Origin: a virus
Taxonomy: Duplodnaviria > Caudoviricetes
DNA length: 64,000 nt
Strand: one strand, 5' to 3'
IMG/VR virus record: IMGVR_UViG_3300037418_002332
In this document: piece by piece, positions 1-64,000 of the stretch
Position numbering within the stretch: the first letter of the stretch is position 1
How the letters are laid out: each line of letters opens with the position of its first letter
Notes under the pieces: generated by a model
The model's database searches: none
What the model was told of the DNA's origin: nothing
The model's input: only the letters and a program-made list of their open reading frames with translations
Program-made: the position numbers and the translations under genes

Positions 1-1
1 G

Positions 2-2377
2 CAAGCTCTTGAGGCAGTTCAAGCTGGTTCACTTTCCGAAACAAAAGAATTCATTGATCGATACAAAAATGTAGATAATTTTGAAGTTTTTGGTCAAGAA
101 AACTGGATTTCCAACTACATAGTTGACAAGTATCCAGGGAAAATTGATTACAACTATGATTTGATCAATCTTGCATTTTTCGACATTGAAACCACGTGTG
201 AAGAAGGCTTCCCAAATGTTGAGACAGCCAATGAAGAAATTTTGATCATTTCATTCTGGAACCGTGGTACATATTACATTTTCTCAACTGAACGTTATGG
301 TAAATTCGTAACGGATAAACCAAATATTGTATCAGAAACTTTTCCAACTGAAGAACTCATGCTTCATGCTGTTGTTGACTTTTGGTCAAAGATGGCATTC
401 GACATCGTATCCGGTTGGTATTCTGACTTCTTTGATATTCCATATGTTGTAAACCGTATCAACCGAATTCTTGGTAAAGACAAGACCAAGAAGCTTTCGC
501 CATGGGGCATGATTCGTGATTTGACTATCCCAACTTTGAAAGGTGACCAAAAGTCATACACAATTGTTGGTGTTAATCATATCGACTACATGGCAGCTTA
601 CAAAAAGTTCTCTGGTGTTCAACTTGAAAATATGAAACTGGATACAGTTGGTAACCATGAACTTGGTTTGAAAAAGCTTGACTATTCAGAATTTGAATCA
701 ATGCGTGAGTTGTATCAAAAGGACTTTCAAAAGTTCTGCGAATACAACTTGAGAGACAACGAAATCCTAGTTGGTGTTGAAAAGAAACGTAACATCATCA
801 AGATGATTGTCAGCCTTGCTTTGAACGCAAAGGTGAACATGGTTGACACTTTCAAGCAAACTGTGATGTGGGATAATATCTTCTACAATCACTTGCTTGA
901 GAAGAATATCATCGTCCCAAGAAAAGAAAAGCATGCAAACAGCGCTCCTATTCCTGGTGGTTTCGTTCGTGAAGTAAATCCAGGAATGTTCAAGTGGATC
1001 GTTTCACTTGACCTTGACTCACTGTATCCTCACTTGATCATGGGTACAAATATCAGTCCTGAAACTTACAAAGGCATTTTCCAAGTTGATATTGAAGATT
1101 TGGCAAAAGGCAAAGATATCGACTTGCTTCGCTATTGTAAAAAAGAGAACTATGCGTTGGCCGGAAACGGTGCAATGTTCGATAGATCAATTCGTGGGTT
1201 CATTCCTGAACTCATGGACGTCATGTATAAAGAACGTAAACAGTTCAAGTCTGAAATGTTGAAGACACGTGATTATCTTGAAACTAATCGTGCAAATTTG
1301 TCAAAGGAAGAAATCAAGAAACTGGAAGATGAAATCTCCAGACTTGACATGTTCCAAAACGTTCGTAAGATTCAGCTGAACTCAGCCTATGGTTCATTGG
1401 CTCAGATCGGATTTAGGTTCTTTCAATATGAGTTGGCTTGTGCAATTACTTTGACAGGTCAAACAACGTTGAAATGGGCAGTTCGTAAGTTGAATGAATT
1501 CATGAACAAAATCCTTTCAACTAAGGATGTTGATTATGTGTTGGCGGCTGATACCGACTCAATCCACTTGAACTTTGAGCCTATTGTGAAACAGTATCAG
1601 TCTAAAAAGCCTGATGCTACACGTGAAGATATTACCAACTTCATCGACAAAATTGTTCAAAATAAGTTTCAACCATTCCTTGATGCAATTTATGAGGAAC
1701 TGGCTGAATATTTGAATTCATATGAACAAAAGATGAAAATGAAACGCGAAAACATCGTTGATGTGGGAGTGTATTTGGCCAAAAAGAAATATATTTACAA
1801 CGTGCTCGACTCAGAAGGCACTCGATATGCTGACCCAAAGTTGAAGGTCATGGGCCTTGAACTGGTTAAGTCAAACACTCCAGCTTTCTGTAGAAAGAAA
1901 ATGAAGGAAGCTTGTAAAATCGTACTTGAAAAAAGTGAATCAGATTTAATCAAGTTCATTGAGGAAACCAAAAAGGAATTCATGAAGTTGCCATTTGAGG
2001 ATATCGCTTATCCTCAAGGTGTAAATCACATTTCCAAATACACTGATGCTTCTGGTGATTATGTCAAAGGAACTCAGATTTATGCGCGCGGCTCTATCAT
2101 TTACAACAATTTGTTGAAAAAGAAGGGACTGACTAAGAAATATGAAACCATTGGTGATGGTGATAAAATCAAGTATTGTTACTTGAAAATGCCAAATCCA
2201 ATTTTTGAGAATATCATCAGCGTTCCATTTGCACTTCCGAAGGAACTTGGTCTTCATGAATATGTTGACTATGAAACTCAATTTGAAAAAACTTTCATGA
2301 GTGCAATCGGACGTATTTGTGCAGCCGTGAACTGGCAATTGACAAAAGTTGATTCATTGGAGGATTTTTTCAATTGA
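2..2377 (+). CDS. gp43: Family B DNA polymerase (T4 gp43-like), 5' end outside window
   Basis: Frame open from nt 2; ExoI FDIET, SLDLDSLYPH, KIQLNSAYG, AADTDS, KKKY motifs. Confidence 0.97.
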   Translation, partial: QALEAVQAGSLSETKEFIDRYKNVDNFEVFGQENWISNYIVDKYPGKIDYNYDLINLAFFDIETTCEEGFPNVETANEEILIISFWNRGTYYIFSTERYGKFVTDKPNIVSETFPTEELMLHAVVDFWSKMAFDIVSGWYSDFFDIPYVVNRINRILGKDKTKKLSPWGMIRDLTIPTLKGDQKSYTIVGVNHIDYMAAYKKFSGVQLENMKLDTVGNHELGLKKLDYSEFESMRELYQKDFQKFCEYNLRDNEILVGVEKKRNIIKMIVSLALNAKVNMVDTFKQTVMWDNIFYNHLLEKNIIVPRKEKHANSAPIPGGFVREVNPGMFKWIVSLDLDSLYPHLIMGTNISPETYKGIFQVDIEDLAKGKDIDLLRYCKKENYALAGNGAMFDRSIRGFIPELMDVMYKERKQFKSEMLKTRDYLETNRANLSKEEIKKLEDEISRLDMFQNVRKIQLNSAYGSLAQIGFRFFQYELACAITLTGQTTLKWAVRKLNEFMNKILSTKDVDYVLAADTDSIHLNFEPIVKQYQSKKPDATREDITNFIDKIVQNKFQPFLDAIYEELAEYLNSYEQKMKMKRENIVDVGVYLAKKKYIYNVLDSEGTRYADPKLKVMGLELVKSNTPAFCRKKMKEACKIVLEKSESDLIKFIEETKKEFMKLPFEDIAYPQGVNHISKYTDASGDYVKGTQIYARGSIIYNNLLKKKGLTKKYETIGDGDKIKYCYLKMPNPIFENIISVPFALPKELGLHEYVDYETQFEKTFMSAIGRICAAVNWQLTKVDSLEDFFN

Positions 2378-2769
2378 CACCTTTCTCGATAGCCGATGAA
2401 CATGATTTGTTTGAACAAATACAGGATGGAGTGATGGCATTTTGTCATTCAAATGTAGTTCCACCACTCCATCCACATGAACAACGAGTTATACAGTTGG
2501 CCCATGAAATGTATCATAGATTATTGACTTTCATTGACTTGGGTATGTTGGTCAAATATGATTCAAACATCGGACTTGCCGGATATAATTCAAATGTTAC
2601 TCCACTTTGTTCATATGATAGTGAACGGGTGATGGATTTCATTCATACCGATGTATGGAGAATGCAATACAAATGTGTAATATTTGTAGAAGACTTCGAA
2701 TTTTTGATTGAACCGTCGAGAGACAAAATACAGATGAGATTGAACTATGGCTATGAGCTTATCGACTAA
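2374..2769 (+). CDS. hypothetical protein
   Basis: 131-aa ORF overlapping pol stop (TTGA); no motif recognised. Confidence 0.6.
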   Translation: MTPFSIADEHDLFEQIQDGVMAFCHSNVVPPLHPHEQRVIQLAHEMYHRLLTFIDLGMLVKYDSNIGLAGYNSNVTPLCSYDSERVMDFIHTDVWRMQYKCVIFVEDFEFLIEPSRDKIQMRLNYGYELID

Positions 2770-3283
2770 CAACGGAACTACATGGTTAGACAATTGGGTG
2801 AATGGAATGCAATATGATGACGATGAAAAACGACGGGGAGATTTAGCAAATGACTATCCGTTGCTCACTGAAGAACAAATCACCCCATATATGTCAAAAT
2901 GTATGGAACCTTTGATGGAACTAAACAAAGGTTTGTTCGCAAACGTGCAAGACGTTATGATTGATGAATTTAAATACATTCGAAGAATGGTTAATTTCAT
3001 GGCAGATATGGGAAATGTCCATATAATTGCTGATCAAAAACGACAACATACTCCATCATCAGTTACTTGGTTTAAACAAAATGGTGATAAGATTTTTGTT
3101 AACTTCATTATTCAAAAAACTGAAGTTTTAGCAGATATTTACAATGCGGTGTATGACTCAATCCTTAATCATGAATCTATAATTATAGCAAATATCAAGC
3201 CACACGTATCAGAATACAACGCCATTACTGCTAGGGCAACAAAGGTAGAGTATCTATTTGCGATGGCATCGATACCAAAATAA
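2747..3283 (+). CDS. hypothetical protein
   Basis: 178-aa ORF in operon-like packing. Confidence 0.65.
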   Translation: MAMSLSTNNGTTWLDNWVNGMQYDDDEKRRGDLANDYPLLTEEQITPYMSKCMEPLMELNKGLFANVQDVMIDEFKYIRRMVNFMADMGNVHIIADQKRQHTPSSVTWFKQNGDKIFVNFIIQKTEVLADIYNAVYDSILNHESIIIANIKPHVSEYNAITARATKVEYLFAMASIPK

Positions 3284-3297
3284 CAAAAAGGATAAAA

Positions 3298-4347
3298 ATG
3301 ACAGACGACTTTTTCTTAGATCTACTAAACGACAATGACATCGAAGTTGTAGAAGACATTCCTGAAACTGGATTTGTTGATACAGGTTCATATGCGTTGA
3401 ACGGATTGATCTCTGCATCAATTTATGGCGGCATTCCAAATAATCGTGCAATCATGTGGGCTGGTGCGCCATCAGCAGGTAAAACATACTTCACACTTTC
3501 ATGTATCAAAACATATTTGGACAAAGATCCAATGAACAATGTGATTTTCTTTGATACTGAATTCGCACTTGAAAAAGAAATGATTGCGAAACGAGGCATC
3601 GATCCTAAGCGTTTCAAAATCGTTGACGCTGAATCTCTTCAAGACTTCAGAACAAAATCAGTCAAATTCTTGGATGCTTTTGAAGCTGCAAAGAAAAAAC
3701 CAAATGTCATGTTGGCATTGGATTCACTGAGCAACTTGGCAACCAATAAAGAAATCGCCGACGCTGCGGCTGGTAATGACGTTCGCGATATGACCAAAGC
3801 ACAGGTCATTCGTGGTATTTTCAGAATCATCACCCGTAAACTCGGCAAAAATCAAATTCCACTTTTGATGACAAACCATATCTACAGTTCAATGGATATG
3901 TATTCACCAGTTGTCATTTCAGGTGGTCAAGGCGCATTGTACGCAGCGTCAACGGTCGTAACTTTGAACAAGTCTAAACTCAAAGAAGGTGCTGATGTCA
4001 TCGGTAATATCATCAGGGCAACCACTTACAAGTCTAGATATTCAAAAGAAAACCAAAAGGTTGAATTGAAGTTGGACTATGACACCGGTCTAGATCGTTA
4101 CTATGGTCTGTTACCACTTGCTGAAAAATACAATGTCATCAAGAAAGTTTCAACACGTTATGAACTTCCTGATGGCGCTAAAGTATGGGGCAAGGAAATC
4201 AATGAAAATCCTGAACAAGTTTTTACAAAGGATATTCTTGATAAGCTGGATAAGGTAGCAAAGTTGGAATTTGGACTTGGTGGTTCAACGGATGGTGAAG
4301 AATTCATCATCAATGAGGAAGTTGCCAAACAACAAGAGGCAGAATAA
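3298..4347 (+). CDS. uvsX: RecA-like recombinase UvsX
   Basis: DTGSYALN, Walker A GAPSAGKT, DTEFA, LDSLSNL, ISGG motifs; between gp43 and gp41. Confidence 0.95.
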   Translation: MTDDFFLDLLNDNDIEVVEDIPETGFVDTGSYALNGLISASIYGGIPNNRAIMWAGAPSAGKTYFTLSCIKTYLDKDPMNNVIFFDTEFALEKEMIAKRGIDPKRFKIVDAESLQDFRTKSVKFLDAFEAAKKKPNVMLALDSLSNLATNKEIADAAAGNDVRDMTKAQVIRGIFRIITRKLGKNQIPLLMTNHIYSSMDMYSPVVISGGQGALYAASTVVTLNKSKLKEGADVIGNIIRATTYKSRYSKENQKVELKLDYDTGLDRYYGLLPLAEKYNVIKKVSTRYELPDGAKVWGKEINENPEQVFTKDILDKLDKVAKLEFGLGGSTDGEEFIINEEVAKQQEAE

Positions 4348-4350
4348 TAG

Positions 4351-5739
4351 TTGAAGACTACTTCACAAACTATCATATACAATCTAATCAATAATGAGGA
4401 TTTCCATAAGAAAGTAATTCCGTTTTTAATGTCTGACTATTTCGAAAATGCTGGCGAACAAGTCATGTTCGATCACATTTACGCTTACAGTCAGAAATAT
4501 GCCAAAGTTCCAACTTTGGAAGCTTTGTTCATTGAAATTGGTAACAATAAGAAAGTTACAGAAGGCCAGGCAGCGGAAGTTGATGGTCTTCTTAAAATCT
4601 TGAAGGAACCAAGTGAACCAGTGGACTTAACTTGGCTTGTTGAAAAGACGGAAGAATTTTGTAGAGATAGAGCAATCAACAACGCGGTGATGGAGGCAAT
4701 CTCCATCATCGACGGTGAAAACAAAAAGCTTGGAAAAGGTGCAATTCCTGATCTATTGAAACAAGCACTTGCGGTTGGTTTCGATACAAGCCTTGGTCAT
4801 GATATCTTTGAAAATGCTCCAGATCGTTGGGAATATTATCATCGAGTTCAAGAAAGAATTCCATTCAATCTTGACTATTTCAACAAGATTACCAAGAACG
4901 GATTTGCTAAGAAAACGTTGAATCTTTTCCTGGCCGGAACGCACGTTGGTAAAACTGCAATAATGATTCATCAGGCAGCTTCAAATCTGGCTGATGGCAA
5001 AACTATCGTCTATTTTACATTGGAAATGGCTGAAGAAGAAATTTCCAAAAGAATAGACGCAAACTTGATGGGCTTGGATATCACAGATATCGAAACCATT
5101 TCCAAAGACCAATATTTGAAAAAGATTGGTCAATTGAAAGCCAAACATACTGGTCGTTTGATCGTTAAGGAATATCCAGTCGGTCAAGCGAATATCAATC
5201 ACTTCAGACATTTTCTGAATGAGCTCAAACTCAAGAAGAATATCGTTCCTGATGTGGTGTATGTTGACTATTTGAATTTGTGTAACTCATTCAGATTGGT
5301 AGGCAACAATTCAGCCAATTCATATACCATGATGAAGGCGGTGTCGGAAGAACTCCGTGGTTTAGCTATGGAAATGAATCTTTGTATCGTATCCGCTTCT
5401 CAGTTCAATCGTGCAGGTGCGAATAACACTGACCCAGAAATGGGTGATATCTCTGAATCATTCGGTGTCGCGTTCACTGCCGATTTTATTGCGGCTTTGA
5501 TCGTCACAGACGAATTTAAGGAGCAGGACAAGATGATGGTCAAACAGTTGAAAAATCGATACGATGATATGAACAAAATCCCATCATTTTTCATAGGATA
5601 CAAACGATCTAAGCAAAAATTCTACGATGCGGACTTGACTCAATCGGATGAATCACCTATAGTGACAAAGGAGACGCCAGTGTTTGATGCTGGCAAATTC
5701 AACACCAAAAAACCGAATTTAGGAGATTGGAAGCTGTAA
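4351..5739 (+). CDS. gp41: Replicative DnaB-like helicase gp41
   Basis: AGTHVGKT, TLEMAEE, VDYLNL, SASQFNR, SESFG, KQLKNRY motifs. Confidence 0.96.
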   Translation: MKTTSQTIIYNLINNEDFHKKVIPFLMSDYFENAGEQVMFDHIYAYSQKYAKVPTLEALFIEIGNNKKVTEGQAAEVDGLLKILKEPSEPVDLTWLVEKTEEFCRDRAINNAVMEAISIIDGENKKLGKGAIPDLLKQALAVGFDTSLGHDIFENAPDRWEYYHRVQERIPFNLDYFNKITKNGFAKKTLNLFLAGTHVGKTAIMIHQAASNLADGKTIVYFTLEMAEEEISKRIDANLMGLDITDIETISKDQYLKKIGQLKAKHTGRLIVKEYPVGQANINHFRHFLNELKLKKNIVPDVVYVDYLNLCNSFRLVGNNSANSYTMMKAVSEELRGLAMEMNLCIVSASQFNRAGANNTDPEMGDISESFGVAFTADFIAALIVTDEFKEQDKMMVKQLKNRYDDMNKIPSFFIGYKRSKQKFYDADLTQSDESPIVTKETPVFDAGKFNTKKPNLGDWKL

Positions 5740-5927
5740 TGTACAAGATCATCAAAAATTCTGCTGGAAAATTCGATTTGATTGAGCTCGCTACTGAGCA
5801 AGTGGTCGGAGTGTTTGATGACCATGGTGCTGCAAAAAAGCAGTACAATCGGTTCAAGGGTGGAGTGGCGTTCAATGGATGGACGCCATCTTTCTTTTTG
5901 ATTAATGTAATGGAGTATACAAAATGA
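5739..5927 (+). CDS. small hypothetical protein
   Basis: ATG overlaps gp41 TAA; GGVAFNGWTPSFF motif. Confidence 0.6.
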   Translation: MYKIIKNSAGKFDLIELATEQVVGVFDDHGAAKKQYNRFKGGVAFNGWTPSFFLINVMEYTK

Positions 5928-6469
5928 AAACATATGCTGGTATTGGGTCAAGGGAAACACCAGAGGATGTTTGTTTGATCATGAAGAATTTGGCCACCAA
6001 GCTTGAAGCTTTTGGTTACACGCTTCGCAGTGGTGGTGCGGAAAAAGCTGATCAGGCATTCGCATCTGGCGTGACAAAGAAATCAAATATGCAAATCTTC
6101 CTCCCTTGGCGCGGCCATAATGCGATTGATTCGATTTACACCGAACCATCCGAGGAAGCTATGGAATTGGCGGAAGCTTATCATCCTGCTTGGAACAAGA
6201 TGGGTGAACGAGGCAAATTGCTTCAAGGTCGAAACAGCCATATCATCCTGGGTGAAAATCTCGATGATCCTGTTGATTTCGTGATCTGCTGGACCCAAAA
6301 TGGTGGAGTCATGGGCGGCACAGGCCAAGGGATGCGAATTGCCAATTCAAAGAAAATTCCAATTTATAATCTGCGTAATGAAGCAGACATTCAAAAACTG
6401 AGCGCATTCCTAGCAACTCTTACTGAACAAGCAGTCAAGGAAAAGGACGCCAAGAAAATTTGGGAATAA
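5924..6469 (+). CDS. SLOG/DprA-like Rossmann-fold protein
   Basis: YAGIGSRETP, LRSGGAEKAD, GGTGQGMRIA motifs. Confidence 0.7.
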   Translation: MKTYAGIGSRETPEDVCLIMKNLATKLEAFGYTLRSGGAEKADQAFASGVTKKSNMQIFLPWRGHNAIDSIYTEPSEEAMELAEAYHPAWNKMGERGKLLQGRNSHIILGENLDDPVDFVICWTQNGGVMGGTGQGMRIANSKKIPIYNLRNEADIQKLSAFLATLTEQAVKEKDAKKIWE

Positions 6470-7161
6470 AGTACATGCCAGTTTTGGGATACATTTCAGA
6501 CCTTCATCTTGAATTTAGGAAGGATATGGTCAAGGACGGAGTTTCATTTGATGATGTTGTAATTGATTATTTCAACAGCTTCACTGGAAAAATCGACTTT
6601 TTGATCATTGCAGGTGATATTCATTCGGATCAGAAAAAGCGTGAGAAATTTCTTTCACGTCTGACTGTACCTGTGAAATATGTCATGGGCAATCACGACT
6701 TTTTCAAACTGGAAGTGTATGACGATTTCTTTGATGAGGACGGAATCACCGGAGCAGGTCTCTGGACCAACTTCAATAACAATCCGTTGAATGAAATCAT
6801 TGCACGTGAACAGATTTGGGATTATCGTTGGATACCAAAATGGACCACTGAAAAATGCAAGGCACTGCATTTTGAGCAAATGCGAAAGATTATGGCCAGT
6901 CCATCTGAAATCGTAGTGACTCACTTTCCACCTTCATTCGGTTCAATCACTGATCGTTTTAAAGGTGATCCATTGAGCACCGCATATTTCTGTAACAATC
7001 TTGATTCTCAGATTTTAGGATCAAACAAAAAGTTGTGGATTCACGGTCACGTTCATTCGGATCACGATTATATGATCGGTGATTGTCGAGTGGTTTGTAA
7101 TGCGATGGGATATCCTAATGAGTTGCACAAAAGACAAGAGATAAAAATCATAGATATTTAA
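6460..7161 (+). CDS. Calcineurin-like metallophosphoesterase
   Basis: SDLHLE, AGDIH, GNHD, THFPP, WIHGHVH motifs. Confidence 0.9.
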   Translation: MGIKYMPVLGYISDLHLEFRKDMVKDGVSFDDVVIDYFNSFTGKIDFLIIAGDIHSDQKKREKFLSRLTVPVKYVMGNHDFFKLEVYDDFFDEDGITGAGLWTNFNNNPLNEIIAREQIWDYRWIPKWTTEKCKALHFEQMRKIMASPSEIVVTHFPPSFGSITDRFKGDPLSTAYFCNNLDSQILGSNKKLWIHGHVHSDHDYMIGDCRVVCNAMGYPNELHKRQEIKIIDI

Positions 7162-7198
7162 AGATTTTACTTTTCTTTTTGAATCAATTCAGCTACAA

Positions 7199-7438
7199 GT
7201 GAATTGTAAGGTGAATTTTAACTCGAAAGCGGAGTTTTTGAATATGTCGGTTGTTAATGCTGCTAAGCGCGAAAATGCTGAAGTCCAGGACCTGGTTCGT
7301 GACTTCGTTATGAACGGTGGAAAGATTTCTGTCGGCAAGTCGAAGCGTAAGCTTCCCAAGTATCTCCGCTACAATGGTGCTACCGCCAACGGTAAGAATC
7401 ATGCTCCGACTTTCAATCCTCTGAAGCACGCTGTCTGA
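7199..7438 (+). CDS. hypothetical protein
   Basis: 79-aa ORF with GC-richer codons. Confidence 0.55.
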   Translation: MNCKVNFNSKAEFLNMSVVNAAKRENAEVQDLVRDFVMNGGKISVGKSKRKLPKYLRYNGATANGKNHAPTFNPLKHAV

Positions 7439-7459
7439 GAATTGCGAACACTATATAAA

Positions 7460-7483
7460 GGGTGTCAGCTTCGGTTGACACCC
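7460..7483 (+). terminator. Hairpin with c(UUCG)g tetraloop
   Basis: gggtgtcagc-ttcg-gttgacaccc; weak U-tract. Confidence 0.5.
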
Positions 7484-7506
7484 TAAATCTTTAGGGGAAT
7501 CGCGTT

Positions 7507-7914
7507 GTGAGTAGACATCGTCGTCATATTGACGAACTTTTCATGATAGCTCAAGATGTTGCGCCGATCTCTGGATCGAGAATCGCAGCAAAGATAACAA
7601 TTAACAACAAAGAAGTTGGTTTCGGCGTCAACAGTTATAAGACCGATCCACTTCAGAAGAAATATGGCAAGAATGACGATGCAATTTGCATCCACGCTGA
7701 AATTCTTGCCATTAAGAACTCATTCCGTAGAATTGAAAGGGATGAATTCAAAAACGCAACTCTCTATATTGCGAGAGCCAAGCGTGATAGTGACAACAAG
7801 AATTATGTTTTTGGTATGGCTCGTCCCTGTAAGGGTTGTATGCGGGCAATAGCTGCCTTTGAGTTTTCAAGGGTTGTTTATACATGTGAAAATGGAGAGA
7901 TCGATATATTTTGA
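7507..7914 (+). CDS. Zinc-dependent (CMP/dCMP/tRNA-type) deaminase
   Basis: HAE and PCKGC zinc-binding motifs. Confidence 0.8.
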   Translation: MSRHRRHIDELFMIAQDVAPISGSRIAAKITINNKEVGFGVNSYKTDPLQKKYGKNDDAICIHAEILAIKNSFRRIERDEFKNATLYIARAKRDSDNKNYVFGMARPCKGCMRAIAAFEFSRVVYTCENGEIDIF

Positions 7915-7963
7915 GTGCAGTGAAAAGTTTCTCTAAAACATAAAAACAAAGGGAGAAAACTTT

Positions 7964-9157
7964 TTGTCAACCGTAGAAGAATTACATGAAGCATTTGAAG
8001 CATACATTAGATATGGGTCCTACACAAAAGCTGCGAAAAAGCTTGGTATTGATTCAAGAACCGTAAAGCGTCGCGCTGTCAAATACGAAAACAGTCCTGA
8101 ATATTCCACTTTCCGTCAAAACTGTCTCGACACTGGAACTGATCCAAACAAGGTTGCATATTATTGGTTAAAGACCGATGATGTGTCCTTGTTAATCAAG
8201 AACAACTCAATTCCAACATATGACGAAATCCGTGACGAAATGATTGCGGAATTCAAGAACCATGCTCCAGTTTACACACCAATCGTTCGCTCAAATGATG
8301 ATGGTGAGCATTTGTTAGTTGTTGATCCTGCTGATATCCACATTGGTAAATATTCAAAGATTCATGAAACTGGTGCAGATTATAATATTGAAACAGCTGT
8401 GGAAAGAGTCCGCAAAGGCGTGACTTCATTGTTGACCAAGGCTGTTGGTTTTGGTGTAAAGAAAATTGTATTCGTCATTGGTAATGACGTTCTGCACATT
8501 GATTCACCTCATCGCAAAACGACAGCAGGAACTCCCCAAGACACTGATGGTCAATGGTGGGAAATGTTTCTCGAAGCCAAGAAATGCTACATTGCGGCCA
8601 TTGAAGAAATGACCCAGGTTGCTGATGTCCATGTTGTGTTCTGCCCATCAAACCACGATTACACATCTGGTTGGATGTTGGCTGATACAATTTCATCATG
8701 GTTCAGAAACAATCGCAATGTTTCGTTCGGATTAAACAATCGCAATGTTTCAATCTCACATCGTAAGTATGTTGAGTATGGAAACAATATCATTGGCTTC
8801 ACCCATGGTGATGGTGCCAAGGAAAAAGATCTTCCAACATTGATGCAATTCGAAGCACGTGAAGCTTGGGGACGTGCAAAACATGCTTATTGGTATGTCC
8901 ATCACACCCATCACAAGAATCGTGCAACTTTAGGCTTGAATGCACAGAAGCTTGAAAAAGACCATATTGGTATCACTGTTCTTGAAACTGGTAAATCAAT
9001 TGATCCAGTCAATAACATTTACATTGAAACTGTTCGTTCGCCTTCACCAGCTGATGGATGGCATGATCGCAATGGCTACAAAAATTCTCAAGCGATTGAA
9101 GCATTCCTGCATCATCCAACTGATGGTCAAGTTGCAAGATTCACGCATTTCTTCTAA
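7964..9157 (+). CDS. N-terminal HTH plus metallophosphoesterase-like protein
   Basis: GSYTKAAKKLGIDSRTVKRR HTH; DPADIHIGK, GNDVLH, SNHD, HGD, HHTHH motifs. Confidence 0.75.
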   Translation: MSTVEELHEAFEAYIRYGSYTKAAKKLGIDSRTVKRRAVKYENSPEYSTFRQNCLDTGTDPNKVAYYWLKTDDVSLLIKNNSIPTYDEIRDEMIAEFKNHAPVYTPIVRSNDDGEHLLVVDPADIHIGKYSKIHETGADYNIETAVERVRKGVTSLLTKAVGFGVKKIVFVIGNDVLHIDSPHRKTTAGTPQDTDGQWWEMFLEAKKCYIAAIEEMTQVADVHVVFCPSNHDYTSGWMLADTISSWFRNNRNVSFGLNNRNVSISHRKYVEYGNNIIGFTHGDGAKEKDLPTLMQFEAREAWGRAKHAYWYVHHTHHKNRATLGLNAQKLEKDHIGITVLETGKSIDPVNNIYIETVRSPSPADGWHDRNGYKNSQAIEAFLHHPTDGQVARFTHFF

Positions 9158-9218
9158 GGAATGACTTTACTTAATGCGGCGGCCAATATAATGTATCTTC
9201 GGTAAATGGAGACAAAAT

Positions 9219-10007
9219 ATGGCCGCCGCAATTTCCAATATCACAAAATATAATGAGCGCATGCGTCGAGGAATGCTCGACAAGACGTTCTTTCTCCATC
9301 AAGTCAACGCCACGTCATATTTTGATTATGGCTGTGCTGACGGCTCAACTCTCGAGTTCATTGCTCACCTTTTCCCTGAACATCATTTCTTTGGTTACGA
9401 TATCGATCCCAAGATGATCGAATTGGCCAATGCCAAAAACATTCGCAACGCATTTTTCTCAACTGACTTCAATGAATTGCTAACAAAGAGCCGGGAAGTG
9501 GGCGGTGAATGCTGCCTCATTCTCAATTCGTTGATTCATGAGATTTATTCATATCTCGATCAAAATGGAATTGATGAATTTTGGGATCGTGTTTTGAACA
9601 GTGGTTTCCAATACATCTCAATTCGTGATATGTGCACCAGTCTGACGGTTGAACAAGAAGACCCAGCGGAAGTTAATAAAATTCGTGAACATGCTGATCG
9701 ACATTTGCTTGCTGATTTCGAGGATAAATACGGAAGCATCAGCAAAGTGAAGAATTTGGTTCATTATATCCTGAAGTGTCGATATGGAGATAATTGGGAA
9801 CGTGAACTCAATGAAGATTATCTGAAATGCGACGAAACTGAATTGATGAGCCGTATTGGCGTTTTCAATCAGGACAAATACAAATTCATTCATAATGAAC
9901 GATTCATCTTGCCGTTCATCAAACAATTCGCAAAGACCGAATTCAATTACGACTTGATTGACAGAACTCACGTCAAAATCATATTGGGGAAGAAGCTTGG
10001 TAAATAA
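9219..10007 (+). CDS. Class I SAM-dependent methyltransferase
   Basis: FDYGCADG motif I, GYDID motif. Confidence 0.75.
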   Translation: MAAAISNITKYNERMRRGMLDKTFFLHQVNATSYFDYGCADGSTLEFIAHLFPEHHFFGYDIDPKMIELANAKNIRNAFFSTDFNELLTKSREVGGECCLILNSLIHEIYSYLDQNGIDEFWDRVLNSGFQYISIRDMCTSLTVEQEDPAEVNKIREHADRHLLADFEDKYGSISKVKNLVHYILKCRYGDNWERELNEDYLKCDETELMSRIGVFNQDKYKFIHNERFILPFIKQFAKTEFNYDLIDRTHVKIILGKKLGK

Positions 10008-10365
10008 GAACTCACCTTGGTACAAAGAAACCGAACCTGAAAAAGTTGAACCATTGCCGCAAGAACAGGAAGCAATTTTCACATTTGAGTTTAACAACAT
10101 TGACGATCTCACAAAATTTCTCGACTTTTCAGGGGAATTGAGATCACTTGTTGAAAACGGTGAATTGTCAAAGCTTGAACAAGAGATCAAGGAAGCTGCC
10201 AATCGACCATTGGTGTATTGGTGTTTGAACTACGATCCAAAGTTTGACAAGGTTGAAATCATTTATGATGATCTCATTGAAGATTGGGTCCGAGTTCATT
10301 CCTCAAAAAGACTCAATTTTTTGGAATTTTCTTTGAAAAGGGACTTTACTTATCCAACGGAATAG
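9997..10365 (+). CDS. hypothetical protein
   Basis: ORF with TTG start overlapping upstream stop. Confidence 0.55.
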   Translation: MVNKNSPWYKETEPEKVEPLPQEQEAIFTFEFNNIDDLTKFLDFSGELRSLVENGELSKLEQEIKEAANRPLVYWCLNYDPKFDKVEIIYDDLIEDWVRVHSSKRLNFLEFSLKRDFTYPTE

Positions 10366-10373
10366 GCTATACT
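10345..10373 (+). promoter_or_regulatory. sigma70-like early promoter
   Basis: TTTACT-N17-TATACT; motif recurs at 55577, 56325, 62250, 62975, 63696. Confidence 0.7.
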
Positions 10374-10409
10374 GTTTGTATATGATGAGCTGAAAGAGAG
10401 AAACCTAAA

Positions 10410-11942
10410 ATGTCTTCCTCCTCTAATGCGCCTGTGAAGTCTACTCCTGAGCAAGAAGCCTACATGAATTTCTTCCTCGATCCCACCGAGAAGCGTTCCG
10501 GTGTTGTGATCGCCGTTGCCGGTTCAGGCAAAACCACTACCATTCTTTCCCCTCTCGATGACAAGCGTCTCGCCGGCAAGACCGTTGCGATGATCGCATT
10601 CAACAAGTCAATCGCCGGTGAGATCAAGGAAAAGCTCGCGAAGCGCGGCATCCCTTCGAACCGTGTTGAAGCCGGTACTTGCCACTCCTTCGGTCTTCGT
10701 GCTTATTCTGACGGCAACGGTCGTCCTCAGGTTGAAGGCAACAAGGTCTTCAAAATCACCGAAGATTACTTCGCGAATCATGGTGAGCTTCCTTTCGTGA
10801 TGAAGCCGATGGTTCGTAAGTTGGTTTCGATGGGTAAGCAGAACCTTGCCGGAATCGCCTTTCAGTTCAATGATATCGCAAAGTGGTGCGATTTTATCTA
10901 TCACTACGATATCAATACTTCCGATGCGATTATGGATGAGGAAATCGCCAAGGTTGCGATCGAAGTTCTCCGTATCTCGAACAATCAGCGGAAGGTCATC
11001 GACTTCGACGATATGATCTATCTTCCTATCCTCCAGAACCTGAAGTTTCAGAAATATGACTATGTCGTGATCGATGAAGCTCAAGATACCAATCCTGCCC
11101 GTCGTGAAATGGCGAAGCGTATGTTGGACCCTGAGACTGGTCGCTTGATGGCTGTTGGTGACGACAAGCAGGCGATCTACGGTTTCACTGGTGCTGGTGC
11201 TGATTCTCTGGAGCAGATCAAGAGGGATTTCGGCGCCACCGAAATGTCGCTGACCTACTGCTTCCGTTCCGGCAAGAAGATCGTTGAGTTCGCTAAGCAG
11301 TGGAATGAGAAGATTCAGCCTGCTCCGAACGCGATCGACGGCGAAGTGTCGAACCTTGAGATGGAGAAGTTCTACGCCGAGGAACTCACGGCCGAAAAGG
11401 TTATGCTTTGCCGTAACACCAAGCCTCTGATTGAGGTTGCCTTCACTCTGATCCGTAAGGGCATCCCGGCTTATGTTGAGGGACGCGATATCGGTGAGGG
11501 CCTGAAGAAGCTGGCCACCCGCTGGAAAATCAAGCGTATCGACCAGCTGATCGACAAGCTGGAGGCTTTCAAGGCTCGTGAGCTCAAGAAGGCTCGTGAC
11601 AAGAATGATGATAGCAAGGTCCAGTTCGTTGAGGATCAGGTTGCTACGCTGATGGTTATCATCGACCGATGCCAGAATGCTAAGCGTCATCTTATCGATG
11701 ATGTGGTCGCTGAGATCAATATCCTTTTCCGGGATACGGATGAAGGTCAGCGTCCCGCTTGCTTCACCCTCTCGACGATCCATAAGTCGAAGGGTCGCGA
11801 GTGGAATACGGTTTACTGGCTGGACCGTCTTGGTACCCTTCCTTCGAAGTATGCTAAGCAGGCCTGGCAGCTTCAGCAGGAAAGCAACCTGTGCTACGTC
11901 GCGGCAACCCGCGCGAAGCAGAAGCTGATCGAGGTTGCGTAA
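10410..11942 (+). CDS. UvrD/Rep-family SF1 helicase
   Basis: AVAGSGKTTT, IDEAQD, VGDDKQAIYGF, CFRS, TIHKSKGREW, YVAATRAK. Confidence 0.93.
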   Translation: MSSSSNAPVKSTPEQEAYMNFFLDPTEKRSGVVIAVAGSGKTTTILSPLDDKRLAGKTVAMIAFNKSIAGEIKEKLAKRGIPSNRVEAGTCHSFGLRAYSDGNGRPQVEGNKVFKITEDYFANHGELPFVMKPMVRKLVSMGKQNLAGIAFQFNDIAKWCDFIYHYDINTSDAIMDEEIAKVAIEVLRISNNQRKVIDFDDMIYLPILQNLKFQKYDYVVIDEAQDTNPARREMAKRMLDPETGRLMAVGDDKQAIYGFTGAGADSLEQIKRDFGATEMSLTYCFRSGKKIVEFAKQWNEKIQPAPNAIDGEVSNLEMEKFYAEELTAEKVMLCRNTKPLIEVAFTLIRKGIPAYVEGRDIGEGLKKLATRWKIKRIDQLIDKLEAFKARELKKARDKNDDSKVQFVEDQVATLMVIIDRCQNAKRHLIDDVVAEINILFRDTDEGQRPACFTLSTIHKSKGREWNTVYWLDRLGTLPSKYAKQAWQLQQESNLCYVAATRAKQKLIEVA

Positions 11943-11964
11943 TCTTTCAGCCGAACTAAGTAGT

Positions 11965-11992
11965 GGCGCTGGGGATGAAAGTTCCTGGCGCC
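11965..11992 (+). terminator. GC-rich hairpin after helicase
   Basis: ggcgctgggga-tgaaag-ttcctggcgcc. Confidence 0.5.
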
Positions 11993-12014
11993 ATCATTTG
12001 TTGAAAGGTGTTTA

Positions 12015-12212
12015 ATGGATTTCTTCGTTTATTTTTCTATCTGGTATTTCACAACCGGCTTGATCTTCGCGGTCACTTGTCTAGTCCTAACAGAAGACAT
12101 TGGTGATAGAAAGCGAGACGCTCGATATTGGATCACCCAATTCCCGTTGTTAGTGATTATCTGGCTTTATGTGTTTTTGACTCTTATCTCAGTATGGATG
12201 CGTTCTGAATGA
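12015..12212 (+). CDS. small membrane protein
   Basis: two hydrophobic segments. Confidence 0.55.
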   Translation: MDFFVYFSIWYFTTGLIFAVTCLVLTEDIGDRKRDARYWITQFPLLVIIWLYVFLTLISVWMRSE

Positions 12213-12862
12213 CCAACTTGCCTAATCCGATTGATGAATGCTTGATCATTCCGACTTCGTACAAAACTCATATTCGCGCTTTGTATAATAATCCAAATCG
12301 AGTTTATCATAATACGGAACACATTTGTAAAATTTGGCATTATTATCTGAACAATAATCCAGGTCATCACAGTTGGCATGAAAGAATTAAGATCACAACA
12401 ATTTTCCATGATGTGATCTACAATGTTGGTTCATCAACCAATGAAATTGATTCAGCCAATTATATGCTCACCGTTCTTGGTTTGAATACAATGGCCGGAA
12501 CTCCTCGGTATCAAGCACCAGCAGGTGTATTTGCTGAAATTTATGATACAATCATAGCAACCTGTGATCATACATTGGCTGAAAATTCTGATTTGCCTGA
12601 ATGGTCCAAAATGTTTCTGGATTTGGATTTGTTCGAACTTGGTTCCAGTCAAAACGTTTACGATGAAAACACTTTGAAAATCGCAGCTGAATATATGTCT
12701 AAATACTCTAAGGTGGAGATGCTTGCTGCTCGTAAACGTTGGGTCGTTAAAATGCTTGATGCTCCAAAAATATTTTGGCACTTTACTGACCGTGAAAACC
12801 AGGCTAGGTTAAATCTCGAGCATAGTTTGAAAGCTCTAGAATCAGTTGACTCAACACTTTGA
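12209..12862 (+). CDS. HD-superfamily metal-dependent phosphohydrolase
   Basis: RVYHNTEH, FHDVIY, FLDLDL motifs. Confidence 0.8.
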   Translation: MTNLPNPIDECLIIPTSYKTHIRALYNNPNRVYHNTEHICKIWHYYLNNNPGHHSWHERIKITTIFHDVIYNVGSSTNEIDSANYMLTVLGLNTMAGTPRYQAPAGVFAEIYDTIIATCDHTLAENSDLPEWSKMFLDLDLFELGSSQNVYDENTLKIAAEYMSKYSKVEMLAARKRWVVKMLDAPKIFWHFTDRENQARLNLEHSLKALESVDSTL

Positions 12863-13935
12863 AGGATTATTCAATGAAGCATGAATACAATTATGAGTTT
12901 TCGGCAAACTCAAGCACCAGTCATATGATGATAATGAGATTGACGAATGAGGTTTTGAACGGTGAAAAGCATATCGTTATGTCAGCAGGGTCCTGGGACC
13001 TTGAAAATAACGATTTGGTGGAGTACATTGTAGGTCTTGAACCAGACCTCAAGGTGAATTATGCTTCGAGTGCTGAGGCTGTTGTGTATGGTTCGAATGA
13101 TTGGTTTGCATTAATTAGTTTCCGTATGTCTTCATATGCTGATCCTTATTACCAGCCAACGTCATGCGTAGCGAGTGTCGCATTCCACGCAAGGACTTAC
13201 CAAAAAGCCTTCGATATGGCCCATGCCTTTGATATAAAATTTGAACCGGACAAGGTGGATGAAAATACCAATACAAATTGGGCAAGTTTGAACCCAAAGG
13301 GTGAAATCTCTTATACGACTTTGAACCTTAAGAAGTTTGAAACGTTCTATCCTGAATTTTATCCATACATTCGTGGTGGTGACGTTGACGGTTATATCGA
13401 TGATTTTATCAAATCAAAGTCCAGTATCCTAATTTTGATTGGCGATCCTGGGTTGGGCAAATCAAGCCTTATCAATTATCTGCTTCAACGCGCCAAATGG
13501 TCCTCAGTGGTTGCGTACGATGAATATGTGATGTCAATGGATTCATTCTATATTGATTTCGTTTCAAGTCACCGTAAGGCTATGATTCTTGAGGACGCGG
13601 ATATCTTGTTGGCTGGTCGTGCTGAGGCTGGTAACAAAACGATGTCCAAAATTCTGAATGTGTCTGACGGCATTATTGATTCAGGTAAGAAATATATTTT
13701 CTCAGCAAACCTTCAAAACATTTCTGATATCGATGATGCGTTGCGTCGTCCCGGTCGGTGTTTTGATATTTTGAACTTCCGTCCTTTGAATAAGGATGAA
13801 GCACTAGTGGCTGCGAAAGCCATTGGAAAGGATTTGCCTTTCCAAAATACCAGATATACAATGGCAGAAATATTCAACAGCAAAAGCGACGATGATAACG
13901 TCGTATCAATAAGAAGAAAAGTAGGATTTACATGA
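12859..13935 (+). CDS. AAA+ ATPase
   Basis: GDPGLGKS, ILEDAD, DDALRRPGR arginine finger. Confidence 0.88.
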   Translation: MKDYSMKHEYNYEFSANSSTSHMMIMRLTNEVLNGEKHIVMSAGSWDLENNDLVEYIVGLEPDLKVNYASSAEAVVYGSNDWFALISFRMSSYADPYYQPTSCVASVAFHARTYQKAFDMAHAFDIKFEPDKVDENTNTNWASLNPKGEISYTTLNLKKFETFYPEFYPYIRGGDVDGYIDDFIKSKSSILILIGDPGLGKSSLINYLLQRAKWSSVVAYDEYVMSMDSFYIDFVSSHRKAMILEDADILLAGRAEAGNKTMSKILNVSDGIIDSGKKYIFSANLQNISDIDDALRRPGRCFDILNFRPLNKDEALVAAKAIGKDLPFQNTRYTMAEIFNSKSDDDNVVSIRRKVGFT

Positions 13936-14153
13936 AAAACGTTTATTGGGTTGCCGTTCTAGGCATCCTAATTCTAGCAGGAAGCATGAAAATTTTTGAC
14001 CAAGGAAATCAGATCAAGGAGCTCACTAAGCAACCATCGCTTAGTGACCCTTGTGAAAAGAACAGATGTAAGGATAAAGTCAAGATAACTTTTGAAGCTC
14101 CTTCATCTAAAATATTGAAGGATTACTTTAGGAGTTTGCAACATCATGATTAA
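13932..14153 (+). CDS. membrane-anchored protein, possible i-spanin
   Basis: N-terminal TM; overlaps a lipoprotein gene. Confidence 0.4.
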   Translation: MKNVYWVAVLGILILAGSMKIFDQGNQIKELTKQPSLSDPCEKNRCKDKVKITFEAPSSKILKDYFRSLQHHD

Positions 14154-14592
14154 ATATGCAGCATTGGCGCTGTCTGTCGTATTGGCAGGCTGCGTTACAA
14201 ACACATCAGACGATTATCAGACGGTTTATAGACAACCATCCACCAATATTGTTTTGCCAGCACCAAGAATTGTTGACAAGCAACATACGGCAACGAAAGT
14301 TGCAGAAAAACCAAAACCAAAGACAAGGGTCGTAGAGAAGATCGTAACCGTTCCAGTGCCTTCTGAAAAGCCTGTCAACCCTAATCCATTGGTAGTTGAC
14401 CCAAAGCTTTTGGATTGTCCGTTGGTGGAAACTTTCCCTAATCCTGACACCTTGACTGATACGCAGGTCAAGGCAGTTTTGCAACAATTGATTGATCTAA
14501 ACAAAACCTGTCATTACAATTCAATTCAGGTTAAGGCAAAGATTGACCAATATAACAAATATCTTGAAATGGGAGACAAATTTGATGGCTGA
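14146..14592 (+). CDS. lipoprotein, possible o-spanin
   Basis: lipobox LAGC; Pro-rich; DCP...C C-terminal region. Confidence 0.5.
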   Translation: MIKYAALALSVVLAGCVTNTSDDYQTVYRQPSTNIVLPAPRIVDKQHTATKVAEKPKPKTRVVEKIVTVPVPSEKPVNPNPLVVDPKLLDCPLVETFPNPDTLTDTQVKAVLQQLIDLNKTCHYNSIQVKAKIDQYNKYLEMGDKFDG

Positions 14593-14761
14593 TTGGAAAG
14601 GAACAAGAGTCAGTATTCAAATTATGGATATGGATTTGAAATCAGTATATTCGGAAAAAGTGTTGCTTGATACTGATACGATGAATGATTTGTTTGATCG
14701 ATTTAATCCTGGCGAACATATCTATTCTATCATTCGTTTACGCGAAAATTTGGACAAATAA
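14585..14761 (+). CDS. small hypothetical protein
   Basis: ATG at 14585 preceded by GGAGA. Confidence 0.5.
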   Translation: MADWKGTRVSIQIMDMDLKSVYSEKVLLDTDTMNDLFDRFNPGEHIYSIIRLRENLDK

Positions 14762-14787
14762 AAAGGGGAGCCATGGCTCCCCTTTTT
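14761..14787. terminator. Bidirectional rho-independent terminator
   Basis: aaaaggggagccatggctcccctttt between convergent genes. Confidence 0.85.
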
Positions 14788-14789
14788 AG

Positions 14790-15695
14790 TTACTTTATTG
14801 GGCGACGCGCATATTTTCCTGAAGAACTGTAATTTGGGAAAGCATTAGGGAAGCTCTTTTTCTGATCCACAATAATGCCTCTCTTTTCCAATCCTTCCTT
14901 ATCATCATAATAGATGCACAAAATATTATCCGGATTCTTATTGAAAGTGCTGTAATCAGTAACAACTGCTGATTCAGTTTCAGCGCCCCAACCTGTACCC
15001 AGATTGTTTTGTGGTGCAGGTGCGGCAGCAGCCATAGCAATTGGAGCGTTTGATCCAACAACAGCAGTTGAGGTATGTATAGCATTCAATTCAGATGATT
15101 GAATCGGAGCACTTGCATTGAAACTGGTTGTTTCAGTTGTCAACCAGTCACCAGTTGTTGCTACAAATGTATTATCATACTCAGTTGCACTAACTCCTGG
15201 TGAAAGAAGTGAAGTGCCTCTACCAACTGAAGTTCCAACGCCATTAGTTGAATACCAAACACCTGCCGGAGAAGTTGTAGGTACGAATGTCAAATTGCTG
15301 TAATATGTTGGTTTCACTTCTTCAGCAAATACCATGATGCCGATAACACCAATGTTCTTATTATCTTCACCCATCTTCGCATTGTAGGACTTGCCTTTGC
15401 CTGAGAAGTAGAACTTGTTGACCGCAGTGTCAGAAACTCTCCAACCTTCAATTTCAATGGTTGAATAAGGATGGATGACGTAACCTTGGCTTTCTGCGCC
15501 GGCTGGTTTACCATCCATGACTGACAGGCCGTCAACGCTCATGACAACCTTTACTTTTTGCCAGCCGCGATTTCTGACTTCGATGGTGAAATCTGACTTC
15601 TTGCGTCCTTCAACGAAAAAATTGCCTTCATGGTAATATTCCTTCAGTGGTTTACCACCGACTTTTACGATTAGATCTTGATTACCCAATTGCAT
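14790..15695 (-). CDS. conserved hypothetical protein (vWA-associated)
   Basis: MSVDGLSVMDGKPA...GYV...IEGWR...F block seen in a bacterial/phage uncharacterised family. Confidence 0.7.
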   Translation of the reverse strand: MQLGNQDLIVKVGGKPLKEYYHEGNFFVEGRKKSDFTIEVRNRGWQKVKVVMSVDGLSVMDGKPAGAESQGYVIHPYSTIEIEGWRVSDTAVNKFYFSGKGKSYNAKMGEDNKNIGVIGIMVFAEEVKPTYYSNLTFVPTTSPAGVWYSTNGVGTSVGRGTSLLSPGVSATEYDNTFVATTGDWLTTETTSFNASAPIQSSELNAIHTSTAVVGSNAPIAMAAAAPAPQNNLGTGWGAETESAVVTDYSTFNKNPDNILCIYYDDKEGLEKRGIIVDQKKSFPNAFPNYSSSGKYARRPIK

Positions 15696-15697
15696 GA

Positions 15698-16480
15698 TTA
15701 TTCTCCCATTTCAGTCTTTTCAGCGTCAGTGTAAACTGCGTTTGATTCATAGATAGCTTGACCAGTGATACCTGATGATCTCAATGATTTCATACGTGAC
15801 AAACTTGAACTCATTGATTGATAAGTGCTTGCAGTTTTTGAAGTTGAATAGTTGCTTACAGCTGCGGTATTGATACCGATGCTATGTGCTTCACTGAATG
15901 AATCAACATTTGCCCCAACGTATGAAACAATCCAATCAGCCTTTTCACATGATTGAAGCATTTCCTTGATACGTTCACGATTGAACTTACGTGATTGATT
16001 TTCTTGACCATCGGTGATGATTTGGATAAAGATTGAAGGACGATCACGCTTTCTTGACTTGGTTGCCAAAAGTGCGTTTGCCTTTTCAATTGTATATCCA
16101 ACAGCATCCAAAAGGTTGGTGCCGCCGCGTGGTGAGTAATCTCTGAATTCACCCAATGAAGTTGCTTGAACACCATCGATTGGAGTCAAGATATTTCCGC
16201 CTTCAAACTTGATGACAGTTATCTTAGTACCATCGTTGTCTTTTGCTTGACTTTTGATGAGAGTATTGACGCCACCAATTGTATCCTTTGTCAAATCGGA
16301 CATGGAACCTGATTCATCCAAAAGTAGAAAGTAATGGAACCCATTGGTGCCGGCCTTCTTAGCTTTGAATGGTTTTGATGCAACCGGAGCAGGTGCTGCC
16401 GTTACAGGTTGTACAAAAGTAATTGATTGGTGAAAATTTGGGAATGCGTTTGGAAGTGTAGTTGTGATATGTCTGACCAT
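15698..16480 (-). CDS. von Willebrand factor A domain protein
   Basis: MIDAS LLDESGSM, GGTNLLDA, IITDGQEN. Confidence 0.9.
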   Translation of the reverse strand: MVRHITTTLPNAFPNFHQSITFVQPVTAAPAPVASKPFKAKKAGTNGFHYFLLLDESGSMSDLTKDTIGGVNTLIKSQAKDNDGTKITVIKFEGGNILTPIDGVQATSLGEFRDYSPRGGTNLLDAVGYTIEKANALLATKSRKRDRPSIFIQIITDGQENQSRKFNRERIKEMLQSCEKADWIVSYVGANVDSFSEAHSIGINTAAVSNYSTSKTASTYQSMSSSLSRMKSLRSSGITGQAIYESNAVYTDAEKTEMGE

Positions 16481-16585
16481 ATATGATCTCCTTTCGGTCT
16501 TAGACGGGCCAATCTTGCCCTAACTGCCATATGTAACCCAACTTGGTTACATTGTTATATAGTGCCTGACCAAGAACCTGAAACA

Positions 16586-16593
16586 AATAAATA
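16586..16593 (+). promoter_or_regulatory. T4-type late promoter variant
   Basis: AATAAATA about 27 nt upstream of a probable virion gene. Confidence 0.55.
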
Positions 16594-16619
16594 CTAAAAA
16601 TCTTAGAAAAAGGTGTAGG

Positions 16620-17588
16620 ATGACGAACAAGACTGAAATCGATGAAGGTATGTTCACGCCATACTCACAATTTTTTAAACAAACTAAGCCTGCTACTCAT
16701 GAAGATCATACTCATGAATATCACTGCGAAGTTAGCTTGTGGCATTATCAACCACGTGGTGTAACCTGCACTATTTACAAAGGCAGCAAAGTTGTTTGGG
16801 AACACAAATCAAATAATCCAAATACATTGATGGCTGATGAAGCTAAAATGTATCAAATGATTCGTTCCTTGAATCTCAATACAAATACAATTACCATCTT
16901 GAAGAAAATCAATGGTCGTGTTGTAGATGAAGTCGGTGAAAGCGTTGTACATGAAGCGAGACGTCCTGGGAGATTCAACGCAGTTGCCCCTACAAAAAGA
17001 AAAGGATTGACTGTTGGGGATACCAACCAAGTTGGTCCAAATCAAATTGAAATAGTTTTGCCACGTGATGATTTGGATAAGCGTAAGACTCTTCTAAAAC
17101 CATTGATCGATTCAGGTCATAAAATTATTAATACAGTCAGAAACGGAAGGATGGACATTGTGACCTTGAAAACTCCGAACATCGTAAGTGAAGATGTTAA
17201 GCTTGATGAACGCGTCATTGATTACCAAGAAAGACGCAAGAGAGCTATGACTATTCGCAAATACAAAAATAAGCTAAAATTAGCAAGAGTTCGTTCAGAA
17301 AAAAGATTGGCAGATTCTAGCCATCTTGAAGCACGTGCTCGTAAAGCAGCTATCATGTTAATCCGTAGAAAGTTTGCTGGTAAGCAGGGTGCAGACTATG
17401 CCAATCTCTCACCAAGCGCGAAAATTGCGGTTGATAAAAAGATTGAACCAAAGAAGCGTTTGATCGCTAAAATTGCTGCTCGTATCTTGCCTAAGATTAG
17501 ACAAAAAGAAATTGCTCGTTTCAGAGCTAGAAACAAGAGTGCGTCTGAACAATTGGCATCAGGTACAGTTCCTAATCCATTGTCATAA
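16620..17588 (+). CDS. probable internal head/prohead-core-type protein
   Basis: very basic C-terminus; repeated (I/V/L)xE putative gp21 sites; late promoter. Confidence 0.5.
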   Translation: MTNKTEIDEGMFTPYSQFFKQTKPATHEDHTHEYHCEVSLWHYQPRGVTCTIYKGSKVVWEHKSNNPNTLMADEAKMYQMIRSLNLNTNTITILKKINGRVVDEVGESVVHEARRPGRFNAVAPTKRKGLTVGDTNQVGPNQIEIVLPRDDLDKRKTLLKPLIDSGHKIINTVRNGRMDIVTLKTPNIVSEDVKLDERVIDYQERRKRAMTIRKYKNKLKLARVRSEKRLADSSHLEARARKAAIMLIRRKFAGKQGADYANLSPSAKIAVDKKIEPKKRLIAKIAARILPKIRQKEIARFRARNKSASEQLASGTVPNPLS

Positions 17589-17598
17589 AGGTTGAATT

Positions 17599-18078
17599 AT
17601 GCTGAAGTTTTCTGAATTTAACAATGCTCCATTAGCCAAAAAATTCGTTGGCTTATTTGTGGATAAAGAAAGTCAAACAAAGCTTGATTTTTGGGCTCGT
17701 TCCATGAACTTTGATTTGACTAAAGATCATGATGGTCAAGATATTGGAATGTTTCCATTTCATGCCACTTTGTTCTATACTAATAACGAAGTGAGATACA
17801 TCAATATGGATTTTGTTTTTCCAAAAATTGAAGCCCAATTCAAGGGCATCGAACTATTCGGTGAAAACAATGATATTCCTGTTTTGACAGTACATAAATC
17901 AGACAAATTACTTGGATTGCGTGAATATTTTGAAGATCAAGGTTTTACTGATAGCAGACCATGGTCTCCTCATGTGACTTTGTCATATAACTGGAGCCCA
18001 ATCAATCCAATTAGCAACATGGTGTTGCCAAACTTTTCAATTTATTTCAACCGTCTTGTAATAGAGGATCAAGGATGA
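17599..18078 (+). CDS. 2H phosphoesterase, T4 57B/Acb1-like
   Basis: two HxT motifs (FHATLFY, PHVTLSY); N-terminus MLKFSEF similar to 57B. Confidence 0.75.
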   Translation: MLKFSEFNNAPLAKKFVGLFVDKESQTKLDFWARSMNFDLTKDHDGQDIGMFPFHATLFYTNNEVRYINMDFVFPKIEAQFKGIELFGENNDIPVLTVHKSDKLLGLREYFEDQGFTDSRPWSPHVTLSYNWSPINPISNMVLPNFSIYFNRLVIEDQG

Positions 18079-18785
18079 AAAACATAGCAGTAATGAAAGA
18101 CTCAAAAATGAGCGACATCTTCGATCCAGAAGATAAAGTTATCAATATCATGACACCAAATACATTTTCAGCTAGAAAATATGGGTTGCCTGAAAAAGGT
18201 GCGTTCTTGTACAAAGGTTATCCAATGTACTTGGATAGAACCGTCATTCACGCACGTAAGGAAGACAAAGCAAAGGTAGATGAATTGTTGAAAGAAGATA
18301 TTCAACTAATTGAAATTTCAAACAAGTTGCTTAACAACTATATGAAAAAATCTGGTGATGACATGGTTTCAGCTATGCATAAGCAAAAGGCTGGCCGTCC
18401 TGTGGATTGGAAAAAAGTGAATAAAAGATCAGCTGGTTATAACAAAGCCCATAGCAAAGTTAACACAGGTCGGTATTCAGATAAGAATTCGAAATCAAAG
18501 CTTGAAGTTGAATCAGTCCAACCAATCGATGAAATTTCAGTGAAGAAGCTTAGCAATTATATGAAAAAGGCTGATGATGAAATGCATTTGGCAAAAGATC
18601 AAATGAAGCATGCTGGAAGTAAAGAAGAACACGACAGCGGCAAAAAGTGGTTCAACAAACGTTCCAAAGGTTACAGCAAGGCTCACCAAAAGCTTGATGC
18701 GAAAGTCAATGCTCGTAGAACTGATGAAAATTTGTCACTATTCGCAAGGCTAAATAATCTTAGAAAGACGTTTGGAGACAAGTAA
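18075..18785 (+). CDS. repeat-containing basic protein, probable internal head protein
   Basis: two about 60-aa repeats EIS.K.L.NYMKK..D.M...NKRS.GY.KAH.K. Confidence 0.6.
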   Translation: MKNIAVMKDSKMSDIFDPEDKVINIMTPNTFSARKYGLPEKGAFLYKGYPMYLDRTVIHARKEDKAKVDELLKEDIQLIEISNKLLNNYMKKSGDDMVSAMHKQKAGRPVDWKKVNKRSAGYNKAHSKVNTGRYSDKNSKSKLEVESVQPIDEISVKKLSNYMKKADDEMHLAKDQMKHAGSKEEHDSGKKWFNKRSKGYSKAHQKLDAKVNARRTDENLSLFARLNNLRKTFGDK

Positions 18786-19192
18786 TGAAGATTTCAGAAT
18801 ATCCTGCATATTCAAATCTACAACCTAATGATATTCTGCTGGTTGTAGCAAACACAGACACTGATCCTGCAACTAAGTCTGTCCGTTACAAGGACATTCT
18901 AGCTCATCTATCAGCAAACACTTCAATTACTGCAAATTTTACAGTTACTGGTGATGTAACTGTAAGTGGTAACAATTACAATGTGACTTCTACTCATGTG
19001 AATTACACAAACTTGTCCATCCAAAATCTTAAAGTTTCATCAAACGGTTTCATCGTTAGCACGAAATATACACCGGCAAACTCCTCAATCAGTGAGGCAG
19101 GAAGTGCGGGCAAGTTCTCATTTGACGACGATTATATTTATGTGAAAACTGCTAACAATGTGACCAAAAGAGTAGCATTGTCAACATTCTAA
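18785..19192 (+). CDS. probable virion structural protein
   Basis: C-terminal FDDDYIYVKTANNVTKRVALSTF motif typical of phage fibre/virion proteins. Confidence 0.55.
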   Translation: MKISEYPAYSNLQPNDILLVVANTDTDPATKSVRYKDILAHLSANTSITANFTVTGDVTVSGNNYNVTSTHVNYTNLSIQNLKVSSNGFIVSTKYTPANSSISEAGSAGKFSFDDDYIYVKTANNVTKRVALSTF

Positions 19193-19596
19193 TGATTCTG
19201 ACTGAAAGTAATTTTACCCTTTTCGCTGCAAAATACTATGAAAATCATAATTGTGAGTCGCTAGAAGAGTTTGAAAAAGATATTGCAATTTTCAAATATC
19301 TGAAAAAACTGTTCTTCGTGTATGAGAATAAAAGCGACCTCCGTGAGCGTTTGATATTGAACCATCTAATAGTTCTGTACAACGTGTTTGAAGCGAAAGC
19401 TTGTACTAAAATGTTAGTGATGAAAATGAAAGAGTATCACTCGTTCCTTTTCCCGTTTTTATTGTTCCTTGGCTATTTGCCTCAGGATAAAATTACCGGA
19501 ATCTATAATGATCAATTTGTCATTAATGTGAGTGACATTCCTCTCAATGAGGAGATAATCAAAAAGCTTCGCGAAATTAAGGCCAATGTTAGATAG
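19192..19596 (+). CDS. conserved T4-like phage protein
   Basis: LTESNFTLFAAKYY...EEF...ERLILNHLIVLYNVF family. Confidence 0.75.
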   Translation: MILTESNFTLFAAKYYENHNCESLEEFEKDIAIFKYLKKLFFVYENKSDLRERLILNHLIVLYNVFEAKACTKMLVMKMKEYHSFLFPFLLFLGYLPQDKITGIYNDQFVINVSDIPLNEEIIKKLREIKANVR

Positions 19597-19834
19597 AGCT
19601 TCGCTCTTCGGTTAACCGGCCAGTAACCTTTGTTAACGAGTCAGTTGACCAAGGGAAGTAACGACTTGTTGGGAAGATTTTTCGACATTTCATGTCTCAA
19701 AACTTCTCGCGAGCGCGAGGAATAATTTTATCGCTATTTTCTTGATGTTAATCAAGGGTCTATAAAAATAAATCTAATGGTTTTCGAGAAGAATTTCTTG
19801 ATGCGTAACCGAAACAACTCTAGAATGGACGAAA

Positions 19835-20443
19835 ATGGCTTCTTTCGGAATTTGGGATACATTTTTTGTATATCAATTCGTTAAAAGACTTGTCAAACCT
19901 TTTGACAAGTGGGAAGCTTACAAAACTGGCGTCATTGATAAATCAGGGAACATAGTTGTTCCCTATGATGACAGAAATGAAGAACAACGTAAGTCATTCA
20001 GATACTTTGATTTGCTCGTATTGAATCTCAAAAAAGTTCTAGCCAAAATTCCAGGTGGTTCCACCAAAATTGCCACATACGCAGCTGCAATCTGGTTGCT
20101 CCGTGAAGACGTCAACAAATTCAATCTTGAAACCCTTGAAGAAGATTTCATAACTTTTCTTAAAGAAGACATTGCTAATACCGCAAATCCGGCGCATATT
20201 GCTGGATTGGATAATCCACCTAAGTTCATGAACCATAAGGTGTATAATGTTAAGATGAGTACATTGATGAAGATTCGTCACGGTAAAAAGCCAAAAGACA
20301 GATATGCAAAATATCTGGATGAGGAAGAAAACGCCGAAGAAATTCGTCAATATTGCCGATCCAATCCAAATGAATCAGTGATCTTGCAACATCAACCGTC
20401 AGGACAAATGATGTTTCTAAGACGAAAGCCACAAAGGAATTAA
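19835..20443 (+). CDS. conserved T4-like protein (probable virion protein)
   Basis: YQFVKRLVKPFDKWEAYKTGVIDKSGN block. Confidence 0.7.
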   Translation: MASFGIWDTFFVYQFVKRLVKPFDKWEAYKTGVIDKSGNIVVPYDDRNEEQRKSFRYFDLLVLNLKKVLAKIPGGSTKIATYAAAIWLLREDVNKFNLETLEEDFITFLKEDIANTANPAHIAGLDNPPKFMNHKVYNVKMSTLMKIRHGKKPKDRYAKYLDEEENAEEIRQYCRSNPNESVILQHQPSGQMMFLRRKPQRN

Positions 20444-20446
20444 GAT

Positions 20447-20680
20447 ATGGGTGATAATGCATATGAAGAACGTGTTGATAATGTTGTTGAAACTTTGATG
20501 AATATGAATCCAGATGGAATACCAAATAAGGAAATTGAATCAAAACTTTTATTCGTATGCGAAGGAATGTTGGAATTCAGACTTGGTGGTAAAGCATGGA
20601 AAGATTTTGCAGGTGATGTGAAAAAGAAACTTGTTCCGCTTTTAAAAGAAGCAAAAGCCGAAAAGAAGAAAGATGCCTAA
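20447..20680 (+). CDS. hypothetical protein
   Basis: 77-aa ORF. Confidence 0.55.
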   Translation: MGDNAYEERVDNVVETLMNMNPDGIPNKEIESKLLFVCEGMLEFRLGGKAWKDFAGDVKKKLVPLLKEAKAEKKKDA

Positions 20681-21089
20681 ACATATGATGACCTTGTCCG
20701 AATACATCGAACAAATGCCGATTTCAGATGCTGACTTAAAAAAGGTCGAAGCATACCTTGATGCTGTGTTTGCGAAACTTGGAATTGACGTTGAGTTCGG
20801 AAAGCATTTCAAGGACCGTCTGAATGATGCTCGTAATGGAAAACAAATTTCCAAAACCGAGTTGATTAATCTTTTCACTAAGGAATACGAAAGATACGGA
20901 AAGGTCATTGCCCAAATGGGCCCTGATAAGGAAGCGTTGCTAACTGACCTTTCGTCTGATGTTAATACACCAATTATTTTAAAATGGAATCGTGGTACTC
21001 AAAAGCTAGAAATGGCTGTTAAGACCATTATGAGAAAGAAAAATTTCAAACCTAACGACTCGAGAGAAAAACACTTTAAAGTGACCTGA
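20673..21089 (+). CDS. conserved T4-like hypothetical protein
   Basis: FGKHFKDRLNDARN...KTIMRKKNF block. Confidence 0.65.
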   Translation: MPKHMMTLSEYIEQMPISDADLKKVEAYLDAVFAKLGIDVEFGKHFKDRLNDARNGKQISKTELINLFTKEYERYGKVIAQMGPDKEALLTDLSSDVNTPIILKWNRGTQKLEMAVKTIMRKKNFKPNDSREKHFKVT

Positions 21090-21096
21090 GGCTACT

Positions 21097-21582
21097 ATGT
21101 TTACAACCACGATCCTATCCACGCTCATTGGTATTTTCGGAAGTGCGATCCCTGATGTGATCAGCATTTTCAAATCACGACAGGATACGATTAATGAAGT
21201 CAAACTCCTTGAAGCCAAAACAGAATACAACAAAATCGCCTCTCAGCTTAAGATCGATGAGCTCAATACTCAGGCTGATATTTCAGAGACCGAATCAATT
21301 CATGATTCTGATGCTGCTCTTGATGGTGGAAAGTTTGTTAACGCTTTTAGAGCAATTATCCGTCCCTTTATCACCGTGGTTTTCTTTATTACATTCATGG
21401 CAATAAAAGCATATGCTGTATATTATGGGACACATGTTCAAGGTTTGGATATAATTAATATGTTACCAATCATCTGGGATGACGAAACCTCCGCAATTTT
21501 TGGTGCCGTCATGGGCTTTTGGTTTGGTAATCGGAACATCGAAAAGTATTATGCTCGAAAAAATAATAACAAGACGAGCTAA
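21097..21582 (+). CDS. holin (GTA 3TM-type)
   Basis: AFRAIIRPFIT...WDDETSAIFGAVMGFWFGNR; multiple TMs. Confidence 0.7.
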   Translation: MFTTTILSTLIGIFGSAIPDVISIFKSRQDTINEVKLLEAKTEYNKIASQLKIDELNTQADISETESIHDSDAALDGGKFVNAFRAIIRPFITVVFFITFMAIKAYAVYYGTHVQGLDIINMLPIIWDDETSAIFGAVMGFWFGNRNIEKYYARKNNNKTS

Positions 21583-21591
21583 GGAACAGAA

Positions 21592-21918
21592 ATGCCCGAT
21601 TCAAATCAACAACAAGTATCAAATAAGGAAATTTTACAAATCCTCAAATCAATGCAGGATAAAAGTGAATCCATCATTGTGTTGACTCCAACTGAAATTC
21701 AAACATTTAGAGATATCCTTAAGACGATAACTGTTGATGATCTTCGATACATCAAAGAATACTCAGAAGACCGTAAAGCTGTTACACGTGTTCTTGGTAA
21801 AGTGAAAAACTTCATTTTGGTTACAGCTGCAATTGTTGTAGCATACTTCGCTATTATTAGAAACGTTCTACCACCATTGCGTGAACTGCTTCTTAAATTT
21901 CTGCAAGGCGGAGGATAA
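21592..21918 (+). CDS. membrane protein
   Basis: C-terminal TM segment. Confidence 0.55.
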   Translation: MPDSNQQQVSNKEILQILKSMQDKSESIIVLTPTEIQTFRDILKTITVDDLRYIKEYSEDRKAVTRVLGKVKNFILVTAAIVVAYFAIIRNVLPPLRELLLKFLQGGG

Positions 21919-21921
21919 TCA

Positions 21922-22425
21922 TTGATTAAGTTTGTTCGCACTCAAGTTCTATGGATTATAGCTGCTTGCATCACTGGCATGATGATTGCATCCGCCATAA
22001 ATTTTTTCATTGATTCATCTAATCAGCTTGATACGATTGCCGACAAAGATAAGCCTGTGCTAATAAACGTTTCAATCGTAGATTACGAAAAATCAAATGG
22101 CAAACTTTACGTCAATGTGGTTGGTGAAAAGGTCAGAGAGGATTGCGGTGCTCCTCTGAAAATTTCTGGATTTTATGGTTCTCCATTGATTCCCTTAGAC
22201 TCAGTTGAAATTGTCAAAAGCATTGAAACTAAGGAAATTGTCCATGCTCCATATGTTCAACGTCCATCAATTCCTGGTGTTCAACAAAATTTTGGATGGT
22301 GGGAAATTATTCCAATACCAAATGGGCCTTTCTATCTGTATGTAGATTACCTGTGCGGACAAAATATCCAAGGTCAAGAACCTTACATCAAAAAGAGTAT
22401 TCTAGGACCATATTCAATAGAATAA
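21922..22425 (+). CDS. membrane-anchored hypothetical protein
   Basis: N-terminal TM/signal. Confidence 0.55.
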   Translation: MIKFVRTQVLWIIAACITGMMIASAINFFIDSSNQLDTIADKDKPVLINVSIVDYEKSNGKLYVNVVGEKVREDCGAPLKISGFYGSPLIPLDSVEIVKSIETKEIVHAPYVQRPSIPGVQQNFGWWEIIPIPNGPFYLYVDYLCGQNIQGQEPYIKKSILGPYSIE

Positions 22426-22471
22426 TTTTTGTCAGTATTTTCTTTTTGGTGCCAACCTTTAGAATGAACCT

Positions 22472-23440
22472 ATGAATTGGCTTGATACAAAATACGCTTC
22501 ATTAATTACTCCATATGTACGCAATTTCAGAGTGAAAGGAACTTCACTCTGGAACTTCAGTTGTCCCATTTGTGGTGATAGTCAATCGCGCAAGCATTTG
22601 GCACGTGGTTATCTTTACGAGGATGATCATGAACTCAAGTACAAATGCCATAATTGCGGATTCAATTCCAAATTTTGGTTTTTTCTCAAGACATTGAATG
22701 CTGGTTTGTATAAGCAATACAAACTTGAGAAAATGAAAACTGAAGGCAAAATGCCAAAAAAGGCTGAAGTCAAGTATGTCAAGCCTGAGATGCCTGTTAA
22801 ATCGGACATTGAAAAACAATTTCTTCCTTTGAATGATGCAGCATTAGCATATCTGAAAAGCAGAGAAATAACTAAGATTGATGATATCAAGTATACAGAT
22901 GATTTGTTCAAACTTACTAAATTCTTTCCCGATAAATCCTTGCCTGAAGGTGAACGCATCATCTTCCCTATTCGCAATCGTCGGAAGGAACTGGTTGGGA
23001 TAAGTGCTCGATCGATCAATCCAGCAAATAAGCTGCGATATGTTCTACTAAAAATATTGAATGAACCATTGATATTTGGATTGGATAAAGTTGATATATC
23101 GAAGGATGTTTATGTTCTTGAAGGTGCAATTGATAGTCTTCATTTAGATAATGCAATTGCGGTGAATGGTTCAGATTTGATCAAAGTGTCAGAAATAATT
23201 CCAAAAGATCGTCAAATATTAGTTTTCGATAATCAGCCTCGAAATCGAGAAATCGTCAACAAAATGTTAGCAGCTTGTGATAATGGTTATCGAATAGTCA
23301 TATGGCCAAAAAATATTCCAGAAAAGGATGTTAATTTGATGGTTCGTACATATGGACTTGCTAAAGTAATTGAATGGTTGGGTAATACATACAAAGGAAT
23401 GAGTTGCAAAGTCAAGATCAACGATTGGAAAAGAATATGA
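22472..23440 (+). CDS. gp61: DNA primase gp61
   Basis: CPICGDS...CHNC zinc finger; toprim EGAIDS, FDNQPRNREI. Confidence 0.95.
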   Translation: MNWLDTKYASLITPYVRNFRVKGTSLWNFSCPICGDSQSRKHLARGYLYEDDHELKYKCHNCGFNSKFWFFLKTLNAGLYKQYKLEKMKTEGKMPKKAEVKYVKPEMPVKSDIEKQFLPLNDAALAYLKSREITKIDDIKYTDDLFKLTKFFPDKSLPEGERIIFPIRNRRKELVGISARSINPANKLRYVLLKILNEPLIFGLDKVDISKDVYVLEGAIDSLHLDNAIAVNGSDLIKVSEIIPKDRQILVFDNQPRNREIVNKMLAACDNGYRIVIWPKNIPEKDVNLMVRTYGLAKVIEWLGNTYKGMSCKVKINDWKRI

Positions 23441-23658
23441 TGTTTCAAATGAATGAAAAACTACCACCTGAAATGTGGTTGCAAATTTTAGTTGCATATG
23501 TTGAAGAGAACTATAAAGAACACTTTGATACATGGGAAATTTTCACCAGAAATTATGCCAACATGGAAATTTGGCAAGAAGCATACGACGCGGACATTGA
23601 GCCTGAAGATGCTTGGGAAGACGAAATGAGTTATTGGACAGTAGGAGAAAACAGTTGA
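23437..23658 (+). CDS. acidic hypothetical protein
   Basis: ATG overlaps primase stop. Confidence 0.55.
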   Translation: MMFQMNEKLPPEMWLQILVAYVEENYKEHFDTWEIFTRNYANMEIWQEAYDADIEPEDAWEDEMSYWTVGENS

Positions 23659-24050
23659 GCGATACAGAAATTGTAGAAGGAAATTTGGAACAAGGTAATT
23701 TTGATGTGACAGAATTCAAATCAGCATTAGCTAATGGTTCGATAAATTCAGCTTTATTTCAATTCAATTTTGATAATGAGTCAACAATGCCGAACATTCC
23801 ATATTTGGCATTCAAGTATAAATTGTCCCAATCCAAGTTGAAAATTTGGTTTTATGAAACTGAAGATGGTATTTGGATTGACGGTGAAAATACTAAACTG
23901 ATTAAATTGAGTGTTTTCAAGGCTGATGGCACCAAAGCATATACAATTTCACTTGATGTTGAATTTGCGAAAGCTTCAACCAAAGGAAGTTGGGCAACTG
24001 GAAATAAGATTAAAGAATATAAGTTTACATACAGGGTATTGTCCAATTGA
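23655..24050 (+). CDS. degenerate tail-tube (gp19/gp54-like) paralogue
   Basis: FDVTEFKSALANG..SALFQF and SWATGNKIKEYKFTY resemble gp19 N- and C-terminal motifs (recalled). Confidence 0.5.
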   Translation: MSDTEIVEGNLEQGNFDVTEFKSALANGSINSALFQFNFDNESTMPNIPYLAFKYKLSQSKLKIWFYETEDGIWIDGENTKLIKLSVFKADGTKAYTISLDVEFAKASTKGSWATGNKIKEYKFTYRVLSN

Positions 24051-24904
24051 TTAGTGCTAAAATAATTCTCGGTTCTGAGTATAACGGAAAACGCATCACA
24101 ACCTTTGAATTGACATATCCACGTTTCATTCATGCTGAATTCATGACACATCGTGTATTCAGCCGAAATGCTGCCTCATCAAGAGCAATTCCGGTTCTTA
24201 AGATGTTGAAGATGATTTGGAATGATATGGCTATGCCTATCCATTGGGGTGCTAACCAATCAGGCATGCAGGCAAAGCAAGAACTTTCTCCAATGAGAAA
24301 GTGGTTCGTTCGAAAAATTTGGCGCGGTGCAGGACGAACTGCTTTGGCTGCTGCTTGGTTAATGAATAAGTTTGGTGCGCATAAGCAAATTGTTAATCGT
24401 ATAGTTGAACCATGGTCACATATCACTGTTATCATGACTACAACTGAACTTGATAATTGGTTTGAACTTCGTGATCATCCTGATGCCCAACCTGAAATTC
24501 ATGAACTCGCAAAACAAATGCGCGAAGCAGTTCGAACATATTACTATGATAAGCTCAAGGCTGATGAATGGCATTTGCCATATGTTAAAGACTATGAAAA
24601 AGCAAAGTATTCATTGTTAAAATGTATTCAAGTGTCGGTTGCGCGTTGTGCACGTGTGTCATATCTGACTCATGATGGTCAATTGTCTTTGTTTGAAAAG
24701 GATGTTCAACTTTACGAACGTCTAGTTGGATCAGTTCCACTTCATGCATCACCAGCTGAACATCAAGCTGCTCCTGTGTTGAATGCAGGTGAGAAGAAAT
24801 ATCAAGGTAACTTTTTTGGCTGGAAACAGTTTAGAAAAATTCTTGAAGAAAAGATGGCAGGCGGTAATTCAACCCTTGTTCAAACGACGTTCGCCTATAA
24901 ATAG
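24047..24904 (+). CDS. thyX: FAD-dependent thymidylate synthase
   Basis: THRVFSRNAASSRAIP, ARCARVSY, HASPAEHQA. Confidence 0.9.
   Translation: MISAKIILGSEYNGKRITTFELTYPRFIHAEFMTHRVFSRNAASSRAIPVLKMLKMIWNDMAMPIHWGANQSGMQAKQELSPMRKWFVRKIWRGAGRTALAAAWLMNKFGAHKQIVNRIVEPWSHITVIMTTTELDNWFELRDHPDAQPEIHELAKQMREAVRTYYYDKLKADEWHLPYVKDYEKAKYSLLKCIQVSVARCARVSYLTHDGQLSLFEKDVQLYERLVGSVPLHASPAEHQAAPVLNAGEKKYQGNFFGWKQFRKILEEKMAGGNSTLVQTTFAYK
24896..24903 (+). promoter_or_regulatory. T4 late promoter
   Basis: exact TATAAATA upstream of nrdA. Confidence 0.7.
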
Positions 24905-24957
24905 TGTTCCTTACAATGAGCCTGTTCATGGCTCATTTTCCATTTCCAGGAGTTTAA

Positions 24958-27255
24958 ATGTCCATAACAATCAAGAAGCGCAGTGGCGCCGACGAAATTC
25001 TACAAATTGACAAAATCCATAAACAACTTGAATTTGCCTGCGAAGGCATTCACAATGTTTCCGTTTCAGAAATCGAGTTGAGATCGGAACTACAGTTCTA
25101 CAACAACATGACGACTGAAGAAATTCAAGAAACGTTGATTAAGACAGCTGCGGATTTGATCACTGAAGAAACACCAAATTATCAATATGTTGCTTCACGT
25201 TTGATCAACTTCGATTTGAGGAAGAAAGTTTTCGGTGATACTGAACCAAAATCAATCTACGAAATCGTAAAAGCTGGTGTTGCAGCAGGGTTCTATGAAC
25301 CTGGATTGCTAGACTGGTACACTGAATCCGAATGGGATTCTATGAATCGTATGTTGAGACATGAACGTGACTTCAACATTGTTTACGCTGGAATGGAACA
25401 ATTCAGACGAAAGTATCTCGTCAAAAATAAAATCACCGACCAATACTATGAAACACCTCAAATGGTTTACATGTTGATCGCAGCAACAGCTTTCAATATG
25501 GAAGAAAAATCAAAAAGACTAAAGCTGATCAAGGAGTTTTATAATGCAGTTAGTAATTTCGACATTGGCTTGCCTACTGCTATTTTGGCTGGAGTTAGAA
25601 CTCCTATTCGCCAGTTCTCCAATTGTACTCTTATTGACGTGGGCGATAGTCTTGATTCCATTAATGCAGCTGCATCATCTATCGTCAAATACGCTAGCAA
25701 GAGAGCTGGTATTGGTTTCAACGTTGGTCGTCTTCGTGCTATTGGGTCTCCTATTCGTAATGGAGAAGTCACCCACACCGGTGTTCTTCCCTTCATTAAG
25801 TATCTCACTGCTGCATTAAAATCATGTAATCAAGGTGGCATTCGTAATGCTTCCGCAACATGTAATTTCCCAATGTGGCACTATGAATATGAAGACTTGG
25901 TTGTTTTGAAGAATAACAAGGGTGTTGAAGAAGCACGTAATCGTTCAATTGACTATGTCATTCAAATCAATCAAGTTCTACTACAAAGATTGATTGACGG
26001 CAAAGACATTACATTGTTCTCACCATCTGATGTTCCTGATTTGTATGAAGCATTTTTCAGATCAAATGCTGAATTTGAATATCTTTACAACAAGTATGAA
26101 AAAGATAAATCAATTCGTCATCGTAAGATTTCCGCATTGGAAGCTTTCAGCCAATTGATCCTTGAGCGTAAGGAAACAGGTCGTATCTATATTCAATTTG
26201 TTGATAATACCAATGAACATGGTGCATATGATAGTTCAAAGCAAATCATTACCATGACTAACCTTTGTGTTGAAATCACTCCAATCACCAAGCCTCTTGA
26301 TGATGTGAATGATCCAAATGGTATTGTTTCACTATGTACTTTGGCTTCATACAATTTGGGTAATGTAAAGACACCATCTGACTTTGAACGTATGTCTTCA
26401 ATCTTGGTTCGCTTCCTTGATAACATTCTAACATATCAAGATTATTTGCTTCCAGCTGCGAAACATTCAACTGATCTTTACAGAAACATTGGTATTGGCT
26501 TGACCAACTTGGCATATTTCCTTGCTAAGCATAACCAAAAATATACTGATGAATCAACTACTGAGTTTCTTGCTCCGTTCTTTGAAGCATACTCATATTA
26601 CACGATCAAAGCTTCAATGGAATTGGCTAAGGAACGCGGTGCTTGCTTGGGCATCGATGATACCAAATGGAAGCAAGGGTTGACTCCGGTTGATACATAC
26701 CGCAAAACTCTTGACGAATACACCAAAAACGATTTACTTCTTGATTGGAATCAGCTAAAAAGTGATTTGAAAGAGTTTGGTGTTCGTAATGCTAATCTCA
26801 TGGCACAAATGCCTAATGAGACCAATTCTCAGGTCATTAACTCAACCAACGGCATTGAACCACCGCGTTCACTAGTTTCCGTTAAGAGTTCCAAGGATGG
26901 TGCTCTTAAGCAGGTCGTGCCTGAAATTTCAAGATTGAAGAAGCGATATGAACTTCTTTGGGATCAAAAGTCTCCCGAAGGATATCTGAAAATCTGCGGT
27001 CTTTTGACTAAGTTCATTGATCAAAGTATTTCAACAAACACTTCTTACAATCCTGAGTTCTATGAAGACAAAATCATTCCTATGTCAGTGTTGATCAAGG
27101 ATTTAATTACTGCCTATCGTATGGGTATCAAGACCTTGTACTATCACCAAGAAAATGACATGGCTGGTGAAATTGAAATCAAAGCTGAAGTTCCAATCTT
27201 TGTTGAATCAACTGATTCGTTGGAAGATGAGTTCTGCGAAAGTTGTGCCATTTAA
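24958..27255 (+). CDS. nrdA: Ribonucleotide reductase class Ia alpha
   Basis: ATP cone, FSNC, NQGGIR, TNLCVE, NSTNGIEPPR, C-terminal CESCAI. Confidence 0.97.
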   Translation: MSITIKKRSGADEILQIDKIHKQLEFACEGIHNVSVSEIELRSELQFYNNMTTEEIQETLIKTAADLITEETPNYQYVASRLINFDLRKKVFGDTEPKSIYEIVKAGVAAGFYEPGLLDWYTESEWDSMNRMLRHERDFNIVYAGMEQFRRKYLVKNKITDQYYETPQMVYMLIAATAFNMEEKSKRLKLIKEFYNAVSNFDIGLPTAILAGVRTPIRQFSNCTLIDVGDSLDSINAAASSIVKYASKRAGIGFNVGRLRAIGSPIRNGEVTHTGVLPFIKYLTAALKSCNQGGIRNASATCNFPMWHYEYEDLVVLKNNKGVEEARNRSIDYVIQINQVLLQRLIDGKDITLFSPSDVPDLYEAFFRSNAEFEYLYNKYEKDKSIRHRKISALEAFSQLILERKETGRIYIQFVDNTNEHGAYDSSKQIITMTNLCVEITPITKPLDDVNDPNGIVSLCTLASYNLGNVKTPSDFERMSSILVRFLDNILTYQDYLLPAAKHSTDLYRNIGIGLTNLAYFLAKHNQKYTDESTTEFLAPFFEAYSYYTIKASMELAKERGACLGIDDTKWKQGLTPVDTYRKTLDEYTKNDLLLDWNQLKSDLKEFGVRNANLMAQMPNETNSQVINSTNGIEPPRSLVSVKSSKDGALKQVVPEISRLKKRYELLWDQKSPEGYLKICGLLTKFIDQSISTNTSYNPEFYEDKIIPMSVLIKDLITAYRMGIKTLYYHQENDMAGEIEIKAEVPIFVESTDSLEDEFCESCAI

Positions 27256-27623
27256 TGAACAATTTCGATAAAACCCAATTGACATTGCAAATGCTCGAAA
27301 AATTTGATCGGGCAATTGCTTTGGGTGGTAAACATGTTGCCACTGAATATTTGTATTCAGGATTGGGAACCCATAATCGTGATGGCACGTTAACTAAGGA
27401 ATATGGTGGTCAAAGAACAGATGATGATCACCCTGTTCATTCTAAAAAGGTAGAACCACCTGCTGCGAAAATTTCAAATCCAATTTTCACTGTTGAAATA
27501 GAACTTGAATTGGTTCAAGATTTGAAAGCAATAAGCCATCTAAATTGGAAAGATGAATTAGCAAAGGTTCTTGGTACTGAACTGGTGGTACAATACGAAG
27601 AATGGGAAAGAAACAATCCTTAA
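27255..27623 (+). CDS. small protein ending in a major-capsid (gp23) fragment
   Basis: LELVQDLKAISHLNWKDELAKVLGTEL resembles gp23 IELAQDLRAVHGMDADAELSGILATEI (recalled). Confidence 0.65.
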   Translation: MNNFDKTQLTLQMLEKFDRAIALGGKHVATEYLYSGLGTHNRDGTLTKEYGGQRTDDDHPVHSKKVEPPAAKISNPIFTVEIELELVQDLKAISHLNWKDELAKVLGTELVVQYEEWERNNP

Positions 27624-27886
27624 GAGGTACAATTATGCCTACAATCTATTTGGGTGTTTTTGGACTGGCAATCTCAATTTTTCTCGCAGTGATGAGAAAT
27701 ACTGATGTGAATGAGGAAAATAAAGATGGACAAAAAAGCGACGGCGATAACGCTGAGAGCGATCGCAGCGATGGCGGAAAAGCTGGCTGACGATCTTACT
27801 GGCAATCGTTTGTGGGAAGGCGAATTCAATGAGGCTGCATCACAAATCAAAAAGTATGCAGCCTCATTGCCAGATGAAAAAGGAAG

Positions 27887-28441
27887 ATGGTAATGAAACT
27901 TTATACAGCACCCGATGACATTTCGGAAACAAGAAAAATCAAGGGAAACTATGATTTCAAAGTTTTTCTTGGTGGCTCGATTGAAATGGGAAAGGCTGTT
28001 GATTGGCAAAATGAAGTGGTTGATTACTTCAAGCACCAAGACCGCTTAGTGCTCTTCAATCCTCGTCGTCCTGATTGGGACTCAACTTGGAAGCAAGACC
28101 CAACTCCCGGAACTCCATTTCATGAACAGGTGAATTGGGAACTTGATGCTCTCAATGATTCAGATTATGTTTTGTTCTATTTTGATCCAAACACCGTCAG
28201 TCCTATCACTTTGTTGGAATTGGGCATCTATTCACAACACAAAGATAAAGTTATCGTGGTCGTTTGTCCTCCCGATTATTTCAGGTATGGAAATGTTAAG
28301 ATCGTTTGTAATCGTGAACGACTCATCCACTTTACGTCATTGAAGCCTGCCTTGGAATGGCTTGGCACCGATATTCATGACGTTATCGCTTTGTCTGATC
28401 CAGACTATGAAGAAAAACAATTGAAGCCTTTGGAGAAATAA
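27887..28441 (+). CDS. nucleoside 2-deoxyribosyltransferase-like protein
   Basis: VFLGGSI..DWQ, QVNWE, SPITLLELG. Confidence 0.8.
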   Translation: MVMKLYTAPDDISETRKIKGNYDFKVFLGGSIEMGKAVDWQNEVVDYFKHQDRLVLFNPRRPDWDSTWKQDPTPGTPFHEQVNWELDALNDSDYVLFYFDPNTVSPITLLELGIYSQHKDKVIVVVCPPDYFRYGNVKIVCNRERLIHFTSLKPALEWLGTDIHDVIALSDPDYEEKQLKPLEK

Positions 28442-29556
28442 TGGAAATCAATGTTGACTACACCAAGAGAAAAATGTTTCTCAATGGTGACGTTTCAATC
28501 GCTCGTTATGATCAATTGAAATATCCAATGCTTGACACATTGGTCAAGCGTCAAAGAAGCTTCTTCTGGCAACCTGAAGAAATTCAAGATATTGGTCGTG
28601 ATAAATCCGACTTCAATCTTCTTCAACCTCATGAAAAGCACATTTTCGTTTCAAACCTTTTGAGACAAACGCTTTTGGATTCAATCCAAGGTCGAGCTCC
28701 TTCTGAAGTTTTCACTCCAATCACCTCAGTTCCTGAGGCTGAAATTTGGACGCAAACTTGGGCTTTCTCTGAAACAATCCATTCATATTCATACACTTAC
28801 ATTGTCAGAAATATTTTTGCCAATCCAAGTGAAGTGTTTGACAAAATGCCGTCCATTCAAGAAGTTGTAGATTGCGGTGTTGATATTTCCAAATTTTATG
28901 ATGAATTAGCAATTTACAATAAATTGGTTGATATTTATGGCTATGATGCAGATGTTGGCCATCACGAAATAACTCTCGATCCATTGAATGAGTATGAGCA
29001 TAAGAAACGTCTTTGGAAGTGTTTGATGTCAGTTAACATTCTTGAAGGCATCCGTTTCTATGTTTCATTTGCTTGCTCATGGGCTTTTGCCGAACGTAAG
29101 ACTATGGAAGGCAATGCAAAAATCATTAAGTTGATTGCGCGTGATGAAAATCTTCATCTGGCTTCAACACAATACATGCTTCGTGAATTGAAGAAAGAAG
29201 ATGCTGACTTTGCACAAATTGCAGAAGAAACTGAATCTGAATGTATTCAAATGTTCAATGAAGCTATTCGACAAGAAAAGGAATGGGCTGATTATCTGTT
29301 CAAAGATGGATCGATGATCGGGTTGAATGCAAACATTCTCAAGCAATACGTGGACTATATAGCAAAACAAAGAATGAAGGCTGTTGACCTACCTTGTGAA
29401 CTAGAAGTGAAAACCAACCCACTTCCATGGACAAATAAATGGATCGGTGGTAAGGAAGTACAAAATGCACCACAGGAAGTTAATATCACCAGTTATCAAG
29501 TTGGTGCTATTAAATCAGATCTTGATTCTGATTCCTTGAAAGGTTTCAAACTTTAA
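28441..29556 (+). CDS. nrdB: Ribonucleotide reductase class Ia beta
   Basis: FFWQPEEI, DSIQGR, ETIHSYSY, EGIRFYVSF, RDENLH, APQE. Confidence 0.97.
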   Translation: MEINVDYTKRKMFLNGDVSIARYDQLKYPMLDTLVKRQRSFFWQPEEIQDIGRDKSDFNLLQPHEKHIFVSNLLRQTLLDSIQGRAPSEVFTPITSVPEAEIWTQTWAFSETIHSYSYTYIVRNIFANPSEVFDKMPSIQEVVDCGVDISKFYDELAIYNKLVDIYGYDADVGHHEITLDPLNEYEHKKRLWKCLMSVNILEGIRFYVSFACSWAFAERKTMEGNAKIIKLIARDENLHLASTQYMLRELKKEDADFAQIAEETESECIQMFNEAIRQEKEWADYLFKDGSMIGLNANILKQYVDYIAKQRMKAVDLPCELEVKTNPLPWTNKWIGGKEVQNAPQEVNITSYQVGAIKSDLDSDSLKGFKL

Positions 29557-29783
29557 TGCCAACTGCAAATACAGTTTTAAATATCAAGCAATATTTTGAT
29601 GTAGAAAATTATGAACCAACTGTTATCTATGACAACAAAATCCATGTGGTCGGTAGATTAAAAAGAACTTACAATGATGTTGCATTTATCTATGCGCCAT
29701 ACATTCCATTGCAAATGGTTGGAGCACCAGCAAATACTGCAATAAAAACGGTTGGATTTAAAACGAGATACGGCATTGTCTGA
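29556..29783 (+). CDS. 75-aa protein carrying gp23 C-terminal block
   Basis: AFIYAPYIPLQMVGA...VGFKTRYGIV resembles gp23 AGIYYAPYVAL...MGFKTRYGI (recalled). Confidence 0.75.
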   Translation: MPTANTVLNIKQYFDVENYEPTVIYDNKIHVVGRLKRTYNDVAFIYAPYIPLQMVGAPANTAIKTVGFKTRYGIV

Positions 29784-30030
29784 GTGGCCAAAAGATACTA
29801 TCTATGATCCACAAATACATGTTATCGGACGAATTGAACAAAATCAATATGATCCAGTTTTGCTTGGCATAGTCAGAAGAACGTGGCCAACGTTGCTTGC
29901 TAATTCAATTATTGGATCGCAAAATATGATGAATCCTTCAGGACAAGTATTTTCACTGAGATCAAAATACAGTGGAGCAACTTCAAATACCCAAACAGTT
30001 ATAATAAAGGACGAAATAGATGGCGAGTGA
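29776..30030 (+). CDS. 84-aa protein carrying gp23 Gol-region block
   Basis: PVLLGIVRRTWPTLLANSIIGSQNMMNPSGQVFSLRSKY resembles PAVMGMVRRAIPNLIAFDICGVQPMNSPTGQVFALRAVY (recalled). Confidence 0.75.
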   Translation: MSEWPKDTIYDPQIHVIGRIEQNQYDPVLLGIVRRTWPTLLANSIIGSQNMMNPSGQVFSLRSKYSGATSNTQTVIIKDEIDGE

Positions 30031-30196
30031 TTATTACAGCAGAGAACTTAGACAAAGAGCAATTGAACTTGCAGTTATGGTAACACGAGATTCAACAACT
30101 GATATTAAAATTGTGTTGAGCGCTGCAAAAGAAATTGAAAAATACATCATGGATGGTGATGAAGAAAAAGCAAAGCTAGACCTACTAGAAGAGTAA
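30020..30196 (+). CDS. 58-aa hypothetical protein (not in ORF track)
   Basis: MASDYYSRELRQRAIELAVMV...LLEE*; fills gap before topoisomerase. Confidence 0.6.
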   Translation: MASDYYSRELRQRAIELAVMVTRDSTTDIKIVLSAAKEIEKYIMDGDEEKAKLDLLEE

Positions 30197-30198
30197 GC

Positions 30199-32061
30199 AT
30201 GACAGACGGAATTAAAAAACTTTCAGACTATGAGCACGTGAGATTGAGAACTGAGATGTATCTTGGTTCTCGTTCACCGCATACTCAAGAAATCATTTCC
30301 TACAATGAAGGTGTTCCAGTTCTAAAAGAATACACTTGGACACCAGCAGCATTCACAGCTTTCCGTGAAGTGTTGGACAACTCATTGGATGAAATAATCG
30401 GTCATGGTTTCGGCTCAAGAATCGATGTAGAGTACGATGAAGCTAATAAGATTTTTTCAGTGAAAGATAATGGTCGTGGCATTCCAATCACATGGGATGA
30501 CAAGGAAGAAATGCACAAGGCAACTTTGGTGTTGACTCATACTCGTGCAGGTCGTAACTTCGGTGAACGGCAAGAAGTTGCTGGTACAAATGGTATTGGC
30601 GCGTCGGCTGTGAATTTTTGTTCAGAATTTTTTGAAGTCACAATCAATCGTGATAACACCAAGTTCGAACAAAAATTCGTTGAAGGTGAACATGAGTTGA
30701 AAATTGATCCGCCTAAGATGCGTGAAGTGAAAAGTGATGCATCAGGCACCGCAATTCGCTTTAAACTTTCATCAAAGGTGTTCAGTTCAATTCTACTTCC
30801 ACTGGAATTCATACGTGATCGCCTTTATGAAGTTGCTGTATTCAATCCTCAGTTGACTGTTTACTTCAACAAGGAAAAGATCAAGGTTGGTGCGACGATT
30901 GAACGTTCCCTTTTCAACAAGGAAAAGGTGATCAAATTTGATATCAACGAAGATGGTTTCCGTTCAACTTTCTTTGTCAAACCAAATTTCCAATTGAATT
31001 CATCTGAATATATGTTCTCGTTCGTGAACAACGTTCCAGCTTTCAATGGTGGAACTCATATGGATACATTTCGTCGTCAATTCATTTCAGGTGTTTTGGA
31101 TGCTTTGACTCGCGAAGGCAAGAAACGTAAATTGACTCCAAATCGATCTGATGTCAATGAAGGTTTGTTGATTCTAAATCACACAAAGATGAGAGCGCCG
31201 AACTTCGACAGTCAGTCCAAAACTCGTTTGATTAACGAAGAACCTGCAAAGATCATCACAGCTGCAATTGATGCTAAGGAAATCGCTAAGATGCTCCGTA
31301 AGCATGAAGATTGGGTTGAACAAATCTTTGAACGTTGCGCATTCCGTACAAACAAGCAAGACCAAAAGGATTTGGAAAAGGAATCAAAGAAGCTTTCACG
31401 TCGAAAAATTCCAAAACTTCGTGACGCAACCTCAAGTAATCGTCAAGATTGTATCTTGTTGCTAGCTGAGGGAGATTCAGCTATCTCCGGTTCAGCTGCG
31501 GTTCGCGATCCAAAAATCCATGCTGGATTGCCATTGCGCGGTAAAGTTCTAAACGTCAATGGTGAGTCACCAAAAACCGTCATTGACAATAAAGAACTGG
31601 CTGATATCATGTCTGCAATAGGCTTGGCCATCGGCAAAAAAGCAGTGAGAGATGATTTGCGATATGGTAGAATTTATTTGGCCCATGACGCTGATCCTGA
31701 CGGTGCAAACATCGGTGCTTTATTGGTGAATTTTTTCCATACATTTTGGCCTGAACTATTTACCGATGAAAAGAATCCATTTATAAGTGTATTCATGACT
31801 CCGTTCATCATTGCTCAAAAAGGCAAGGAACGTCGTTATTGGTATTCAGATAATTATGCTGAATTCAAGCCTGAAGATTATAAAGGCTGGTCAATCACCA
31901 GAGCCAAGGGTCTTGGTACTCTTGAAGAACCCGATTGGGAACATTCTCTGAAGTCACCAAAACTTTTCCATATAGTTGATGACGGTAAGATGAAAGAAGC
32001 TTTGGATTTGATTTTCAATGGTTCAAAGGCTGACGATCGGAAATTGTGGATGGGAATTTAG
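30199..32061 (+). CDS. gp39: Type II topoisomerase large subunit (gp39+60 fused)
   Basis: HVRLRTEMYLGS, DNGRGIP, GTNGIGAS, AEGDSA, PLRGKVLN, DADPDG, KGLG. Confidence 0.96.
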   Translation: MTDGIKKLSDYEHVRLRTEMYLGSRSPHTQEIISYNEGVPVLKEYTWTPAAFTAFREVLDNSLDEIIGHGFGSRIDVEYDEANKIFSVKDNGRGIPITWDDKEEMHKATLVLTHTRAGRNFGERQEVAGTNGIGASAVNFCSEFFEVTINRDNTKFEQKFVEGEHELKIDPPKMREVKSDASGTAIRFKLSSKVFSSILLPLEFIRDRLYEVAVFNPQLTVYFNKEKIKVGATIERSLFNKEKVIKFDINEDGFRSTFFVKPNFQLNSSEYMFSFVNNVPAFNGGTHMDTFRRQFISGVLDALTREGKKRKLTPNRSDVNEGLLILNHTKMRAPNFDSQSKTRLINEEPAKIITAAIDAKEIAKMLRKHEDWVEQIFERCAFRTNKQDQKDLEKESKKLSRRKIPKLRDATSSNRQDCILLLAEGDSAISGSAAVRDPKIHAGLPLRGKVLNVNGESPKTVIDNKELADIMSAIGLAIGKKAVRDDLRYGRIYLAHDADPDGANIGALLVNFFHTFWPELFTDEKNPFISVFMTPFIIAQKGKERRYWYSDNYAEFKPEDYKGWSITRAKGLGTLEEPDWEHSLKSPKLFHIVDDGKMKEALDLIFNGSKADDRKLWMGI

Positions 32062-32385
32062 TGTGACATGGCGAATTGGTAGATTATGGATTGTTTGGAT
32101 TGGTTTACGCATGCCCATAATTTGGTGGGCATGCAAGGACTATAAACTTAGACGCATACCATCGGCATTTCGCCGATATTTTTCAATGAAATGGAATGTA
32201 ATATGCAGGGAATTCTCACTTTTCAGGTTTCGATTGATATTGGCAATGATGAATTCTGGGAAGATGTCACTCGTGCCGAAACGATTGATCTTAACATGGT
32301 ATCCGAGGAAATTCAAGATGCACTTGAAAATCGAGGATTTGAAGTAAAGGTCAAGTTCTCGGAGGCAAATCTGAGGAACTAAGTA

Positions 32386-32634
32386 ATGAAGAAGATCATT
32401 CACGTTAACAGACAATTCATCGCCAACAATGCTAAAGATGGTGGTAAGCGGCCAGTTTACACAATTAAGGCATCTGGCAAAACTCGATACGGTCGTGAAG
32501 TCATTATCAATGGTCCATCAAAACTTGTATATGATGGAACTCAATTGAAGTGCGGTGCACGTGCTTGGATTGAAACGGATAGTGATATTGAAATCGTTGA
32601 TGAAATGTCATTTTCAGAAGCAAAGGTAGCATGA
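32386..32634 (+). CDS. conserved phage hypothetical protein
   Basis: IHVNRQ...GPSKLVY...LKCGARAWIET family. Confidence 0.7.
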   Translation: MKKIIHVNRQFIANNAKDGGKRPVYTIKASGKTRYGREVIINGPSKLVYDGTQLKCGARAWIETDSDIEIVDEMSFSEAKVA

Positions 32635-32909
32635 TACAACATCTAAAATCCTGGCCAAGATACTTTGATGCTATTTTGGCAGGAACCAAAAAACATGATA
32701 TCCGTAAAATGGATCGTCGATTTGAAATTGGCGATATTATCATGTTGGAAGAATTCGATCCAAAAACATCAAATTATACAGGCCGAAAGCTGAAAGCAAA
32801 AATTACATGGATTTCATCAAGTGATGAACCTTGTTCTATTGCTGAAGATGCTTTGAGTTCTGATTTCTGCGTGTTGAGTTTGGAAGTTCAATATCAAGGG
32901 ATTGTATGA
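32631..32909 (+). CDS. DUF3850/ASCH-like protein
   Basis: HLKSWPRYFDAILAGTKKHDIRKMDRRFEIGD..LEEF. Confidence 0.8.
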   Translation: MIQHLKSWPRYFDAILAGTKKHDIRKMDRRFEIGDIIMLEEFDPKTSNYTGRKLKAKITWISSSDEPCSIAEDALSSDFCVLSLEVQYQGIV

Positions 32910-33130
32910 AGGCATACATAATTTCTAATAAAGAATGGTCTGAAAAAATTTTACTTGAAATGGGATTGAAAACTCTTTCAACCACAATTGGTGAAGCTTG
33001 GCGTCGTCATGTTGGAAATAATCATAATCCAATAGATTATCCAATCATTGTTCAACGTTGGAGTGACAAAGGTTACAAACCATTTGAAGTTGAAGTCAAT
33101 TTGGTAAAGGAAAAAAATGACAAAAGATGA
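32906..33130 (+). CDS. hypothetical protein
   Basis: overlapping-start ORF. Confidence 0.55.
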   Translation: MKAYIISNKEWSEKILLEMGLKTLSTTIGEAWRRHVGNNHNPIDYPIIVQRWSDKGYKPFEVEVNLVKEKNDKR

Positions 33131-33374
33131 TATTATAGCAACGCTTGACGCAAAGTGGCATAATAAAGAAAGACCAAAAACTCCATATGCTACACGTGAC
33201 GGCATTGAAGATCAATATAAAGCTGGATTGATGACAAATAAAAAATTCATGATCTTTTATCTGGTTCCGAGAGATATTCCCCATGATAATGAACTTGGAT
33301 TTTCTATTTACAAAGCTTGCTTTAACGATTTGGGCATTCCTATAACAAACAGTGAATATAACAATAATGTTTGA
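33117..33374 (+). CDS. hypothetical protein
   Basis: overlapping-start ORF. Confidence 0.55.
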   Translation: MTKDDIIATLDAKWHNKERPKTPYATRDGIEDQYKAGLMTNKKFMIFYLVPRDIPHDNELGFSIYKACFNDLGIPITNSEYNNNV

Positions 33375-33750
33375 CGGTAAAAAAGAATTAGAGCAAGACA
33401 AACTTGCTTCTCAATGGGATGAACGAAAAACATTCGATTGGGATAGAAGTGGACTTGATTACGAAGATAAATGGACAACCCTTGAAGCTGGTCAACGTTT
33501 GAAACGAGCAGGTGTTGATGTCAATTATGTTTATTATCCCTGCAATCTAGTATTCAACGATCATGATCAAAAGGTTGCTAAAACTGTAGCATCAAGGCCA
33601 GTTCAAGATCTCGATGAAGTTGTTTCTTTTATGTTGAGAACACCATTGTTTGGTACTTCAATATTTTTGATGGCATTTCTTGATCAACGAAAACATTATG
33701 GTTGTTACAAAATCCGTTATTTCACATTTGATCCGAAAGTAAAACTTTGA
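33352..33750 (+). CDS. hypothetical protein
   Basis: 132-aa ORF before gp52. Confidence 0.55.
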   Translation: MNITIMFDGKKELEQDKLASQWDERKTFDWDRSGLDYEDKWTTLEAGQRLKRAGVDVNYVYYPCNLVFNDHDQKVAKTVASRPVQDLDEVVSFMLRTPLFGTSIFLMAFLDQRKHYGCYKIRYFTFDPKVKL

Positions 33751-35084
33751 CACAAAAAGCATCTGAATATATCCTAGATACATCAAAAGACTATTCCATT
33801 TATGTGGCTCAAAATAGAGCAATTCCATCTGTAACTGATGGATTGAAAGATGGTCAGCGTAAAGCAATGTGGCTTTTGCGCAATAAATCAAGTAAAATCA
33901 AAACAGTTTCCCTCGCCGGTGAATTGATCAGTTCAAACCTATATCTTCACGGTGATGCATCAGCATCGGGAACGATTTCCCTATTGGCTGCGCCTTTCGT
34001 CAACAATGTTCCATTGGTTCATGGTATTGGATCATTTGGAACACGTGTTGCTCCTCAATCTGGTATTGGTGCACCACGTTACACCTATGTGGAAAAATCC
34101 AAGGCAGCTGATTCAATTCTGTACAAGGACATGAATCTGCTTCCAATGAAAGAAAATTATGATGGTTCAACTCAAGAACCTGTCACTTTCCTTCCATTGA
34201 TTCCATTGGTGCTTTTGAACGGTGTATCAGGCATCGCGGTTGGTTGGTCAACAGATATTTTGCCAAGAAGCTTGACTGATTTGAAACAGGCTGTCATCGA
34301 TGTTCTGGATGGTAAGGAACCAAAGGAAATCAAACCAACTTATTCCTATCTGAACGTGACTACCAAAAAGCTTGAAGAAAATTCTTGGGAGTTCACAGGT
34401 AAGATTGAATACATCGATACATCAACTTTGAGAATTGTTGAACTTCCTCCTGAAGTGGATTTTGAAAAGTTTAAAGATAAGCTTGATAAAATGCAGGATG
34501 CAGGTACAATTGTTGATTACGAAGATAATTCAACCAAGACAATTGATATCACTATCAAGTTCAAACGTGGTTCATTGAAAGACTATGTTGAAGATGATTA
34601 TTTGAATCTGTTGAAGTTGAAAACCAAAAAGACAGAACGTATCGTTGTTCTGGATTGGAATGGTAAGTCAATTCGTCAATATGATTCAGCAACAAAGTTG
34701 ATCAAAGATTTCGTAGCTTGGCGTTTCAACTATTATGTTGAACGTTACAAAGTTCAGTTGCAAGAACGTGAAGCTGATTTGCAATATGTCTTGGCATTGA
34801 AAGACTGTTACGAGCAAGGTCTTCCAAATGAAGCTTTGAAGTTGAAAGACAAAAAGGCAATTGATCAAAAGGTTCGTGATTTCACTAAAACAAGAACTAT
34901 CACTGATAGTGATGTTGATCGAATTGTATCTCTTCCAATTTATCGTTGGACTGTTGAATATTACAACAAGCTAAAGGAAGAAGAAAAAGATTTGATCAAG
35001 GAAATCGCATACATCAAGTCTCTATTGGCAAAGCCTGCTCTGATCAAAAATATTTACAAAGATGAGGTGAAAGCTATTGGCTGA
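33747..35084 (+). CDS. gp52: Type II topoisomerase medium subunit gp52
   Basis: RAIPSVTDGLKDGQRK, YLHGDAS, APRYT catalytic Tyr, GIAVGWST. Confidence 0.96.
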   Translation: MTQKASEYILDTSKDYSIYVAQNRAIPSVTDGLKDGQRKAMWLLRNKSSKIKTVSLAGELISSNLYLHGDASASGTISLLAAPFVNNVPLVHGIGSFGTRVAPQSGIGAPRYTYVEKSKAADSILYKDMNLLPMKENYDGSTQEPVTFLPLIPLVLLNGVSGIAVGWSTDILPRSLTDLKQAVIDVLDGKEPKEIKPTYSYLNVTTKKLEENSWEFTGKIEYIDTSTLRIVELPPEVDFEKFKDKLDKMQDAGTIVDYEDNSTKTIDITIKFKRGSLKDYVEDDYLNLLKLKTKKTERIVVLDWNGKSIRQYDSATKLIKDFVAWRFNYYVERYKVQLQEREADLQYVLALKDCYEQGLPNEALKLKDKKAIDQKVRDFTKTRTITDSDVDRIVSLPIYRWTVEYYNKLKEEEKDLIKEIAYIKSLLAKPALIKNIYKDEVKAIG

Positions 35085-35751
35085 GCATTTGGGTGGTCAT
35101 AATTGGGTAACTCATGTTGACCATGGTGCAATGGAATTCATTTTCAAACAAGGTTATAAGACCATGATTGATGTTGGTTGCGGTCCTGGCGGGGCTGTAA
35201 CCGATGCTAGAGGAATTGGTTTCAAAGCAATTGGTATTGATGGTGATATAAAACTCGATCACATCAACCAAGAGAAATTCAATAAATCACCCGAATCATT
35301 ACCTTTCATTCTATTCCATGATTATACTCAAGGTGTATTGCCCGATCATTTAAGTTGGGGAAATTTGACAAATACAGATTTGACTGAGTTTGATGTTGGA
35401 TGGTGTGTTGAATTTCTTGAACATGTTGAAGAAAAATATATTCCAAATATCATGGATACGTTTAGACGTTGTAAAATTGTAGTCGCAACGCATGCACTTC
35501 CTGGTGATACAGGTGGTTGGCATCATGTCAATTTACAGTCACCTGAATATTGGATAAAAAAGTTTGAAGATGAAGGTTTCATCTATGATGAATTGAAAAC
35601 CTTAAGACTCAAAAAACATTCAACCATGGGCCGTGATTTTCTCAGAAAAACTGGCAAAGTGTTTGTTCGATTTGACGAAAAATTCAAGTGGTATGAAAGC
35701 GTTGATTCTCAAAATGACCTTGATAGAGTTCGTCGAGATAATTGGACATGA
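35077..35751 (+). CDS. Class I SAM-dependent methyltransferase (glycan-type)
   Basis: IDVGCGPG, CVEFLEHV, GGWHHVNLQ..EYW. Confidence 0.85.
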   Translation: MAEHLGGHNWVTHVDHGAMEFIFKQGYKTMIDVGCGPGGAVTDARGIGFKAIGIDGDIKLDHINQEKFNKSPESLPFILFHDYTQGVLPDHLSWGNLTNTDLTEFDVGWCVEFLEHVEEKYIPNIMDTFRRCKIVVATHALPGDTGGWHHVNLQSPEYWIKKFEDEGFIYDELKTLRLKKHSTMGRDFLRKTGKVFVRFDEKFKWYESVDSQNDLDRVRRDNWT

Positions 35752-36440
35752 AAGCATACTTCATCACTAATATAGAGAATGATGAAGCTGCCGCAGTTGG
35801 TCACAGACATGTTAATCTGGTGAACTCAAAAGGATCGTTCGAAGCTGAAATATATGAAGCTGTCAAAGGCAAAGAAGCTTATGACATTTTCAAAACTTAC
35901 AACATCAAGTTTTTGGATGAAAAATATCAAACTGGTGAATTTGTTGAACGTAATCGTCAAATGACATATGATAAGAAGGAAGGCGTGGCCGGTTGCTTCG
36001 CTTCTCATTATATGCTTTGGCAACGTTGCGTGGCTGCTGATGAATCAATTGGTATTTTTGAATACGATGCAAAACAGATTGCTGATATGCCAGCAGTTGA
36101 ATTTGACAATGTTTTGTATTTGAGTGCATGGCGAAATTGGGATGGAACTGATTCGGACAAATATTTCGAAAAACGAACTGAACAAGGTATTCATGATTAC
36201 ATTGGATACAATCGTTGGGGATATAACAATTGTATGTCAGGCACTCATGCATATTTGATTAAGCCGCATGCAGCACAAAAATTGATTGATGTTGCACATA
36301 AGAAAGGTTGGTTTCCGGTTGATAGATTTTTCTCAACTGATTTAACCAATATGTCAAAACAAACATTGAATCCTGCGGTTTTTAAGGTGGCATGTAGTTT
36401 GAATTTATCATATCAATACAGAGTGGTGAAAATAACATGA
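35742..36440 (+). CDS. Glycosyltransferase family 25-like
   Basis: GCFASHYMLW, IFEYDA, GTHAYLIKPHAAQKL. Confidence 0.8.
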   Translation: MDMKAYFITNIENDEAAAVGHRHVNLVNSKGSFEAEIYEAVKGKEAYDIFKTYNIKFLDEKYQTGEFVERNRQMTYDKKEGVAGCFASHYMLWQRCVAADESIGIFEYDAKQIADMPAVEFDNVLYLSAWRNWDGTDSDKYFEKRTEQGIHDYIGYNRWGYNNCMSGTHAYLIKPHAAQKLIDVAHKKGWFPVDRFFSTDLTNMSKQTLNPAVFKVACSLNLSYQYRVVKIT

Positions 36441-36649
36441 GAGAACGCAAAGCAATACCAGCAACTCATTGCGATTATTTGATTCGAATGCATATGAAAT
36501 CAATTGAAGCAATCAGTAAATATATGGCAGGTGGTTGTGGAACTGGCGCATTGAATGGACCTATGATGGTTTGTGTTGAATTGATCAGAATGCGTGATAT
36601 GATACAGAAATCATTGGAGGAATATAGTGACAAGCCGAAAGAAAGTTAA
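36437..36649 (+). CDS. hypothetical protein
   Basis: 70-aa ORF. Confidence 0.5.
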   Translation: MRERKAIPATHCDYLIRMHMKSIEAISKYMAGGCGTGALNGPMMVCVELIRMRDMIQKSLEEYSDKPKES

Positions 36650-37064
36650 TCGACAAAAGGTCGAAGAATCATTGGAAAAGGCCAGTGTTGAAACTCACGC
36701 TTTCCAAGATAGTGGTCATACTGACGAATTTTTGGAACAACAATATGGTATAAAGCCGAAAGATAATACTGAGTTTCTAAATGAACTTGAAAATTATTTG
36801 AAATCACCACCATTGTATGAGTTTCAAAATAGAATCAAAGATACACCAACTAAAACTTGGTTAGAACTCAATAAAACTGTAGTGGATGTGCTACATCCAA
36901 AACCAAAAGAAGAAGTTACCGCTGATCCAGCGAAACAACGCATTATTCTGACTGTTGATTTGACTGATTTTAGGGACCTGTTAATAAATATTCGTGCTAA
37001 AATCCAAGATAGCATTGTAAAACTTAACCAAATTTGGAACGAAAAAAATGAAAGAAAAGATTAA
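36627..37064 (+). CDS. hypothetical protein
   Basis: 145-aa ORF. Confidence 0.55.
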   Translation: MTSRKKVNRQKVEESLEKASVETHAFQDSGHTDEFLEQQYGIKPKDNTEFLNELENYLKSPPLYEFQNRIKDTPTKTWLELNKTVVDVLHPKPKEEVTADPAKQRIILTVDLTDFRDLLINIRAKIQDSIVKLNQIWNEKNERKD

Positions 37065-37230
37065 CCAAATCCTCCGTGAACACGCAGGTGATCCAGCAAA
37101 AGCAACCGCTGAAATCAGAAAAATCACTTCACAAAATTTCAGCCTTTACAATGAAGGCGGTTCACTGTATGTTGAATTTGATGATCCAACTGACTCTACT
37201 GACTTCGGAATTTCCCTCCTAGAGGAGTAA
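37048..37230 (+). CDS. hypothetical protein
   Basis: 60-aa ORF. Confidence 0.55.
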   Translation: MKEKINQILREHAGDPAKATAEIRKITSQNFSLYNEGGSLYVEFDDPTDSTDFGISLLEE

Positions 37231-37241
37231 TACACTCCTCA

Positions 37242-37310
37242 CTTCTTCTTAGCTAGTCAAAGATAATAAATACCAAATATAAGAAATCTTAAACACTAGC
37301 TAAGAAGAAG
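37242..37310 (+). promoter_or_regulatory. 16-bp inverted repeat enclosing late promoter AATAAATA and covering the RBS
   Basis: cttcttcttagctagt (37242-57) / actagctaagaagaag (37295-310); AATAAATA at 37265-72. Confidence 0.75.
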
Positions 37311-37313
37311 AGC

Positions 37314-38975
37314 ATGACAATCAATTTCACACAATTCCTTACTGAAGCTTCCTTCTCACCGCAAGCTGTTGAAAAGGTGTTGACCATTCTTGTTCGTTTG
37401 ATCGAAAAGAAAATCGGTCAACGTCTATACAGATATGCAGGTGCGAATGGTTTCCAAGAAGTTGAAATCAAGAACCATCCAGGCAAGGGCAAAGGTTTCT
37501 TATATTTCACCACCAAGCAAGTCGCTATCCGTTTCAATTTCGTCAAAGGTGATTTCGTATCAATGAACTTTTGGCAACATTGGGAAATTGGTAAAGCATC
37601 AGATATGTACATCGATTTCGGTGGTGCAAATATCGTTCGAATTGCAAATATCATCGTTGACAAACTGACTTCAGCCGTTCATGGCCAGATCAAAAAAGAA
37701 GTCATTCCAGCCTATCTTCCAGAACAAGCTATTCCTGAAGGTGCTGAACTCATCACTGAACAAGCAGCGAAAAGAGTTACTCCTGAAGAATTCTTTCAAA
37801 TCATGCAAAGCACTTATCCAAATGCTGACTATTCAGAAATGCATTGGAGAGATATTGCAAATGCAGGTGCTGCTGCTGGTGTAGCTGGTATTCCTGGTTT
37901 CGTTAAAGCACAAGCTGTTCCTAACAAGAAGGGTTATTACTCAGTCATCCCTCCTTCTGCTGGCTCTCCTGGTGCTACGGCAGCTGTTTCTGCAAAGCCT
38001 GATCCAATCCTTTACATCAAAGTTACTGCCCAAGACCCAGTTTCAAAGAAGTTCCTTTCAGCTGGTGAATCAAAGCAAGCACAAGACATGTATAACCAAA
38101 TTCAAAATGCTTTGAGTGACAACAGTGCTAACATGGCTAAGAAAGAAATTGAAAACCCAGATACTTTGTTCGGTGCTTTGTCCAACCTTGTTAAGTTGGT
38201 CATCAAAGGAACTAACAAAGCTTTGATGATTTACGGTGGTCCTGGTACAGGTAAATCATTCACAGTCACCAGTGCTATTGAGCAAGCTGGTTTGGTTAAG
38301 AATCGTGATTGGTATCACGTCAAAGGCAAAATCACCACCCAAGCATTGTATGAACTTCTATTCATCCACCGTGATGATAAGATCATTGTATTCGACGATG
38401 CTGACTCAGTTTTCAATAACGAAGATTCAGGTAACATCTTGAAGGCAGCACTTGATTCATACGATGAAAGAATTATCTCATGGCTTTCACCAAGAACTCA
38501 AAACATCGCTAGATTGAACGATGCGCAACGTGAAGCGTTCAATAAGGAAGTTGATAAGAGACTTGCTGAAGACCCATTGGGTGAAGATGAAGTTGAATAC
38601 GATGAAGATACAGGTAAGAGCAAGGTTGTCAAGAAAAAACCTTTGAAGTATCCTTCTGAATTCAGATATGACGGTAGAATTATCTTCATCTCAAACCTTG
38701 GTTTGAAAGATATCGATAGTGCTGTTTTGACTCGTTCATTCAAGATTAACATGGACTTGACTGATGAACAAATGTTCATGCGTATGGAATCAATTATTGA
38801 GCATCTTGGTAATCCAAATTTGACCAAGGAAGAAAAGCTTGACACTTTGAGAGTTTTGAAAGAACGTCATTTGTTGGGTCAACTGAAAAATCCACAAATG
38901 AGAACGTTCGTTGCGGCTTCTAACATCCGTGCTTCCGGTGTACCAAACTGGATTGAACTTTTGAAATATTCATAA
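37314..38975 (+). CDS. P-loop (AAA-like) ATPase with capsid-targeting-like N-terminus
   Basis: GGPGTGKS, IIVFDDAD, IIFISN; N-terminus MTINFTQFLTEA. Confidence 0.75.
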   Translation: MTINFTQFLTEASFSPQAVEKVLTILVRLIEKKIGQRLYRYAGANGFQEVEIKNHPGKGKGFLYFTTKQVAIRFNFVKGDFVSMNFWQHWEIGKASDMYIDFGGANIVRIANIIVDKLTSAVHGQIKKEVIPAYLPEQAIPEGAELITEQAAKRVTPEEFFQIMQSTYPNADYSEMHWRDIANAGAAAGVAGIPGFVKAQAVPNKKGYYSVIPPSAGSPGATAAVSAKPDPILYIKVTAQDPVSKKFLSAGESKQAQDMYNQIQNALSDNSANMAKKEIENPDTLFGALSNLVKLVIKGTNKALMIYGGPGTGKSFTVTSAIEQAGLVKNRDWYHVKGKITTQALYELLFIHRDDKIIVFDDADSVFNNEDSGNILKAALDSYDERIISWLSPRTQNIARLNDAQREAFNKEVDKRLAEDPLGEDEVEYDEDTGKSKVVKKKPLKYPSEFRYDGRIIFISNLGLKDIDSAVLTRSFKINMDLTDEQMFMRMESIIEHLGNPNLTKEEKLDTLRVLKERHLLGQLKNPQMRTFVAASNIRASGVPNWIELLKYS

Positions 38976-39002
38976 TATAATAGGTCTGAAAGGAAAACTC
39001 GT

Positions 39003-39494
39003 ATGAGCATCAGAAAGCGTATCGTCGATGGGGTCATGGAAACTTTTTCCGAAGGCACTCATTATGCCGTTCATCATGCTACCATGGGATATTACGGTCA
39101 AAAGCATCCAAGTCATGAAGCAGCTGTTTCAAAAACTTTGAATCCAAAGTTGATTCGACCAGAAGATTACACTGTTGTGAAAATCGAAAATGGTCGTAAG
39201 AAAGAAGCAACTGATTTGCATGGCAACAAGCGTGAAATTCCTAAGGGAAGACACGATAAATTGAGTGAATCAACCAATCATGAAGGACATGTGATTCAAC
39301 TTCACAGTAAGCATTACACAAAACCACACTACAAGGGTGAAAACAATATTGTGAATCACCCAAAAAGTGCAAAGAAATATGCAACACCTGAGGAAGCTGA
39401 AAAGGCGGCCAGCAAAACTCATTTCATGGGTGATTGGACGCATAAAGTTGTTTCAACCAAAGATGCATATGATGCACATAAGAGGTCATATTAA
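39003..39494 (+). CDS. probable internal head protein
   Basis: His/Lys-rich; MSIRKRI..ETFSE leader. Confidence 0.5.
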   Translation: MSIRKRIVDGVMETFSEGTHYAVHHATMGYYGQKHPSHEAAVSKTLNPKLIRPEDYTVVKIENGRKKEATDLHGNKREIPKGRHDKLSESTNHEGHVIQLHSKHYTKPHYKGENNIVNHPKSAKKYATPEEAEKAASKTHFMGDWTHKVVSTKDAYDAHKRSY

Positions 39495-39844
39495 TGTCAA
39501 TTAGAGAAAAAATTATTGAAAGTGTGAAGGAAAAATTTGTCATGACTGAATCAGTGAATTTGAAAGACTTGTCAAAAGAGCATCAACACGCTTATAAAAA
39601 TTTGAAGGCCCATCTAAATAAAATTGGATCAAAACATTCAATCAAATATGATGAACACGGCAAATCTTTGGAAGTTGCTTGGGGATATGATCATCGTAAA
39701 GACAAAAAGCTTTTGAAGAAAGAAGAAGACCTGACACAAAAGGCTTTTTATGATAAAGATTTCAAAGAAAAGAAACTGAAGAATGCCAAAGTTGGATTTC
39801 AAGCGGATATTTCCGGTCATGGAATTCATGACATAAGGGAATAA
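39494..39844 (+). CDS. probable internal head protein
   Basis: MSIREKIIE..MTE leader; basic. Confidence 0.5.
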   Translation: MSIREKIIESVKEKFVMTESVNLKDLSKEHQHAYKNLKAHLNKIGSKHSIKYDEHGKSLEVAWGYDHRKDKKLLKKEEDLTQKAFYDKDFKEKKLKNAKVGFQADISGHGIHDIRE

Positions 39845-40221
39845 TGATGATTAGAGATCGTATCCTTAAAAAGCTTGAGGAAACCCATGTAGCTATCGCC
39901 CAAATGGAAAAGGCGATGACTCGTGGACCTGAAAAATCCAAGAAAAAGCTTGATGCGATCAAGCTCAATTGGAAGCCATTGAGCGATAAGGAATATCAAA
40001 CGCTTTCAAGATTCCACGACAAAAAGGCTGAAGGTTTCACCAACGAAAAGACTCAAAAAGTCACTTACACGACAACTGATGGACATCATGTAGAAAAGAC
40101 GTCCAATAGTCTTTTGCCAACTCTCCATAAGGTTACAACCAAAGATGGTAAAGTTGAGCACTACATTGACTCAAAAGCTTACAGTGAAAAGAAAGCAAAA
40201 AATAGAAAGAATCAACAATGA
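39844..40221 (+). CDS. probable internal head protein
   Basis: MMIRDRILKKLEE leader; basic. Confidence 0.5.
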   Translation: MMIRDRILKKLEETHVAIAQMEKAMTRGPEKSKKKLDAIKLNWKPLSDKEYQTLSRFHDKKAEGFTNEKTQKVTYTTTDGHHVEKTSNSLLPTLHKVTTKDGKVEHYIDSKAYSEKKAKNRKNQQ

Positions 40222-40424
40222 AAAAATTCACAGAGTTCGTAACTGAAGGTAAAAATATGACAGTCAAACATACTGTTGTATACACTGACACCAATGGTCA
40301 AAAACGTGAAGTTGTCAAATATGGTATGTCAGATCAAAAGGCAATGGCTCATGTTCAGAAATTGCCTGATTTCAAAAGCCATCATCATGTTCGCACCACA
40401 ATGGTGCCTAAGCTTTCTAAGTGA
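40218..40424 (+). CDS. probable internal head protein (IP-like)
   Basis: MKKFTEFVTE resembles T4 CTS MKTYQEFIAE. Confidence 0.6.
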   Translation: MKKFTEFVTEGKNMTVKHTVVYTDTNGQKREVVKYGMSDQKAMAHVQKLPDFKSHHHVRTTMVPKLSK

Positions 40425-40869
40425 AGTGTTCACGTATTTCGGAAAGACTGGTGTAACGTTTTACATTGGTCTTTTTCCATTTATTGATTGATTCATTCAA
40501 CCAATCTTCGGATTCAAGAACTCCCACCAAAACTTGTGCTAGAACTTCACCAAAGTTCACTTCTCCTCTGGTCTTTCCCAAACAAACAATTTCTCGTTTG
40601 AAATTTTCTCGTCCATGGACTTCAACAAGCTTGTTGACTGTCTCTGAAGAACCATAATAATCCTTCCAGTCCGAGTCGAATTTGACTCGCTTCCCCTTCT
40701 TCTTCCGTGAATGTACAAAATATTTTCGGCCGATGTAACGCTTGCCAGTGGTGAGATCGGTGATGCAGTACACGAAGCCTGCATTCTTGCCGATCAGCTT
40801 CTCATCGAATGGAATACCCTTGTAAAGCCATGGAATATATAGAACGTCATCAGTAATCGTAGTCGTCAT
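40417..40869 (-). CDS. GIY-YIG family nuclease
   Basis: GFVYCITDLTTGKRYIGRK, YYGSS, FKREI. Confidence 0.85.
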   Translation of the reverse strand: MTTTITDDVLYIPWLYKGIPFDEKLIGKNAGFVYCITDLTTGKRYIGRKYFVHSRKKKGKRVKFDSDWKDYYGSSETVNKLVEVHGRENFKREIVCLGKTRGEVNFGEVLAQVLVGVLESEDWLNESINKWKKTNVKRYTSLSEIREHFT

Positions 40870-41017
40870 CTTCTTCATCCTCATCGAGTGGAACATCGTC
40901 GATACGAATTCCACAGAATGGGCAAAAGAATTCTTCCGCCGCTTCATCGCACTCATAACGGATGACAAAATCTACATCTGAACAGCTGCAGCTGCTTTCA
41001 AATTTATGTTTAGGCAC
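40850..41017 (-). CDS. 55-aa zinc-ribbon protein with acidic tail (not in ORF track)
   Basis: GTG start, GGAG SD; CSCS...CPFCG...DEDEEDDDYDY. Confidence 0.65.
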   Translation of the reverse strand: MPKHKFESSCSCSDVDFVIRYECDEAAEEFFCPFCGIRIDDVPLDEDEEDDDYDY

Positions 41018-41037
41018 TGTTAGTATTACTCCAAGGA

Positions 41038-41301
41038 TTGAATGAAATGTTGATATCCAGTATAATTAAAAAAGAATATTATGAGTCTATCATAGTGGTA
41101 GACTTGAACGAATTATCCCACGCTGAATATATCAATGATATTGCCGCGTTCTATCTTAAGAACAATGGCTGCATTGAACTCATTCGTAATGCCAAGGATG
41201 CTAATAACGATCTCAAGAAAATGTTTCTCGACATATATAGCTCCTGGAAAAAATACAATGAAAATATCAACATAATCACCCAAGTCATGGAGAATCAATG
41301 A
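41038..41301 (+). CDS. hypothetical protein
   Basis: 87-aa ORF. Confidence 0.45.
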   Translation: MNEMLISSIIKKEYYESIIVVDLNELSHAEYINDIAAFYLKNNGCIELIRNAKDANNDLKKMFLDIYSSWKKYNENINIITQVMENQ

Positions 41302-41858
41302 GTTACGGAAATGTAACCGTTTTCGCTGGACCAATGTTCTGCGGAAAAACATCACATTTGCTACAACAATACATCTGGAAAAATCACGCCAAAGATTACT
41401 CGCTTCTAATCAAACCTGCTTTTGATGATCGTTATTCAATGACGGAAGTCGTTACGCATCTTGGATTGAAAGCAACTGCTGCAAATATTACAGATGCGGC
41501 AAGGATCATGGATTATTTCCAAAACGATCAATATCGAAACTTGATGATCGATGAATGTCAATTTTTCACTGCACCGCACGTTCGCGGTGACATTTTTCCA
41601 TATCTGAAACTGCTTCTCAATCGCGGTGTCAATATATACGCATCGGGACTTGATATGGATTGGATGGGCGAACCATTCGAAGTTACGGCAAAGCTTTTGG
41701 CTATGGCAGATAACGTCCATAAGCTCAAATCAGTTTGTAATTATTCAGGCAAAGAAGCCTCAAAGACATATAAAAAGAGCTTATCTGGTGGATCAGTGGA
41801 ACTTGGTGAAACTGATAAATATGAAGCCAGAAATAACGAATTTTGGAGATACGAATGA
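41298..41858 (+). CDS. tk: Thymidine kinase
   Basis: GPMFCGKT, IDECQFF, GLDMDW.GEPF, KYEA. Confidence 0.93.
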   Translation: MSYGNVTVFAGPMFCGKTSHLLQQYIWKNHAKDYSLLIKPAFDDRYSMTEVVTHLGLKATAANITDAARIMDYFQNDQYRNLMIDECQFFTAPHVRGDIFPYLKLLLNRGVNIYASGLDMDWMGEPFEVTAKLLAMADNVHKLKSVCNYSGKEASKTYKKSLSGGSVELGETDKYEARNNEFWRYE

Positions 41859-42193
41859 CCAACTTTACAAAAGAAGAAACATTGGGTGCTATCAAATGGT
41901 TTCTTCTTGATTTGACAAGAGAACAATTTGCTGAATTCAATGATAAGGAAACAAGATCAAAATTCGTTGAAGTGACAAATGAGTTTTTGGAACGTATGAA
42001 GTTTCATGAAATGATTGAAAACTATATTGTTATTTGCGATGAAACAAATAACACAGAACCTCAAATTGATGCAAATGAATTTAGATCATCGACTTATTTG
42101 AAATTTTCAAACGATCCGGAATTTACATGTTTGAATACTGTGTATGCAAGAACTGGAATTGAATTGGAGCATATAAAGGGGATGATGCCTTGA
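41855..42193 (+). CDS. stand-alone tail-sheath (gp18) C-terminal domain
   Basis: EFNDKETRSKF...YIVICDETNNTEPQIDANEF...LNTVYARTG resembles gp18 C-terminus (recalled). Confidence 0.8.
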   Translation: MTNFTKEETLGAIKWFLLDLTREQFAEFNDKETRSKFVEVTNEFLERMKFHEMIENYIVICDETNNTEPQIDANEFRSSTYLKFSNDPEFTCLNTVYARTGIELEHIKGMMP

Positions 42194-42522
42194 CATATGG
42201 ACAAGCTCTTGCCATAGACGTAAAATTACATTTATCTTTGGAATGGAATAAGCTATTCTTAGCTGAAAATTCCTCAGTAAATAGGGCGATTGTAACCTCA
42301 ACAGCCTGTTCCGTCCTTGATGGAATGGTGATGACTGATGACATTTATGATTTCAAGGTTGTTTGTGATCAAACGAACAATCTGCCTGGCGAAGATAAAA
42401 TCATTGTTGATGTTTATGTGAAACCGAAAAAAGTTGTGCAGTTTGTACATATGTCATGTGTCCTACCTGCTGATGATGGGTATATAATGGGAAGAAAAGT
42501 ATGCAGCAAGAGAGACTTGTAG
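42190..42522 (+). CDS. second stand-alone tail-sheath C-terminal domain
   Basis: IYDFKVVCDQTNN...VDVYVKPKKVVQFV. Confidence 0.75.
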   Translation: MTYGQALAIDVKLHLSLEWNKLFLAENSSVNRAIVTSTACSVLDGMVMTDDIYDFKVVCDQTNNLPGEDKIIVDVYVKPKKVVQFVHMSCVLPADDGYIMGRKVCSKRDL

Positions 42523-43052
42523 AATTATTCAAACATGTAGATCAATTGGCCAGTCAAGAACTTTGGTATTCATTGGACCAAAATCTTCGTGACATGAAAA
42601 CAATGACGCATTCTAGAAATGATCATGAAAGAATTTTGGCAGTTGCGATGGCCAGAGCCTGTTTTCGTTTCAGATCAAAATTGACATATTTTGAAACGTT
42701 TGTTGCGAATGGTATTCATAATTTCCATGACGAAAAACCATGGAGGGGATTACTCACATCAAATGTTATTCATAGCACTGAAATTCCTATGAATGTGCGA
42801 AAATTTTTGAAATCTGATATTGAAAAATTGATAAGCATTCCTCAACGTGTTCTATCAGTCATGGCCGTTCCGCCGGGTGGTAACATACCTCAGATTTTCG
42901 CATTTGAATTGATGAAATCTGAATGGACAACTGGTACTGCATTGCTCAAAGATGCATGGTTTGTATCTCCAGAACGTGATTCAGATCGAATAGAAATTGA
43001 ACGTATGTCAAACCAAATGTATGAATACGAAAAGGAACAAGGAAAGAAATGA
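42501..43052 (+). CDS. hypothetical protein
   Basis: 183-aa ORF. Confidence 0.55.
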   Translation: MQQERLVELFKHVDQLASQELWYSLDQNLRDMKTMTHSRNDHERILAVAMARACFRFRSKLTYFETFVANGIHNFHDEKPWRGLLTSNVIHSTEIPMNVRKFLKSDIEKLISIPQRVLSVMAVPPGGNIPQIFAFELMKSEWTTGTALLKDAWFVSPERDSDRIEIERMSNQMYEYEKEQGKK

Positions 43053-43825
43053 TTAAAGTTTTCGTGGGGACGGATGTAAACGGTGGTTGTGCTGAATGCC
43101 AGATGGTGTTTGAGTACAGCCTTCGCAAACATTCATCTGAACCTGTTGAACTAACTTGGATGAAAATTTCAGATGATCCGGCATCATTTTGGTATGGATG
43201 GAATACAGCAAGGTGGTCAACACCATTCTCAGGTTTCCGATATGGAATTGCAGAATATTGTGGATATCAAGGCAAAGCAATTTACTGTGATGACGATCAA
43301 GTTTGGCTAGACGATCCAGCGAAACTTTGGAACACAGAAATCGCATCCGATAAAATCATGACTGGAAAACAGTTGCCAAACGGTGAAATTCGCCATTGTG
43401 TCTCATTGATTGATTGTGAAAAATGGAGAACTCTTCCACCAGCCTCCAGACGTAAGGCAAATGAAAATTTCACCGAGGCATTTAAGTCCTTGACTTTCCC
43501 TAAAACACAAATTATAAGTGATTCGTGGAATTGCTACGATGGCGAGGATATGGCTTTGTCTGATATCCAATTGCTCCATCTAACAGATATGTCGTCCAAT
43601 CCGGGTGTGCATCTGGCAATCAAGCGTCTTGGTGATCAAGCCAAACATTGGTACGATGGTCCGCTTCGCGATCACCGTCGTCCTGATGTTGTGGAGTTGT
43701 TTCAACAATATTATGATGAAGCATTGGCTGCTGGCTATTCAGTTGCTGATTATATTCCAAATGAACAATTAAATTATGTGAAACAAACGCAGCGAGGATA
43801 TGCAGCGAACAATGGTTGGGAATGA
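43049..43825 (+). CDS. GT-A glycosyltransferase (GT8-like)
   Basis: IKVFVG, STPFSGFRY, AIYCDDDQ DxD motif, LLHLTDM. Confidence 0.75.
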   Translation: MIKVFVGTDVNGGCAECQMVFEYSLRKHSSEPVELTWMKISDDPASFWYGWNTARWSTPFSGFRYGIAEYCGYQGKAIYCDDDQVWLDDPAKLWNTEIASDKIMTGKQLPNGEIRHCVSLIDCEKWRTLPPASRRKANENFTEAFKSLTFPKTQIISDSWNCYDGEDMALSDIQLLHLTDMSSNPGVHLAIKRLGDQAKHWYDGPLRDHRRPDVVELFQQYYDEALAAGYSVADYIPNEQLNYVKQTQRGYAANNGWE

Positions 43826-44231
43826 CGATACTAGTCCGCGTTATGTTACCTATGATGTTGAATTTAACAACTACGAACAACAATACTATTTTGAAAATGT
43901 GTTCAATATCCTTTCAGGACGCATCGATGTAATCTTCAATATTCACAAAATGACACTGTTTAAATGTATCTATCACTACAATAGATTGCATCAAAAAGCA
44001 TTTGATTTTTGGTGTCAAAATGAAAATGAACGCGAAGAATTGAAATCCGCATATGATTATGTTTTCAAATATAAAAATGCTGAAAACAATACGGATTTGT
44101 TCAATTGGTGGGTTGCGGATTTGTCAAAACGCAGTCCAAGACGTAATTTGATTCTCTTGAGTACAAGTAAATCTTTGCTTCAAACTATGAAACCAACACT
44201 CAATGGTTTCTCATTTGTGGTTAATATGTGA
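43800..44231 (+). CDS. paralogous family member 1
   Basis: YDVEF...LFKCIYHY..FDFW. Confidence 0.6.
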   Translation: MQRTMVGNDDTSPRYVTYDVEFNNYEQQYYFENVFNILSGRIDVIFNIHKMTLFKCIYHYNRLHQKAFDFWCQNENEREELKSAYDYVFKYKNAENNTDLFNWWVADLSKRSPRRNLILLSTSKSLLQTMKPTLNGFSFVVNM

Positions 44232-44273
44232 TGAATAAATGGTATTGGGTGAAATTATCAATTTCATATTTGG

Positions 44274-44696
44274 ATGGCGCAACTGATGTCCTACAAATCA
44301 AAATATGTGAATGATGTTGAATGTAAGGATGAGCTTGAGGCTGAAAACTTCAAGGATGTCATAGATTTTCTTGGCCGATTGCACAATCCACCAATTCATA
44401 CATATGACTTCTTCGATGCATTATTTTTCAAAGCTTGCTATCATTATCAACGATGGAGCGGAATAATATTCAATGCTCTGGTGGAAAAAACCATTTTTGT
44501 AGGCGGACCAGCTTTCGTCTGGTATGAAGACATTTATATTCAACGCAACACAGAAAATAACACCAGATTAAGAATTAAACTGCATTTAGAAAAACCATCT
44601 TTGTCAAAAATAGATTTTATTTTGGGAACAAGTGGGGAATTTTTGGATCATTTTCATGGGCATATGATAGCAAGGGTGCGTTTGCATGAGGAATGA
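44274..44696 (+). CDS. paralogous family member 2
   Basis: NDVEC...FFKACYHY. Confidence 0.6.
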   Translation: MAQLMSYKSKYVNDVECKDELEAENFKDVIDFLGRLHNPPIHTYDFFDALFFKACYHYQRWSGIIFNALVEKTIFVGGPAFVWYEDIYIQRNTENNTRLRIKLHLEKPSLSKIDFILGTSGEFLDHFHGHMIARVRLHEE

Positions 44697-45096
44697 AGTA
44701 AGATACACTTCTTATGACATTGAGTTTGAAAGTCAAGAACAAAAAATGACATTCGAAACTGTTCTTGATATGATCACAAATGATGTACCAGGATATTATG
44801 TAATTCCAAGAATGAGGCTATTCAAGTGCACTTATCACTTGAATAGAATTTTTGGTATGGAATTTGATTTTTGGCCAATGTCTGATATTGATCGAGATAG
44901 TATGATGAAAGCATATTCATACGTATATCAAAAGAAAAATGATGCTAATGGTACAACATGTTCAAACCGTTGGCCAAACGAATATGATCGAATTAATTCG
45001 CACAACTCATTGATAATTATGAGTGAGTCCAAATTGAAGATTCAAGATTACGCATCAAACGGATTACTCAAGTGTCATAGATTTTTGGTGGAATAA
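44686..45096 (+). CDS. paralogous family member 3
   Basis: YDIEF...LFKCTYHL..FDFW. Confidence 0.6.
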   Translation: MRNEVRYTSYDIEFESQEQKMTFETVLDMITNDVPGYYVIPRMRLFKCTYHLNRIFGMEFDFWPMSDIDRDSMMKAYSYVYQKKNDANGTTCSNRWPNEYDRINSHNSLIIMSESKLKIQDYASNGLLKCHRFLVE

Positions 45097-45554
45097 TGTC
45101 AGAAGATTTTTCGATACATTACAAAGATATTGAGTTCAAATCCAACTCCATGCGCGTTTGGTATGAAAAATCCGAAAATTATTTTGATGACTCACGTTTA
45201 CAGAAGATTGGCAAATTTGTTAAAGCGTCACCAGAAGTGTTTGCGAAATTTTTGTATCACTACGTTGATTGGCACCTTCAAACAGATATTTTGTTGATAA
45301 TAGCACCGACGGAACCTGATTTCATTACAATCAAAGAAAAAATAGAAAATGTTTTTTATGGCAAATGCAATGAATATGGTCAATTAGATGGTGCTAAAGT
45401 TGCATTTTTCCTTCCAAAAAAGCCAAAAGATGTTAAGTTGGTTCTTGATAGCAGAAAAGCTGGTAATAAATTGACCGTAAGTTTACGACGTGATGTCGCA
45501 ATGTTTGTTGAACAAATTGAACATAGTCATCCAAAAGTGGAGTTGACTCCTTGA
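45096..45554 (+). CDS. paralogous family member 4
   Basis: KDIEF...FAKFLYHY. Confidence 0.6.
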   Translation: MSEDFSIHYKDIEFKSNSMRVWYEKSENYFDDSRLQKIGKFVKASPEVFAKFLYHYVDWHLQTDILLIIAPTEPDFITIKEKIENVFYGKCNEYGQLDGAKVAFFLPKKPKDVKLVLDSRKAGNKLTVSLRRDVAMFVEQIEHSHPKVELTP

Positions 45555-46015
45555 GCAAATTTCATCAAACATTTAAAGATTTGTGTTTTGATGATTCAGA
45601 TCGATTCAAAAGATTCATGGACCATTGGTGGTGGTTGGAACAATCAGATTACCATGACTATCAACCAGTTAGTGATATGGTTTTCTTTGGAAGCGTATTT
45701 TTCGAATGGCTAAGAATCACAGGAAACAAACCGACTGTTTGGTGGGGCAATCACCTACTAAATCAGACTGATTATTTGAAAAGTTTTGTGATGGGATTTG
45801 AGACAAGAGAGCTATCTTGGTGTGAGGACGGCGTCAAAATGCTTGACACTTTCAATACTGGTGAATTAAAAGAATTGATGGAAAATGAACACGGATTCAC
45901 TTTCAACTCACAAAATAAAATGAGTGAGCAACATTTTATAATATATGATGGACAAGAAGTTTTGCCTGATTGGTTAATACAACAAGTTAACATAGGAATA
46001 ATAGAAACCATATGA
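45551..46015 (+). CDS. paralogous family member 5 (divergent)
   Basis: KDLCF...FFGSVFFEW. Confidence 0.5.
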   Translation: MSKFHQTFKDLCFDDSDRFKRFMDHWWWLEQSDYHDYQPVSDMVFFGSVFFEWLRITGNKPTVWWGNHLLNQTDYLKSFVMGFETRELSWCEDGVKMLDTFNTGELKELMENEHGFTFNSQNKMSEQHFIIYDGQEVLPDWLIQQVNIGIIETI

Positions 46016-46755
46016 TCGTTTACGCCGCAGCTGATACCAACTATTTTATGGAACATGGCCTTGAGTTTATCAACTCATGTGTAGCCAATGAGAATTTTTG
46101 TCACATAACTGTGTTCCTAAATTTTATGGAAGACGTAGATGATCAAGTTCGAAAAGTCCAAGCATTCATGACCGCGAATGAATCAAAGCTTCATCCTAAT
46201 GCGAAGAAATATTTGATTCCGCCGGAATTTTTCACTCAAATGTACAAATGTCAAATTGATGATAATCGTGCATACTATGCTTCTTTCAGATTCATGCATT
46301 TGCCTTATGTGATGAGTCAGTTTCCAACTGAAGATATTTTGGTTTTGGATATTGATTCTGTTGTGAAGAAAAAACTTCCTGATATCAAAGCTGATATGGG
46401 TGTGTATTTACGTTTGGACAATATTGCTGGGGCAAATTTGTATGAACAAATGGGCATGTTGGTGGCTGCTGGAATATTGTATATTCCGTGGCATAAAAGA
46501 GAGTTGGCTGAAATTTTGAAAGCTGAACTTCTTAATCAACCAATCCGTTGGTTCTGCGATCAGCATGCAATTTTGAAAGTGTATCGTGCATTAACCCAAG
46601 AAACTCAACCACCTGTGATCTATGATTTTGCAGTAACTGAATGGTTGGATTGGGAATTTGTCGAAGATTCCTACATTTGGACCGGCAAGGGCGATCGCAA
46701 ACATAGTGAAAAATATTTGAACGAGAAATCAAAGCACAATGGCATCAGTGGGTGA
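46012..46755 (+). CDS. nucleotide-diphospho-sugar transferase-like protein
   Basis: AYYASFRF, LVLDIDS DxD motif, WFCDQ. Confidence 0.7.
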   Translation: MIVYAAADTNYFMEHGLEFINSCVANENFCHITVFLNFMEDVDDQVRKVQAFMTANESKLHPNAKKYLIPPEFFTQMYKCQIDDNRAYYASFRFMHLPYVMSQFPTEDILVLDIDSVVKKKLPDIKADMGVYLRLDNIAGANLYEQMGMLVAAGILYIPWHKRELAEILKAELLNQPIRWFCDQHAILKVYRALTQETQPPVIYDFAVTEWLDWEFVEDSYIWTGKGDRKHSEKYLNEKSKHNGISG

Positions 46756-47239
46756 TCTATACGATCTTCAAATCATCAAAGATGAAATTTCATTTGACGA
46801 TACACTTGATCAAACAAATTTCAATAATTTTCTTAATGCTGCTTGGTATGGTAAGAAATCCAAATGGCATCTTGGTGGCGATGTTGTTTATGCTCGAGAC
46901 TTTCTTTGCGGAGCAATGTATCAATATTACATTTTGATGCATGAACATCCTGAATGGTTTGATGAAAAAATCAATGTTTTGATAAGATTTAGCACTGATG
47001 ATGCTTCTGATATAGTTGTAAATCAGATATGTGAATTCATAGGGAGCGTTCGACCTGTTCCTCAAGAACTTATCGAAAAACATGGTCCACGTATCATTCA
47101 CTATCATTCCCACATCCCCCATGATGCAGATGTAATTGATATGGCTTTGTATATTCAACCTGAAGGATCTAAACGAGTATTTAAACGTGCTGAATATGTT
47201 TCGCGTATTGATATGACAATGGAGTATTTCAGTCCATGA
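46739..47239 (+). CDS. paralogous family member 6
   Basis: DEISF...DFLCGAMYQY. Confidence 0.55.
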   Translation: MASVGDLYDLQIIKDEISFDDTLDQTNFNNFLNAAWYGKKSKWHLGGDVVYARDFLCGAMYQYYILMHEHPEWFDEKINVLIRFSTDDASDIVVNQICEFIGSVRPVPQELIEKHGPRIIHYHSHIPHDADVIDMALYIQPEGSKRVFKRAEYVSRIDMTMEYFSP

Positions 47240-47697
47240 CAAATGATGAAATTTGGGAAATTTTAAGCAGTATTGATTTTGAAGATTGTAAATCGTCGTA
47301 TAAATCTCATTATTTCGATTTATTTAGAACTATGACACATTGGGAAAATCGTGAAATAGTTACAAGAATGAGTCAAGATGAATGTCATGAATGGCTTGCA
47401 CGATCAATGTATCAATATTCATTATTTCTTGGTGAAATTAATCCACAACTTTATCGTAAAATTCTGTTCGTATTTCGCGAATATATTACAACGAAATCTT
47501 TCACCATAACTCTCGAAGAATTTTTCAAGTTGCGCGGATTTCCAGATGATAGTGGAAGTCACTTGTTGATATATGATGAATATGATGACAACAATCATTA
47601 CGATGTAGTGATTAACGTCATGAGTCGTACAGCCAATTTTATTCCCGAAAACTTCAAAAATGCAAAATGCATCATCGCGGTGATTCACAATGATTGA
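47236..47697 (+). CDS. paralogous family member 7
   Basis: SIDF...WLARSMYQY. Confidence 0.55.
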   Translation: MTNDEIWEILSSIDFEDCKSSYKSHYFDLFRTMTHWENREIVTRMSQDECHEWLARSMYQYSLFLGEINPQLYRKILFVFREYITTKSFTITLEEFFKLRGFPDDSGSHLLIYDEYDDNNHYDVVINVMSRTANFIPENFKNAKCIIAVIHND

Positions 47698-48169
47698 AAT
47701 GAAAGAAGAAATTAAGTGGATTATGTTTCCTGACCATGACACAAGTTCAAAATTTTTTCAATTTTCAGAATTGATGACTGGTGTCAGGCGTAACATTTCA
47801 CCTTGTAATTTGTACTTTGAATCATTGTTTGATTTGAAAGATTTTCTCGCAAGATCGTTGTATCAAATCCATTTGCTGCTTGCCGAACACAAAATAGATT
47901 CTCGACAAATAAAGATTGAGGGTGTTGATTTCGAAAACGACACAATTTCTCAACTTATAAATTTAGTAGATGATTTTATTCTTGGTAAAAACCAAGTACC
48001 GTTCAGCGAGTGTCGCATTAAATTGTGGCACAAAAATGGGATTGGGACATTGTACCAAAATGTCAAGTTTACCGATCACATTATCATAGTTCGAGAAGAA
48101 ACAGCTTTGAATGAAATACCGTTCCCTGATGCTGAACATTTCTATCATTGCATATTGCCTAAAAGATGA
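47690..48169 (+). CDS. paralogous family member 8
   Basis: WIMF...DFLARSLYQI. Confidence 0.55.
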   Translation: MIEMKEEIKWIMFPDHDTSSKFFQFSELMTGVRRNISPCNLYFESLFDLKDFLARSLYQIHLLLAEHKIDSRQIKIEGVDFENDTISQLINLVDDFILGKNQVPFSECRIKLWHKNGIGTLYQNVKFTDHIIIVREETALNEIPFPDAEHFYHCILPKR

Positions 48170-48178
48170 AGGAGACAT

Positions 48179-48802
48179 ATGACCGCCGCATTTACTGAGA
48201 TTCAGACTGCGACTGGTGAATTTTTTGATTATGCGCATTTTTCTGAAACCGATATCCATGAAGAAGATATCGCCCATGCTTTGAGTATGATTTGCAGATT
48301 CAATGGACACTGCTTGAAATTTTACTCAGTAGCAAAGCACCTTTGTTTGGTGCATGATTTGATGGAGTACGATCGTGTCGAAATGAAAAAACCATTGACA
48401 CGTGAAGATGTTTTCCACGGACTAATTCATGATGTTGGTGAAGCATATCTCACCGATATTCCAAGACCATTGAAGAATTACTTTACACAAAGCACTGAAT
48501 TCACTGCTTTCATGGATGACTACATCGATATTGAAAATAGAATCATTGAAGGCTTTGCGCGCAAATATCCATATGGTAAACATGCGCCTCATGCGGCAAC
48601 TGTGAAATACTATGACACATGGGCTTTGTTGCTTGAACAAAAATATCTGATGACCAAAACAAAGAAGGAATGGTCAATAAGTATTGCTGATTATCCTGAT
48701 GAACCTCATTTCGTTAAAGGCATGATGAATCCATTTTTGTATGAAAAAGATTGGGCACGTGAGTTCATGAATAGATTGGAATATTACAATGAAGTTGCTT
48801 GA
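48179..48802 (+). CDS. HD-domain 5'-deoxynucleotidase (YfbR-like)
   Basis: EDIAHALSMICRFNGH, YSVAKH, LIHDVGEAYLTDIPRPLK. Confidence 0.88.
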   Translation: MTAAFTEIQTATGEFFDYAHFSETDIHEEDIAHALSMICRFNGHCLKFYSVAKHLCLVHDLMEYDRVEMKKPLTREDVFHGLIHDVGEAYLTDIPRPLKNYFTQSTEFTAFMDDYIDIENRIIEGFARKYPYGKHAPHAATVKYYDTWALLLEQKYLMTKTKKEWSISIADYPDEPHFVKGMMNPFLYEKDWAREFMNRLEYYNEVA

Positions 48803-49502
48803 CAAAGTCAAGAAATTTTTCAAGAACACTTTTCCTGAGGTCAAAATCGATCCTGAAGTTCAATCAATGGTTGATTTGGGATTGATTTCACCAACACAAG
48901 CCTCGAATGTAACGCAGGTTCCGTTTCAAATTCAAAAGATTCAAGTGACTGCTAAATCAAGAACAATGGTTGCTCAATGGAACCATGAACCTGATTTATC
49001 TGATGAATGGTATTCTGAACGATACAATTTAGATTTTAGCGAATGTCCACAATGGAACAAAGAAATTTATGCAACTGTCTACGATCACTTCGCTGATACA
49101 CAAACTTCCATGTATCCTGTAACATTGACTCGTGAGCTTCCACGTGGATCAGGCAAATCAACCTTTTTCAGAAAGTTGATTGAGAATCTCTACGAAGCCA
49201 TGAGAAATGATCCGAAGTTGATGGTGAATAAAGTTGTTTACATTGGAGCAAATACGACTCAATGCAGAGAATTTTGCAAGTATTTTCTGCAAACCCAAAC
49301 TAACAACTTTCATCAAACAGGATTTTTGGTTTGGACTGCAAATTTGGCTCAAGCTTTGGATAATTCAAAGCTTTATCCGGCTGGCAAAAACATTCTCTAT
49401 ATTTTGGATGATGCTCTCGATGATCCAAATAGCTTCACCACTCAATCAATTAAAGACCGTCATGATAAAGTTATGATAGTCAAACTTTACACACCAAGAT
49501 AA
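48789..49502 (+). CDS. chimera: gp23 fragment plus terminase-like P-loop remnant
   Basis: PFQIQKIQVTAKSRTMVAQW; ELPRGSGKST; YILDD. Confidence 0.55.
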   Translation: MKLLDKVKKFFKNTFPEVKIDPEVQSMVDLGLISPTQASNVTQVPFQIQKIQVTAKSRTMVAQWNHEPDLSDEWYSERYNLDFSECPQWNKEIYATVYDHFADTQTSMYPVTLTRELPRGSGKSTFFRKLIENLYEAMRNDPKLMVNKVVYIGANTTQCREFCKYFLQTQTNNFHQTGFLVWTANLAQALDNSKLYPAGKNILYILDDALDDPNSFTTQSIKDRHDKVMIVKLYTPR

Positions 49503-49511
49503 GGAATAGGA

Positions 49512-50468
49512 ATGCACGTAACAATCGTTGAACCAAGACTTGATTTGTCATTCAAAGATCCTGGTCCGGGATTTGTTGTTCCTGACAAAATTGGCGAATT
49601 CACCCATCCAATCAGAGAACATTGGCATAAGTTCACTTTGAAATTGGCTGCAGTCCATACAGCCATGGATGATAAAGTTGTTGTTAATACAATTCCTGGT
49701 TGGGAAATAACAATGGCTGCTATGTCAGTTTTGTCTGCAACGACTGACATATTGTATTTGCCCCATCGTCAAAGATTTGAATTTCCAATTCCTAATGCAA
49801 GATTTTATATGCAAACTGTGTTTCCTGAATATTTCACTATCGATGATAATGGTTGGGGAGCATATCTTTCTTATTTGCCAATCAATGTTGATGATGTTCA
49901 ACCAAATGAAGTTTTGTGGCAAAAGCTTCAAAAGCGCATCACAAACAATGAATCCAAATTTGACCAACCAAACTCAAGTATATTATTCAAGCATAATTTG
50001 AACTCAATGGCAGGAAACTTTTTACTGTTTGTTTGCCAAATTCCACACGATCAAGTCATCATTCAAAGCTCAGCGGTTTCAGTCGCAACAGCATTGAGAG
50101 AAACTATCAATTATGCCAGATATAACGGTTACAAAGTGGTCGTAAAAGGTCATCCAGTTAATCCTGGCGCTATGAGTGAATTGAAAGCAATCACTTTTGA
50201 TAACAAGGATATAGCCACATGGGTTGATACAGGATTATCAATTCATACTCTTCTTAGTCACTGTAAAGCAGCATTCATGGTCAATTCCGGTGTAGGATTT
50301 GAAGCCATGCTTCATGGTAAACCTATCGTTACTTTTGGCAATTCTGAATATAAAGAATATGTCAATCAATGGTCAGGCTTTAGCACTCCGCTAAATATGG
50401 ACTACGATAAGTACAAAAGATTCATGACGGCATTCTTCAATAAGCTGTTCTACACCGGAGAGACTTAA
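49512..50468 (+). CDS. capsular polysaccharide export/biosynthesis (KpsS/KpsC-like) GT-B protein
   Basis: CQIPHD, VVKGHP, SIHTLL, VNSGVGFEAMLHGKPIVTFG. Confidence 0.75.
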   Translation: MHVTIVEPRLDLSFKDPGPGFVVPDKIGEFTHPIREHWHKFTLKLAAVHTAMDDKVVVNTIPGWEITMAAMSVLSATTDILYLPHRQRFEFPIPNARFYMQTVFPEYFTIDDNGWGAYLSYLPINVDDVQPNEVLWQKLQKRITNNESKFDQPNSSILFKHNLNSMAGNFLLFVCQIPHDQVIIQSSAVSVATALRETINYARYNGYKVVVKGHPVNPGAMSELKAITFDNKDIATWVDTGLSIHTLLSHCKAAFMVNSGVGFEAMLHGKPIVTFGNSEYKEYVNQWSGFSTPLNMDYDKYKRFMTAFFNKLFYTGET

Positions 50469-51907
50469 TGGCAGATTTCTCAACTATTCTTCCCATCGTA
50501 TTGGTATGGGAAGGAACAACCTACACTGACGATCCAGCTGATAATGGTGGTGCCACAAGATATGGCATCACACAAGGAACATTGTCAAACTATCTTGGTC
50601 GTCAAGCATCCAAAGACGAAGTTCGTAATCTCAAGATGGACGTTGTACAAGCGATCTATCGCAAAAAATATTGGGATGTGATCAATGGTGATAAACTCGG
50701 TAACGGATTATCATTGATGTTGCTTGATGCAGCTATCAATCACGGAACCTCAAAAGCAATTCAATTTCTTCAACAAGCATTGAAAATTACAATTGACGGT
50801 GGGTTTGGACCAAAAACACTTCAAGCTGTTAACGATGCTCCAAGCCAATACAATTTGATTTTGTCAATTTCAAATCTCAGACGTGCTCGTTATCAAAGCC
50901 TTGATGATTTCCCTAGATTTGGTAAAGGCTGGTTGAATCGTCTGAATGACATCACTAACAAAGCTTTGGCATATGAAAACAAATATGTTGTCAAAAAGCC
51001 CGAAGTTGTAATTCCGGCCGATCCAGTTCCTGCTACTGCACCTGTTCCTGCTGCGCCAGTTTCCAACTCAGTTCCAAACATTCCTGACGTTGACTCAACG
51101 TTGTCAAATGAAACAATTCAAAAGCTTTTGACGAGCCAATCACTTTACAGTGGTGCTATTGATGGTTTGATTGGTCCAAAAACCATGTCCTCAATCAATC
51201 TTTTGCTTGCACAAGAAGTTGGTGGTCAAACTGCTGCTTGGTCAAATGATCGTAAGAAAGTTGCAGTTGGTCAAGTTTTCGCTAAGAAAAACAATATTGA
51301 AGTTGGAACTGTCGATGGTCTAGTTGGACCGCAAACTCGACAAGCTTTCAAGGAACTCAACTATCTTGTATTGACTGGTAAAGAACTCCCAAAATGGCGT
51401 GACGTCATCACAAAGCCAGATGTGATCAGCAAAGAAGCAGTCAATGATTGGCCTTTGCAGAAAGACGTCGAAAAATTTTATGGCAAGGTTGGTGAAAACC
51501 AAGCAACCTTGATTACTCCATATAAGATGAAGCTTGCTTGGGATACATCAACAGTTGTATCCAAATTTTCTTGTCATGAAAAAGTCCACGATTCATTGGC
51601 CAGAATTTTCCAAAAAACTTTGGATGAATACGGTGAAGCGAAGATTGCCGACCTCAAACTTGACTATTTTGGTGGTTGCTTGAATATCCGTAAGATGCGT
51701 GGTGGTTCATCTTGGTCAATGCACTCATGGGGCATCGCGGTTGATTTGGACCCTGAACGAAACCAACTTGAAATGCATAAGGATGTAGCGACCTTTGCTA
51801 AGGCAGATTACGTTCCTTTCTGGAGAATTGTTGAAAGTGAAGGATGGGTAAGTCTTGGGCGATCTCGAGATTATGACTGGATGCATTTCCAAGCCGCTCG
51901 ACTATAA
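50468..51907 (+). CDS. modular endolysin: GH108 plus PG-binding plus M15 peptidase
   Basis: EGTTYTDDPADNGGATRYGIT; DGGFGPKT/DGLIGPKT/DGLVGPQT; RKMRGGSSWSMHSWGIAVD...DWMHFQ. Confidence 0.88.
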   Translation: MADFSTILPIVLVWEGTTYTDDPADNGGATRYGITQGTLSNYLGRQASKDEVRNLKMDVVQAIYRKKYWDVINGDKLGNGLSLMLLDAAINHGTSKAIQFLQQALKITIDGGFGPKTLQAVNDAPSQYNLILSISNLRRARYQSLDDFPRFGKGWLNRLNDITNKALAYENKYVVKKPEVVIPADPVPATAPVPAAPVSNSVPNIPDVDSTLSNETIQKLLTSQSLYSGAIDGLIGPKTMSSINLLLAQEVGGQTAAWSNDRKKVAVGQVFAKKNNIEVGTVDGLVGPQTRQAFKELNYLVLTGKELPKWRDVITKPDVISKEAVNDWPLQKDVEKFYGKVGENQATLITPYKMKLAWDTSTVVSKFSCHEKVHDSLARIFQKTLDEYGEAKIADLKLDYFGGCLNIRKMRGGSSWSMHSWGIAVDLDPERNQLEMHKDVATFAKADYVPFWRIVESEGWVSLGRSRDYDWMHFQAARL

Positions 51908-51922
51908 GGAATTAAACGTTCT

Positions 51923-52330
51923 GTGAAATTCACTGGAATATTAGAGAAATTCATAGATGATGAAATTTTGATTGAGGAATTGAATATCAGAGGATACGGA
52001 AAATCCTCTGATCCAGTGATTCAATATCTTATTACCAATCACATTATGTTTCTATCAAGCGTGAGAAGTTTGAATGAGGTTAAATTAAAGCTTGACTTTT
52101 ATCGCCTGATGGAGCATTATTCAGTACGCATGCTATTGGGAGAAGATGATCAATTTTACGAATTGGTCGATGTAATCTCCGATGGCACCTGCACATTATA
52201 TTTTCAAAATTCAAAGCAAAAATTTTGGTATGGATTAAAGAAAACCCGATCTATCACTCTTCGTTGTGACAGTAAAGTTCATTTGATTGATTTTGTTGGA
52301 TGGAAAGGCATTTTTGGGGATGGCGTATAA
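51923..52330 (+). CDS. hypothetical protein
   Basis: 135-aa ORF. Confidence 0.5.
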   Translation: MKFTGILEKFIDDEILIEELNIRGYGKSSDPVIQYLITNHIMFLSSVRSLNEVKLKLDFYRLMEHYSVRMLLGEDDQFYELVDVISDGTCTLYFQNSKQKFWYGLKKTRSITLRCDSKVHLIDFVGWKGIFGDGV

Positions 52331-52727
52331 GGTCTATCTAACTAAGCAATTTGATAGATTGATGACAATCTCAGAAATGAGAGACACCGAATTACCATTC
52401 AAATATTGGTTCAATCATAAACTTCTTGCTAGAAATATCTTTCTCGAGGGTTCACCAACATCTTATAGAACTCTTTTCAAATTTGATGCTAATTCACTGT
52501 TAAATCATTACAAAATGCGATATGGTATGACAACAGAAGATATCATGAGACTAAGATCAGTGGATCGCTTTAACCAACACGAAATGGTATTGTTTGATCC
52601 AATTCAACAGCAACAAGAACGATTCACGTATCTTAATCACGCAAAATACATATTCACATTGAGAAATACAGAGCATGGAATAATTGTTCTCGAAGATTGG
52701 AAAATATGGGTGGATTTTGATGAATGA
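52287..52727 (+). CDS. hypothetical protein
   Basis: 146-aa ORF. Confidence 0.5.
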   Translation: MILLDGKAFLGMAYKVYLTKQFDRLMTISEMRDTELPFKYWFNHKLLARNIFLEGSPTSYRTLFKFDANSLLNHYKMRYGMTTEDIMRLRSVDRFNQHEMVLFDPIQQQQERFTYLNHAKYIFTLRNTEHGIIVLEDWKIWVDFDE

Positions 52728-53070
52728 TTATGTTCTTTACAAGTCAATGGACTATGATTTATTCAAATCTTTAGTTGTTGACAGTTATGCTGGAATCCCT
52801 TTTCAATTTTGGAAAGCCAAAGGCGCTGTAACCACTTATCTTGATGGAAAATATAATTCAATTTCAATTTATCTTGACGTCTCAAAATTTGAGATGATCT
52901 ATGGATATTTCTACTATTATCCAGAGACTGTTGAAAATCGACTCCCAATATTAAATTGGGAACCAATGGTTGATGAAGACCGTTTATATAATCTATACAT
53001 AGAAGACAGTCATGATAATATCATGTTTCATGAATGGAAAGTTAGACACGCAAAGGCAAATAGCAATTGA
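52684..53070 (+). CDS. hypothetical protein
   Basis: 128-aa ORF. Confidence 0.5.
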   Translation: MFSKIGKYGWILMNDYVLYKSMDYDLFKSLVVDSYAGIPFQFWKAKGAVTTYLDGKYNSISIYLDVSKFEMIYGYFYYYPETVENRLPILNWEPMVDEDRLYNLYIEDSHDNIMFHEWKVRHAKANSN

Positions 53071-53273
53071 CAAAACAATACATGAAAGAACCATCAGACA
53101 TTGCTTTGGAACGTGCAATGTATCTGATTTCCAGAGGATACGTTCCTGCTGACACCAACGTTGAAGAATTGGCCGAACAGATTCAAACCACATTGGAAAA
53201 AAACTCGGACAACCCGCAGAAACAGGTCACAAACGATATCAATACAGTTTATATTGATCGCACAGGAAGATAA
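53067..53273 (+). CDS. hypothetical protein
   Basis: 68-aa ORF. Confidence 0.5.
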   Translation: MTKQYMKEPSDIALERAMYLISRGYVPADTNVEELAEQIQTTLEKNSDNPQKQVTNDINTVYIDRTGR

Positions 53274-53331
53274 TGCTTTACGAAGCGATTGAGTTAAGGT
53301 AAATTGTAATCCTTAACGAGGAAACTGAGGT

Positions 53332-53568
53332 TTGGGAATGCTGGAATTCACTATTGCTCAATACGCATCAAATCTTTTCTATCAGTCGCAGTCAGTTTTT
53401 TATGTCGATCTGTTGAACCGTGAATTTGAAATCATCGGAATTCGGCCATGGGGTGCTGATTATGAGCTCACCATGATGAATGAATATGATGAGGTCGTTC
53501 ATCGCGTTCTTGGCGATCATGAAATGCTATTCGTTGATCTCGAACTGGAGACCGCAGATGATCTATGA
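53332..53568 (+). CDS. hypothetical protein
   Basis: 78-aa ORF after putative promoter. Confidence 0.5.
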   Translation: MGMLEFTIAQYASNLFYQSQSVFYVDLLNREFEIIGIRPWGADYELTMMNEYDEVVHRVLGDHEMLFVDLELETADDL

Positions 53569-54796
53569 AATCTTCGAACGACTTCTCGCTGATAACGGTC
53601 GCTTGGCCAAGGAAGCAGTGCTTCGCAGTGAAGTCAACAACGAAGTTTTGAAGCGAGTTTTCACGCTTGCTTTGAATCCCTACATTCGCTTTCATGTTCG
53701 CAAAATTCCTTACACATTTCTCGGACATGGAACAATCACGTTGGAACAGGCTATGGACGAACTGTCTAAGCTTTCCGGTCGTGAAATCACCGGCAACGCT
53801 GCCGTCGCATTTTTGGAAAATTTGTTCAATGAACTGACTGAAGACGACGCAAAGGTTCTTCAGAAAATCGTAGAAAAAGATTTGAAGTGCGGTGTTTCCA
53901 CAGCAACCGTCAACAAAATTTGGCCAAAGCTGATTCCCGAGTTTGAAATTCAGCTGGCACTTCCATATGAATCCAAGAAGCGTCCGGCACGTTTTGCTCT
54001 CGAACCAAAGATCGACGGCATGCGTGTTTTTGTAATGAACGAAGGCTCAGTCTTCTCTTTCATGACTCGTGGTGGTCGCGAACTTGAAACTCTCGATCAC
54101 ATGATTCCTGAAATCAACCGGCTGATGAATGATCGTACAGATTACTTCATCGACACGGAAGTTATCGCAGGCACTGGTGTTGAAGATACAACCAGTGCTG
54201 TGAAGCGCAAAGGCAAGGCCAAAGGCAATCCAAAGTTGGTTGTGTTTGATATTGGTACGATGGAAGAATTTCATACCAAAAAATCATTTAAGACCTATGA
54301 TGAACGCCGCGCTGAATTGGTAGAGTTGTTTTCGAAACATGAAGCCAAAGATTTGGTTTTGAATGATTCCATTCCGTGGGATGGCGAAGACGATCCAGAA
54401 AAATTCATCACAGACAAGTTCAACGAATGGCGCGCGCAGAAAATTGAGGGTGCTATCGTGAAGGATCGTGACTCACTTTATGAGTTCGACCGCACTGAAG
54501 CTTGGATGAAAGTCAAGCCATTAGATCATACGGATGTCGTGATCACTGGATATTATCCCGGCAAGAAAGGCACTCGTAACGAACATCGCCTTGGCGGTTT
54601 TACGTTTGAAATTGATGGTGTTGAAAGTCGTGTTGGTGGTGGCTTTAGTGATAAGCAGCGCGATGAGTTCTGGGCTATCAAAGACGAAATGATTGGAACT
54701 ACGATCGAAATTGAATTCATGGAACCAACCGCAAAGGGCGCAACTCGTCATTGCAACTTTATCATGGTTCGGTCATATAAGGGTGAACGGACATAA
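53558..54796 (+). CDS. gp30: ATP-dependent DNA ligase gp30
   Basis: KDLKCGVS, EPKIDGMR (KxDG), EGAIVK, WMKVK, VGGGFSD. Confidence 0.95.
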   Translation: MIYEIFERLLADNGRLAKEAVLRSEVNNEVLKRVFTLALNPYIRFHVRKIPYTFLGHGTITLEQAMDELSKLSGREITGNAAVAFLENLFNELTEDDAKVLQKIVEKDLKCGVSTATVNKIWPKLIPEFEIQLALPYESKKRPARFALEPKIDGMRVFVMNEGSVFSFMTRGGRELETLDHMIPEINRLMNDRTDYFIDTEVIAGTGVEDTTSAVKRKGKAKGNPKLVVFDIGTMEEFHTKKSFKTYDERRAELVELFSKHEAKDLVLNDSIPWDGEDDPEKFITDKFNEWRAQKIEGAIVKDRDSLYEFDRTEAWMKVKPLDHTDVVITGYYPGKKGTRNEHRLGGFTFEIDGVESRVGGGFSDKQRDEFWAIKDEMIGTTIEIEFMEPTAKGATRHCNFIMVRSYKGERT

Positions 54797-55566
54797 TGGG
54801 TGACGAAATAGAAGACGAGTTCGAGGATAAACTTCTAAATGTTTTGGACATTGAAGTTGATAACTGGTGGGAACCTGCTGGACTAACCAAAGGCAAACTC
54901 AATGGTTTGTATGGTACTGCTGGAACAGGCAAATCCACTCTAGTTTATCAACATATGATACAAGCATTGAAATCTGTGGCTGCTCAAGTTTCGGCAGTTA
55001 CGACCAACGGAACAACCGTTATGTATGGATACAACGACGAAGACATTCGTGATGAACCAAACGAAATTACATATGGTGATTTCGGTATTGGACATCTTCC
55101 GAAATACCAACGAACATTGATTCGTAGAATTTTCTCAAAGCTTGGTGGAACAGCAATTCCAAAAGATTTGAAAATTTTCTTGAACACCGTTGAAGAACAT
55201 GATTTGATTATGTCAATCGTAAATAACATGGTTGACGTATTGCCACAAAAATCTCTGTTCTTCAACTACGATATTGATATGAATAAAACGCTTATCGGTA
55301 AGAGATCAACGGGTTCCAGGGAACTTAATTTTCTTCACATTCCAACTAAACATATGGTTGATCTGACTGATAAGGCTGACTTTTTTAGCGATCATAATCT
55401 ATCCTTCTCCTCAGTGGTGAAGGCTCGAACAGAACCATGTGCGGAATATCCTTTTCCGATTATTCTAACAGTGATTCATAAAGAAAAATTGAATCGTATC
55501 AAGCCTTGGCTTCGATGGCTTGTCGAACAACGTTACGATCCGATAACGATTGTTTTGACAGACTAG
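54796..55566 (+). CDS. protein with RecA/DnaB-like Walker A fragment
   Basis: GLTKGKLNGLYGTAGTGKSTL; remainder unrecognised. Confidence 0.5.
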   Translation: MGDEIEDEFEDKLLNVLDIEVDNWWEPAGLTKGKLNGLYGTAGTGKSTLVYQHMIQALKSVAAQVSAVTTNGTTVMYGYNDEDIRDEPNEITYGDFGIGHLPKYQRTLIRRIFSKLGGTAIPKDLKIFLNTVEEHDLIMSIVNNMVDVLPQKSLFFNYDIDMNKTLIGKRSTGSRELNFLHIPTKHMVDLTDKADFFSDHNLSFSSVVKARTEPCAEYPFPIILTVIHKEKLNRIKPWLRWLVEQRYDPITIVLTD

Positions 55567-55653
55567 AAGAAAATGCTTTACGACAATCAAAAAACAATAT
55601 ATAAATGAATTGTAAGTTAGATAACAATCCTGGATTTACCAAAGGAGATTAAA

Positions 55654-55809
55654 ATGCAGGGTTCTGTTGCTGTTGTGAAGACGGTGAAGACCAAAATGCG
55701 TGATTATCGCGACAACGATAAGAAGCGCGATCGTGATTCATTCAAGAAGCACCGCAAGGGTCAGCTTCGTGATAAGAGGCGTTTCGACTTTGACGATGAC
55801 AAAGACTAA
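55654..55809 (+). CDS. 51-aa highly charged protein (not in ORF track)
   Basis: AAGGAG SD; MQGSVAVVKTVKTKMRDYRD... Confidence 0.55.
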   Translation: MQGSVAVVKTVKTKMRDYRDNDKKRDRDSFKKHRKGQLRDKRRFDFDDDKD

Positions 55810-55812
55810 TTA

Positions 55813-55890
55813 GCTCTCGTATCGGCACAGTTTCCTAAACTGTCGCACCGTAATGGACCGATGCGGGTTCGATTCCCGCCGAGAGCTCCA
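55813..55890 (+). ncRNA. tRNA-Arg(CCT)-like RNA lacking a D-arm
   Basis: acceptor gctctcg/cgagagc, anticodon arm acagt-ttCCTaa-actgt, T-arm gcggg-ttcgatt-cccgc, CCA. Confidence 0.7.
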
Positions 55891-55903
55891 ACGGGAGGCA
55901 ATA

Positions 55904-56314
55904 ATGGAAAAATTGTATCGACAAAACGAAAGCATCGTCGCAAAGATTGGCGCAGCATTGTTCAATTACATCAGCGTGTCTGACAAGATTCGCGCTGATT
56001 ATGCTAAGCTTGTTCATGATAAACTTTCCAATAAAAAGAAATTTCTTTTCTTCAAGGCTCACAAGTCTCTTCCTGAGCCATCTTCAATCACCCTTGATAT
56101 GCTGTTGAAAATTGCGGACTGTCCAATGCCACCGCACATTGATCGTTTGCGTCGTATTGGCATCACATTGCACAATTTGCATATCATGGCTCAAAAATCC
56201 ACAAGACTTCCCCAATTTTTGTTTTCAATTACGCAATTAGAAACGGAATTGATTGACAAATGGTCACAAAATACAATCAACAAAGAATCATCATTTTCTC
56301 CATACAATTGGTAG
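55904..56314 (+). CDS. hypothetical protein
   Basis: GGAGG SD, ATG 55904. Confidence 0.6.
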   Translation: MEKLYRQNESIVAKIGAALFNYISVSDKIRADYAKLVHDKLSNKKKFLFFKAHKSLPEPSSITLDMLLKIADCPMPPHIDRLRRIGITLHNLHIMAQKSTRLPQFLFSITQLETELIDKWSQNTINKESSFSPYNW

Positions 56315-56324
56315 AAGAAAGTTC

Positions 56325-56353
56325 TTTACTTTCCAATTCATTTCAGCTATAAT
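56325..56353 (+). promoter_or_regulatory. sigma70-like early promoter
   Basis: TTTACT-N17-TATAAT. Confidence 0.75.
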
Positions 56354-56379
56354 GTATGTATGGTTGAAAGGGAAATAAG

Positions 56380-56595
56380 ATGAAAAAGTTTCGTTCTGAA
56401 CCTAAAGCTGAAGTTTTCGCTGACAAGTGTCGTGAAGTTTCTGAAAACGACAAGTTCGATTTTGTTGTTGTTCCACGATACTTTCATCTGAAGAACAGCC
56501 TTCGGACGAAACGGAGCTTCGTGGTTGAAATCTACAAATTCGGCCACTTCATCGCCTATGCTGATCGTATCGAAAACAACGATGTGAGATATTGA
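56380..56595 (+). CDS. early hypothetical protein
   Basis: directly after early promoter. Confidence 0.6.
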   Translation: MKKFRSEPKAEVFADKCREVSENDKFDFVVVPRYFHLKNSLRTKRSFVVEIYKFGHFIAYADRIENNDVRY

Positions 56596-56723
56596 GATGA
56601 CCGACCTTGAAGCTGAACTGCTTCGCCTTAAGACGAAGCGTGACCTCGCTCATTTTTCGCTCTCAAACTGCAAAAATTCATCCCATCGTCTGATATTGGA
56701 TAAATCCATTGAAGACCTGACTC

Positions 56724-57050
56724 GTGAAGTGGATCGTTTGGAAGCTTGGAGGGAAGCTGTTACCCATGGTTAAGATGCTCACGGACAAGAATGGTCGAAA
56801 GTTCCAGGAACGGAACTCGATTGTCGATGAGGAAAATCATCGAATTCTGACTGAGGAAGGCTGGAAGTATTGGAAGATCAACTTCTGGGGCCATCGCGTG
56901 TCACCAAATGGTGAACGGCTCCACTGGTTCAATTCTCTTCGCGATGCAGAACTTTTCGTGCTGATCACGGAATATCCTCGCAGCATTGAACGTTTCGCAT
57001 TTCCTTACAATTATACCATCTACGATGGTCAGCTGACGGAGATTTTCTAA
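56724..57050 (+). CDS. hypothetical protein
   Basis: ORF; true start likely downstream (MVKMLTDK). Confidence 0.55.
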   Translation: MKWIVWKLGGKLLPMVKMLTDKNGRKFQERNSIVDEENHRILTEEGWKYWKINFWGHRVSPNGERLHWFNSLRDAELFVLITEYPRSIERFAFPYNYTIYDGQLTEIF

Positions 57051-57451
57051 TGGCTGGGTGGACAAAGTCTAAGAACAAGTGGACGTTTCATTCAATTGTC
57101 AATGACGGAACTGAAGTTAGCGCAACGATCACCGCTGTTCCATATGGCATTGAATGGATTGTTCGTGAATTCAATGTCAAAGCAGCCGAAGGATTTATTT
57201 CTTTCGATGATTGTCCTCCAACTGATGATCATGTTGTTGATGAAAAGTGGGCTTGGAACAAGGCAAAACTGAAAGCAGAAGATGCAATTTGCTACATTCC
57301 TGGTCTCCCTCGGATTATGTGGCCTGAGCAGTATTCACTCGGCGCCATCCTCGAGAAGGCTCGTGAAAGACTGCTTGAACGTTGCCGCGAAGCAATTGCA
57401 AACTCGAATTTCGAAATTACCGAATTCAAGGTTCTGAACGGAGACAAGTGA
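57050..57451 (+). CDS. hypothetical protein
   Basis: 133-aa ORF. Confidence 0.55.
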   Translation: MAGWTKSKNKWTFHSIVNDGTEVSATITAVPYGIEWIVREFNVKAAEGFISFDDCPPTDDHVVDEKWAWNKAKLKAEDAICYIPGLPRIMWPEQYSLGAILEKARERLLERCREAIANSNFEITEFKVLNGDK

Positions 57452-57657
57452 TGACCGCTGGTGAAATTTTGAAGTATATTGTCGATAACATGGGTTGGTA
57501 TCTTCTCGCAGCGCCATTTGGTGTTTCGGGTATCTATGCCCTGCTATTGGCGTTTGAAACCGGCTTGCGTCGCGGTTATCGACCCATGGCTGATCGTGTT
57601 GGTCTGGTCTGGGTTGGCTTGTTTCTGCTGTGGATTACTTATTGTATGGTGACTTAA
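57451..57657 (+). CDS. membrane protein
   Basis: two TM segments. Confidence 0.55.
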   Translation: MTAGEILKYIVDNMGWYLLAAPFGVSGIYALLLAFETGLRRGYRPMADRVGLVWVGLFLLWITYCMVT

Positions 57658-58046
57658 TGTATACTCGTGAAGAAATCACCTTTGCAACTTATTTGTTCTG
57701 GTATCAAAACATTGATGATCCGAACATTGTGTTGACTGCTGATCAGATTGAAGTTATGTACGCTGAAGCTCGCAAGTTTATGCCAACTGTGCCTGATTTG
57801 GTTTCGAGGCTTCGCTCAACAGATGCATCAACTTCAGCCGATATCATGGTTCATTTTTATGATGTTGGCAAGCAGTATTTTGGTGAAGAGAAACAACAGC
57901 TGTTTCGTTTCTTTGCATTGTTGTATCTGGTGATTTGGGGCAAGTCAGCTGGACCAAGGTTTGGTGAGTTTGCCGTTCTTTATGGTCGTGACAACTTTGC
58001 CAATCTCATTGAAGAAAAGTTTGCAGAAGCAAAGACTTTCATTTAA
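57657..58046 (+). CDS. stand-alone class I lysyl-tRNA synthetase C-terminal (anticodon-binding) domain
   Basis: FYDVGKQYF...FFALLYLVIWGKSAGPRFGEFAVLYG resembles LysRS-I WFKALYEVLLGxSQGPRFGxFIALYG (recalled). Confidence 0.75.
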   Translation: MYTREEITFATYLFWYQNIDDPNIVLTADQIEVMYAEARKFMPTVPDLVSRLRSTDASTSADIMVHFYDVGKQYFGEEKQQLFRFFALLYLVIWGKSAGPRFGEFAVLYGRDNFANLIEEKFAEAKTFI

Positions 58047-58057
58047 GGAATTGATTG

Positions 58058-58681
58058 ATGAACGCACCAGTGAATCTTGATGAAATTCAACGTGAAACCT
58101 ATCGTGAAGATATTGCTGGACTGAATGTCCACAATCATCTCAAGGACAAGTCTGTTCCTGAGCTTCGCGACATTTCAATGTCCGATCGGTTCCCATTTGC
58201 AGTCATGGCTTTGTCTTTGACTGGTGATGGCAACGTTGGTGGCATTGTTCGTTCGGCTGTTCTTCACGGTGCTGAAAAGGTTTGGATTTACGGTCGTCGA
58301 AAGTTCGACAAGCGTCCAACCGTCGGTTCGTTGAATTACATCGATCATGAAATCATCGATGGATTTGAAGATAACAAGCCTGGAATTTTCGATGTTCAGA
58401 AGTTTATGACGATTATCGCTGAAAACGAATATTTTCCAGTATTTGTTGAACAAGGCGGAACTTCTCTTGAAGAATTCGATTGGAATGCATTGCCTGATAT
58501 GAAAATTCTATTGGTGTTGGGAAACGAAACCAACGGCATTCCAGAAGAATTTATGAAGGTGATGGAAGACCTTTCGGAGATCGTATCAATTCCTCAACGC
58601 GGAGTGATTCGTTCATTCAATGTTTCCAACGCAATGAATATTGTCACATGGGATATGAGAATGAAGAAAAAGTGGTTCTGA
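58058..58681 (+). CDS. SPOUT RNA methyltransferase (TrmH/SpoU family)
   Basis: GNVGGIVRSA, LVLGNETNGIP, SIPQRGVIRSFNVSNA. Confidence 0.92.
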   Translation: MNAPVNLDEIQRETYREDIAGLNVHNHLKDKSVPELRDISMSDRFPFAVMALSLTGDGNVGGIVRSAVLHGAEKVWIYGRRKFDKRPTVGSLNYIDHEIIDGFEDNKPGIFDVQKFMTIIAENEYFPVFVEQGGTSLEEFDWNALPDMKILLVLGNETNGIPEEFMKVMEDLSEIVSIPQRGVIRSFNVSNAMNIVTWDMRMKKKWF

Positions 58682-58714
58682 AGGCTTTACTTTAGAACCA
58701 CTTTCAATTAGGAA

Positions 58715-59131
58715 TTGTATATGGAAAAAATTGCTGAAGTTGATTATAATGATTTGGAATTTGTTTGGGTGAGTTCCCATTACGATGTCCATTTGGCTGG
58801 TCTTTGTCGATATCAAGGTCAACTGTGCAAATTTACAACCGACATGCAAGATAATCCCAATTGGGATCGTGAACGTGCAAGAAACGATGATGATTATGAA
58901 GAGGATTTGTATATCCTCACATGCACAGTTTACAAACTTTCCTTTGTTGAAAAATTAAAAGAACTGTATTCAAAGAAAAAATTTGAATGGTGCGTTGGTT
59001 ATCATTGGTCATATCCTGATCGTGGTAATTTTTACATTCGTAAACCAAAGTGGTTGTTCAGAGCACTGTTCAACTGGCATTATTATGGGTTTGATTTTTC
59101 TAAATGGAGAAATCGCTCAATATTGAGATAA
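58715..59131 (+). CDS. hypothetical protein
   Basis: 138-aa ORF. Confidence 0.55.
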   Translation: MYMEKIAEVDYNDLEFVWVSSHYDVHLAGLCRYQGQLCKFTTDMQDNPNWDRERARNDDDYEEDLYILTCTVYKLSFVEKLKELYSKKKFEWCVGYHWSYPDRGNFYIRKPKWLFRALFNWHYYGFDFSKWRNRSILR

Positions 59132-59208
59132 GCTTCCGTAGCTCAGTTGGTTAGAGCAGGGATCTCTAAAATCCTGTGTCGTGGGTTCGAGTCCCACCGG
59201 TCGCGCCA
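59132..59208 (+). tRNA. tRNA with CUA anticodon (amber suppressor-type)
   Basis: D-arm gctc-agttggtta-gagc; gggat-ctCTAaa-atcct; T-arm gtggg-ttcgagt-cccac; CCA; two acceptor mismatches. Confidence 0.8.
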
Positions 59209-59223
59209 TTTTTCATGAGGTAA

Positions 59224-59877
59224 GTGATGGATGATGAAGACAAATACGATGAAGCTCTTGAGGAAGCTGAAGATAAAAAGGCTCTGAAGCTTCTCAAACA
59301 AATTTGTAATTCGGAATTCAAATCATACAAAAAATATATTGCTGAAGACAAATATCATGACACCTTTGGTGCTGGTGATATTCTCCATTCTAAAAAGTGG
59401 ACACCTGAAGAAATGTGTAAGCAGTTCATTTGGGCTTACATGATTCGCGGTGCAATCCAAGATTGGGGATTGTTTGGTGAAGAAGCTGTTGATCAAAAGT
59501 TCGAAGACCTCTATTATCAAATTGCGGCAATGAATATTGGTACTGACGAATTCGATGATAAATATCGACCATTGATCATCGAAGTTGAAAATATCATTCG
59601 CAATCGTAACAGTGACAAACGATTAGATCGTTTATATCCTGGCGTTTTTAGGCGCAGTGAATATAATCGTCCAACATTGGTTTGGACTGTGTTGAGTTCT
59701 GACATTGGATTGAATTATGGTCCATTCTTTGTTGAAAAAGAAGAAGCCGAAACCTTTCAAAAAGAACATTTCAGTCATGAACTGTCAAAACATCCTCTAC
59801 AAAGAGTGTTGATCACGCCAGTAAAAGAAGAATGGTTAGAACAAAACCGAATTGTTGAAAACGAGGAAGATGACTAA
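59224..59877 (+). CDS. hypothetical protein
   Basis: 217-aa ORF. Confidence 0.6.
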   Translation: MMDDEDKYDEALEEAEDKKALKLLKQICNSEFKSYKKYIAEDKYHDTFGAGDILHSKKWTPEEMCKQFIWAYMIRGAIQDWGLFGEEAVDQKFEDLYYQIAAMNIGTDEFDDKYRPLIIEVENIIRNRNSDKRLDRLYPGVFRRSEYNRPTLVWTVLSSDIGLNYGPFFVEKEEAETFQKEHFSHELSKHPLQRVLITPVKEEWLEQNRIVENEEDD

Positions 59878-60598
59878 AACTGTAGCAATTTTATCGACTC
59901 TTTTATTTGTATGGATCACATTAACTGTTGGATTGGCAATAAGCAATCAACATCCTACTCTTGAAGACAATATCAATTCCACCGTTGTGATCGTTTCCGG
60001 CAACGGTAGTGGTTCCGGTGTTTTGATCAATCCCAATCAAGTGTTGACTGCGTTTCATGTGCCAATGGCTGACGCAAACAGTCCTGATTATGTTATCTTC
60101 AAAAATTCAGGTCGCGCAACAATCAAAACGAAAATCGTCGCATCAAGCTATGAACAAGATTTGATTGTGATGAATTTGGATAAACCAAACACAAAAGTGA
60201 AACCTGTCAATATCGATTGTGGATTGCCTGATGTTGGTGATGAAGTATATGCAGTTGGCGAGCCTGAAGGTTTTTGGTGGATGGTGAGATGGGGTCATGT
60301 TGTTGATCCTGAAAATTCAATCATTCGTGAAGGTGAATTCAGATTGCCTTCAGACTACATCAAGGAAGAATTTTTATTCACCATTGATTTGAACATGATG
60401 CACGGTAATTCGGGTGGTGGTATTTTCAATCAAGATACAGGTAATTTAATCGGAATTGCATCCCAAATGTGGTTGAAGCAATTTGCGGATAAGACTGGTG
60501 AAACGCAACAATTATACATGCAAATGGGCTTTCCCGTTCGCGGAAATGTGATTTGTAAATTTTTAGACGACAACAAAATTTCATATACAAAGGGTTGA
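59870..60598 (+). CDS. membrane-anchored trypsin-like serine protease
   Basis: N-terminal TM; GSG, LTAFHV, DLIV, HGNSGGG triad motifs. Confidence 0.88.
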   Translation: MTKTVAILSTLLFVWITLTVGLAISNQHPTLEDNINSTVVIVSGNGSGSGVLINPNQVLTAFHVPMADANSPDYVIFKNSGRATIKTKIVASSYEQDLIVMNLDKPNTKVKPVNIDCGLPDVGDEVYAVGEPEGFWWMVRWGHVVDPENSIIREGEFRLPSDYIKEEFLFTIDLNMMHGNSGGGIFNQDTGNLIGIASQMWLKQFADKTGETQQLYMQMGFPVRGNVICKFLDDNKISYTKG

Positions 60599-61149
60599 TA
60601 ATGAATATTGAAGCAGCAATGGAACGACTGAAAGCTGAGGGTGGATTTCATCATTGGTTCAAGAAAGATGAACGTTCTCTTGAAGAATGGAAAAATGAAG
60701 ACCCCATTGGGTTTGACGAATTTGCTGCCGTTGCTGAACGCATTGTTCGGGCCGGCACTGGTTATCTACCAACAGTCGTTTGTTGTTTGGTTTTGGAAGA
60801 ATCAGGTGGGTTGATTCTTGTGAAACGCAGTGATTGGAATAAATGGGCATTGCCAGGTGGCATTCAAGACCCAGGCGAATCATGGCAAATGACTGCTGTT
60901 CGTGAGGTTTTTGAAGAAACCGGACACCAAATCAATCAAGTCACAATCATTGACGTGGCAACTGTTCCAGAATGCAACATTATTTTTTGTTATTCTAATC
61001 ACATAAAGTACGATTCTACTTTACTTTTTGATCAAAATGAAATAGAGTTGGTGGCGTTGATGAATTCGGCCCCTGCGGAAGATAAAATTGCTTTTCCAAC
61101 TCATGCCCAAATCATCAAAAGATATTTTGATCAAATGAATGGAAATTGA
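60595..61149 (+). CDS. Nudix hydrolase
   Basis: GGIQDPGESWQMTAVREVFEETG Nudix box. Confidence 0.9.
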   Translation: MIMNIEAAMERLKAEGGFHHWFKKDERSLEEWKNEDPIGFDEFAAVAERIVRAGTGYLPTVVCCLVLEESGGLILVKRSDWNKWALPGGIQDPGESWQMTAVREVFEETGHQINQVTIIDVATVPECNIIFCYSNHIKYDSTLLFDQNEIELVALMNSAPAEDKIAFPTHAQIIKRYFDQMNGN

Positions 61150-61152
61150 TTT

Positions 61153-61575
61153 ATGACACCAGTGCTGTACATTCTGATGCGTTCCGATCTGGATTCAATG
61201 AATCCTGGTAAGGCTATGGCGCAAGCTTCACATGCTGCCAACGCTATGGTTGCCAAGTTCCATGATCTGGATAAGAAGAATGAACTGACCGACGATGAGA
61301 AGGCTTTGTTTTACACGTGGCAGAGTTCCACTCCACAAGGCTTTGGCACTGCTATCGTTCTGGATGCTCTGAATGAAGAAGGCATCAACGATATCATTTT
61401 CGACGCAACTGTGAAGCATAAAAACAACGATTTTTTCGCAGATATTATTAATGATCCTACTTATCCTGTTAGAGACGGTGCTGTAACTCACTATATATCA
61501 GTGAATACATGCGGCTATGTTTTTGCTAATACGGAAAAGTGGAAGCCGAACAAGAAATATTCACTGCACAAATAA
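61153..61575 (+). CDS. PTH2-like peptidyl-tRNA hydrolase
   Basis: YILMRSDL.SMNPGKAMAQASHA. Confidence 0.75.
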   Translation: MTPVLYILMRSDLDSMNPGKAMAQASHAANAMVAKFHDLDKKNELTDDEKALFYTWQSSTPQGFGTAIVLDALNEEGINDIIFDATVKHKNNDFFADIINDPTYPVRDGAVTHYISVNTCGYVFANTEKWKPNKKYSLHK

Positions 61576-61668
61576 TGGAGAAAGTTATGTCCTAGCTTGC
61601 ACAACCACCGTAAAGTCTCTTTTGATTTTTGGAATATCTAATCAATCAAATCTCAAAGGAGAACTACA

Positions 61669-62022
61669 ATGGAAAATATTTTTATCAAGTACAACGAAAT
61701 TTCAAAGCGCGATACTGCAAATTGGGACCATAAGTTCCTAACAGTTATCCACCAATTCTTGGCTAATGAACCAAAGGATTTGGATGAATACAGCGCTTGG
61801 GTCTATCAATGGAAGTCTTACGAAAAGGAATTGGTCAAGGCCATTCAGTATTTCCGTAAGATGAGAATTGACAGCGAAGGCGATCTCGCTCACAGTTATC
61901 AATTGTCAAAGCTTCAGCTGAGACCACTTGCTCGTCGCTTCTATGAAGCACGTGCTCGTAACAAGGAACTTTACAAGTCAAAGATTCTACCTGAAGCTTT
62001 GGCAGAAAAAGTTGCGGCCTAA
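61669..62022 (+). CDS. hypothetical protein
   Basis: AAGGAG SD; 117 aa. Confidence 0.6.
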   Translation: MENIFIKYNEISKRDTANWDHKFLTVIHQFLANEPKDLDEYSAWVYQWKSYEKELVKAIQYFRKMRIDSEGDLAHSYQLSKLQLRPLARRFYEARARNKELYKSKILPEALAEKVAA

Positions 62023-62066
62023 CGAAGAATTTCTTCAAAAAGTGTGGCATTTTCTTGTTGCTTGAT

Positions 62067-62074
62067 TATAAATA
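62067..62074 (+). promoter_or_regulatory. T4 late promoter
   Basis: exact TATAAATA upstream of tRNA region. Confidence 0.65.
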
Positions 62075-62208
62075 CAAGTGTAATTTTAAAAGGATATAGC
62101 AAGTTCAAATGTCACACTTTTATGGTTTGTCAATCGAATTAAGAAATTTTGTACGTAAAGTACAAGATAATGGACAAACATAAGCGCATTCCGGCATTAG
62201 CATCCAAC

Positions 62209-62238
62209 AAAAGCCGGGAAGAAATTCTCGGCTTTTTT
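62209..62238 (+). terminator. rho-independent terminator
   Basis: aaaagccgggaa-gaaa-ttctcggctttttt. Confidence 0.8.
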
Positions 62239-62458
62239 GTTATTAGTACTTTACTTCTTGAAATTTAAGATTTATATTGATTCTACGATTAATTTGAGGA
62301 AACGGAAAATGATTCCTTGGATTTACTGGGATAAGGAAACCAATTCGTTGAATTGGACGTTATTGTCACCGTGGGCACCAACGCAAGATGTATGGTGCGC
62401 TGTGATAATGACTGAATTGCTTCTTTTGGAAGCATTCTTCCGTCACTAAGAAATTTAT

Positions 62459-62541
62459 GTGCTCGTGGGCTTAGGGAAACGGCACACTCAGGGGACTTAA
62501 AATCCTTGCCTTTGTGGGTTCGAGTCCCACCGAGCATACCA
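62459..62541 (+). tRNA. tRNA-Leu(TAA)
   Basis: gtgctcg/cgagcat, loop ctTAAaa, T-arm, ACCA. Confidence 0.8.
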
Positions 62542-62581
62542 AATTTCCTTTGTTATGAGGAATCAAACAAAGGAGAGTAAA

Positions 62582-62749
62582 ATGCACTTGTTACCTGTAT
62601 TGATCGCCGTCTTGGTGATCGTAGCTTTGATAATTGCTGTTGATTGGGTTGGATTTCCAAATCCACTTAATTGGATTGTCAAAGCAATTCTATTCTTGAT
62701 TGGCGCAGCTTATGTGCTTCAAGCATTAGGATTTGGTGGAATATTGTAA
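62582..62749 (+). CDS. small two-TM membrane protein
   Basis: AAGGAG SD; hydrophobic. Confidence 0.6.
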   Translation: MHLLPVLIAVLVIVALIIAVDWVGFPNPLNWIVKAILFLIGAAYVLQALGFGGIL

Positions 62750-62861
62750 TCCAGATGCGCTGCTGGGCGCCATTATAGCTGTGTGAACACAGCACCAGTG
62801 AACTTGAGGTAGTGGGTTGTAGGTGACTATCCAGAACAAAAATGGAACCTTCATTAATTAT

Positions 62862-62944
62862 GGATCGGTGACCCGAGTGGCGAAGGGCGCGGGCTTTTAA
62901 TCCGCTATACAACACCGTGGGTTCGAGTCCCACCCGATTCACCA
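62862..62944 (+). tRNA. tRNA-Lys(TTT) with 11-nt variable region
   Basis: gcggg-ctTTTaa-tccgc; T-arm; ACCA. Confidence 0.8.
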
Positions 62945-62974
62945 AATTTTAAGAAGAATTTTCAAAGAAAGTTC

Positions 62975-63003
62975 TTTACTTTTTGAATCGTTGAAATTAT
63001 ACT
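62975..63003 (+). promoter_or_regulatory. sigma70-like early promoter
   Basis: TTTACT-N17-TATACT. Confidence 0.7.
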
Positions 63004-63091
63004 GAATGTCTTGAGTCGGTTGACTCCGTTCTTTGATAATTGAATACGATTTTCTCAAGCGGTCATTGACCGTTTTGGAAATTTGTATAAT

Positions 63092-63165
63092 GACCATATT
63101 GCCGTCAGGGAAGGCTGTGCGCTGTCTACGCATAAAGGCGGGTTCGAGTCCCGTTATGGTCGCCA
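63092..63165 (+). tRNA. tRNA-Asp(GTC)
   Basis: gaccata/tatggtc; loop ctGTCta; GCCA. Confidence 0.8.
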
Positions 63166-63221
63166 TATTGGATCAATCAGTAATTCGCAGTAGCAACTGT
63201 GTTTGGTCGGTCCTAATCCTT

Positions 63222-63311
63222 TGCGGGATTGAGAAGTCAGGTCTATCTCCCCGGTCTCATAAGCCGGTGCACCGAAAGTGCTCAGTGGTTCAAATCCACT
63301 TCCCGCAACCA
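63222..63311 (+). tRNA. tRNA-Met(CAT), fMet-like, with extra variable arm
   Basis: ccggt-ctCATaa-gccgg; T-loop ttcaaat; ACCA. Confidence 0.8.
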
Positions 63312-63346
63312 TTTCGATTGGAGTTATGAACCAATCAATGAAATAT

Positions 63347-63429
63347 TGGAGTGTGACTGAAAGGTAAAGTGCCCGGCTGTTAACCGGAGGCCCCATGTGG
63401 AGCAGGATCGTTACCTGCCACTCCAGCCA
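63347..63429 (+). tRNA. tRNA-Asn(GTT), atypical
   Basis: tggagtg/cactcca; loop ctGTTaa; T-loop atcgtta. Confidence 0.7.
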
Positions 63430-63441
63430 ATTCTATAATTT

Positions 63442-63499
63442 GGGCTCACGCTAGGACGCATCCCGGGAATAAGGGGTTCGAATCCCCATGAGTCCACCA
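63442..63499 (+). ncRNA. 58-nt tRNA-like RNA without anticodon loop
   Basis: gggctca/tgagtcc acceptor, gggg-ttcgaat-cccc T-arm, ACCA. Confidence 0.65.
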
Positions 63500-63515
63500 A
63501 TTTGAAGTGTTATAT

Positions 63516-63593
63516 TCCGGTGAGGCGAGCAAGGTGCACGCAGCTGACTGTTAATCAGATTTCAGGTAGGTTCGATTCCTATCTCCGGAGCCA
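63516..63593 (+). tRNA. tRNA-Asn(GTT)
   Basis: loop ctGTTaa; T-loop ttcgatt; GCCA. Confidence 0.8.
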
Positions 63594-63597
63594 ATTT

Positions 63598-63674
63598 ACT
63601 GCGATCTGCTAATGGACGAGGCGATCTGGTTCTCAGCCAGGGAAATGCGGGTTCGAGTCCCGTTCGCAGTACCA
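63598..63674 (+). tRNA. tRNA-Glu(CTC)
   Basis: actgcga/tcgcagt; tctgg-ttCTCag-ccagg; ACCA. Confidence 0.82.
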
Positions 63675-63695
63675 AAAGAATTTAGAAGAAAGTGC

Positions 63696-63724
63696 TTTAC
63701 TTATCTGTAACAATCCAATATAAT
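63696..63724 (+). promoter_or_regulatory. sigma70-like early promoter
   Basis: TTTACT-N17-TATAAT. Confidence 0.75.
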
Positions 63725-63914
63725 GATTGTAGTTGATAAGGAACGGTGAAATGAAAAACGTCGCTGCCAAATCGCTTCAGTTGAAGATTTTTGCGGGCAA
63801 GAAAATTGCTTCGAAGAAAATCTATAACCGAAAGAAGAAGAGCTTTTAATTCCTCAATGGTCATTGATAGACGGGTATGGTCTATCGAATGTTCCGAAGT
63901 TAGTTTCATAGGGA

Positions 63915-63961
63915 AATATCACTTCACTGCCTCGTTAGGAAAGAGGCAGTGAAGTGATATT
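63915..63961. repeat. perfect 19-bp inverted repeat
   Basis: aatatcacttcactgcctc / gaggcagtgaagtgatatt with 9-nt loop. Confidence 0.9.
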
Positions 63962-64000
63962 GAGACCAATGGACGACTGAGAAAAATGGTTCCCTCCATG

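What the first reader, a model, noticed from the sequence alone, without database searches (positions are those of the whole stretch)
29776..30030. Free-standing Gol-peptide homologue
VLLGIVRRTWPTLLANSIIGSQNMMNPSG (within 29848-29970) aligns without gaps to the T4 gp23 Gol peptide AVMGMVRRAIPNLIAFDICGVQPMNSPTG and continues QVFSLRSKY vs QVFALRAVY. Gol binds EF-Tu and activates the Lit protease. An 84-aa protein built around this epitope could titrate Lit-like sensors or modulate EF-Tu.
Basis: partly seen in the sequence, partly recalled or inferred. Interest (0 to 1): 0.85.

Follow-up and report, generated by a model that had tools for sequence, protein, structure and literature searches.

The report
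Detached capsid "Gol" segment mini-gene
A soil T4-like phage carries, among its early DNA-metabolism genes, a small gene that encodes only the most conserved stretch of the major capsid protein (the stretch that in T4 binds EF-Tu and triggers the Lit defence); it belongs to a large family of such detached capsid pieces that I found in no paper and whose partner is still unknown.

Summary
ORF 29776-30030 (84 aa; open from 29746) aligns without gaps to T4 gp23 residues 89-132, the Gol region (21/44 identical; Pfam Gp23 45.6 bits, E 8e-12). The rest of the capsid protein is absent.

It is not an isolated oddity.
- The overlapping upstream ORF1 (29556-29783) carries a C-terminal gp23 block and shares a 34-aa leader with ORF2.
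- Two more ORFs in the window carry weak spine-helix blocks.
- In public data I found more than 100 clusters of small proteins that are a Gol module plus an unrelated carrier domain.
- In other T4-like contigs the same three gp23 blocks sit in adjacent mini-genes. L105 has a Gol gene next to a C-terminal-block gene between frd and td.
- The free modules keep the same conserved columns as real capsids. ORF2 scores as the free type, not the capsid type.

The function is not shown. My best guess is an early-made mimic of unassembled capsid protein that intercepts a host factor recognising this segment, such as EF-Tu with a Lit-type protease or another capsid sensor.

ORF2 itself is a divergent, carrier-less member. 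It has a TTG start and weak codon bias, so decay cannot be excluded.

This scan found the same kind of family earlier on other DNA (e1-5364952, e1-5342552, e1-4035659).

The parts
29776..30030 (+). ORF2, 84 aa from TTG (alternative TTG at 29752 gives 92 aa): detached Gol-region gene
   Evidence: Pfam Gp23 45.6 bits. The same 92-aa protein is on record from 4 contigs.
29842..29973 (+). Gol-homologous core (ORF2 residues 31-74 of the 92-aa form), equivalent to T4 gp23 residues 89-132
   Evidence: Gapless alignment. AF2 predicts one confident helix here (model residues 27-46, pLDDT 81-88) and little else.
29556..29783 (+). ORF1, 75 aa. Its ATG overlaps the nrdB stop (TAATG). It carries a C-terminal gp23 block (Pfam profile 301-349; my profile 356-405).
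   Evidence: (30.3 bits, E 3.7e-7)
29577..29678 (+). Leader of ORF1, paralogous to the leader of ORF2 (29752-29853); shared motif IYDxxIHVxGR
   Evidence: blastp 32% identity over 34 aa, E 3e-6. No other copy in the window.
29776..29783 (+). Overlap of the ORF2 start (TTG) with the ORF1 stop (TGA). This suggests translational coupling; there is no clear Shine-Dalgarno sequence.
   Evidence: Sequence. Coupling is an inference.
30020..30196 (+). ORF3, 58 aa, unknown function. Its ATG overlaps the end of ORF2 by 11 nt, and gp39 starts 3 nt after its stop.
   Evidence: codon log-odds typical of genes in this window
27243..27623 (+). 126-aa ORF whose C-terminus weakly matches the gp23 spine-helix block (my profile 206-234)
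   Evidence: Pfam E 0.016; own profile E 6e-4
48789..49502 (+). 237-aa ORF with a weak match to the adjoining gp23 block (my profile 177-207)
   Evidence: Pfam E 0.016; own profile E 6e-4

Best explanation
ORF2 is a divergent, carrier-less member of a large undescribed family of small phage proteins. Each consists of a detached copy of the Gol segment of the T4-type major capsid protein, usually joined to a small unrelated carrier domain. ORF2 lies in the nrdA-nrdB-gp39 block, which is early or middle by analogy with T4. It is probably translated by coupling to ORF1, so the peptide would be present before the real capsid protein is made. The module is mostly unstructured (one amphipathic helix plus an extended stretch) and keeps the residues that are conserved in real capsids. 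I therefore read it as a molecular mimic of unassembled capsid protein. It would occupy a host factor that recognises this segment and so blunt capsid-triggered abortive infection. Candidate factors are EF-Tu together with a Lit-type protease, or another capsid-sensing immune receptor. Shown here: the homology, the existence and conservation of the family, the recurrent pairing with other capsid-block mini-genes, and the genomic position. Inferred: expression, timing, binding partner and effect on defence.
For: Homology to the Gol region.

Family evidence:
- A search of 1.84 billion representatives gave complete small proteins with only this segment. Their genes lie inside arrays of small overlapping genes of T4-like contigs.
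- A profile of the 'Gol + domain X' form found 2556 proteins at E<=1e-3, with more than 100 full-coverage clusters, on contigs up to 374 kb.
- The free modules keep the same conserved columns as capsids.
- ORF2 keeps 8 of 10 columns that are at least 80% conserved. 18% of free members miss as many.
- ORF2 scores 4.4 bits higher on the free-module profile than on the capsid profile. In cross-validation free modules average +7.4, while capsid-type sequences average -12.5 and only 3.6% of them are above 0.
- Its closest hit is a free-standing protein, P0007, at 60% identity.

The same three gp23 blocks recur as neighbouring mini-genes elsewhere. L103 and L104 have Gol plus spine helix. L105 has Gol plus the C-terminal block, between frd and td. 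L183 has DHFR, a Gol gene, a sister gene on the same carrier, then ThyA.

The N-carrier forms end in acidic tails, as ORF2 does.

Genes are tightly packed with overlapping stops and starts from nrdB to gp39. There is no late-promoter motif nearby.

The Gol segment has low fold confidence in both models. In the ORF2 model only one helix is confident. This fits a binding peptide.

Literature: the Gol peptide binds EF-Tu and enables Lit (PMC3014915). Several immune receptor families sense major capsid proteins, one of them incorporating EF-Tu (bioRxiv 10.64898/2026.01.04.697583).
Against: No expression data exist and no RNA run holds the sequence. ORF2 has only TTG starts and no clear ribosome-binding site. 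One gene caller left it uncalled. Its codon log-odds (0.19/0.15 bits per codon) lie below the 5th percentile of 84-codon windows taken from the window's long genes (0.35), although its frame is the best of the three. Two near-invariant residues of the GVQPM motif are changed, V to S and P to N. ORF2 lacks the carrier domain seen in most family members. No orthologue could be found to test selection on this copy. In T4 a free Gol peptide activates Lit, so a decoy would have to bind without activating. Tat-type signals on some family members do not fit a cytoplasmic partner.
Confidence: 0.45

Rival explanations
1. This copy is a decaying remnant. ORF1 and ORF2 would be leftovers of a rearranged capsid-block gene pair that lost its carrier domains and is no longer expressed or useful in this phage, even though the family is functional elsewhere.
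For: TTG start and no clear ribosome-binding site. Codon signal lower than in all other tested genes of the window. Two changes in the near-invariant GVQPM motif. No carrier domain. Not called as a gene on some contigs. No orthologues found.
Against: A 92-codon open frame is unlikely by chance in 38% GC DNA (my own rough estimate, about 0.002). 8 of 10 conserved columns are kept and the profile score lies inside the family range. ORF2 has the free-module signature. Packing is exact, with overlaps on both sides. ORF1 has normal codon usage and an ATG coupled to nrdB.
Confidence: 0.2
2. The module acts on capsid protein rather than on the host. It would bind folding or assembly intermediates of gp23, the chaperonin or the scaffold. 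The effect could be to delay premature self-assembly, or to poison the capsids of co-infecting T4-like competitors.
For: The detached pieces are three conserved blocks of gp23: the Gol segment, the spine helix and the C-terminal strands. By my recollection of the HK97 fold (not tested here) these belong to its conserved core and could complement or compete with one another. The Gol and C-terminal blocks are encoded side by side twice, independently: in this window and in L105. Conserved columns are identical to those of capsids.
Against: The pieces would also interfere with the phage's own capsid. Their position is among early genes, not with the head genes. Detached sheath and (per earlier notes) portal pieces would need parallel explanations.
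Confidence: 0.2
3. The module is a translation modulator. It would bind EF-Tu-GDP as the T4 Gol peptide does and tune host or phage translation, independently of any defence system.
For: Per the literature, Gol binds EF-Tu domains II-III, prefers the GDP form and inhibits its GTPase. [quoted passage not shown]
Against: This explains only the Gol piece, not the other detached capsid and sheath blocks. Tat-signal forms would leave the cytoplasm. EF-Tu is extremely abundant, so stoichiometric titration by a small early protein is hard to picture.
Confidence: 0.1
4. ORF1 and ORF2 are made as one protein by a +1 frameshift, or act as an obligate heterodimer. Together they would rebuild a miniature capsid P-domain sheet from its N- and C-terminal strands.
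For: The ORFs overlap by about 38 nt of doubly open sequence. They share a leader. The same two blocks are adjacent in L105.
Against: I saw no recognisable +1 slippery site in the overlap. In L105 the two genes are separate, each with its own carrier and ATG. No structural test was possible.
Confidence: 0.05

Closest known systems
Gol peptide of T4 gp23 (residues about 93-122) in the e14 Lit / EF-Tu exclusion system
   Same: Homologous sequence with a gapless alignment. It is the same most-conserved segment of the capsid protein.
   Different: In T4 it is part of the 521-aa late capsid protein. Here it is a separate 84-aa product in an early-type gene block. EF-Tu binding and Lit activation were not shown. 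Two residues of the GVQPM core differ.
Full-length T4-type major capsid protein (Pfam PF07068 Gp23, HK97 fold)
   Same: Significant domain-level match above the Pfam cut-off.
   Different: Only profile positions 3-48 of 376 are present. There is no E-loop return, spine helix or A domain, so it cannot form a capsid subunit.
Free-standing 'Gol module + carrier domain' proteins of uncultured T4-like phages
   Same: Small size, only the Gol block of gp23, the same conserved columns, the free-type sequence signature, an acidic tail, a position among early genes, and a sister gene carrying another capsid block.
   Different: ORF2 lacks the roughly 80-aa carrier domain X. Instead it has a 23-31 aa leader shared only with ORF1. 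It has a TTG start.
Phage anti-defence mimics and decoys in general (for example DNA-mimic proteins such as Ocr; from general knowledge)
   Same: The proposed logic is the same: an early small protein that imitates the molecule a host factor recognises.
   Different: Here the imitated molecule would be the phage's own capsid protein. No such self-epitope decoy turned up in my searches of the held paper library.

Membership tests
Major capsid protein Gp23 (PF07068) | Sequence match to the family profile above the curated cut-off | tested here: met
   45.6 bits against a cut-off of 24.4, E 8.4e-12
Major capsid protein Gp23 (PF07068) | Complete HK97-type subunit of about 400-520 aa covering most of the profile | tested here: not met
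   Only profile positions 3-48 of 376 are matched in an 84-92 aa product
T4 Gol peptide (functional sense) | Homology to gp23 residues 93-122 | tested here: met
   Gapless alignment to gp23 89-132, 13/29 identical in the 29-mer
T4 Gol peptide (functional sense) | Binds EF-Tu (domains II-III) | not testable with these tools
   Needs a binding experiment. Literature basis: PMC3014915.
T4 Gol peptide (functional sense) | Enables Lit protease to cleave EF-Tu | not testable with these tools
   Needs co-expression with Lit in E. coli
Free-standing Gol-module proteins (undescribed family) | Small protein in which the Gol block is the only large gp23 block | tested here: met
   My gp23 profile matches positions 59-116 only
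Free-standing Gol-module proteins (undescribed family) | Keeps the conserved columns of the module (R, P, A, G-V-Q-P-M, P, F) | tested here: met
   8 of 10 kept; V to S and P to N differ; within the family range
Free-standing Gol-module proteins (undescribed family) | Sequence signature of free modules rather than of capsid genes | tested here: met
   +4.4 bits for the free profile. Only 3.6% of capsid-type sequences score above 0.
Free-standing Gol-module proteins (undescribed family) | Carrier domain X, N- or C-terminal to the module | tested here: not met
   No domain X match in ORF2 or elsewhere in the window. The leader is not significantly like N-terminal carriers.
Free-standing Gol-module proteins (undescribed family) | Located among early or nucleotide-metabolism genes, next to a sister gene with another capsid block | tested here: met
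   Here: nrdB-ORF1-ORF2-ORF3-gp39. Compare frd-Gol-Cterm-td in L105.

The most novel reading that the evidence does not exclude
T4-like jumbo phages encode a 'self-epitope display' repertoire. These would be families of early mini-proteins that each present one conserved block of a virion protein, bare or on a small carrier domain. Blocks seen so far are the capsid Gol segment, the capsid spine helix, the capsid C-terminal strands and the sheath C-domain, plus portal pieces according to earlier notes. Their role would be to occupy bacterial pattern-recognition receptors before the real structural proteins appear. ORF1 and ORF2 would be a minimal, carrier-less pair of this system.
Probability: 0.3. 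Interest if true: 0.9.

Novelty: new variant of a known kind. Interest (0 to 1): 0.62.

Why it matters
Bacterial immune receptors are now known to sense the conserved core of phage structural proteins, including the major capsid protein. How phages answer this, other than by point mutation, is largely open. A widespread family of early genes that encode only the most conserved capsid segments would be a direct candidate for such an answer. Alternatively it could be a new layer of capsid-assembly or translation control. The Gol segment is the one capsid peptide with a known host partner (EF-Tu) and a known defence (Lit). The idea can therefore be tested at once in E. coli with synthetic genes. 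This particular copy adds a minimal form with no carrier, paired with a C-terminal capsid block.

Tried and rejected
- Complex prediction of E. coli EF-Tu with ORF2 returned 'no answer' (score 0.00). This is neither support nor evidence against binding.
- No RNA holder was listed for the stretch.
- Contigs from four soil and rhizosphere runs were identical, so they gave no population variation for a selection test.
- Searches for small-protein homologues by shared words found only the protein itself.
- No relative of ORF2 was found in IMG/VR or JGI metagenomes by peptide patterns.
- The nearest phages by NrdB (at most 59% identity) and gp39 (at most 63%) have no capsid fragment at the corresponding place and show different synteny.
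- Cultured phages gave hits only in real capsid genes. Agrobacterium phage Atu_ph07, which has proteins with the domain X fold, has only its real capsid gene.
- Domain X has no informative fold match. PDB Foldseek gave nothing. VIA gave Z of at most 4.2, to generic alpha/beta domains. AFDB and BFVD gave only uncharacterised small phage proteins.
- The idea that the ORF1/ORF2 leader is a vestige of the N-terminal carrier was not supported.
- Rfam found no family at or above its gathering score, and there are no notable repeats flanking the pair.
- The promoter and terminator scan showed nothing specific.
- P0004, a 952-aa protein with eight matched stretches, is a spurious repeat-peptide match.
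- pS and pN between the two leaders are both near saturation and are uninformative.

Full report
**Setting**

The window is the replication and nucleotide-metabolism module of a T4-like phage. It holds family-B DNA polymerase, UvsX, a gp41-type helicase, NrdA, NrdB and both topoisomerase II subunits. GC content is about 38%. The same proteins are on record from contigs of up to 250 kb. The sequence occurs in soil and rhizosphere metagenome runs. No whole genome is held for it. No full capsid gene lies in the window.

**The observation**

Four units lie between nrdB (28441-29556) and the gp39 topoisomerase gene (30199-32061), with no spacer.
- ORF1 is at 29556-29783. Its ATG overlaps the nrdB stop as TAATG.
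- ORF2 has a frame open from 29746, with TTG codons at 29752 and 29776 and a stop at 30028-30030.
- ORF3 is at 30020-30196, and gp39 starts 3 nt after it.

ORF2 matches Pfam Gp23 at profile positions 3-48 of 376 (45.6 bits, E 8.4e-12). It aligns without gaps to T4 gp23 residues 89-132, with 13/29 identities in the Gol 29-mer and 21/44 overall.

ORF1 matches the C-terminal part of the same profile at positions 301-349 (30.3 bits). The first 34 residues of the two products are paralogous (32% identity, E 3e-6). A gp23 profile that I built from 21 full-length hits finds two further weak pieces in the window, both from the spine-helix region. One is at 27231-27620 (profile 206-234) and the other at 48771-49499 (profile 177-207), each with E about 6e-4. 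Pfam gives E 0.016 for both.

The frame change between ORF1 and ORF2 is not an assembly error. Contigs from other runs bridge it with no difference.

**Is it a lone remnant or a member of something?**

Word-based searches for small homologues found only the protein itself. An exhaustive phmmer search of 1.84 billion cluster representatives gave 189 hits, all at the Gol segment. Besides real capsid proteins and truncated capsid genes, these include many complete small proteins in which the Gol segment is the only capsid part. Three forms stand out.

- Form 1 has the Gol module at the N-terminus followed by an unrelated domain of about 80 aa, which I call domain X. A profile of five such proteins retrieved 2556 proteins at E<=1e-3. 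More than 100 of these are clusters covering the full length, on contigs of up to 374 kb, and all are named 'hypothetical'.
- Form 2 has a carrier at the N-terminus, then the Gol module, then a short acidic tail (P0014, P0260, P0265, P0145 and others).
- Form 3 has a Tat-type RRxFL signal followed by the module (P0093, P0115, P0117, P0152).

The genes are complete. They lie in arrays of small overlapping genes of T4-like contigs. In one contig the resident capsid protein has its own Gol region, only 49% identical to the mini-gene. The modules are therefore old paralogues, not fresh copies.

AF2 folds domain X with high confidence but leaves the Gol part at pLDDT 53-58. Domain X resembles only uncharacterised small phage proteins and generic alpha/beta domains. 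Neighbouring small genes often carry the C-terminal half of domain X as well.

**Where ORF2 stands in the family**

The conserved columns of the module are the same in capsids and in free modules. ORF2 keeps 8 of the 10 columns that are at least 80% conserved. It differs in the GVQPM motif, reading GSQNM. 18% of free members miss two or more columns.

ORF2 scores 72.3 bits on a profile of free modules and 67.9 on a profile of capsid-type sequences. In five-fold cross-validation free modules average +7.4 bits, and 79% are above 0. Capsid-type sequences average -12.5, and 3.6% are above 0. Its closest hit is the free-standing P0007, at 60% identity over the module, with a shared WP.LLA.SIIG motif.

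ORF2 lacks domain X. Its leader is not significantly similar to the N-terminal carriers. AF2 predicts one confident helix (model residues 27-46, pLDDT 81-88) and nothing compact.

**A recurrent design**

I scanned IMG/VR with the family alignment and searched the 80 loci it returned with the gp23 profile. This showed the same three blocks detached in adjacent mini-genes.
- L103 and L104 have a Gol gene followed by a spine-helix gene (profile 186-246), both on domain X.
- L105 has a Gol gene (identical to P0265) overlapping a gene with the C-terminal block. That block covers profile 358-407 (Pfam 33.2 bits), the same block as ORF1.
- The L105 pair lies between frd and td.
- L183 has DHFR, a Gol gene, a sister gene on the same carrier with a different cargo, then thymidylate synthase.

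The pairing of a Gol gene with a C-terminal-block gene inside a nucleotide-metabolism cluster has therefore arisen or been kept in at least two unrelated T4-like lineages. First readers' notes on this genome listed the other capsid pieces and two sheath C-domain mini-ORFs. I confirmed the sheath matches (E 8.7e-7 and 0.033). Earlier follow-up reports of this scan describe the same kind of family on three other genomes.

**What it most likely does**

This part is inference. The position in an nrd-topoisomerase block without a late-promoter motif suggests early or middle expression, by analogy with T4. The TTG at 29776 lies 5 nt before the ORF1 stop, which suggests termination-reinitiation coupling.

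A mostly disordered peptide that keeps the capsid's conserved residues outside the capsid context is best explained by selection to look like the capsid segment to some partner. In T4 the known partner is EF-Tu. Binding lets the Lit protease cut EF-Tu and abort infection (PMC3014915). Several immune receptor families are now reported to sense major capsid proteins, one of them incorporating EF-Tu (bioRxiv 10.64898/2026.01.04.697583).

Other capsid blocks and sheath domains are detached in the same manner, so I favour a general mimic or decoy role over an EF-Tu-specific one. An action on capsid folding or assembly, of the phage itself or of a competitor, remains a serious rival.

For this particular copy, decay cannot be excluded. 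It has a TTG start and no clear ribosome-binding site. Its codon log-odds lie below the 5th percentile of windows from the window's long genes, although its frame is the best of the three. It has two changed core residues and no carrier, and one gene caller did not call it.

**Novelty**

Searches of the held paper library found no description of detached Gol or capsid-block genes. Cultured phages in the held collection show the segment only inside real capsid genes. The family is new to the literature as far as I could search, but it was seen before in this scan on other DNA. ORF2 is a new, minimal variant of it.

**Limits**

There are no expression data, no orthologues of this copy and no access to the phage's own capsid gene. 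The one complex prediction gave no answer. No coordinates were available to test whether the three blocks touch in the capsid fold.

Noticed in passing
window 41843-42193 and 42190-42522: Two adjacent small ORFs (116 and 110 aa) match the tail-sheath C-terminal domain (PF17482; E 8.7e-7 and 0.033). They are detached pieces of another virion protein in a non-structural region, parallel to the capsid pieces.
   Followed up: partly
window 27243-27623 and 48789-49502: Two ORFs carry weak matches to adjoining spine-helix blocks of gp23 (my profile 206-234 and 177-207; E about 6e-4). They lie 21 kb apart and each is fused to unrelated sequence.
   Followed up: partly
proteins P0093, P0115, P0117, P0152, P0005: Some free Gol modules start with a twin-arginine (RRxFL) signal-like sequence. 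This suggests export or membrane targeting of a capsid peptide. No current explanation accounts for it.
   Followed up: no
L088 44-453 and 1408-1620; L131 and L104 neighbours: Genes next to 'Gol + domain X' genes carry the C-terminal half of domain X without a capsid piece. Domain X therefore forms paralogous arrays of small phage proteins. The same fold appears in uncharacterised proteins of Agrobacterium phage Atu_ph07.
   Followed up: partly
L183 3117-3605: The sister gene of a Gol gene has the same N-terminal carrier but a Gly/Ser/Thr-rich cargo unrelated to gp23. It may be a piece of another virion protein.
   Followed up: no
window 24896-24903: One of only two exact T4 late-promoter motifs (TATAAATA) in the window lies just upstream of nrdA (start 24958). 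The count is no more than chance expects.
   Followed up: no
window 30020-30196: A 58-aa ORF with good codon usage and a good ribosome-binding site overlaps the end of ORF2. It has no family match.
   Followed up: partly

What the first reader, a model, noticed from the sequence alone, without database searches (positions are those of the whole stretch)
41855..42522. Tandem pair of stand-alone tail-sheath C-terminal domains after thymidine kinase
Both roughly 110-aa ORFs keep the VVCD.TNN...(D/E)F...Y.KP/F...F core of gp18 but lack the other about 550 aa of a sheath. The two copies differ strongly from each other. This domain mediates sheath polymerisation, so they could cap or poison sheaths or act as decoys.
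Basis: partly seen in the sequence, partly recalled or inferred. Interest (0 to 1): 0.75.

Follow-up and report, generated by a model that had tools for sequence, protein, structure and literature searches.

The report
Free-standing tail-sheath handshake domains, in tandem
Right after the thymidine kinase gene, an uncultured soil T4-like phage carries two small coupled genes that each encode only the last ~110 residues of a tail sheath (the part that locks sheath rings together); they belong to an undescribed, fast-evolving family of such mini-proteins whose job, probably to bind sheath contact partners, is untested.

Summary
ORF1 (41855-42193, 112 aa) and ORF2 (42190-42522, 110 aa, TTG start in a TTGA overlap) both align to T4 gp18 from about residue 548/571 to the C-terminus. 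ORF1 passes the Pfam Phage_sheath_1C cut-off. ORF2 passes only through PHROG and PDB-sequence searches. With an alignment, ORF1 folds confidently (pLDDT 88) and superposes on solved T4-type sheath C-domains at 1.1-1.5 A.

They do not look like decaying gene pieces. The best hits in 1.8 billion representative proteins are colinear proteins of 109-117 aa. On a tree these, both window ORFs and five relatives with Tat-like signal peptides separate from 117 full-length sheaths (96% SH-aLRT), on long branches.

The family lies in accessory slots of T4-like phages, mostly replication modules and twice between gp2 and TerL. One such phage also has a normal sheath and a gp15 homologue.

The family keeps the fold core and the C-terminal strand but has lost sheath-conserved basic motifs.

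Function is inferred. The most likely role is a soluble handshake module that binds sheath arms or the tail terminator and so modulates polymerisation. Decoy and co-opted roles remain open.

The same window also carries capsid (gp23) fragment mini-genes. An ORF1-ORF2 co-fold gave only weak support.

The parts
41298..41858 (+). Thymidine kinase gene (186 aa), the upstream neighbour; its TGA stop overlaps the ORF1 ATG (ATGA)
   Evidence: Pfam TK 119 bits and PHROG thymidine kinase E 9e-35; sequence read
41845..41849 (+). Shine-Dalgarno-like GGAGA, 5 nt before the ORF1 ATG, inside the end of tk
   Evidence: Read directly from the sequence
41855..42193 (+). ORF1, 112 aa: a free-standing copy of the sheath C-terminal (handshake) domain plus C-terminal strand, equivalent to T4 gp18 residues ~548-659
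   Evidence: Pfam PF17482 29.2 bits, above the cut-off. PDB phmmer E 1e-10. AF2 with alignment: pLDDT 88.4, pTM 0.81. Foldseek and VIA superpose it on T4 and KP1 sheaths at rmsd 1.1-1.5 A over 77-79 residues.
42035..42052 (+). ORF1 codons 61-66, CDETNN: the invariant motif shared by all sheaths and all short family members
   Evidence: Invariant columns C61, D62, N65, N66 in alignments A1 and A2
42176..42181 (+). Shine-Dalgarno-like AAGGGG, 8 nt before the ORF2 TTG start
   Evidence: Read directly from the sequence
42190..42522 (+). ORF2, 110 aa, TTG start overlapping the ORF1 stop (TTGA): a second, much more diverged copy of the same domain. It keeps the core (FxxN, VVCDQTNN, YVKP, QF) but has lost the conserved C-terminal strand motif.
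   Evidence: PHROG tail sheath E 2.3e-7. PDB sheaths E 1.4e-5. tblastn of full sheaths hits 42268/42343-42462. Protein-language features match the same clusters of short viral proteins, score 0.96. pLDDT about 75 in the co-fold.
42364..42381 (+). ORF2 codons 59-64, CDQTNN: the same invariant motif
42501..43052 (+). Downstream gene (183 aa, no family hit) that overlaps the end of ORF2 by 22 nt; part of the same tightly packed + strand gene string

Best explanation
Shown: the two genes encode free-standing, independently folding copies of the C-terminal 'handshake' domain of a T4-type tail sheath. This is two helices plus a small beta-sheet and the C-terminal strand, equivalent to gp18 548-659. 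They sit in the replication and nucleotide-metabolism module and are translationally coupled to tk and to each other. They cannot be sheath subunits. They belong to a fast-evolving family of ~110-aa proteins that uncultured T4-like phages carry in addition to a normal sheath gene.

Inferred: in a tail this domain is the platform onto which the N- and C-terminal strands of the next sheath ring dock by beta-sheet augmentation. [quoted passage not shown] The free domain most likely uses the same edge-strand chemistry as a soluble competitor or cap. It would bind the free arms of unassembled sheath protomers or the terminator's sheath-binding domain. It would thereby hold back, cap or mis-terminate sheath polymerisation, whether of the phage's own sheath before baseplates are ready or of a co-infecting myovirus. 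The two paralogues may act as a heterodimer, with ORF1 giving its retained C-terminal strand to ORF2, which has lost its own.
For: Homology and register: both ORFs align to the last ~90-110 residues of T4-type sheaths. By the phmmer register, ORF1 residue 1 falls at gp18 548, the start of the structurally defined C-terminal domain (548-631; PMC12929629, read).

Fold: pLDDT 88.4. Model residues 9-86 superpose on KP1 sheath 555-632 at rmsd 1.1 A, Z 9.0. The T4 sheath gives rmsd 1.5 A over 79 columns.

Role of the domain: papers read describe it as the acceptor of the handshake strands and of the gp15 strands.

A real, retained family: the top hits in 1.8 billion representatives are colinear 109-117-aa proteins. 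They split from full-length sheaths with 96% SH-aLRT. In a 153-kb phage contig the closest relative coexists with a 639-aa sheath and a gp15 homologue. It is only 42% identical to that sheath, so it is an old paralogue rather than a fresh fragment.

Selective retention: the family keeps FEFND, TR, VVCDETNNT, ID.NEF, Y, K, F and the C-terminal RTGV.FEEI.G strand. It has lost the sheath-conserved NVRRLF, GRRG and P-A-R-S-I-N motifs.

Coupling: ATGA and TTGA overlaps with Shine-Dalgarno-like sites.

Co-fold of ORF1 with ORF2: weak support. Score 0.60 against a best control of 0.00. The mark was reached by 58 of 80 solved complexes and 2 of 110 mismatched pairs, but scores of 0.60 or under came from only 7 of those 80 and from both mismatches that passed. 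The runs agree in at least 61% of contacts and the partner's pLDDT is at least 74. My own alignments were used, so these counts hold only roughly, and the pass may reflect likeness to solved sheath contacts.
Against: Sheath C-domains are very conserved across T4-like phages (median terminal branch 0.16), so a generic poison would also hit the phage's own tail.

The monomer model folds the last two strands back onto its own sheet. The family-specific turn (F-x-G/N-D-P-E in place of P-A-R-S-I-N) could favour that closed form, which would occupy the acceptor site.

Five relatives carry Tat-like signals, which would place them where no sheath assembles.

Most family members lie in replication modules among accessory genes. 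Together with the long branches, this also fits arms-race functions unrelated to tail assembly.
Confidence: 0.4

Rival explanations
1. The domain has been co-opted for a target unrelated to tails. The handshake fold would serve as a general small binding module against a host or phage protein, as the gp25-like protein IraD became an anti-adaptor of RssB. The Tat-bearing relatives would work in the periplasm, for example in superinfection exclusion, and the cytoplasmic pair here would act on a host factor.
For: Terminal branches are 1.2-6.2 substitutions per site against a median of 0.16 for sheaths, and sheath-conserved basic motifs are lost. Five clusters have RR-type signal peptides, with Pfam TAT_signal at 13-18 bits (below the cut-off) exactly at residues 1-20. 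Most members lie in replication or early-type modules next to accessory genes such as Macro, SNase and NADAR-like. The closed model also resembles IraD (Z 8.3) and gp25 (Z 8.1).
Against: The C-terminal handshake strand motif and the CDETNNT loop stay conserved in most members, as expected if the ancestral contacts still matter. Two members sit between gp2 and TerL among late genes. No alternative partner is known. Z values near 8 are common for small alpha/beta folds.
Confidence: 0.25
2. Anti-defence decoys. Mini-proteins copied from conserved virion proteins would be made early to occupy host immune sensors that recognise structural proteins without activating them. The sheath pair would be one part of a set that also includes capsid pieces.
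For: The same window carries two mini-genes with Pfam Gp23 hits above the cut-off (29556-29783 at 30.3 bits, 29752-30030 at 45.6 bits) and two weaker gp23-like blocks. Fragments of virion proteins are therefore a theme in this genome. The family is sporadic, fast evolving and sits in accessory slots. The sheath C-domain is the most conserved part of the sheath, which would make it a plausible pattern for a sensor.
Against: My literature searches found no defence system reported to sense a tail sheath. Binding usually activates such sensors, so a fragment could as easily trigger them. There is no PADLOC hit and no link to a known anti-defence family. Tat-exported members do not fit cytoplasmic sensors.
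Confidence: 0.2
3. Non-functional relics of an old partial duplication of the sheath gene, perhaps moved by the nearby homing endonuclease, that happen still to be open.
For: ORF2 is highly degenerate (Pfam below the cut-off, terminal branch 6.2) and has lost the C-terminal strand motif. A SegE-type GIY-YIG endonuclease gene lies 0.9 kb upstream at 40417-40968. No expression data exist.
Against: Both frames are open over the whole domain. For 110 codons at 38% GC the chance is about 5e-4, by my own estimate from base composition. Both have ribosome-binding sites and coupled starts. The domain boundary matches the structural domain. The invariant core residues are kept even in ORF2. ORF1 folds with high confidence. 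Colinear relatives at 32-40% identity exist in other phages, which requires long-term selection.
Confidence: 0.1

Closest known systems
C-terminal domain of the T4-type tail sheath protein gp18 (Pfam PF17482, Phage_sheath_1C; T4 gp18 residues 548-659)
   Same: Clear sequence homology at 33-44% identity, with the same two helices and beta-hairpin, the same invariant FEFND and VVCDxTNNT motifs, and in ORF1 the same C-terminal strand. The model superposes at 1.1-1.5 A.
   Different: It is not part of a ~650-aa subunit. It has no N-terminal arm and no Phage_sheath_1 or domain I-III region. The sheath-conserved NVRRLF, GRRG and PARSIN motifs are replaced. It evolves roughly ten times faster and is encoded in the replication module.
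gp25 / TssE sheath initiator (GPW_gp25 family) and other baseplate 'handshake domain' proteins
   Same: A small stand-alone protein of ~110-130 aa whose beta-sheet accepts sheath terminal strands. The closed model of ORF1 aligns to T4 gp25 over about 92 residues (Z 8.1).
   Different: There is no sequence relation to GPW_gp25 and the rmsd is 4 A. ORF1 and ORF2 derive from the sheath itself, are not in a baseplate gene cluster, and come as a diverged tandem pair.
C-terminal domain of the tail terminator gp15 (caps the last sheath ring by beta-sheet augmentation)
   Same: The proposed way of working: a small beta module that pairs with the sheath C-domain sheet and stops growth.
   Different: Unrelated in sequence. 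The relative's phage has its own gp15 homologue (199 bits), so the short protein does not replace it.
IraD (a gp25-like fold recruited as an anti-adaptor of RssB in E. coli)
   Same: A precedent for a contractile-tail handshake-type fold working as a free regulatory binder. Foldseek prob 0.96, VIA Z 8.3 against the ORF1 model.
   Different: No sequence similarity and a different evolutionary source. The resemblance in function is only an analogy.

Membership tests
Phage_sheath_1C domain (PF17482) | Score above the Pfam gathering cut-off (26.9 bits) | tested here: met
   ORF1 scores 29.2 bits, E 1e-6, profile positions 33-91 of 104. The first ~32 profile positions are absent, so ORF1 holds the last two thirds of the Pfam domain.
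Phage_sheath_1C domain (PF17482) | The same cut-off, applied to ORF2 | tested here: inconclusive
   ORF2 scores 14.7 bits, E 0.033, below the cut-off. It is still significant against PHROG tail sheath (E 2.3e-7) and against solved T4-type sheaths (E 1.4e-5), with the invariant C-D-x-x-N-N motif kept.
Phage_sheath_1C domain (PF17482) | Fold of the sheath C-terminal domain (two helices plus antiparallel strands) | tested here: met
   ORF1 model pLDDT 88.4. rmsd 1.1 A over 77 residues to KP1 sheath 555-632 and 1.5 A over 79 columns to T4 gp18. ORF2 was not folded alone; its pLDDT was about 75 in the co-fold.
Tail sheath protein (gp18 / Phage_sheath_1, a polymerising subunit) | Full subunit with N-terminal arm and Phage_sheath_1 (PF04984) core | tested here: not met
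   The ORFs are 112 and 110 aa, have no PF04984 hit, and align only to gp18 residues ~548-659. No further sheath sequence lies in the window.
Tail sheath protein (gp18 / Phage_sheath_1, a polymerising subunit) | Located with tube and other tail genes; one copy per genome | tested here: not met
   The ORFs lie after tk among replication genes. An earlier unchecked scan note places the real sheath about 31.5 kb before the window. A related phage carries both kinds of gene.
gp25 / TssE sheath initiator (GPW_gp25) | Sequence membership in GPW_gp25 and a baseplate-wedge gene context | tested here: not met
   There is no GPW_gp25 hit in Pfam at E up to 10 and no baseplate genes nearby. The only link is a distant fold resemblance, Z 8.1 at rmsd 4.0.
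Free-standing sheath C-domain family (proposed here) | About 105-120 aa, colinear from the first helix to the C-terminal strand, with F-x-(G/N)-D-x-E-F where sheaths have P-A-R-S-I-N-F | tested here: met
   ORF1 matches P0004, P0005, P0006, P0012 and P0097 end to end at 32-40% identity and carries KFSNDPEF. It groups with them on the tree. ORF2 groups with the family on the tree but keeps the sheath-like K-P at this site.
Free-standing sheath C-domain family (proposed here) | Coexists with a full-length sheath gene in the same phage | tested here: inconclusive
   Met for the closest relative: a 153-kb contig has P0004, a 639-aa sheath and a gp15 homologue.

The most novel reading that the evidence does not exclude
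This phage, and other uncultured T4-like phages, would keep a set of mini-proteins copied from conserved pieces of their own virion proteins and express them early. Here that set is two sheath handshake domains and at least two gp23 capsid pieces. They would act as molecular mimics. One option is competitive decoys that blind host sensors of structural proteins. The other is dominant-negative or exclusion factors against co-infecting myoviruses, with Tat-exported versions acting in the periplasm on the exposed tail of a superinfecting phage. That would be a new class of phage weapon built from structural-protein fragments.
Probability: 0.2. Interest if true: 0.85.

Novelty: new variant of a known kind. 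Interest (0 to 1): 0.6.

Why it matters
The handshake domain is the universal joint of contractile injection machines: phage tails, tailocins, T6SS and eCIS. A natural, soluble, free-standing version of it has not, as far as I could find, been described.

If it binds sheath arms or the tail terminator, it would be the first phage-encoded trans-acting regulator or inhibitor of sheath polymerisation. It would also be a ready-made tool for probing or blocking contractile systems.

If instead it is a decoy or a co-opted binder, then together with the capsid-fragment genes in the same genome it points to a general way of recycling virion-protein pieces into accessory functions.

Either way, a conserved family of unknown-function proteins in environmental T4-like phages becomes directly testable.

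Tried and rejected
1. This phage's own sheath could not be obtained. No whole genome is held. Exact-pattern scans of viral contigs and metagenome contigs found nothing. The contigs that carry ORF1 gave no DNA. ORF-versus-own-sheath identity and a co-fold with the own sheath were therefore not done.

2. The single-sequence AF2 model of ORF1 was useless (pLDDT 38). Only the alignment-based model was used.

3. blastn of the region against 50,697 phage records found no match. tblastn with ORF1, P0004 and P0012 hit about 2,200-2,500 records with essentially one place per record. Every listed hit with a gene annotation lay in the sheath gene, once mislabelled as terminase. Stand-alone copies are thus essentially absent from cultured phages at this sensitivity.

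4. The word-indexed protein search with the family profile was swamped by contig-end fragments of ordinary sheaths and was not used to size the family.

5. T4 late-promoter motifs: TATAAATA occurs twice and ATAAATA ten times in the window, no more than in shuffles. The sigma-70 and terminator scans were at background. No timing inference was made.

6. Sequencing runs: no RNA holder is listed. Contigs from four soil or rhizosphere runs laid on the region were identical where they covered it, so there was no population variation for a selection test.

7. PADLOC and NCBIfam gave no meaningful hits for six family members.

8. Literature searches for free-standing sheath C-domains, for sheath-sensing defence systems and for structural-protein decoys found nothing relevant.

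9. The idea that the short protein replaces gp15 is rejected for the relative's phage, which has a gp15 homologue.

Full report
WHAT IS THERE. The window is almost entirely + strand. It is the replication and nucleotide-metabolism module of a T4-like phage: gp43 DNA polymerase, UvsX, gp41 helicase, gp47-type exonuclease, NrdA/NrdB, topoisomerase II subunits, thymidine kinase and DNA ligase. The same sequence lies on contigs of up to 250 kb and in soil and rhizosphere metagenomes.

Directly after tk (41298-41858) come two small genes. ORF1 is 41855-42193 (112 aa); its ATG overlaps the tk stop as ATGA, with GGAGA 5 nt upstream. ORF2 is 42190-42522 (110 aa); its TTG overlaps the ORF1 stop as TTGA, with AAGGGG 8 nt upstream. 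The next gene overlaps the end of ORF2 by 22 nt.

Another gene caller called only the last 63 codons of ORF2. The sheath homology starts upstream of that ATG, so the 110-codon reading is preferred.

ORF1 passes the Pfam cut-off for Phage_sheath_1C (29.2 against 26.9 bits) and hits PHROG tail sheath at E 1e-11. ORF2 is below the Pfam cut-off (14.7 bits) but hits PHROG tail sheath at E 2.3e-7.

Against the sequences of solved structures, both align to T4-type sheaths. ORF1 residues 17/24-110 match residues 563/571-657 of 656/659 (E 1e-10 to 6e-9). ORF2 residues 21/27-94 match 571/575-646 (E 1.4e-5 to 1e-4).

tblastn of ORF1 against 50,697 phage genomes hits about 2,200 records. Every listed hit with a gene annotation lies at the 3' end of the sheath gene, at 22-43% identity. 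The two copies are only 29% identical over 42 residues. No other sheath sequence lies in the window.

WHICH PIECE OF THE SHEATH. By the phmmer register, ORF1 residue 1 corresponds to T4 gp18 residue 548. The recent in situ T4 structure defines the gp18 C-terminal domain as residues 548-631: two helices and two antiparallel strands, conserved in all contractile systems. [quoted passage not shown]

Other structures show that in the body of the tail this same domain accepts the N-terminal strand of one subunit and the C-terminal strand of its neighbour, both from the ring nearer the head. This is the 'handshake' (bioRxiv 10.1101/2021.12.18.469577; PMC13433997). ORF1 is therefore exactly that structural domain plus the C-terminal strand region.

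With an alignment of 98 relatives, AF2 gives pLDDT 88.4 and pTM 0.81. The elements are helices 6-23 and 31-50 and strands 54-60, 76-84, 90-98 and 101-109. Model residues 9-86 superpose on the Klebsiella KP1 sheath 555-632 at 1.1 A (Z 9.0), and on T4 gp18 at 1.5 A over 79 columns.

The last two strands do not superpose in cis. In a real sheath they reach to a neighbour; in the monomer model they fold back and complete the protein's own sheet. That gives a closed alpha/beta unit that resembles gp25 (Z 8.1) and IraD (Z 8.3) at a level common for small folds.

NOT A STRAY FRAGMENT BUT A FAMILY. In an exhaustive HMMER search of 1.84 billion representatives, the best hits after self are colinear short proteins: P0004 (117 aa), P0005 (116 aa), P0006 (109 aa), P0012 (109 aa) and P0097 (115 aa), at 31-39% identity. 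Full-length sheaths come only after these. Other short hits with the sheath-type KPARSINF motif look like contig-end fragments and were set aside.

Five further clusters (P0016, P0037, P0039, P0115, P0130) have the same domain behind an N-terminal RR-x-F-x-K/hydrophobic/AxA stretch. Pfam TAT_signal hits three of them at residues 1-20, at 13-18 bits, below the 22.7 cut-off.

Five others (P0030, P0050, P0087, P0118, P0146) have longer N-terminal extensions and are more sheath-like.

On a tree of 135 C-terminal regions, the 13 short and Tat-type proteins, including both window ORFs, are separated from the 117 full-length sheaths and the five N-extended proteins by a branch with 96% SH-aLRT. Their terminal branches are 1.2-6.2 against a median of 0.16. 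Long-branch attraction cannot be excluded, so a single origin is likely but not proven.

The protein-language atlas also places both ORFs next to clusters of 55-239 short viral proteins of 103-121 aa. Only some members of those clusters carry the Pfam domain. The family may therefore be larger than the few members I examined.

WHAT THE FAMILY KEEPS AND LOSES. It keeps FEFND, T-R, L45, (D)F-x-VVCDETNNT, ID-x-NEF, Y81, K83, F90, L-N, and in most members the C-terminal R-T-G-V-x-F-E-E-I-x-G strand. It has lost three motifs that are nearly invariant in sheaths: N-V-R-R-L-F at the start of helix 1, G-R-R-G before strand 1, and P-A-R-S-I-N between strands 2 and 3. The last of these is replaced by F-x-(G/N)-D-P-E.

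My inference, not tested: the lost basic motifs serve contacts that matter only in a tube-bound polymer, and the new turn may favour the fold-back of the C-terminal hairpin. ORF2 keeps the K-P but has lost the C-terminal strand motif. It is by far the most diverged member.

GENOMIC SETTINGS. P0004 and P0006 lie between gp2 (DNA end protector) and the large terminase, next to gp3-like, gp53-like and hub-like genes. P0012 and P0130 lie after uvsX, gp41 and an SNase among small ORFs. P0097 and P0118 lie in the gp55-gp47 slot. P0115 follows a Macro-domain gene. P0039 lies between gp43 and a dCMP deaminase, on 23 contigs. The window pair follows tk. The family thus occupies variable accessory slots, mostly in replication modules.

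The 153-kb IMG/VR contig with P0004 also encodes a 639-aa sheath 77 kb away and a gp15 homologue at 199 bits. P0004 is 42% identical to that sheath, no closer than to foreign sheaths. The short gene is therefore an old paralogue, not a recent fragment, and it does not replace gp15.

For the window's own phage, an earlier unchecked scan note places the sheath and tube genes about 31.5 kb before the window. I could not reach that DNA.

A WIDER THEME IN THIS GENOME. Following earlier scan notes, I checked two mini-genes after nrdB. The 75-aa gene at 29556-29783 hits Pfam Gp23 at 30.3 bits (profile 301-349). The 92-aa gene at 29752-30030 hits at 45.6 bits (profile 3-48). Both are above the 24.4 cut-off. 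Two more ORFs (27243-27623 and 48789-49502) carry weak gp23-like blocks at E 0.016. A proposed tube paralogue at 23613-24050 gave no hit. So this phage keeps several small genes made from pieces of virion proteins in its replication module, and this bears on the interpretation.

HOW IT MOST LIKELY WORKS. Shown: domain identity, fold, family, coexistence with a true sheath in a relative, retention of the handshake strand, and gene coupling. Inferred: a free handshake domain acts through the same beta-sheet augmentation as in the tail. It would bind free sheath arms or the sheath-binding domain of the terminator, and so delay, cap or mis-terminate polymerisation.

The tandem pair may form a heterodimer. 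A co-fold of ORF1 and ORF2 gave weak support. The score was 0.60 against a best control of 0.00. The mark was reached by 58 of 80 solved complexes and 2 of 110 mismatches, but scores of 0.60 or under came from only 7 of those 80 and from both mismatches that passed. The runs agree in at least 61% of contacts, and the partner's pLDDT is at least 74. My own alignments were used, and likeness to solved sheath contacts may explain the pass.

Four points weigh against the main reading. No binding was tested. Sheath C-domains are so conserved that a generic poison would hit the phage itself. The closed model may bury the acceptor edge. Tat-bearing relatives would not meet a sheath.

I therefore give the sheath-contact reading 0.4, a co-opted binder 0.25, a decoy role 0.2 and relics 0.1. 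Relics are unlikely: both frames are open (about 5e-4 by chance for ORF2, my estimate from composition), the starts are coupled, the invariant core is kept, and colinear relatives exist at 32-40% identity.

COMPARISON AND NOVELTY. By descent these are Phage_sheath_1C domains. By architecture they are not sheath proteins. By proposed action they resemble the gp25/TssE initiator or the gp15 C-domain, but they are members of neither family.

I found no paper that describes free-standing sheath C-domains. Cultured phages essentially lack them. I rate this a new variant of a known kind and of moderate to high interest. The domain assignment is solid, the family is real and undescribed, and the function is open but directly testable.

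Noticed in passing
window 29556-29783 and 29752-30030 (+): Two overlapping mini-genes (75 and 92 aa) right after nrdB carry pieces of the major capsid protein. Their Pfam Gp23 scores are 30.3 bits (profile 301-349) and 45.6 bits (profile 3-48), both above the cut-off. They share a leader-like motif (IYDNKIHVVGRL and IYDPQIHVIGRI).
   Followed up: partly
window 27243-27623 and 48789-49502 (+): Two more ORFs have short, weak gp23-like blocks (Pfam Gp23 E 0.016 each, profile 153-183 and 127-157). The second also has a weak terminase or P-loop-like stretch (PHROG terminase large subunit, E 0.0015).
   Followed up: partly
It gave no PHROG or Pfam hit at E up to 0.1.
   Followed up: partly
window 59132-59208 and 62862-63674 (+): ARAGORN calls a tRNA with a CUA anticodon (labelled tRNA-Pyl, so a possible amber suppressor) and a cluster of six further tRNAs (Lys, Asp, Met, Asn x2, Glu).
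   Followed up: no
window 40417-40968 (-): A SegE-type GIY-YIG homing endonuclease (Pfam 123.9 bits) is one of the few minus-strand genes here. It lies 0.3 kb upstream of tk and 0.9 kb upstream of the sheath-domain pair.
   Followed up: no
window 43800-45096 (+): Three consecutive ORFs of 136-143 aa look like diverged paralogues, sharing motifs such as F-K-C-x-Y-H-x-N-R and F-D-F-W. None has a family hit.
   Followed up: no
L020 8001-8426, L030 4387-4830, L032 8001-8438 (other phages): Relatives of the sheath C-domain family carry N-terminal twin-arginine (Tat-like) signal peptides and lie in replication modules of T4-like phages. One of them is found on 23 contigs. This would mean a sheath-derived domain is exported to the periplasm.
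   Followed up: partly
P0118 (ENA contig, no DNA) and L021 1050-1397: The slot between gp55 and gp47 holds a stand-alone sheath C-domain gene in two different phages. The longer forms (P0118, P0087, P0030) have N-terminal extensions. In P0118 the extension includes an I-S-P-G-I-D-V-x-E-x-D-L-S stretch that recalls the sheath N-terminal arm.
   Followed up: partly
window 37314-38975 (+): A 553-aa protein with an AAA/P-loop core (PHROG 1250, E 1e-38; weak Pfam AAA) and no assigned function lies 3 kb upstream.
   Followed up: no
L029 (G001:C1:116294-116518, -): The 153-kb relative phage also has a weak partial Gp23-like block (profile 119-161, E 3e-4) in a 217-aa frame far from its capsid gene. 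It resembles the weak blocks in the window.
   Followed up: no

Follow-up and report, generated by a model that had tools for sequence, protein, structure and literature searches.

The open reading frame (ORF) at positions 48789-49502 of the window, the window being the whole stretch of 64,000 nucleotides that was analysed, encodes an orphan protein of 237 residues (the ORFan), for which the best explanation, held with a probability of about 0.55, is that of a two-part product: a module displaying a capsid strand, joined to a minimal P-loop nucleotide-binding domain. The first ~85 residues would carry a copy-like version of a conserved strand of the gp23 P-domain (T4 250-273); the remaining ~150 would form a minimal P-loop domain, whose motifs, spacing and truncation resemble those of T4 vs.8 and similar stand-alone terminase-ATPase-like proteins. 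The same joint figure extends to two further parts of the explanation: that a ~250-kb soil T4-like phage has in this ORF a real accessory gene, restricted to its lineage, and that at least four small genes of the replication/nucleotide-metabolism region, carrying one gp23 block each, form a set.

The window encodes T4-type gp43, gp41, gp46/47, NrdA/B, topoisomerase II subunits and DNA ligase; cyanophage polymerases share 43% identity with the polymerase found here. A protein-to-protein contig walk, which reached a 250,291-bp circularly permuted contig from a JGI soil metagenome, yielded the gp23 and TerL of this phage. They are located as follows:

L008:226-1578: the phage's own gp23 (P0123)
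L018:2145-3755: the phage's own TerL (P0124)

Sheath, tube, portal, prohead protease and scaffold genes are found near them; the ORFan gene is distant from the packaging module (L018). Seven DNA runs from soil or rhizosphere contain the same DNA with zero differences; no RNA run is listed as containing it.

The ORF is present as claimed in the preliminary description. Its features are reported below:

48789..49502, + strand: whole ORF, 237 aa (P0001), as read from the sequence; frame intact
48897..48989, + strand: Gp23-like block, residues 37-67; corresponds to Pfam Gp23 positions 127-157, own gp23 195-219 and T4 gp23 250-273
49044..49499, + strand: P-loop NTPase-like domain, residues ~86-237; low-confidence prediction of a beta-alpha-beta pattern
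49134..49163, + strand: Walker A region ELPRGSGKST, residues 116-125, read directly; an Arg lies inside the P-loop, in the style of TerL and vs.8
49389..49412, + strand: Walker B strand NILYILDD, read directly; YILDD corresponds to residues 204-208
49467..49499, + strand: last predicted strand, KVMIVKLYTPR, at the end of the protein; by eye, and without statistical support, it occupies the place of the TerL C-motif strand (own TerL MIVISTP)

The gp23-like block and the sister mini-ORFs

The block maps onto T4 gp23 250-273, that is, onto a P-domain beta-strand running into the short acidic helix of gp23. The preliminary description had likened to gp23 the peptide PFQIQKIQVTAKSRTMVAQW (residues 45-64, positions 48921-48980), and had placed it at 48918-48989, corresponding to residues 44-67: the location is essentially right, and the resemblance is borne out by profile matches to Gp23 only and by three sister mini-ORFs, two of which score above the Pfam threshold. 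The conserved strand pattern FxIxKxxVxAKSRxLKAxY is present: within residues 44-64, F, I, K, V, A, K, S, R and A are retained, and W replaces Y. Over residues 44-67, 9-11 of the 24 positions are common with the gp23 of T4, KVP40, cyanophage S-T4, HTVC008M and this phage. A BLASTP comparison with the own gp23 finds 9/25 identities (E 6e-4); the block resembles the cyanophage consensus (VTAKSR) more than the own gp23 (VTAEAR).

When the N-terminal 112 residues are searched alone, Gp23 is the sole Pfam match (E 0.0051, positions 127-157 of 376), and PHROGs returns solely the T4-type major head protein (E 0.003). All Gp23 matches are sub-threshold (E 0.003-0.016, 15-17 bits): the PF07068 gathering cut-off of 24.4 bits is reached neither by the full protein (15.1) nor by residues 1-112 (16.7). 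The match covers ~28-30 residues, below every curated threshold, and the remainder of the HK97 fold is absent; compared with gp23 (PF07068), the ORFan holds only ~30 of the 376 profile positions. Language-model and structure searches gave no capsid signal for residues 1-112 alone.

A home-built gp23 profile, derived from seven T4-type gp23/gp24 sequences, assigns 15.3 bits to the ORFan (p = 3.6e-7); the best score among 400,000 shuffles of the ORFan was 14.9 bits. Since the tail of the shuffles is ~2-3x heavier than HMMER assumes, p is more properly about 1e-6. Comparison by hhalign with a gp23 alignment yields a probability of 61% (E 7.9e-5). As a control, all natural six-frame ORFs examined (n=1,220) were scored with the same profile: beyond the true gp23/gp24 genes, four window ORFs stand out, and all others remain at or below 3.9 bits. 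Among the 683 ORFs of the window, the four matches score 46.7, 24.6, 16.0 and 15.3 bits, the next one 2.5. Three of the four are the sister mini-ORFs:

27243..27623, + strand: sister mini-ORF, 126 aa; T4 gp23 272-301, covering the short acidic helix and the first part of the spine helix; Pfam Gp23 E 0.016, positions 153-183
29556..29783, + strand: sister mini-ORF, 75 aa; T4 gp23 445-479, C-terminal P-domain block; Pfam Gp23 30.3 bits, above cut-off
29752..30030, + strand: sister mini-ORF, 92 aa; T4 gp23 90-131, N-terminal 'Gol' block; Pfam Gp23 45.6 bits, above cut-off

The E value of the first of them equals the sub-threshold value of the ORFan, whose block is thus statistically on par with the weakest sister block. 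The four blocks are non-redundant, and that of the ORFan (250-273) is contiguous, in gp23, with that of 27243-27623 (272-301). All four map to the N-arm and the P-domain periphery, and the A and insertion domains contribute no block; this bias may partly stem from the better conservation, and hence easier detection, of these parts. The T4 gp23 numbering used here is consistent with the assignments of PMC9546572, according to which the short P-domain helix has A268, A275, H282, M284, D285 and D287 in its vicinity, the spine helix includes 292, 306 and 307, residues 455 to 461 belong to the P-domain sheet and P loop, and M98 belongs to the N-terminal region. Gol is located in the first quarter of gp23 (PMC3014915). 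The ORFan block was also considered as a Gol peptide, and rejected, since it corresponds to T4 250-273; the Gol block is found in 29752-30030.

The ORFan and its sisters are alike in being small intact ORFs, located in a non-structural region, with one conserved gp23 block each. The sisters (75-126 aa) have no second domain: fusion to a P-loop is a feature of the ORFan alone. Outside the gp23 blocks no sequence similarity was found among the four. Because the sister mini-ORFs carry further Gp23 blocks, the block of the ORFan is very probably a genuine gp23-related segment, as judged from sequence. Pieces of virion proteins other than gp23 are also retained by the phage, as shown by a pair of mini-genes derived from the sheath C-terminus:

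41843-42522: two sheath C-terminal mini-genes

The P-loop half and its likeness to TerL and T4 vs.8

Residues ~86-237 appear to form a P-loop NTPase core with motifs in the style of terminases and vs.8; the motifs predict nucleotide binding. ELPRGSGKST is found exactly where the preliminary description had it (49134-49163), and YILDD lies at 49398-49412. A distance of 83 residues separates Walker A (PRGSGKST, residues 118-125) from Walker B (ILYILDD). The RxxGK[ST] pattern, characteristic of the TerL Walker A, is present in the ORFan (PRGSGKST, versus PRQSGKST in the own TerL). Walker B features an Asp-Asp pair, and the catalytic Glu of the hhhhDE motif (VILDE in the own TerL) is absent.

Likeness to TerL is found mainly at the level of motifs. 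An Arg inside Walker A is common to the ORFan and to the gp17 N-terminal ATPase (PF03237, PHROG 2; KFPRQSGKST in the own TerL), and the two proteins agree in the order, and roughly in the spacing, of Walker A, the hhhhAN strand, Walker B and the final hhhh-x-TP strand. Unlike TerL, the ORFan lacks the catalytic Glu, the nuclease domain and the lid subdomain. As had been noted from the start, no nuclease follows the P-loop: the RNase H-like domain (PF17289) is absent, the protein stops at residue 237, and the next gene is KpsS/Capsule_synth-like.

Among PHROGs, phrog_2 (TerL) is the top match (E 0.0015-0.003, 17-18 bits); hhalign against TerL gives a probability of 12% (E 0.0025), and BLASTP against the own TerL an E of 0.24, with similarity confined to Walker A (PRxSGKST). 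PF03237 (Terminase_6N) does not match the ORFan at E up to 5, and Pfam returns only generic AAA families for the P-loop half (E 0.03-0.1). T4-type TerL profiles, built on the whole ATPase, on the region past Walker A or on the N-terminus, score 1.6 bits or less, none of them significantly. Local alignments are best against Kyanoviridae-type TerL (z 3.4-3.8); z is 2.1 or less against the own TerL, coliphage-type TerLs and nine other P-loop proteins. Feature neighbours in the ESM Atlas are mainly N-terminal ATPase fragments of TerL (0.87-0.88, a level usable as a lead only), and the Atlas model (pTM 0.63) resembles domain 1 of RecA-like helicases. Structure predictions are of low confidence because homologues are lacking: single-sequence AlphaFold2 reaches a pLDDT of 34.7 for the full length and of 49.8 for residues 84-237, and the absence of Foldseek matches at E <=0.001 for the latter model carries no weight at that pLDDT.

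The preliminary description had called this half a terminase-like ATPase. The P-loop is real, and fits no other family convincingly; the assignment to TerL is weakly suggested by the phrog_2 and hhalign values, and terminase ancestry is given roughly one chance in three. A PhoH-like ATPase was taken into consideration since HTVC008M features PhoH beside its GH108 endolysin; it was rejected, as Pfam PhoH does not match and z is -0.13 against the HTVC008M PhoH.

The closest analogue appears to be T4 vs.8 (NP_049732, 219 aa; PHROG 1488), itself related to TerL (phrog_2 1.7e-5; the vs.8 family reaches 90% probability against TerL by hhalign). Both vs.8 and the ORFan are small accessory proteins of T4-type phages, composed of an N-terminal extension and a P-loop core without nuclease, and the ORFan falls within the stand-alone architecture of the vs.8 family (~200-240 aa, no nuclease). 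Both have an R-x-S-G-K-S Walker A (PRGSGKST in the ORFan, GGRQSGKS in vs.8) and an ILYI(I/L)D Walker B (NILYILDD and ILYIIDE, respectively), ~80 residues apart, and both end shortly past the strand that follows Walker B. Differences concern the second acidic residue of Walker B, which is Asp in the ORFan and Glu in TerL and vs.8; the conserved Arg-Gly loop of TerL and vs.8, which, by eye, is shortened in the ORFan, with Ala at the Arg position; and the gp23-like block, present in the ORFan and absent from vs.8. Relation to TerL and activation of EcAvs2 are, of the two proteins, established for vs.8.

This likeness raises the alternative of a highly diverged stand-alone terminase-ATPase paralogue of the vs.8 type, in whose N-terminal extension the capsid-like block would be incidental or convergent, and which would share the function of vs.8. 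Size and general architecture (219 vs 237 aa, with an N-terminal extension ahead of a core that runs from Walker A to the strand after Walker B) speak for it, as do the local motifs in common, TL..R.SGKS, V.h..NT and ILYIhD[ED]....P[DN], and the location of both genes in accessory-gene regions. Profile comparisons are less favorable: phrog_1488 does not match the ORFan at E up to 5, the vs.8 HMM gives it no positive score, leaving it unranked among window ORFs, and hhalign against the vs.8 family, although it aligns residues 112-214, from Walker A through Walker B (E 0.001), reaches a probability of 21%. The three sister genes with gp23 blocks would, moreover, be left unexplained. A paralogue of this type is considered unlikely.

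Genomic context and orphan status

The ORF and its neighbours are co-directional and tightly packed. Upstream lies the gene for an HD-domain deoxyribonucleoside 5'-monophosphate phosphatase (phrog_318, 1e-42), whose stop is overlapped by 14 nt; the next gene starts 9 nt after the ORF, is KpsS/Capsule_synth-like, and is followed by a GH108 plus M15 endolysin. Composition is native (GC 0.368 vs 0.389 for the window). The gene call is identical on 7 contigs, and the DNA is 100% identical across the 4 copies compared. Scans for promoters, terminators and T4 late promoters gave nothing above chance.

In this phage, the 2.7 kb between the DxD transferase and the KpsS-like genes contain, besides the genes for the HD phosphatase and the ORFan, three small genes that are paralogous. 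Eleven viral contigs bear a KpsS-like gene, 36% identical to the one found here: in these the two glycosyltransferase genes adjoin, the KpsS-like one directly following the DxD transferase, and no counterpart of the ORFan is found. A search for related loci, based on the HD phosphatase gene, found none.

Homologues were sought on a wide scale. No match to the ORFan resulted from tblastn against 50,697 phage records, and a search of 5.8 billion protein clusters returned only the ORFan itself. A HMMER scan, exhaustive over 1.84 billion representatives, added one plant PPR protein, rejected as spurious because of its internal repeats. IMG/VR yielded no relative, and nothing useful was found in solved-structure sequences, PADLOC or NCBIfam. 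The ORFan is known from one clonal phage population, homologues and sequence variants being both absent.

This distribution, together with the location in a stretch missing between genes that are adjacent in distant relatives, is what may be expected of a non-functional by-product, a chimeric ORF open by chance, produced by illegitimate recombination in a hyperplastic region and devoid of a selected function. Such an origin is judged quite improbable: a frame of 237 codons is intact at 37% GC and tightly coupled to both neighbours, the composition is native, both Walker motifs are kept, the sister mini-genes are intact too, and no DNA similarity to gp23 or TerL marks recent debris. The word 'remnant', used in the preliminary description, is not supported: at the DNA level the ORFan resembles neither gp23 nor TerL of this phage, and the flanks are not decayed. 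A recent duplication of the own gp23 or TerL was likewise rejected, protein similarity being limited, by BLASTP, to 25 residues and to Walker A, respectively, with zero similarity at the DNA level.

Proposed function and significance

According to the two-part explanation, the protein would presumably work by binding, and not by DNA packaging. The capsid strand would be shown to a partner whose usual contact is unassembled gp23; this partner could be a host sensor, or a factor involved in folding or assembly, and nucleotides might control the display. Action would take place with or alongside the sister mini-genes.

A host sensor could also be engaged by an immune decoy, or sponge, as hinted in the preliminary description: a capsid-like strand and an ATP-loaded terminase-like surface would soak up sensors without activating them, jointly with the capsid and sheath mini-genes. 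Candidate sensors would be of the Avs2/3 type for TerL, and of the Avs7, Lit or CapRel type for the capsid. The phage does have a whole set of mini-genes built from conserved blocks of virion proteins, as well as a Gad2-like anti-defence gene; TerL and the major capsid protein are sensed by Avs families (PMC13581612, PMC13601566), and the TerL ATPase domain alone suffices for EcAvs2 (PMC13601566). Yet the one stand-alone TerL-ATPase-like protein that has been tested, T4 vs.8, is toxic in combination with EcAvs2, i.e. it activates the sensor (PMC13601566); because of this precedent, a terminase-like mini-protein is more likely to be a trigger than a decoy. Furthermore, at least 12 of the 14 Avs families examined envelop the core of their target (PMC13581612), which a block of 30 residues cannot mimic. 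A decoy role is, on the whole, very doubtful. No account of capsid-fragment decoy genes was found in the literature searched.

Equally speculative is the idea of a 'core-proteome mimicry' kit, composed of capsid P-domain and N-arm blocks, a sheath handshake domain and a terminase-ATPase-like core, which would be expressed early. The ORFan would be its nucleotide-switched member, combining the capsid strand with a terminase-like ATP-bound face; the targets would be host sensors, or factors of the EF-Tu/chaperonin type, recognising unassembled virion proteins.

Most core virion proteins, among them TerL and the major capsid protein, are under surveillance by STAND/Avs sensors. Intact mini-genes, each limited to a single block of such proteins, are candidates for a role in the management, by the phage, of the exposure of conserved patterns, or in the regulation of capsid folding and assembly; in one of them the capsid block is fused to a domain that has motifs in the terminase style and is predicted to bind nucleotides. 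If the block is non-functional, the ORFan documents the assembly of an orphan gene from pieces of core genes, in the hyperplastic regions of phage genomes. If it is functional, the ORFan would provide a compact reagent to find the partner that recognises the capsid strand.

Capsid-block ORFs around nrdA and nrdB

Three short ORFs of the window, all on the + strand, carry blocks of gp23, the T4-type major capsid protein:

27243-27623 (+), 126 aa: acidic helix and start of the spine helix; C-terminal match to T4 272-301
29556-29783 (+), 75 aa: C-terminal P-domain block; Pfam Gp23, 30.3 bits
29752-30030 (+), 92 aa: N-terminal "Gol" block; Pfam Gp23, 45.6 bits, above the cut-off

The acidic-helix ORF is flanked by nrdA and nrdB, and its block is, in gp23, directly contiguous with that of the orphan ORF at 48789-49502. 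The P-domain ORF, corresponding to T4 gp23 445-479, begins at the nrdB stop and overlaps, in a different frame, the start of the "Gol" ORF. The conserved block of the latter, T4 gp23 90-131, is 50% identical to T4; among cultured phages, this ORF matches full-length capsid genes only.

Tail-sheath and head-module look-alikes

Other ORFs of the window resemble further structural proteins:

41843-42193 and 42190-42522 (+): two tandem tail-sheath C-terminal-domain mini-genes (Pfam PF17482)
18075-18785 (+): 236-aa ORF in the replication region, resembling a head-module protein (phmmer E 2.8e-6)

The sheath C-terminal domain is all that the tandem mini-genes encode: their E values are, respectively, 8.7e-7 and 0.033 with PF17482 in Pfam, and 5e-17 and 2e-7 with residues 551-635 of the phage's own gp18 in phmmer. 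The likeness of the 236-aa ORF to the 272-aa head-module protein, encoded directly upstream of the prohead protease gene (contig L012, 4360-5178), consists of two segments in swapped order.

On L018, a contig of the same phage, the head module also includes the gene of a giant 2,616-aa protein (11910-19760), with the portal and prohead protease genes on either side; its BNR_6 match is faint. A Gad2-family (anti-Gabija) gene (1355-2095, -) lies directly upstream of the large terminase gene, in divergent orientation.

Variable and possibly inserted genes

The JGI contig L008, of the same phage, carries an additional 224-aa gene in the clamp-loader region (14635-15309, -). The Logan contigs L009 and L010 lack this gene but are collinear with L008 in other respects. 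The gene may be the insertion of a mobile endonuclease, and its presence or absence marks strain-level variation.

Two glycan genes surround the orphan ORF:

46012-46755: DxD transferase gene
49512-50468: KpsS-like gene

They adjoin each other in eleven distant viral contigs (L037-L047); in this phage they are separated by 2.7 kb, containing three small genes that are paralogues of one another (46739-48169), the gene of an HD dNMP phosphatase and the orphan ORF. The region 46012-50468 looks like an insertion hotspot within a glycan-gene cluster.

What the first reader, a model, noticed from the sequence alone, without database searches (positions are those of the whole stretch)
55813..55890. 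D-armless tRNA-Arg(CCU)-like RNA with rearranged topology
Acceptor, anticodon and T arms and CCA are perfect, but only 7 nt link the acceptor to the anticodon stem. A 19-nt segment containing a D-loop-like TAATGGA lies 3' of the anticodon arm, and ATCGG (55821-25) pairs with CCGAT (55858-62), giving a non-cloverleaf fold. It reads the rare AGG codon if functional, or could be a nuclease-resistant or decoy tRNA.
Basis: seen in the sequence. Interest (0 to 1): 0.7.

Follow-up and report, generated by a model that had tools for sequence, protein, structure and literature searches.

The report
Phage arginine tRNA with permuted D-arm
This is a real gene of a soil phage for an arginine tRNA (anticodon CCU) whose D-arm pieces lie in a different order from the textbook cloverleaf; it belongs to a large phage family that tRNA finders mostly miss and that I found in no paper.

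Summary
It is not a one-off. Pattern scans and a covariance model recovered about 130 relatives in phage contigs, named phages (Stenotrophomonas SOVA965, Streptomyces Mildred21, Microbacterium A3Wally and others) and a few tRNA arrays in bacterial genomes.

Nearly all carry arginine anticodons, and most sit within about 60 nt of an ordinary tRNA. ARAGORN overlaps only 2 of 130.

A different short helix covaries strongly. It joins linker bases 4-6 (CGG, 55823-25) to the three bases just 5' of U-AAUGGA (CCG, 55848-50).

Read in standard numbering, the 5' linker is U8-A9 + 22-25 + 26, and the 3' linker is a spacer + 10-13 + a D-loop (A14 A15 G18 G19 A20) + A-U48. So segment 10-21 has moved behind the anticodon arm. 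The ArgRS determinants A20 and C35 are kept.

Most likely this is a working tRNA-Arg that reads AGG. Expression and charging are untested. Earlier agents of this scan found the same family on other DNA. I found it described in none of ten literature searches.

The parts
55813..55819 (+). acceptor stem, 5' strand (GCUCUCG), pairs with 55880-55886
   Evidence: All 7 pairs covary in 96 relatives, 98.4% of cells paired.
55820..55821 (+). U8 A9, invariant in the family
   Evidence: Invariant columns T8 and A9 in alignment A1.
55822..55826 (+). U + CGG + C. This is the equivalent of canonical positions 22, 23-25 (3' strand of the D stem) and 26. CGG pairs with CCG at 55848-50.
   Evidence: Columns 11-45 and 13-44 pair in 96/96 sequences, with 5 and 4 pair types. 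Column 14-43 pairs in 60/96. Anchor-based count: 269/306 cells paired against 146 when shuffled. These pairs rank in the top 19 of a structure-blind mutual-information scan.
55827..55843 (+). anticodon arm: stem ACAGU/ACUGU, loop UUCCUAA, anticodon CCU at 55834-55836 (reads AGG)
   Evidence: The stem covaries, 94% of cells paired. U33, C35 and A37 are invariant.
55844..55847 (+). spacer CGCA between the anticodon stem and the relocated D-stem strand (position 44/45-like); 3-10 nt in relatives
   Evidence: Spacer lengths. Column 15 (position 26) against column 33 (position 44) gives mostly A.A, G.A, C.A, C.U and U.U combinations.
55848..55857 (+). CCG-U-AAUGGA, the equivalent of canonical 10-12, U13, A14 A15 U G18 G19 A20. 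This is the relocated 5' D-stem strand plus D loop.
   Evidence: U-AAUGG is invariant and A20 is kept in at least 90%. Canonical phage tRNA-Arg genes in the same loci read NNNY-AAUGGAUA at positions 10-21.
55858..55862 (+). CCG + A + U: a variable linker, then an invariant A-U just before the T stem (A21-like and U48-like)
   Evidence: The last two bases are 'AT' in 102/102 members. The linker is 1-7 nt and its sequence is not conserved.
55863..55879 (+). T arm: GCGGG UUCGAUU CCCGC
   Evidence: 99.6% of cells paired. T-loop consensus is TTCRANY.
55880..55890 (+). acceptor stem 3' strand CGAGAGC, discriminator U73, encoded CCA
   Evidence: CCA is encoded in 64/102 members. The discriminator is U, A or G, never C.

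Best explanation
55813-55890 encodes a working elongator tRNA-Arg(CCU) of a soil phage. It is a member of a large phage-borne tRNA family in which canonical segment 10-21 (the 5' strand of the D stem plus the D loop) lies after the anticodon arm instead of before it. Shown: the secondary structure is a three-way junction. The acceptor stem closes (i) a composite arm made of the 3-bp helix CGG:CCG stacked through a 1 x 4 internal loop on the anticodon stem, and (ii) the T arm. Inferred: the single-stranded U-AAUGGA...A-U that leaves the short helix plays the part of the D loop. G18 and G19 would dock on the T loop to make the elbow, A14 and A15 would pair with U8 and U48, and A20 would be offered to arginyl-tRNA synthetase together with C35 and U36. 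The molecule would then be processed from the polycistronic transcript, charged by the host ArgRS and used to read AGG during infection. Shown here: the arms, the covarying relocated helix, the conserved identity and tertiary-contact nucleotides, the restriction to Arg anticodons, and the position of relatives inside tRNA arrays. Inferred only: the L-shaped 3D fold, processing, charging and decoding.
For: (1) The family is real. BLAST found it in named phages of Stenotrophomonas, Rhizobium, Limnohabitans, Streptomyces and Microbacterium. The family model scores members at 50-87 bits and the window copy at 84.7 bits.
(2) Covariation supports all three classical arms and the relocated helix. Overall 95.9% of cells pair, against 59.7% when shuffled and at most 47% when slid. 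Pairs 11-45 and 13-44 are paired in 96/96 with 4-5 pair types. An anchor-based, alignment-free count gives 269/306 paired against 146 +/- 9. Structure-blind mutual information ranks these pairs among the top 19.
(3) Of 130 members, 126 have Arg anticodons (UCU, CCU, UCG, ACG, GCG, CCG), and C35 is invariant.
(4) The bacterial ArgRS determinants listed by Giege & Eriani 2023 (PMC9976931: A20, C35, U/G36, A/G/U73) are all present. The four members that switched to Ile/Met-type anticodons (GAU, UAU, CAU) have U in place of A20, and A73. This fits the Ile determinants U20 and A73 in the same table.
(5) All 18 ACG members of the first set carry the loop CUACGAA.
(6) Members lie a median of 61 nt from a canonical tRNA. 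Their anticodons do not overlap those of canonical tRNA-Arg genes in the same locus in 38/48 loci, against 28.3 expected (P about 0.0004). So they fill otherwise empty Arg slots.
(7) The 3' element NNN-U-AAUGGA is the same motif as positions 10-20 of canonical phage tRNA-Arg genes.
(8) U8, A9, G18-G19, the A-U before the T stem and the T-loop consensus are invariant or nearly so.
Against: There is no expression, processing, charging or decoding data for this or any member. The relocated helix is only 3 bp, and only 2 bp plus a mismatch in three subfamilies. RNAalifold does not call it. AGG is rare in the window's own genes: 41 codons, 5% of Arg codons. Simple codon supply is therefore a weak motive here. 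The gene is wedged between two ORFs, 3 nt after a stop codon and 13 nt before a start codon, so excising it would cut the mRNA. The 3D equivalence to the L shape is argued from canonical tRNA geometry (own knowledge) and was not modelled.
Confidence: 0.8

Rival explanations
1. The RNA folds. ATCGG (55821-25) pairs with CCGAT (55858-62) and encloses both the anticodon arm and the TAATGGA segment, so that helix defines the non-cloverleaf fold.
For: The five pairs exist in this copy. The single-sequence MFE uses AUCG:CGAU. Adding the helix lowers the energy from -22.1 to -24.9 kcal/mol.
Against: In 96 relatives only 54% of its cells pair. Columns 13-59 and 14-58 are unpaired in 70 and 59 sequences. 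All five pairs can form in 2 of 102 members. In 86 relatives the helix costs a median of +4.7 kcal/mol and is favourable in 3%. It competes for the same CGG that covaries perfectly with CCG.
Confidence: 0.05
2. It is a tRNA whose rewired core exists mainly to escape something that recognises ordinary tRNA-Arg or its gene. Candidates are a host tRNA-cleaving defence nuclease, a phage-made nuclease that depletes host tRNA, or a homing endonuclease that cuts canonical tRNA-Arg genes. A related idea is a decoy that soaks up such an enzyme without being used in translation.
For: The scaffold is tied to one amino acid across all its anticodons rather than to one rare codon. AGG supply looks unimportant in this phage. 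HNH or GIY-YIG endonuclease genes lie directly upstream in SOVA965, Mildred21, A3Wally and one metagenomic member. The window carries other translation-related genes nearby, for example a SpoU methylase.
Against: No nuclease or defence partner was identified. Endonuclease genes flank only 4 of 35 ORF-flanked members, out of 132 in all, and none flanks the window copy. Known anticodon nucleases read the anticodon loop (own knowledge), and that loop is canonical here. A pure decoy would not need the ArgRS determinants, nor the complementarity with canonical Arg anticodons.
Confidence: 0.12
3. It is a decayed or non-functional tRNA remnant, or merely a tRNA-like processing signal that marks an RNase P / RNase Z cut site between two ORFs.
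For: Low Rfam score (34.8 bits). ARAGORN misses it. It sits tightly between two ORFs.
Against: About 130 relatives keep every arm through compensatory changes. They keep an anticodon loop restricted to Arg and conserved D-loop and T-loop contacts. A mere processing signal needs none of these, and a pseudogene would not keep them.
Confidence: 0.03
4. The gene order is corrected at the RNA level, by cutting and religation as in the circularly permuted tRNA genes of Cyanidioschyzon merolae, to give a canonical cloverleaf tRNA.
For: Permuted tRNA genes that are repaired by processing exist in nature (PMC3978253, listed). Some carrier phages encode an RNA ligase near their tRNA array (A3Wally).
Against: Here the acceptor 5' and 3' strands are already in normal order. 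Restoring the canonical order would mean moving an internal segment, which takes two cuts and two ligations. No bulge-helix-bulge motif or conserved extra helix was seen in the alignment. The covarying CGG:CCG helix and the fixed linker lengths argue that the RNA works as transcribed.
Confidence: 0.02

Closest known systems
Canonical class I bacterial and phage tRNA-Arg (Rfam RF00005), e.g. the ordinary tRNA-Arg genes in the same phage tRNA arrays
   Same: 7-bp acceptor stem, 5-bp anticodon stem with a 7-nt loop (U33, C35, A37), 5-bp T stem with a TTCRANY loop, and encoded CCA. U8, the A14-A15-G18-G19-A20 motif and U48 are present. Overall length is 75 nt + CCA. The ArgRS determinants are present. 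The gene scores above the RF00005 gathering threshold.
   Different: The order of parts differs. Positions 10-21 follow the anticodon arm instead of preceding it. The D stem is therefore formed by two distant strands and encloses the anticodon arm, the junction is three-way rather than four-way, and there is no D hairpin and no ordinary variable loop.
D-arm-lacking mitochondrial tRNAs (e.g. metazoan mt tRNA-Ser(AGY), nematode and mite mt tRNAs)
   Same: No D hairpin, a three-way junction, and an extended anticodon-side helix (own knowledge; reviews PMC4394434 and PMC2797822 listed).
   Different: Those are shortened molecules, about 54-65 nt, with a short replacement loop and usually without the G18-G19/T-loop contacts. 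This family has full length, keeps an intact D-loop motif and a canonical T loop, and occurs in phages of bacteria.
Circularly permuted tRNA genes of Cyanidioschyzon merolae and other algae (PMC3978253)
   Same: The parts of a tRNA are encoded in a non-standard order.
   Different: There the whole gene is circularly permuted, with the 3' half before the 5' half, and processing restores a canonical mature tRNA. Here the termini are normal, only an internal segment is transposed, and the RNA appears to function in the permuted order.
Allo-tRNAs with 8/4 or 9/3 acceptor/T configurations (Mukai et al. 2017, PMC5389517)
   Same: Natural, metagenome-derived tRNAs that depart from the standard cloverleaf and are missed by standard annotation.
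   Different: Allo-tRNAs change helix lengths and carry long variable arms but keep the normal order of arms. This family keeps the 7/5 configuration and changes the connectivity of the D domain.

Membership tests
tRNA (Rfam RF00005) | Score at or above the curated gathering threshold of the covariance model | tested here: met
   34.8 bits against 29, full-length match 1-71. The match is obtained only by deleting the D arm and inserting 16 nt in the variable region.
tRNA (Rfam RF00005) | Four-arm cloverleaf with a D hairpin between position 9 and the anticodon arm | tested here: not met
   Only 7 nt lie between the acceptor and anticodon stems. ARAGORN does not call it. No D hairpin is present in any of 96 relatives.
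tRNA (functional elongator) | Stable processed RNA that is aminoacylated and used on the ribosome | not testable with these tools
   This needs tRNA-seq, Northern blots and charging assays.
Bacterial-type tRNA-Arg | ArgRS identity set: A20 in the D loop, C35, U/G36, A/G/U73 (Giege & Eriani 2023, PMC9976931) | tested here: met
   The window copy has GGA (A20 at 55857), C35 at 55835, U36 at 55836 and U73 at 55887. C35 is invariant and A20 is kept in at least 90% of the family. Whether A20 sits where ArgRS can reach it is inferred. The identity set is quoted.
Permuted-D-domain phage tRNA family (defined here, model R1) | U8-A9-N-[3 nt]-N before the anticodon arm. The complementary 3 nt, followed by U-AAYGGA, lie after it. 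An A-U precedes the T stem. | tested here: met
   84.7 bits, E 2.6e-20 on model R1. CGG 55823-25 pairs with CCG 55848-50. The window sequence was part of the seed alignment, so its high score is partly by construction. Relatives found independently by pattern scans score 50-87 bits.
D-arm-lacking mitochondrial-type tRNA | Short D-replacement loop, reduced length, loss of the D-loop/T-loop contact nucleotides | tested here: not met
   Length is 75 nt + CCA. The AAUGGA motif with G18-G19 is conserved and the T loop is canonical.
Circularly permuted tRNA gene (C. merolae type) | 3' half encoded upstream of the 5' half, with acceptor termini joined by an intervening sequence | tested here: not met
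   The acceptor 5' strand (55813-19) precedes the 3' strand (55880-86) and they pair directly.
Class II tRNA (long variable arm) | The long variable region forms its own covarying stem-loop, alongside a normal D arm | tested here: not met
   There is no D arm. The 19-nt region shows no conserved internal hairpin in RNAalifold or mutual-information analysis.

The most novel reading that the evidence does not exclude
Phages carry a second, natural solution to the tRNA fold. It is a three-way-junction tRNA whose D domain is assembled from strands on either side of the anticodon arm, and it is fully active with ArgRS and the ribosome. On this reading the rewiring is selected because it makes the tRNA, or its gene, invisible to enzymes that attack ordinary tRNA-Arg: host tRNA-directed defence nucleases, phage-made host-tRNA depletion, or tRNA-gene-directed homing endonucleases. 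These genes would then be a counter-defence scaffold and not just a structural curiosity.
Probability: 0.15. Interest if true: 0.9.

Novelty: new variant of a known kind. Interest (0 to 1): 0.75.

Why it matters
The cloverleaf order of arms is treated as near-universal outside organelles. A large family of full-length tRNAs that keeps every contact nucleotide but threads the chain through the D domain in another order would show that the L-shape tolerates a change of connectivity. It would give tRNA engineers a natural non-cloverleaf scaffold that host enzymes may treat differently. It also has a practical side. ARAGORN overlaps only 2 of 130 members, and the named phage records leave the gene unannotated or mislabel it (Mildred21 calls it 'tRNA-Phe(gaa)'). 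Arginine decoding capacity of many phages is therefore under-counted in studies of phage tRNA content and codon usage.

Tried and rejected
- Megablast of 2.5 kb around the gene against GenBank phages found no match, so no close relative of this phage is available.
- No whole genome is held for the window. Whether the phage also has canonical tRNA-Arg genes beyond the window is unknown.
- An exact 28-nt scan of IMG/VR with the T-arm and acceptor end gave 0 hits.
- Sequencing runs: no RNA holder is listed, only soil and rhizosphere DNA runs. Contigs from four of these runs are identical over 55500-56200 wherever they cover it, so there is no strain variation to read.
- The promoter and terminator scan around the gene found nothing beyond chance.
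- RNAalifold on 96 sequences predicts only the three classical arms.
- The homing-endonuclease link was a lead from an earlier scan note and from three named phages. Only 4 of 35 ORF-flanked members have an HNH or GIY-YIG gene upstream, and the window copy has none. I rejected it as a general feature.
- Codon supply: AGG is only 5% of Arg codons in the window, so this is not a convincing driver here.
- The genome-contig scan gave 48 pattern hits, but only 15 loci hold true members, all in dense tRNA arrays or on small MAG contigs. I saw no case of the family serving as a cell's own core tRNA-Arg set.
- Ten literature searches returned no paper describing this architecture. The library lacks most subscription journals, so absence is not proof.
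- Rfam in E-value mode gave only weak matches besides RF00005: Plastid-ycf2 on the antisense strand, mascRNA and permuted tmRNA, all far below their gathering scores.

Full report
**Observation.**
At 55813-55890 (+) the window reads GCTCTCG | TATCGGC | ACAGT TTCCTAA ACTGT | CGCACCGTAATGGACCGAT | GCGGG TTCGATT CCCGC | CGAGAGC | T | CCA.
- perfect 7-bp acceptor, 5-bp anticodon and 5-bp T stems;
- anticodon CCU and an encoded CCA;
- a 7-nt 5' linker and a 19-nt 3' linker with TAATGGA;
- the complementarity ATCGG/CCGAT.

ARAGORN does not call the element. The Rfam tRNA model does, at 34.8 bits against a gathering score of 29, but only by deleting the D arm and inserting 16 nt in the variable region. 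The gene lies in a 94-nt gap between two + strand ORFs. It starts 3 nt after the stop codon of a 51-aa ORF (55654-55809) and ends 13 nt before the ATG at 55904, which follows a GGGAGG ribosome-binding site.

**Source.**
The window is a large phage from soil or rhizosphere metagenomes. Its GC content is about 39%. It encodes ribonucleotide reductase, DNA ligase and a SpoU methylase, and has a tRNA array at its right end.

**It is a family.**
- A distant BLAST hit in Stenotrophomonas phage SOVA965 showed an unannotated relative. It has the same linkers, a UCU anticodon and compensatory changes in the acceptor and anticodon stems.
- BLAST with other members found Rhizobium phage RHph_I1_18 and Limnohabitans phage DC31. 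It also found six Streptomyces phages (Mildred21, Braelyn, Persimmon, WhereRU, Navo, TunaTartare), Microbacterium phages including A3Wally and Zooman, and a 462-kb uncultured phage.
- I aligned 96 distinct members (A1) and built covariance model R1. The window copy scores 84.7 bits (E 2.6e-20) and is the only copy in the window.
- Over 100 loci R1 found 118 hits. These include members with D-loop variants (AACGGA, AAUUGGA, AACUGGA, AACCGGA) that my patterns could not have selected.
- In one genome per species of 185,579 species, only 15 loci hold true members. They sit in dense tRNA arrays, for example in Rhizobium rosettiformans, Pseudaminobacter soli, Hoeflea and an Armatimonadota MAG.

**Which extra helix is real.**
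- only 54% of its cells pair, and its two G pairs are unpaired in 70 and 59 of 96 sequences;
- all five pairs can form in 2 of 102 members;
- in 86 relatives it costs a median of +4.7 kcal/mol.

A different, shorter helix covaries. It joins linker bases 4-6 (CGG, 55823-25) to the three bases immediately 5' of U-AAUGGA (CCG, 55848-50).
- Observed combinations include CGG:CCG, CAC:GUG, CAG:CUG, CUC:GAG, CGC:GCG, ACC:GGU, GGC:GCC, GCC:GGC, CGA:UCG, CUG:CAG and CCG:CGG.
- An anchor-based count gives 269 of 306 cells paired, against 146 +/- 9 after shuffling and 76-118 after sliding.
- On the MAFFT alignment, two of the three pairs are paired in 96/96 sequences with 4-5 pair types. The third pairs in 60/96.
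- A structure-blind mutual-information scan puts these three pairs within the top 19. Every other top pair but one belongs to the three classical arms.
- RNAalifold does not call so short a helix.
The argument for the family helix therefore rests on comparative evidence.

**Reading the linkers in standard numbering.**
Canonical phage tRNA-Arg genes from the same loci read U8 A9 | NNNY | AAUGGAUA | .... The 3' linker here has the same motif: three pairing bases, an invariant U, then AAUGGA.
- 5' linker = U8, A9, position 22 (variable, facing U13), 23-25 (CGG), position 26.
- 3' linker = a 3-10-nt spacer (44/45-like), 10-12 (CCG), U13, A14 A15 U G18 G19 A20, a 1-7-nt variable stretch, then an invariant A-U (A21-like and U48-like) abutting the T stem.

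In other words, segment 10-21 has changed places with segment 22-45. In the canonical fold (own knowledge), position 45 lies against pair 10-25, A21 lies in the layer next to pair 15-48, and U8 stacks next to pair 13-22. The three new chain connections (9 to 22, 45 to 10, 21 to 48) therefore join nucleotides that are already neighbours in space. That makes an ordinary L shape plausible. This is inference; no 3D model was made.

**Evidence that it is a working tRNA-Arg.**
- Of 130 members, 126 have Arg anticodons (UCU, CCU, UCG, ACG, GCG, CCG). U33, C35 and A37 are invariant.
- The bacterial ArgRS determinants A20, C35, U/G36 and A/G/U73 (Giege & Eriani 2023, PMC9976931) are all kept.
- Four members have Ile- or Met-type anticodons (GAU, UAU, UAU, CAU). 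They carry GGU instead of GGA, and A73. This matches the Ile determinants U20 and A73 in the same table, so identity nucleotides switch together with the anticodon.
- All 18 ACG members of the first set have the loop CUACGAA.
- Members lie a median of 61 nt from a canonical tRNA.
- In 48 loci that also hold canonical tRNA-Arg genes, the two anticodon sets are disjoint in 38, against 28.3 expected (P about 0.0004). The permuted genes fill Arg slots that the array otherwise lacks.

**Weak points.**
- There are no RNA data.
- AGG is only 5% of Arg codons in the window, so why this phage needs a CCU tRNA is unclear.
- The helix is short, and it is 2 bp plus a mismatch in three subfamilies.

**Rivals.**
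- A decayed tRNA or a bare processing signal is excluded by the family-wide conservation.
- RNA-level repair to canonical order, as in the permuted genes of C. merolae (PMC3978253), would need an internal transposition. No signal for it is seen.
- The counter-defence or decoy reading stays open but unsupported. Homing-endonuclease genes sit directly upstream in SOVA965, Mildred21 and A3Wally. That holds for only 4 of 35 ORF-flanked members and not for the window copy.

**Novelty.**
- Rfam 15 has no separate family for it.
- ARAGORN overlaps 2 of 130 members.
- GenBank records leave it unannotated, or mislabel it: Mildred21 calls it 'tRNA-Phe(gaa)' although the loop CUUCGAA gives UCG.
- Ten full-text searches found no description.
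- Earlier agents of this scan reported the same family on other genomes and also found no paper. Their notes are not independent evidence, but every claim I reuse was re-derived here.

I class it as a new variant of a known kind. It is a tRNA, but with a connectivity of the D domain that I have not found described.

Noticed in passing
window 59132-59208 (+): A canonical-looking tRNA with anticodon CUA, an amber suppressor. ARAGORN labels it 'Pyl'; Rfam tRNA scores 58 bits. TAG ends only 7 of 77 long ORFs in the window, against 37 TAA and 33 TGA. Possible TAG read-through or recoding in this phage.
   Followed up: no
window 62459-62541 (+): A further tRNA-shaped element called by neither ARAGORN nor Rfam. 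It has acceptor stem GUGCUCG/CGAGCAU, T arm GUGGG-UUCGAGU-CCCAC, A73 and CCA, and a possible anticodon loop CUUAAAA (UAA). Its D region does not fit the cloverleaf or the permuted family (19.5 bits on R1).
   Followed up: partly
window 62862-63674 (+): tRNA array: Lys UUU, Asp GUC, a 90-nt 'Met' call by ARAGORN only, Asn GUU twice, Glu CUC. Rfam scores are modest (34-45 bits), and the Lys and one Asn gene have unusually long variable regions (about 12-14 nt). The array runs up to the end of the window.
   Followed up: partly
window 58055-58681 (+): SpoU-family RNA 2'-O-methyltransferase gene (Pfam PF00588, E 1.7e-19), 2 kb downstream of the permuted tRNA. A trypsin-like peptidase lies at 59852-60598 and an ATP-dependent DNA ligase at 53480-54796.
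   Followed up: partly
L135:9723-9800, L135:10358-10448, L119:2050-2130, L129:2038-2113: Permuted-D-domain tRNAs with non-Arg anticodons (GAU, UAU, UAU, CAU). They carry GGU instead of GGA in the D-loop motif, and A73. The scaffold has spread to Ile or Met identity with matching identity changes.
   Followed up: partly
L184:1194-1269 (Streptomyces phage Mildred21, MF155946.1 91367-91442): This family member is annotated 'tRNA-Phe(gaa)'. Its anticodon loop CUUCGAA gives UCG (Arg), so the label looks like a misread. Sister phages Braelyn, Persimmon, WhereRU and Navo leave it unannotated.
   Followed up: yes
L001:1967-2503, L184:758-1192, L185:825-1187: HNH homing-endonuclease genes end 1-6 nt before the permuted tRNA in SOVA965, Mildred21 and A3Wally. 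Across the family this is rare: 4 of 35 upstream ORFs.
   Followed up: partly
L199 (Armatimonadota MAG, 1.36-Mb contig) 1860-1936, 3397-3475, 6394-6470: Three permuted tRNA-Arg genes (UCG, GCG, CCU) lie within 5 kb on a long bacterial contig, next to canonical tRNA-Arg(GCG) and tRNA-Arg(CCG). This may be a prophage or a mobile tRNA array.
   Followed up: no
window 55777-55779: The 51-aa, highly charged ORF just upstream of the tRNA-Arg(CCU) gene itself contains an AGG codon. This is probably coincidence.
   Followed up: no
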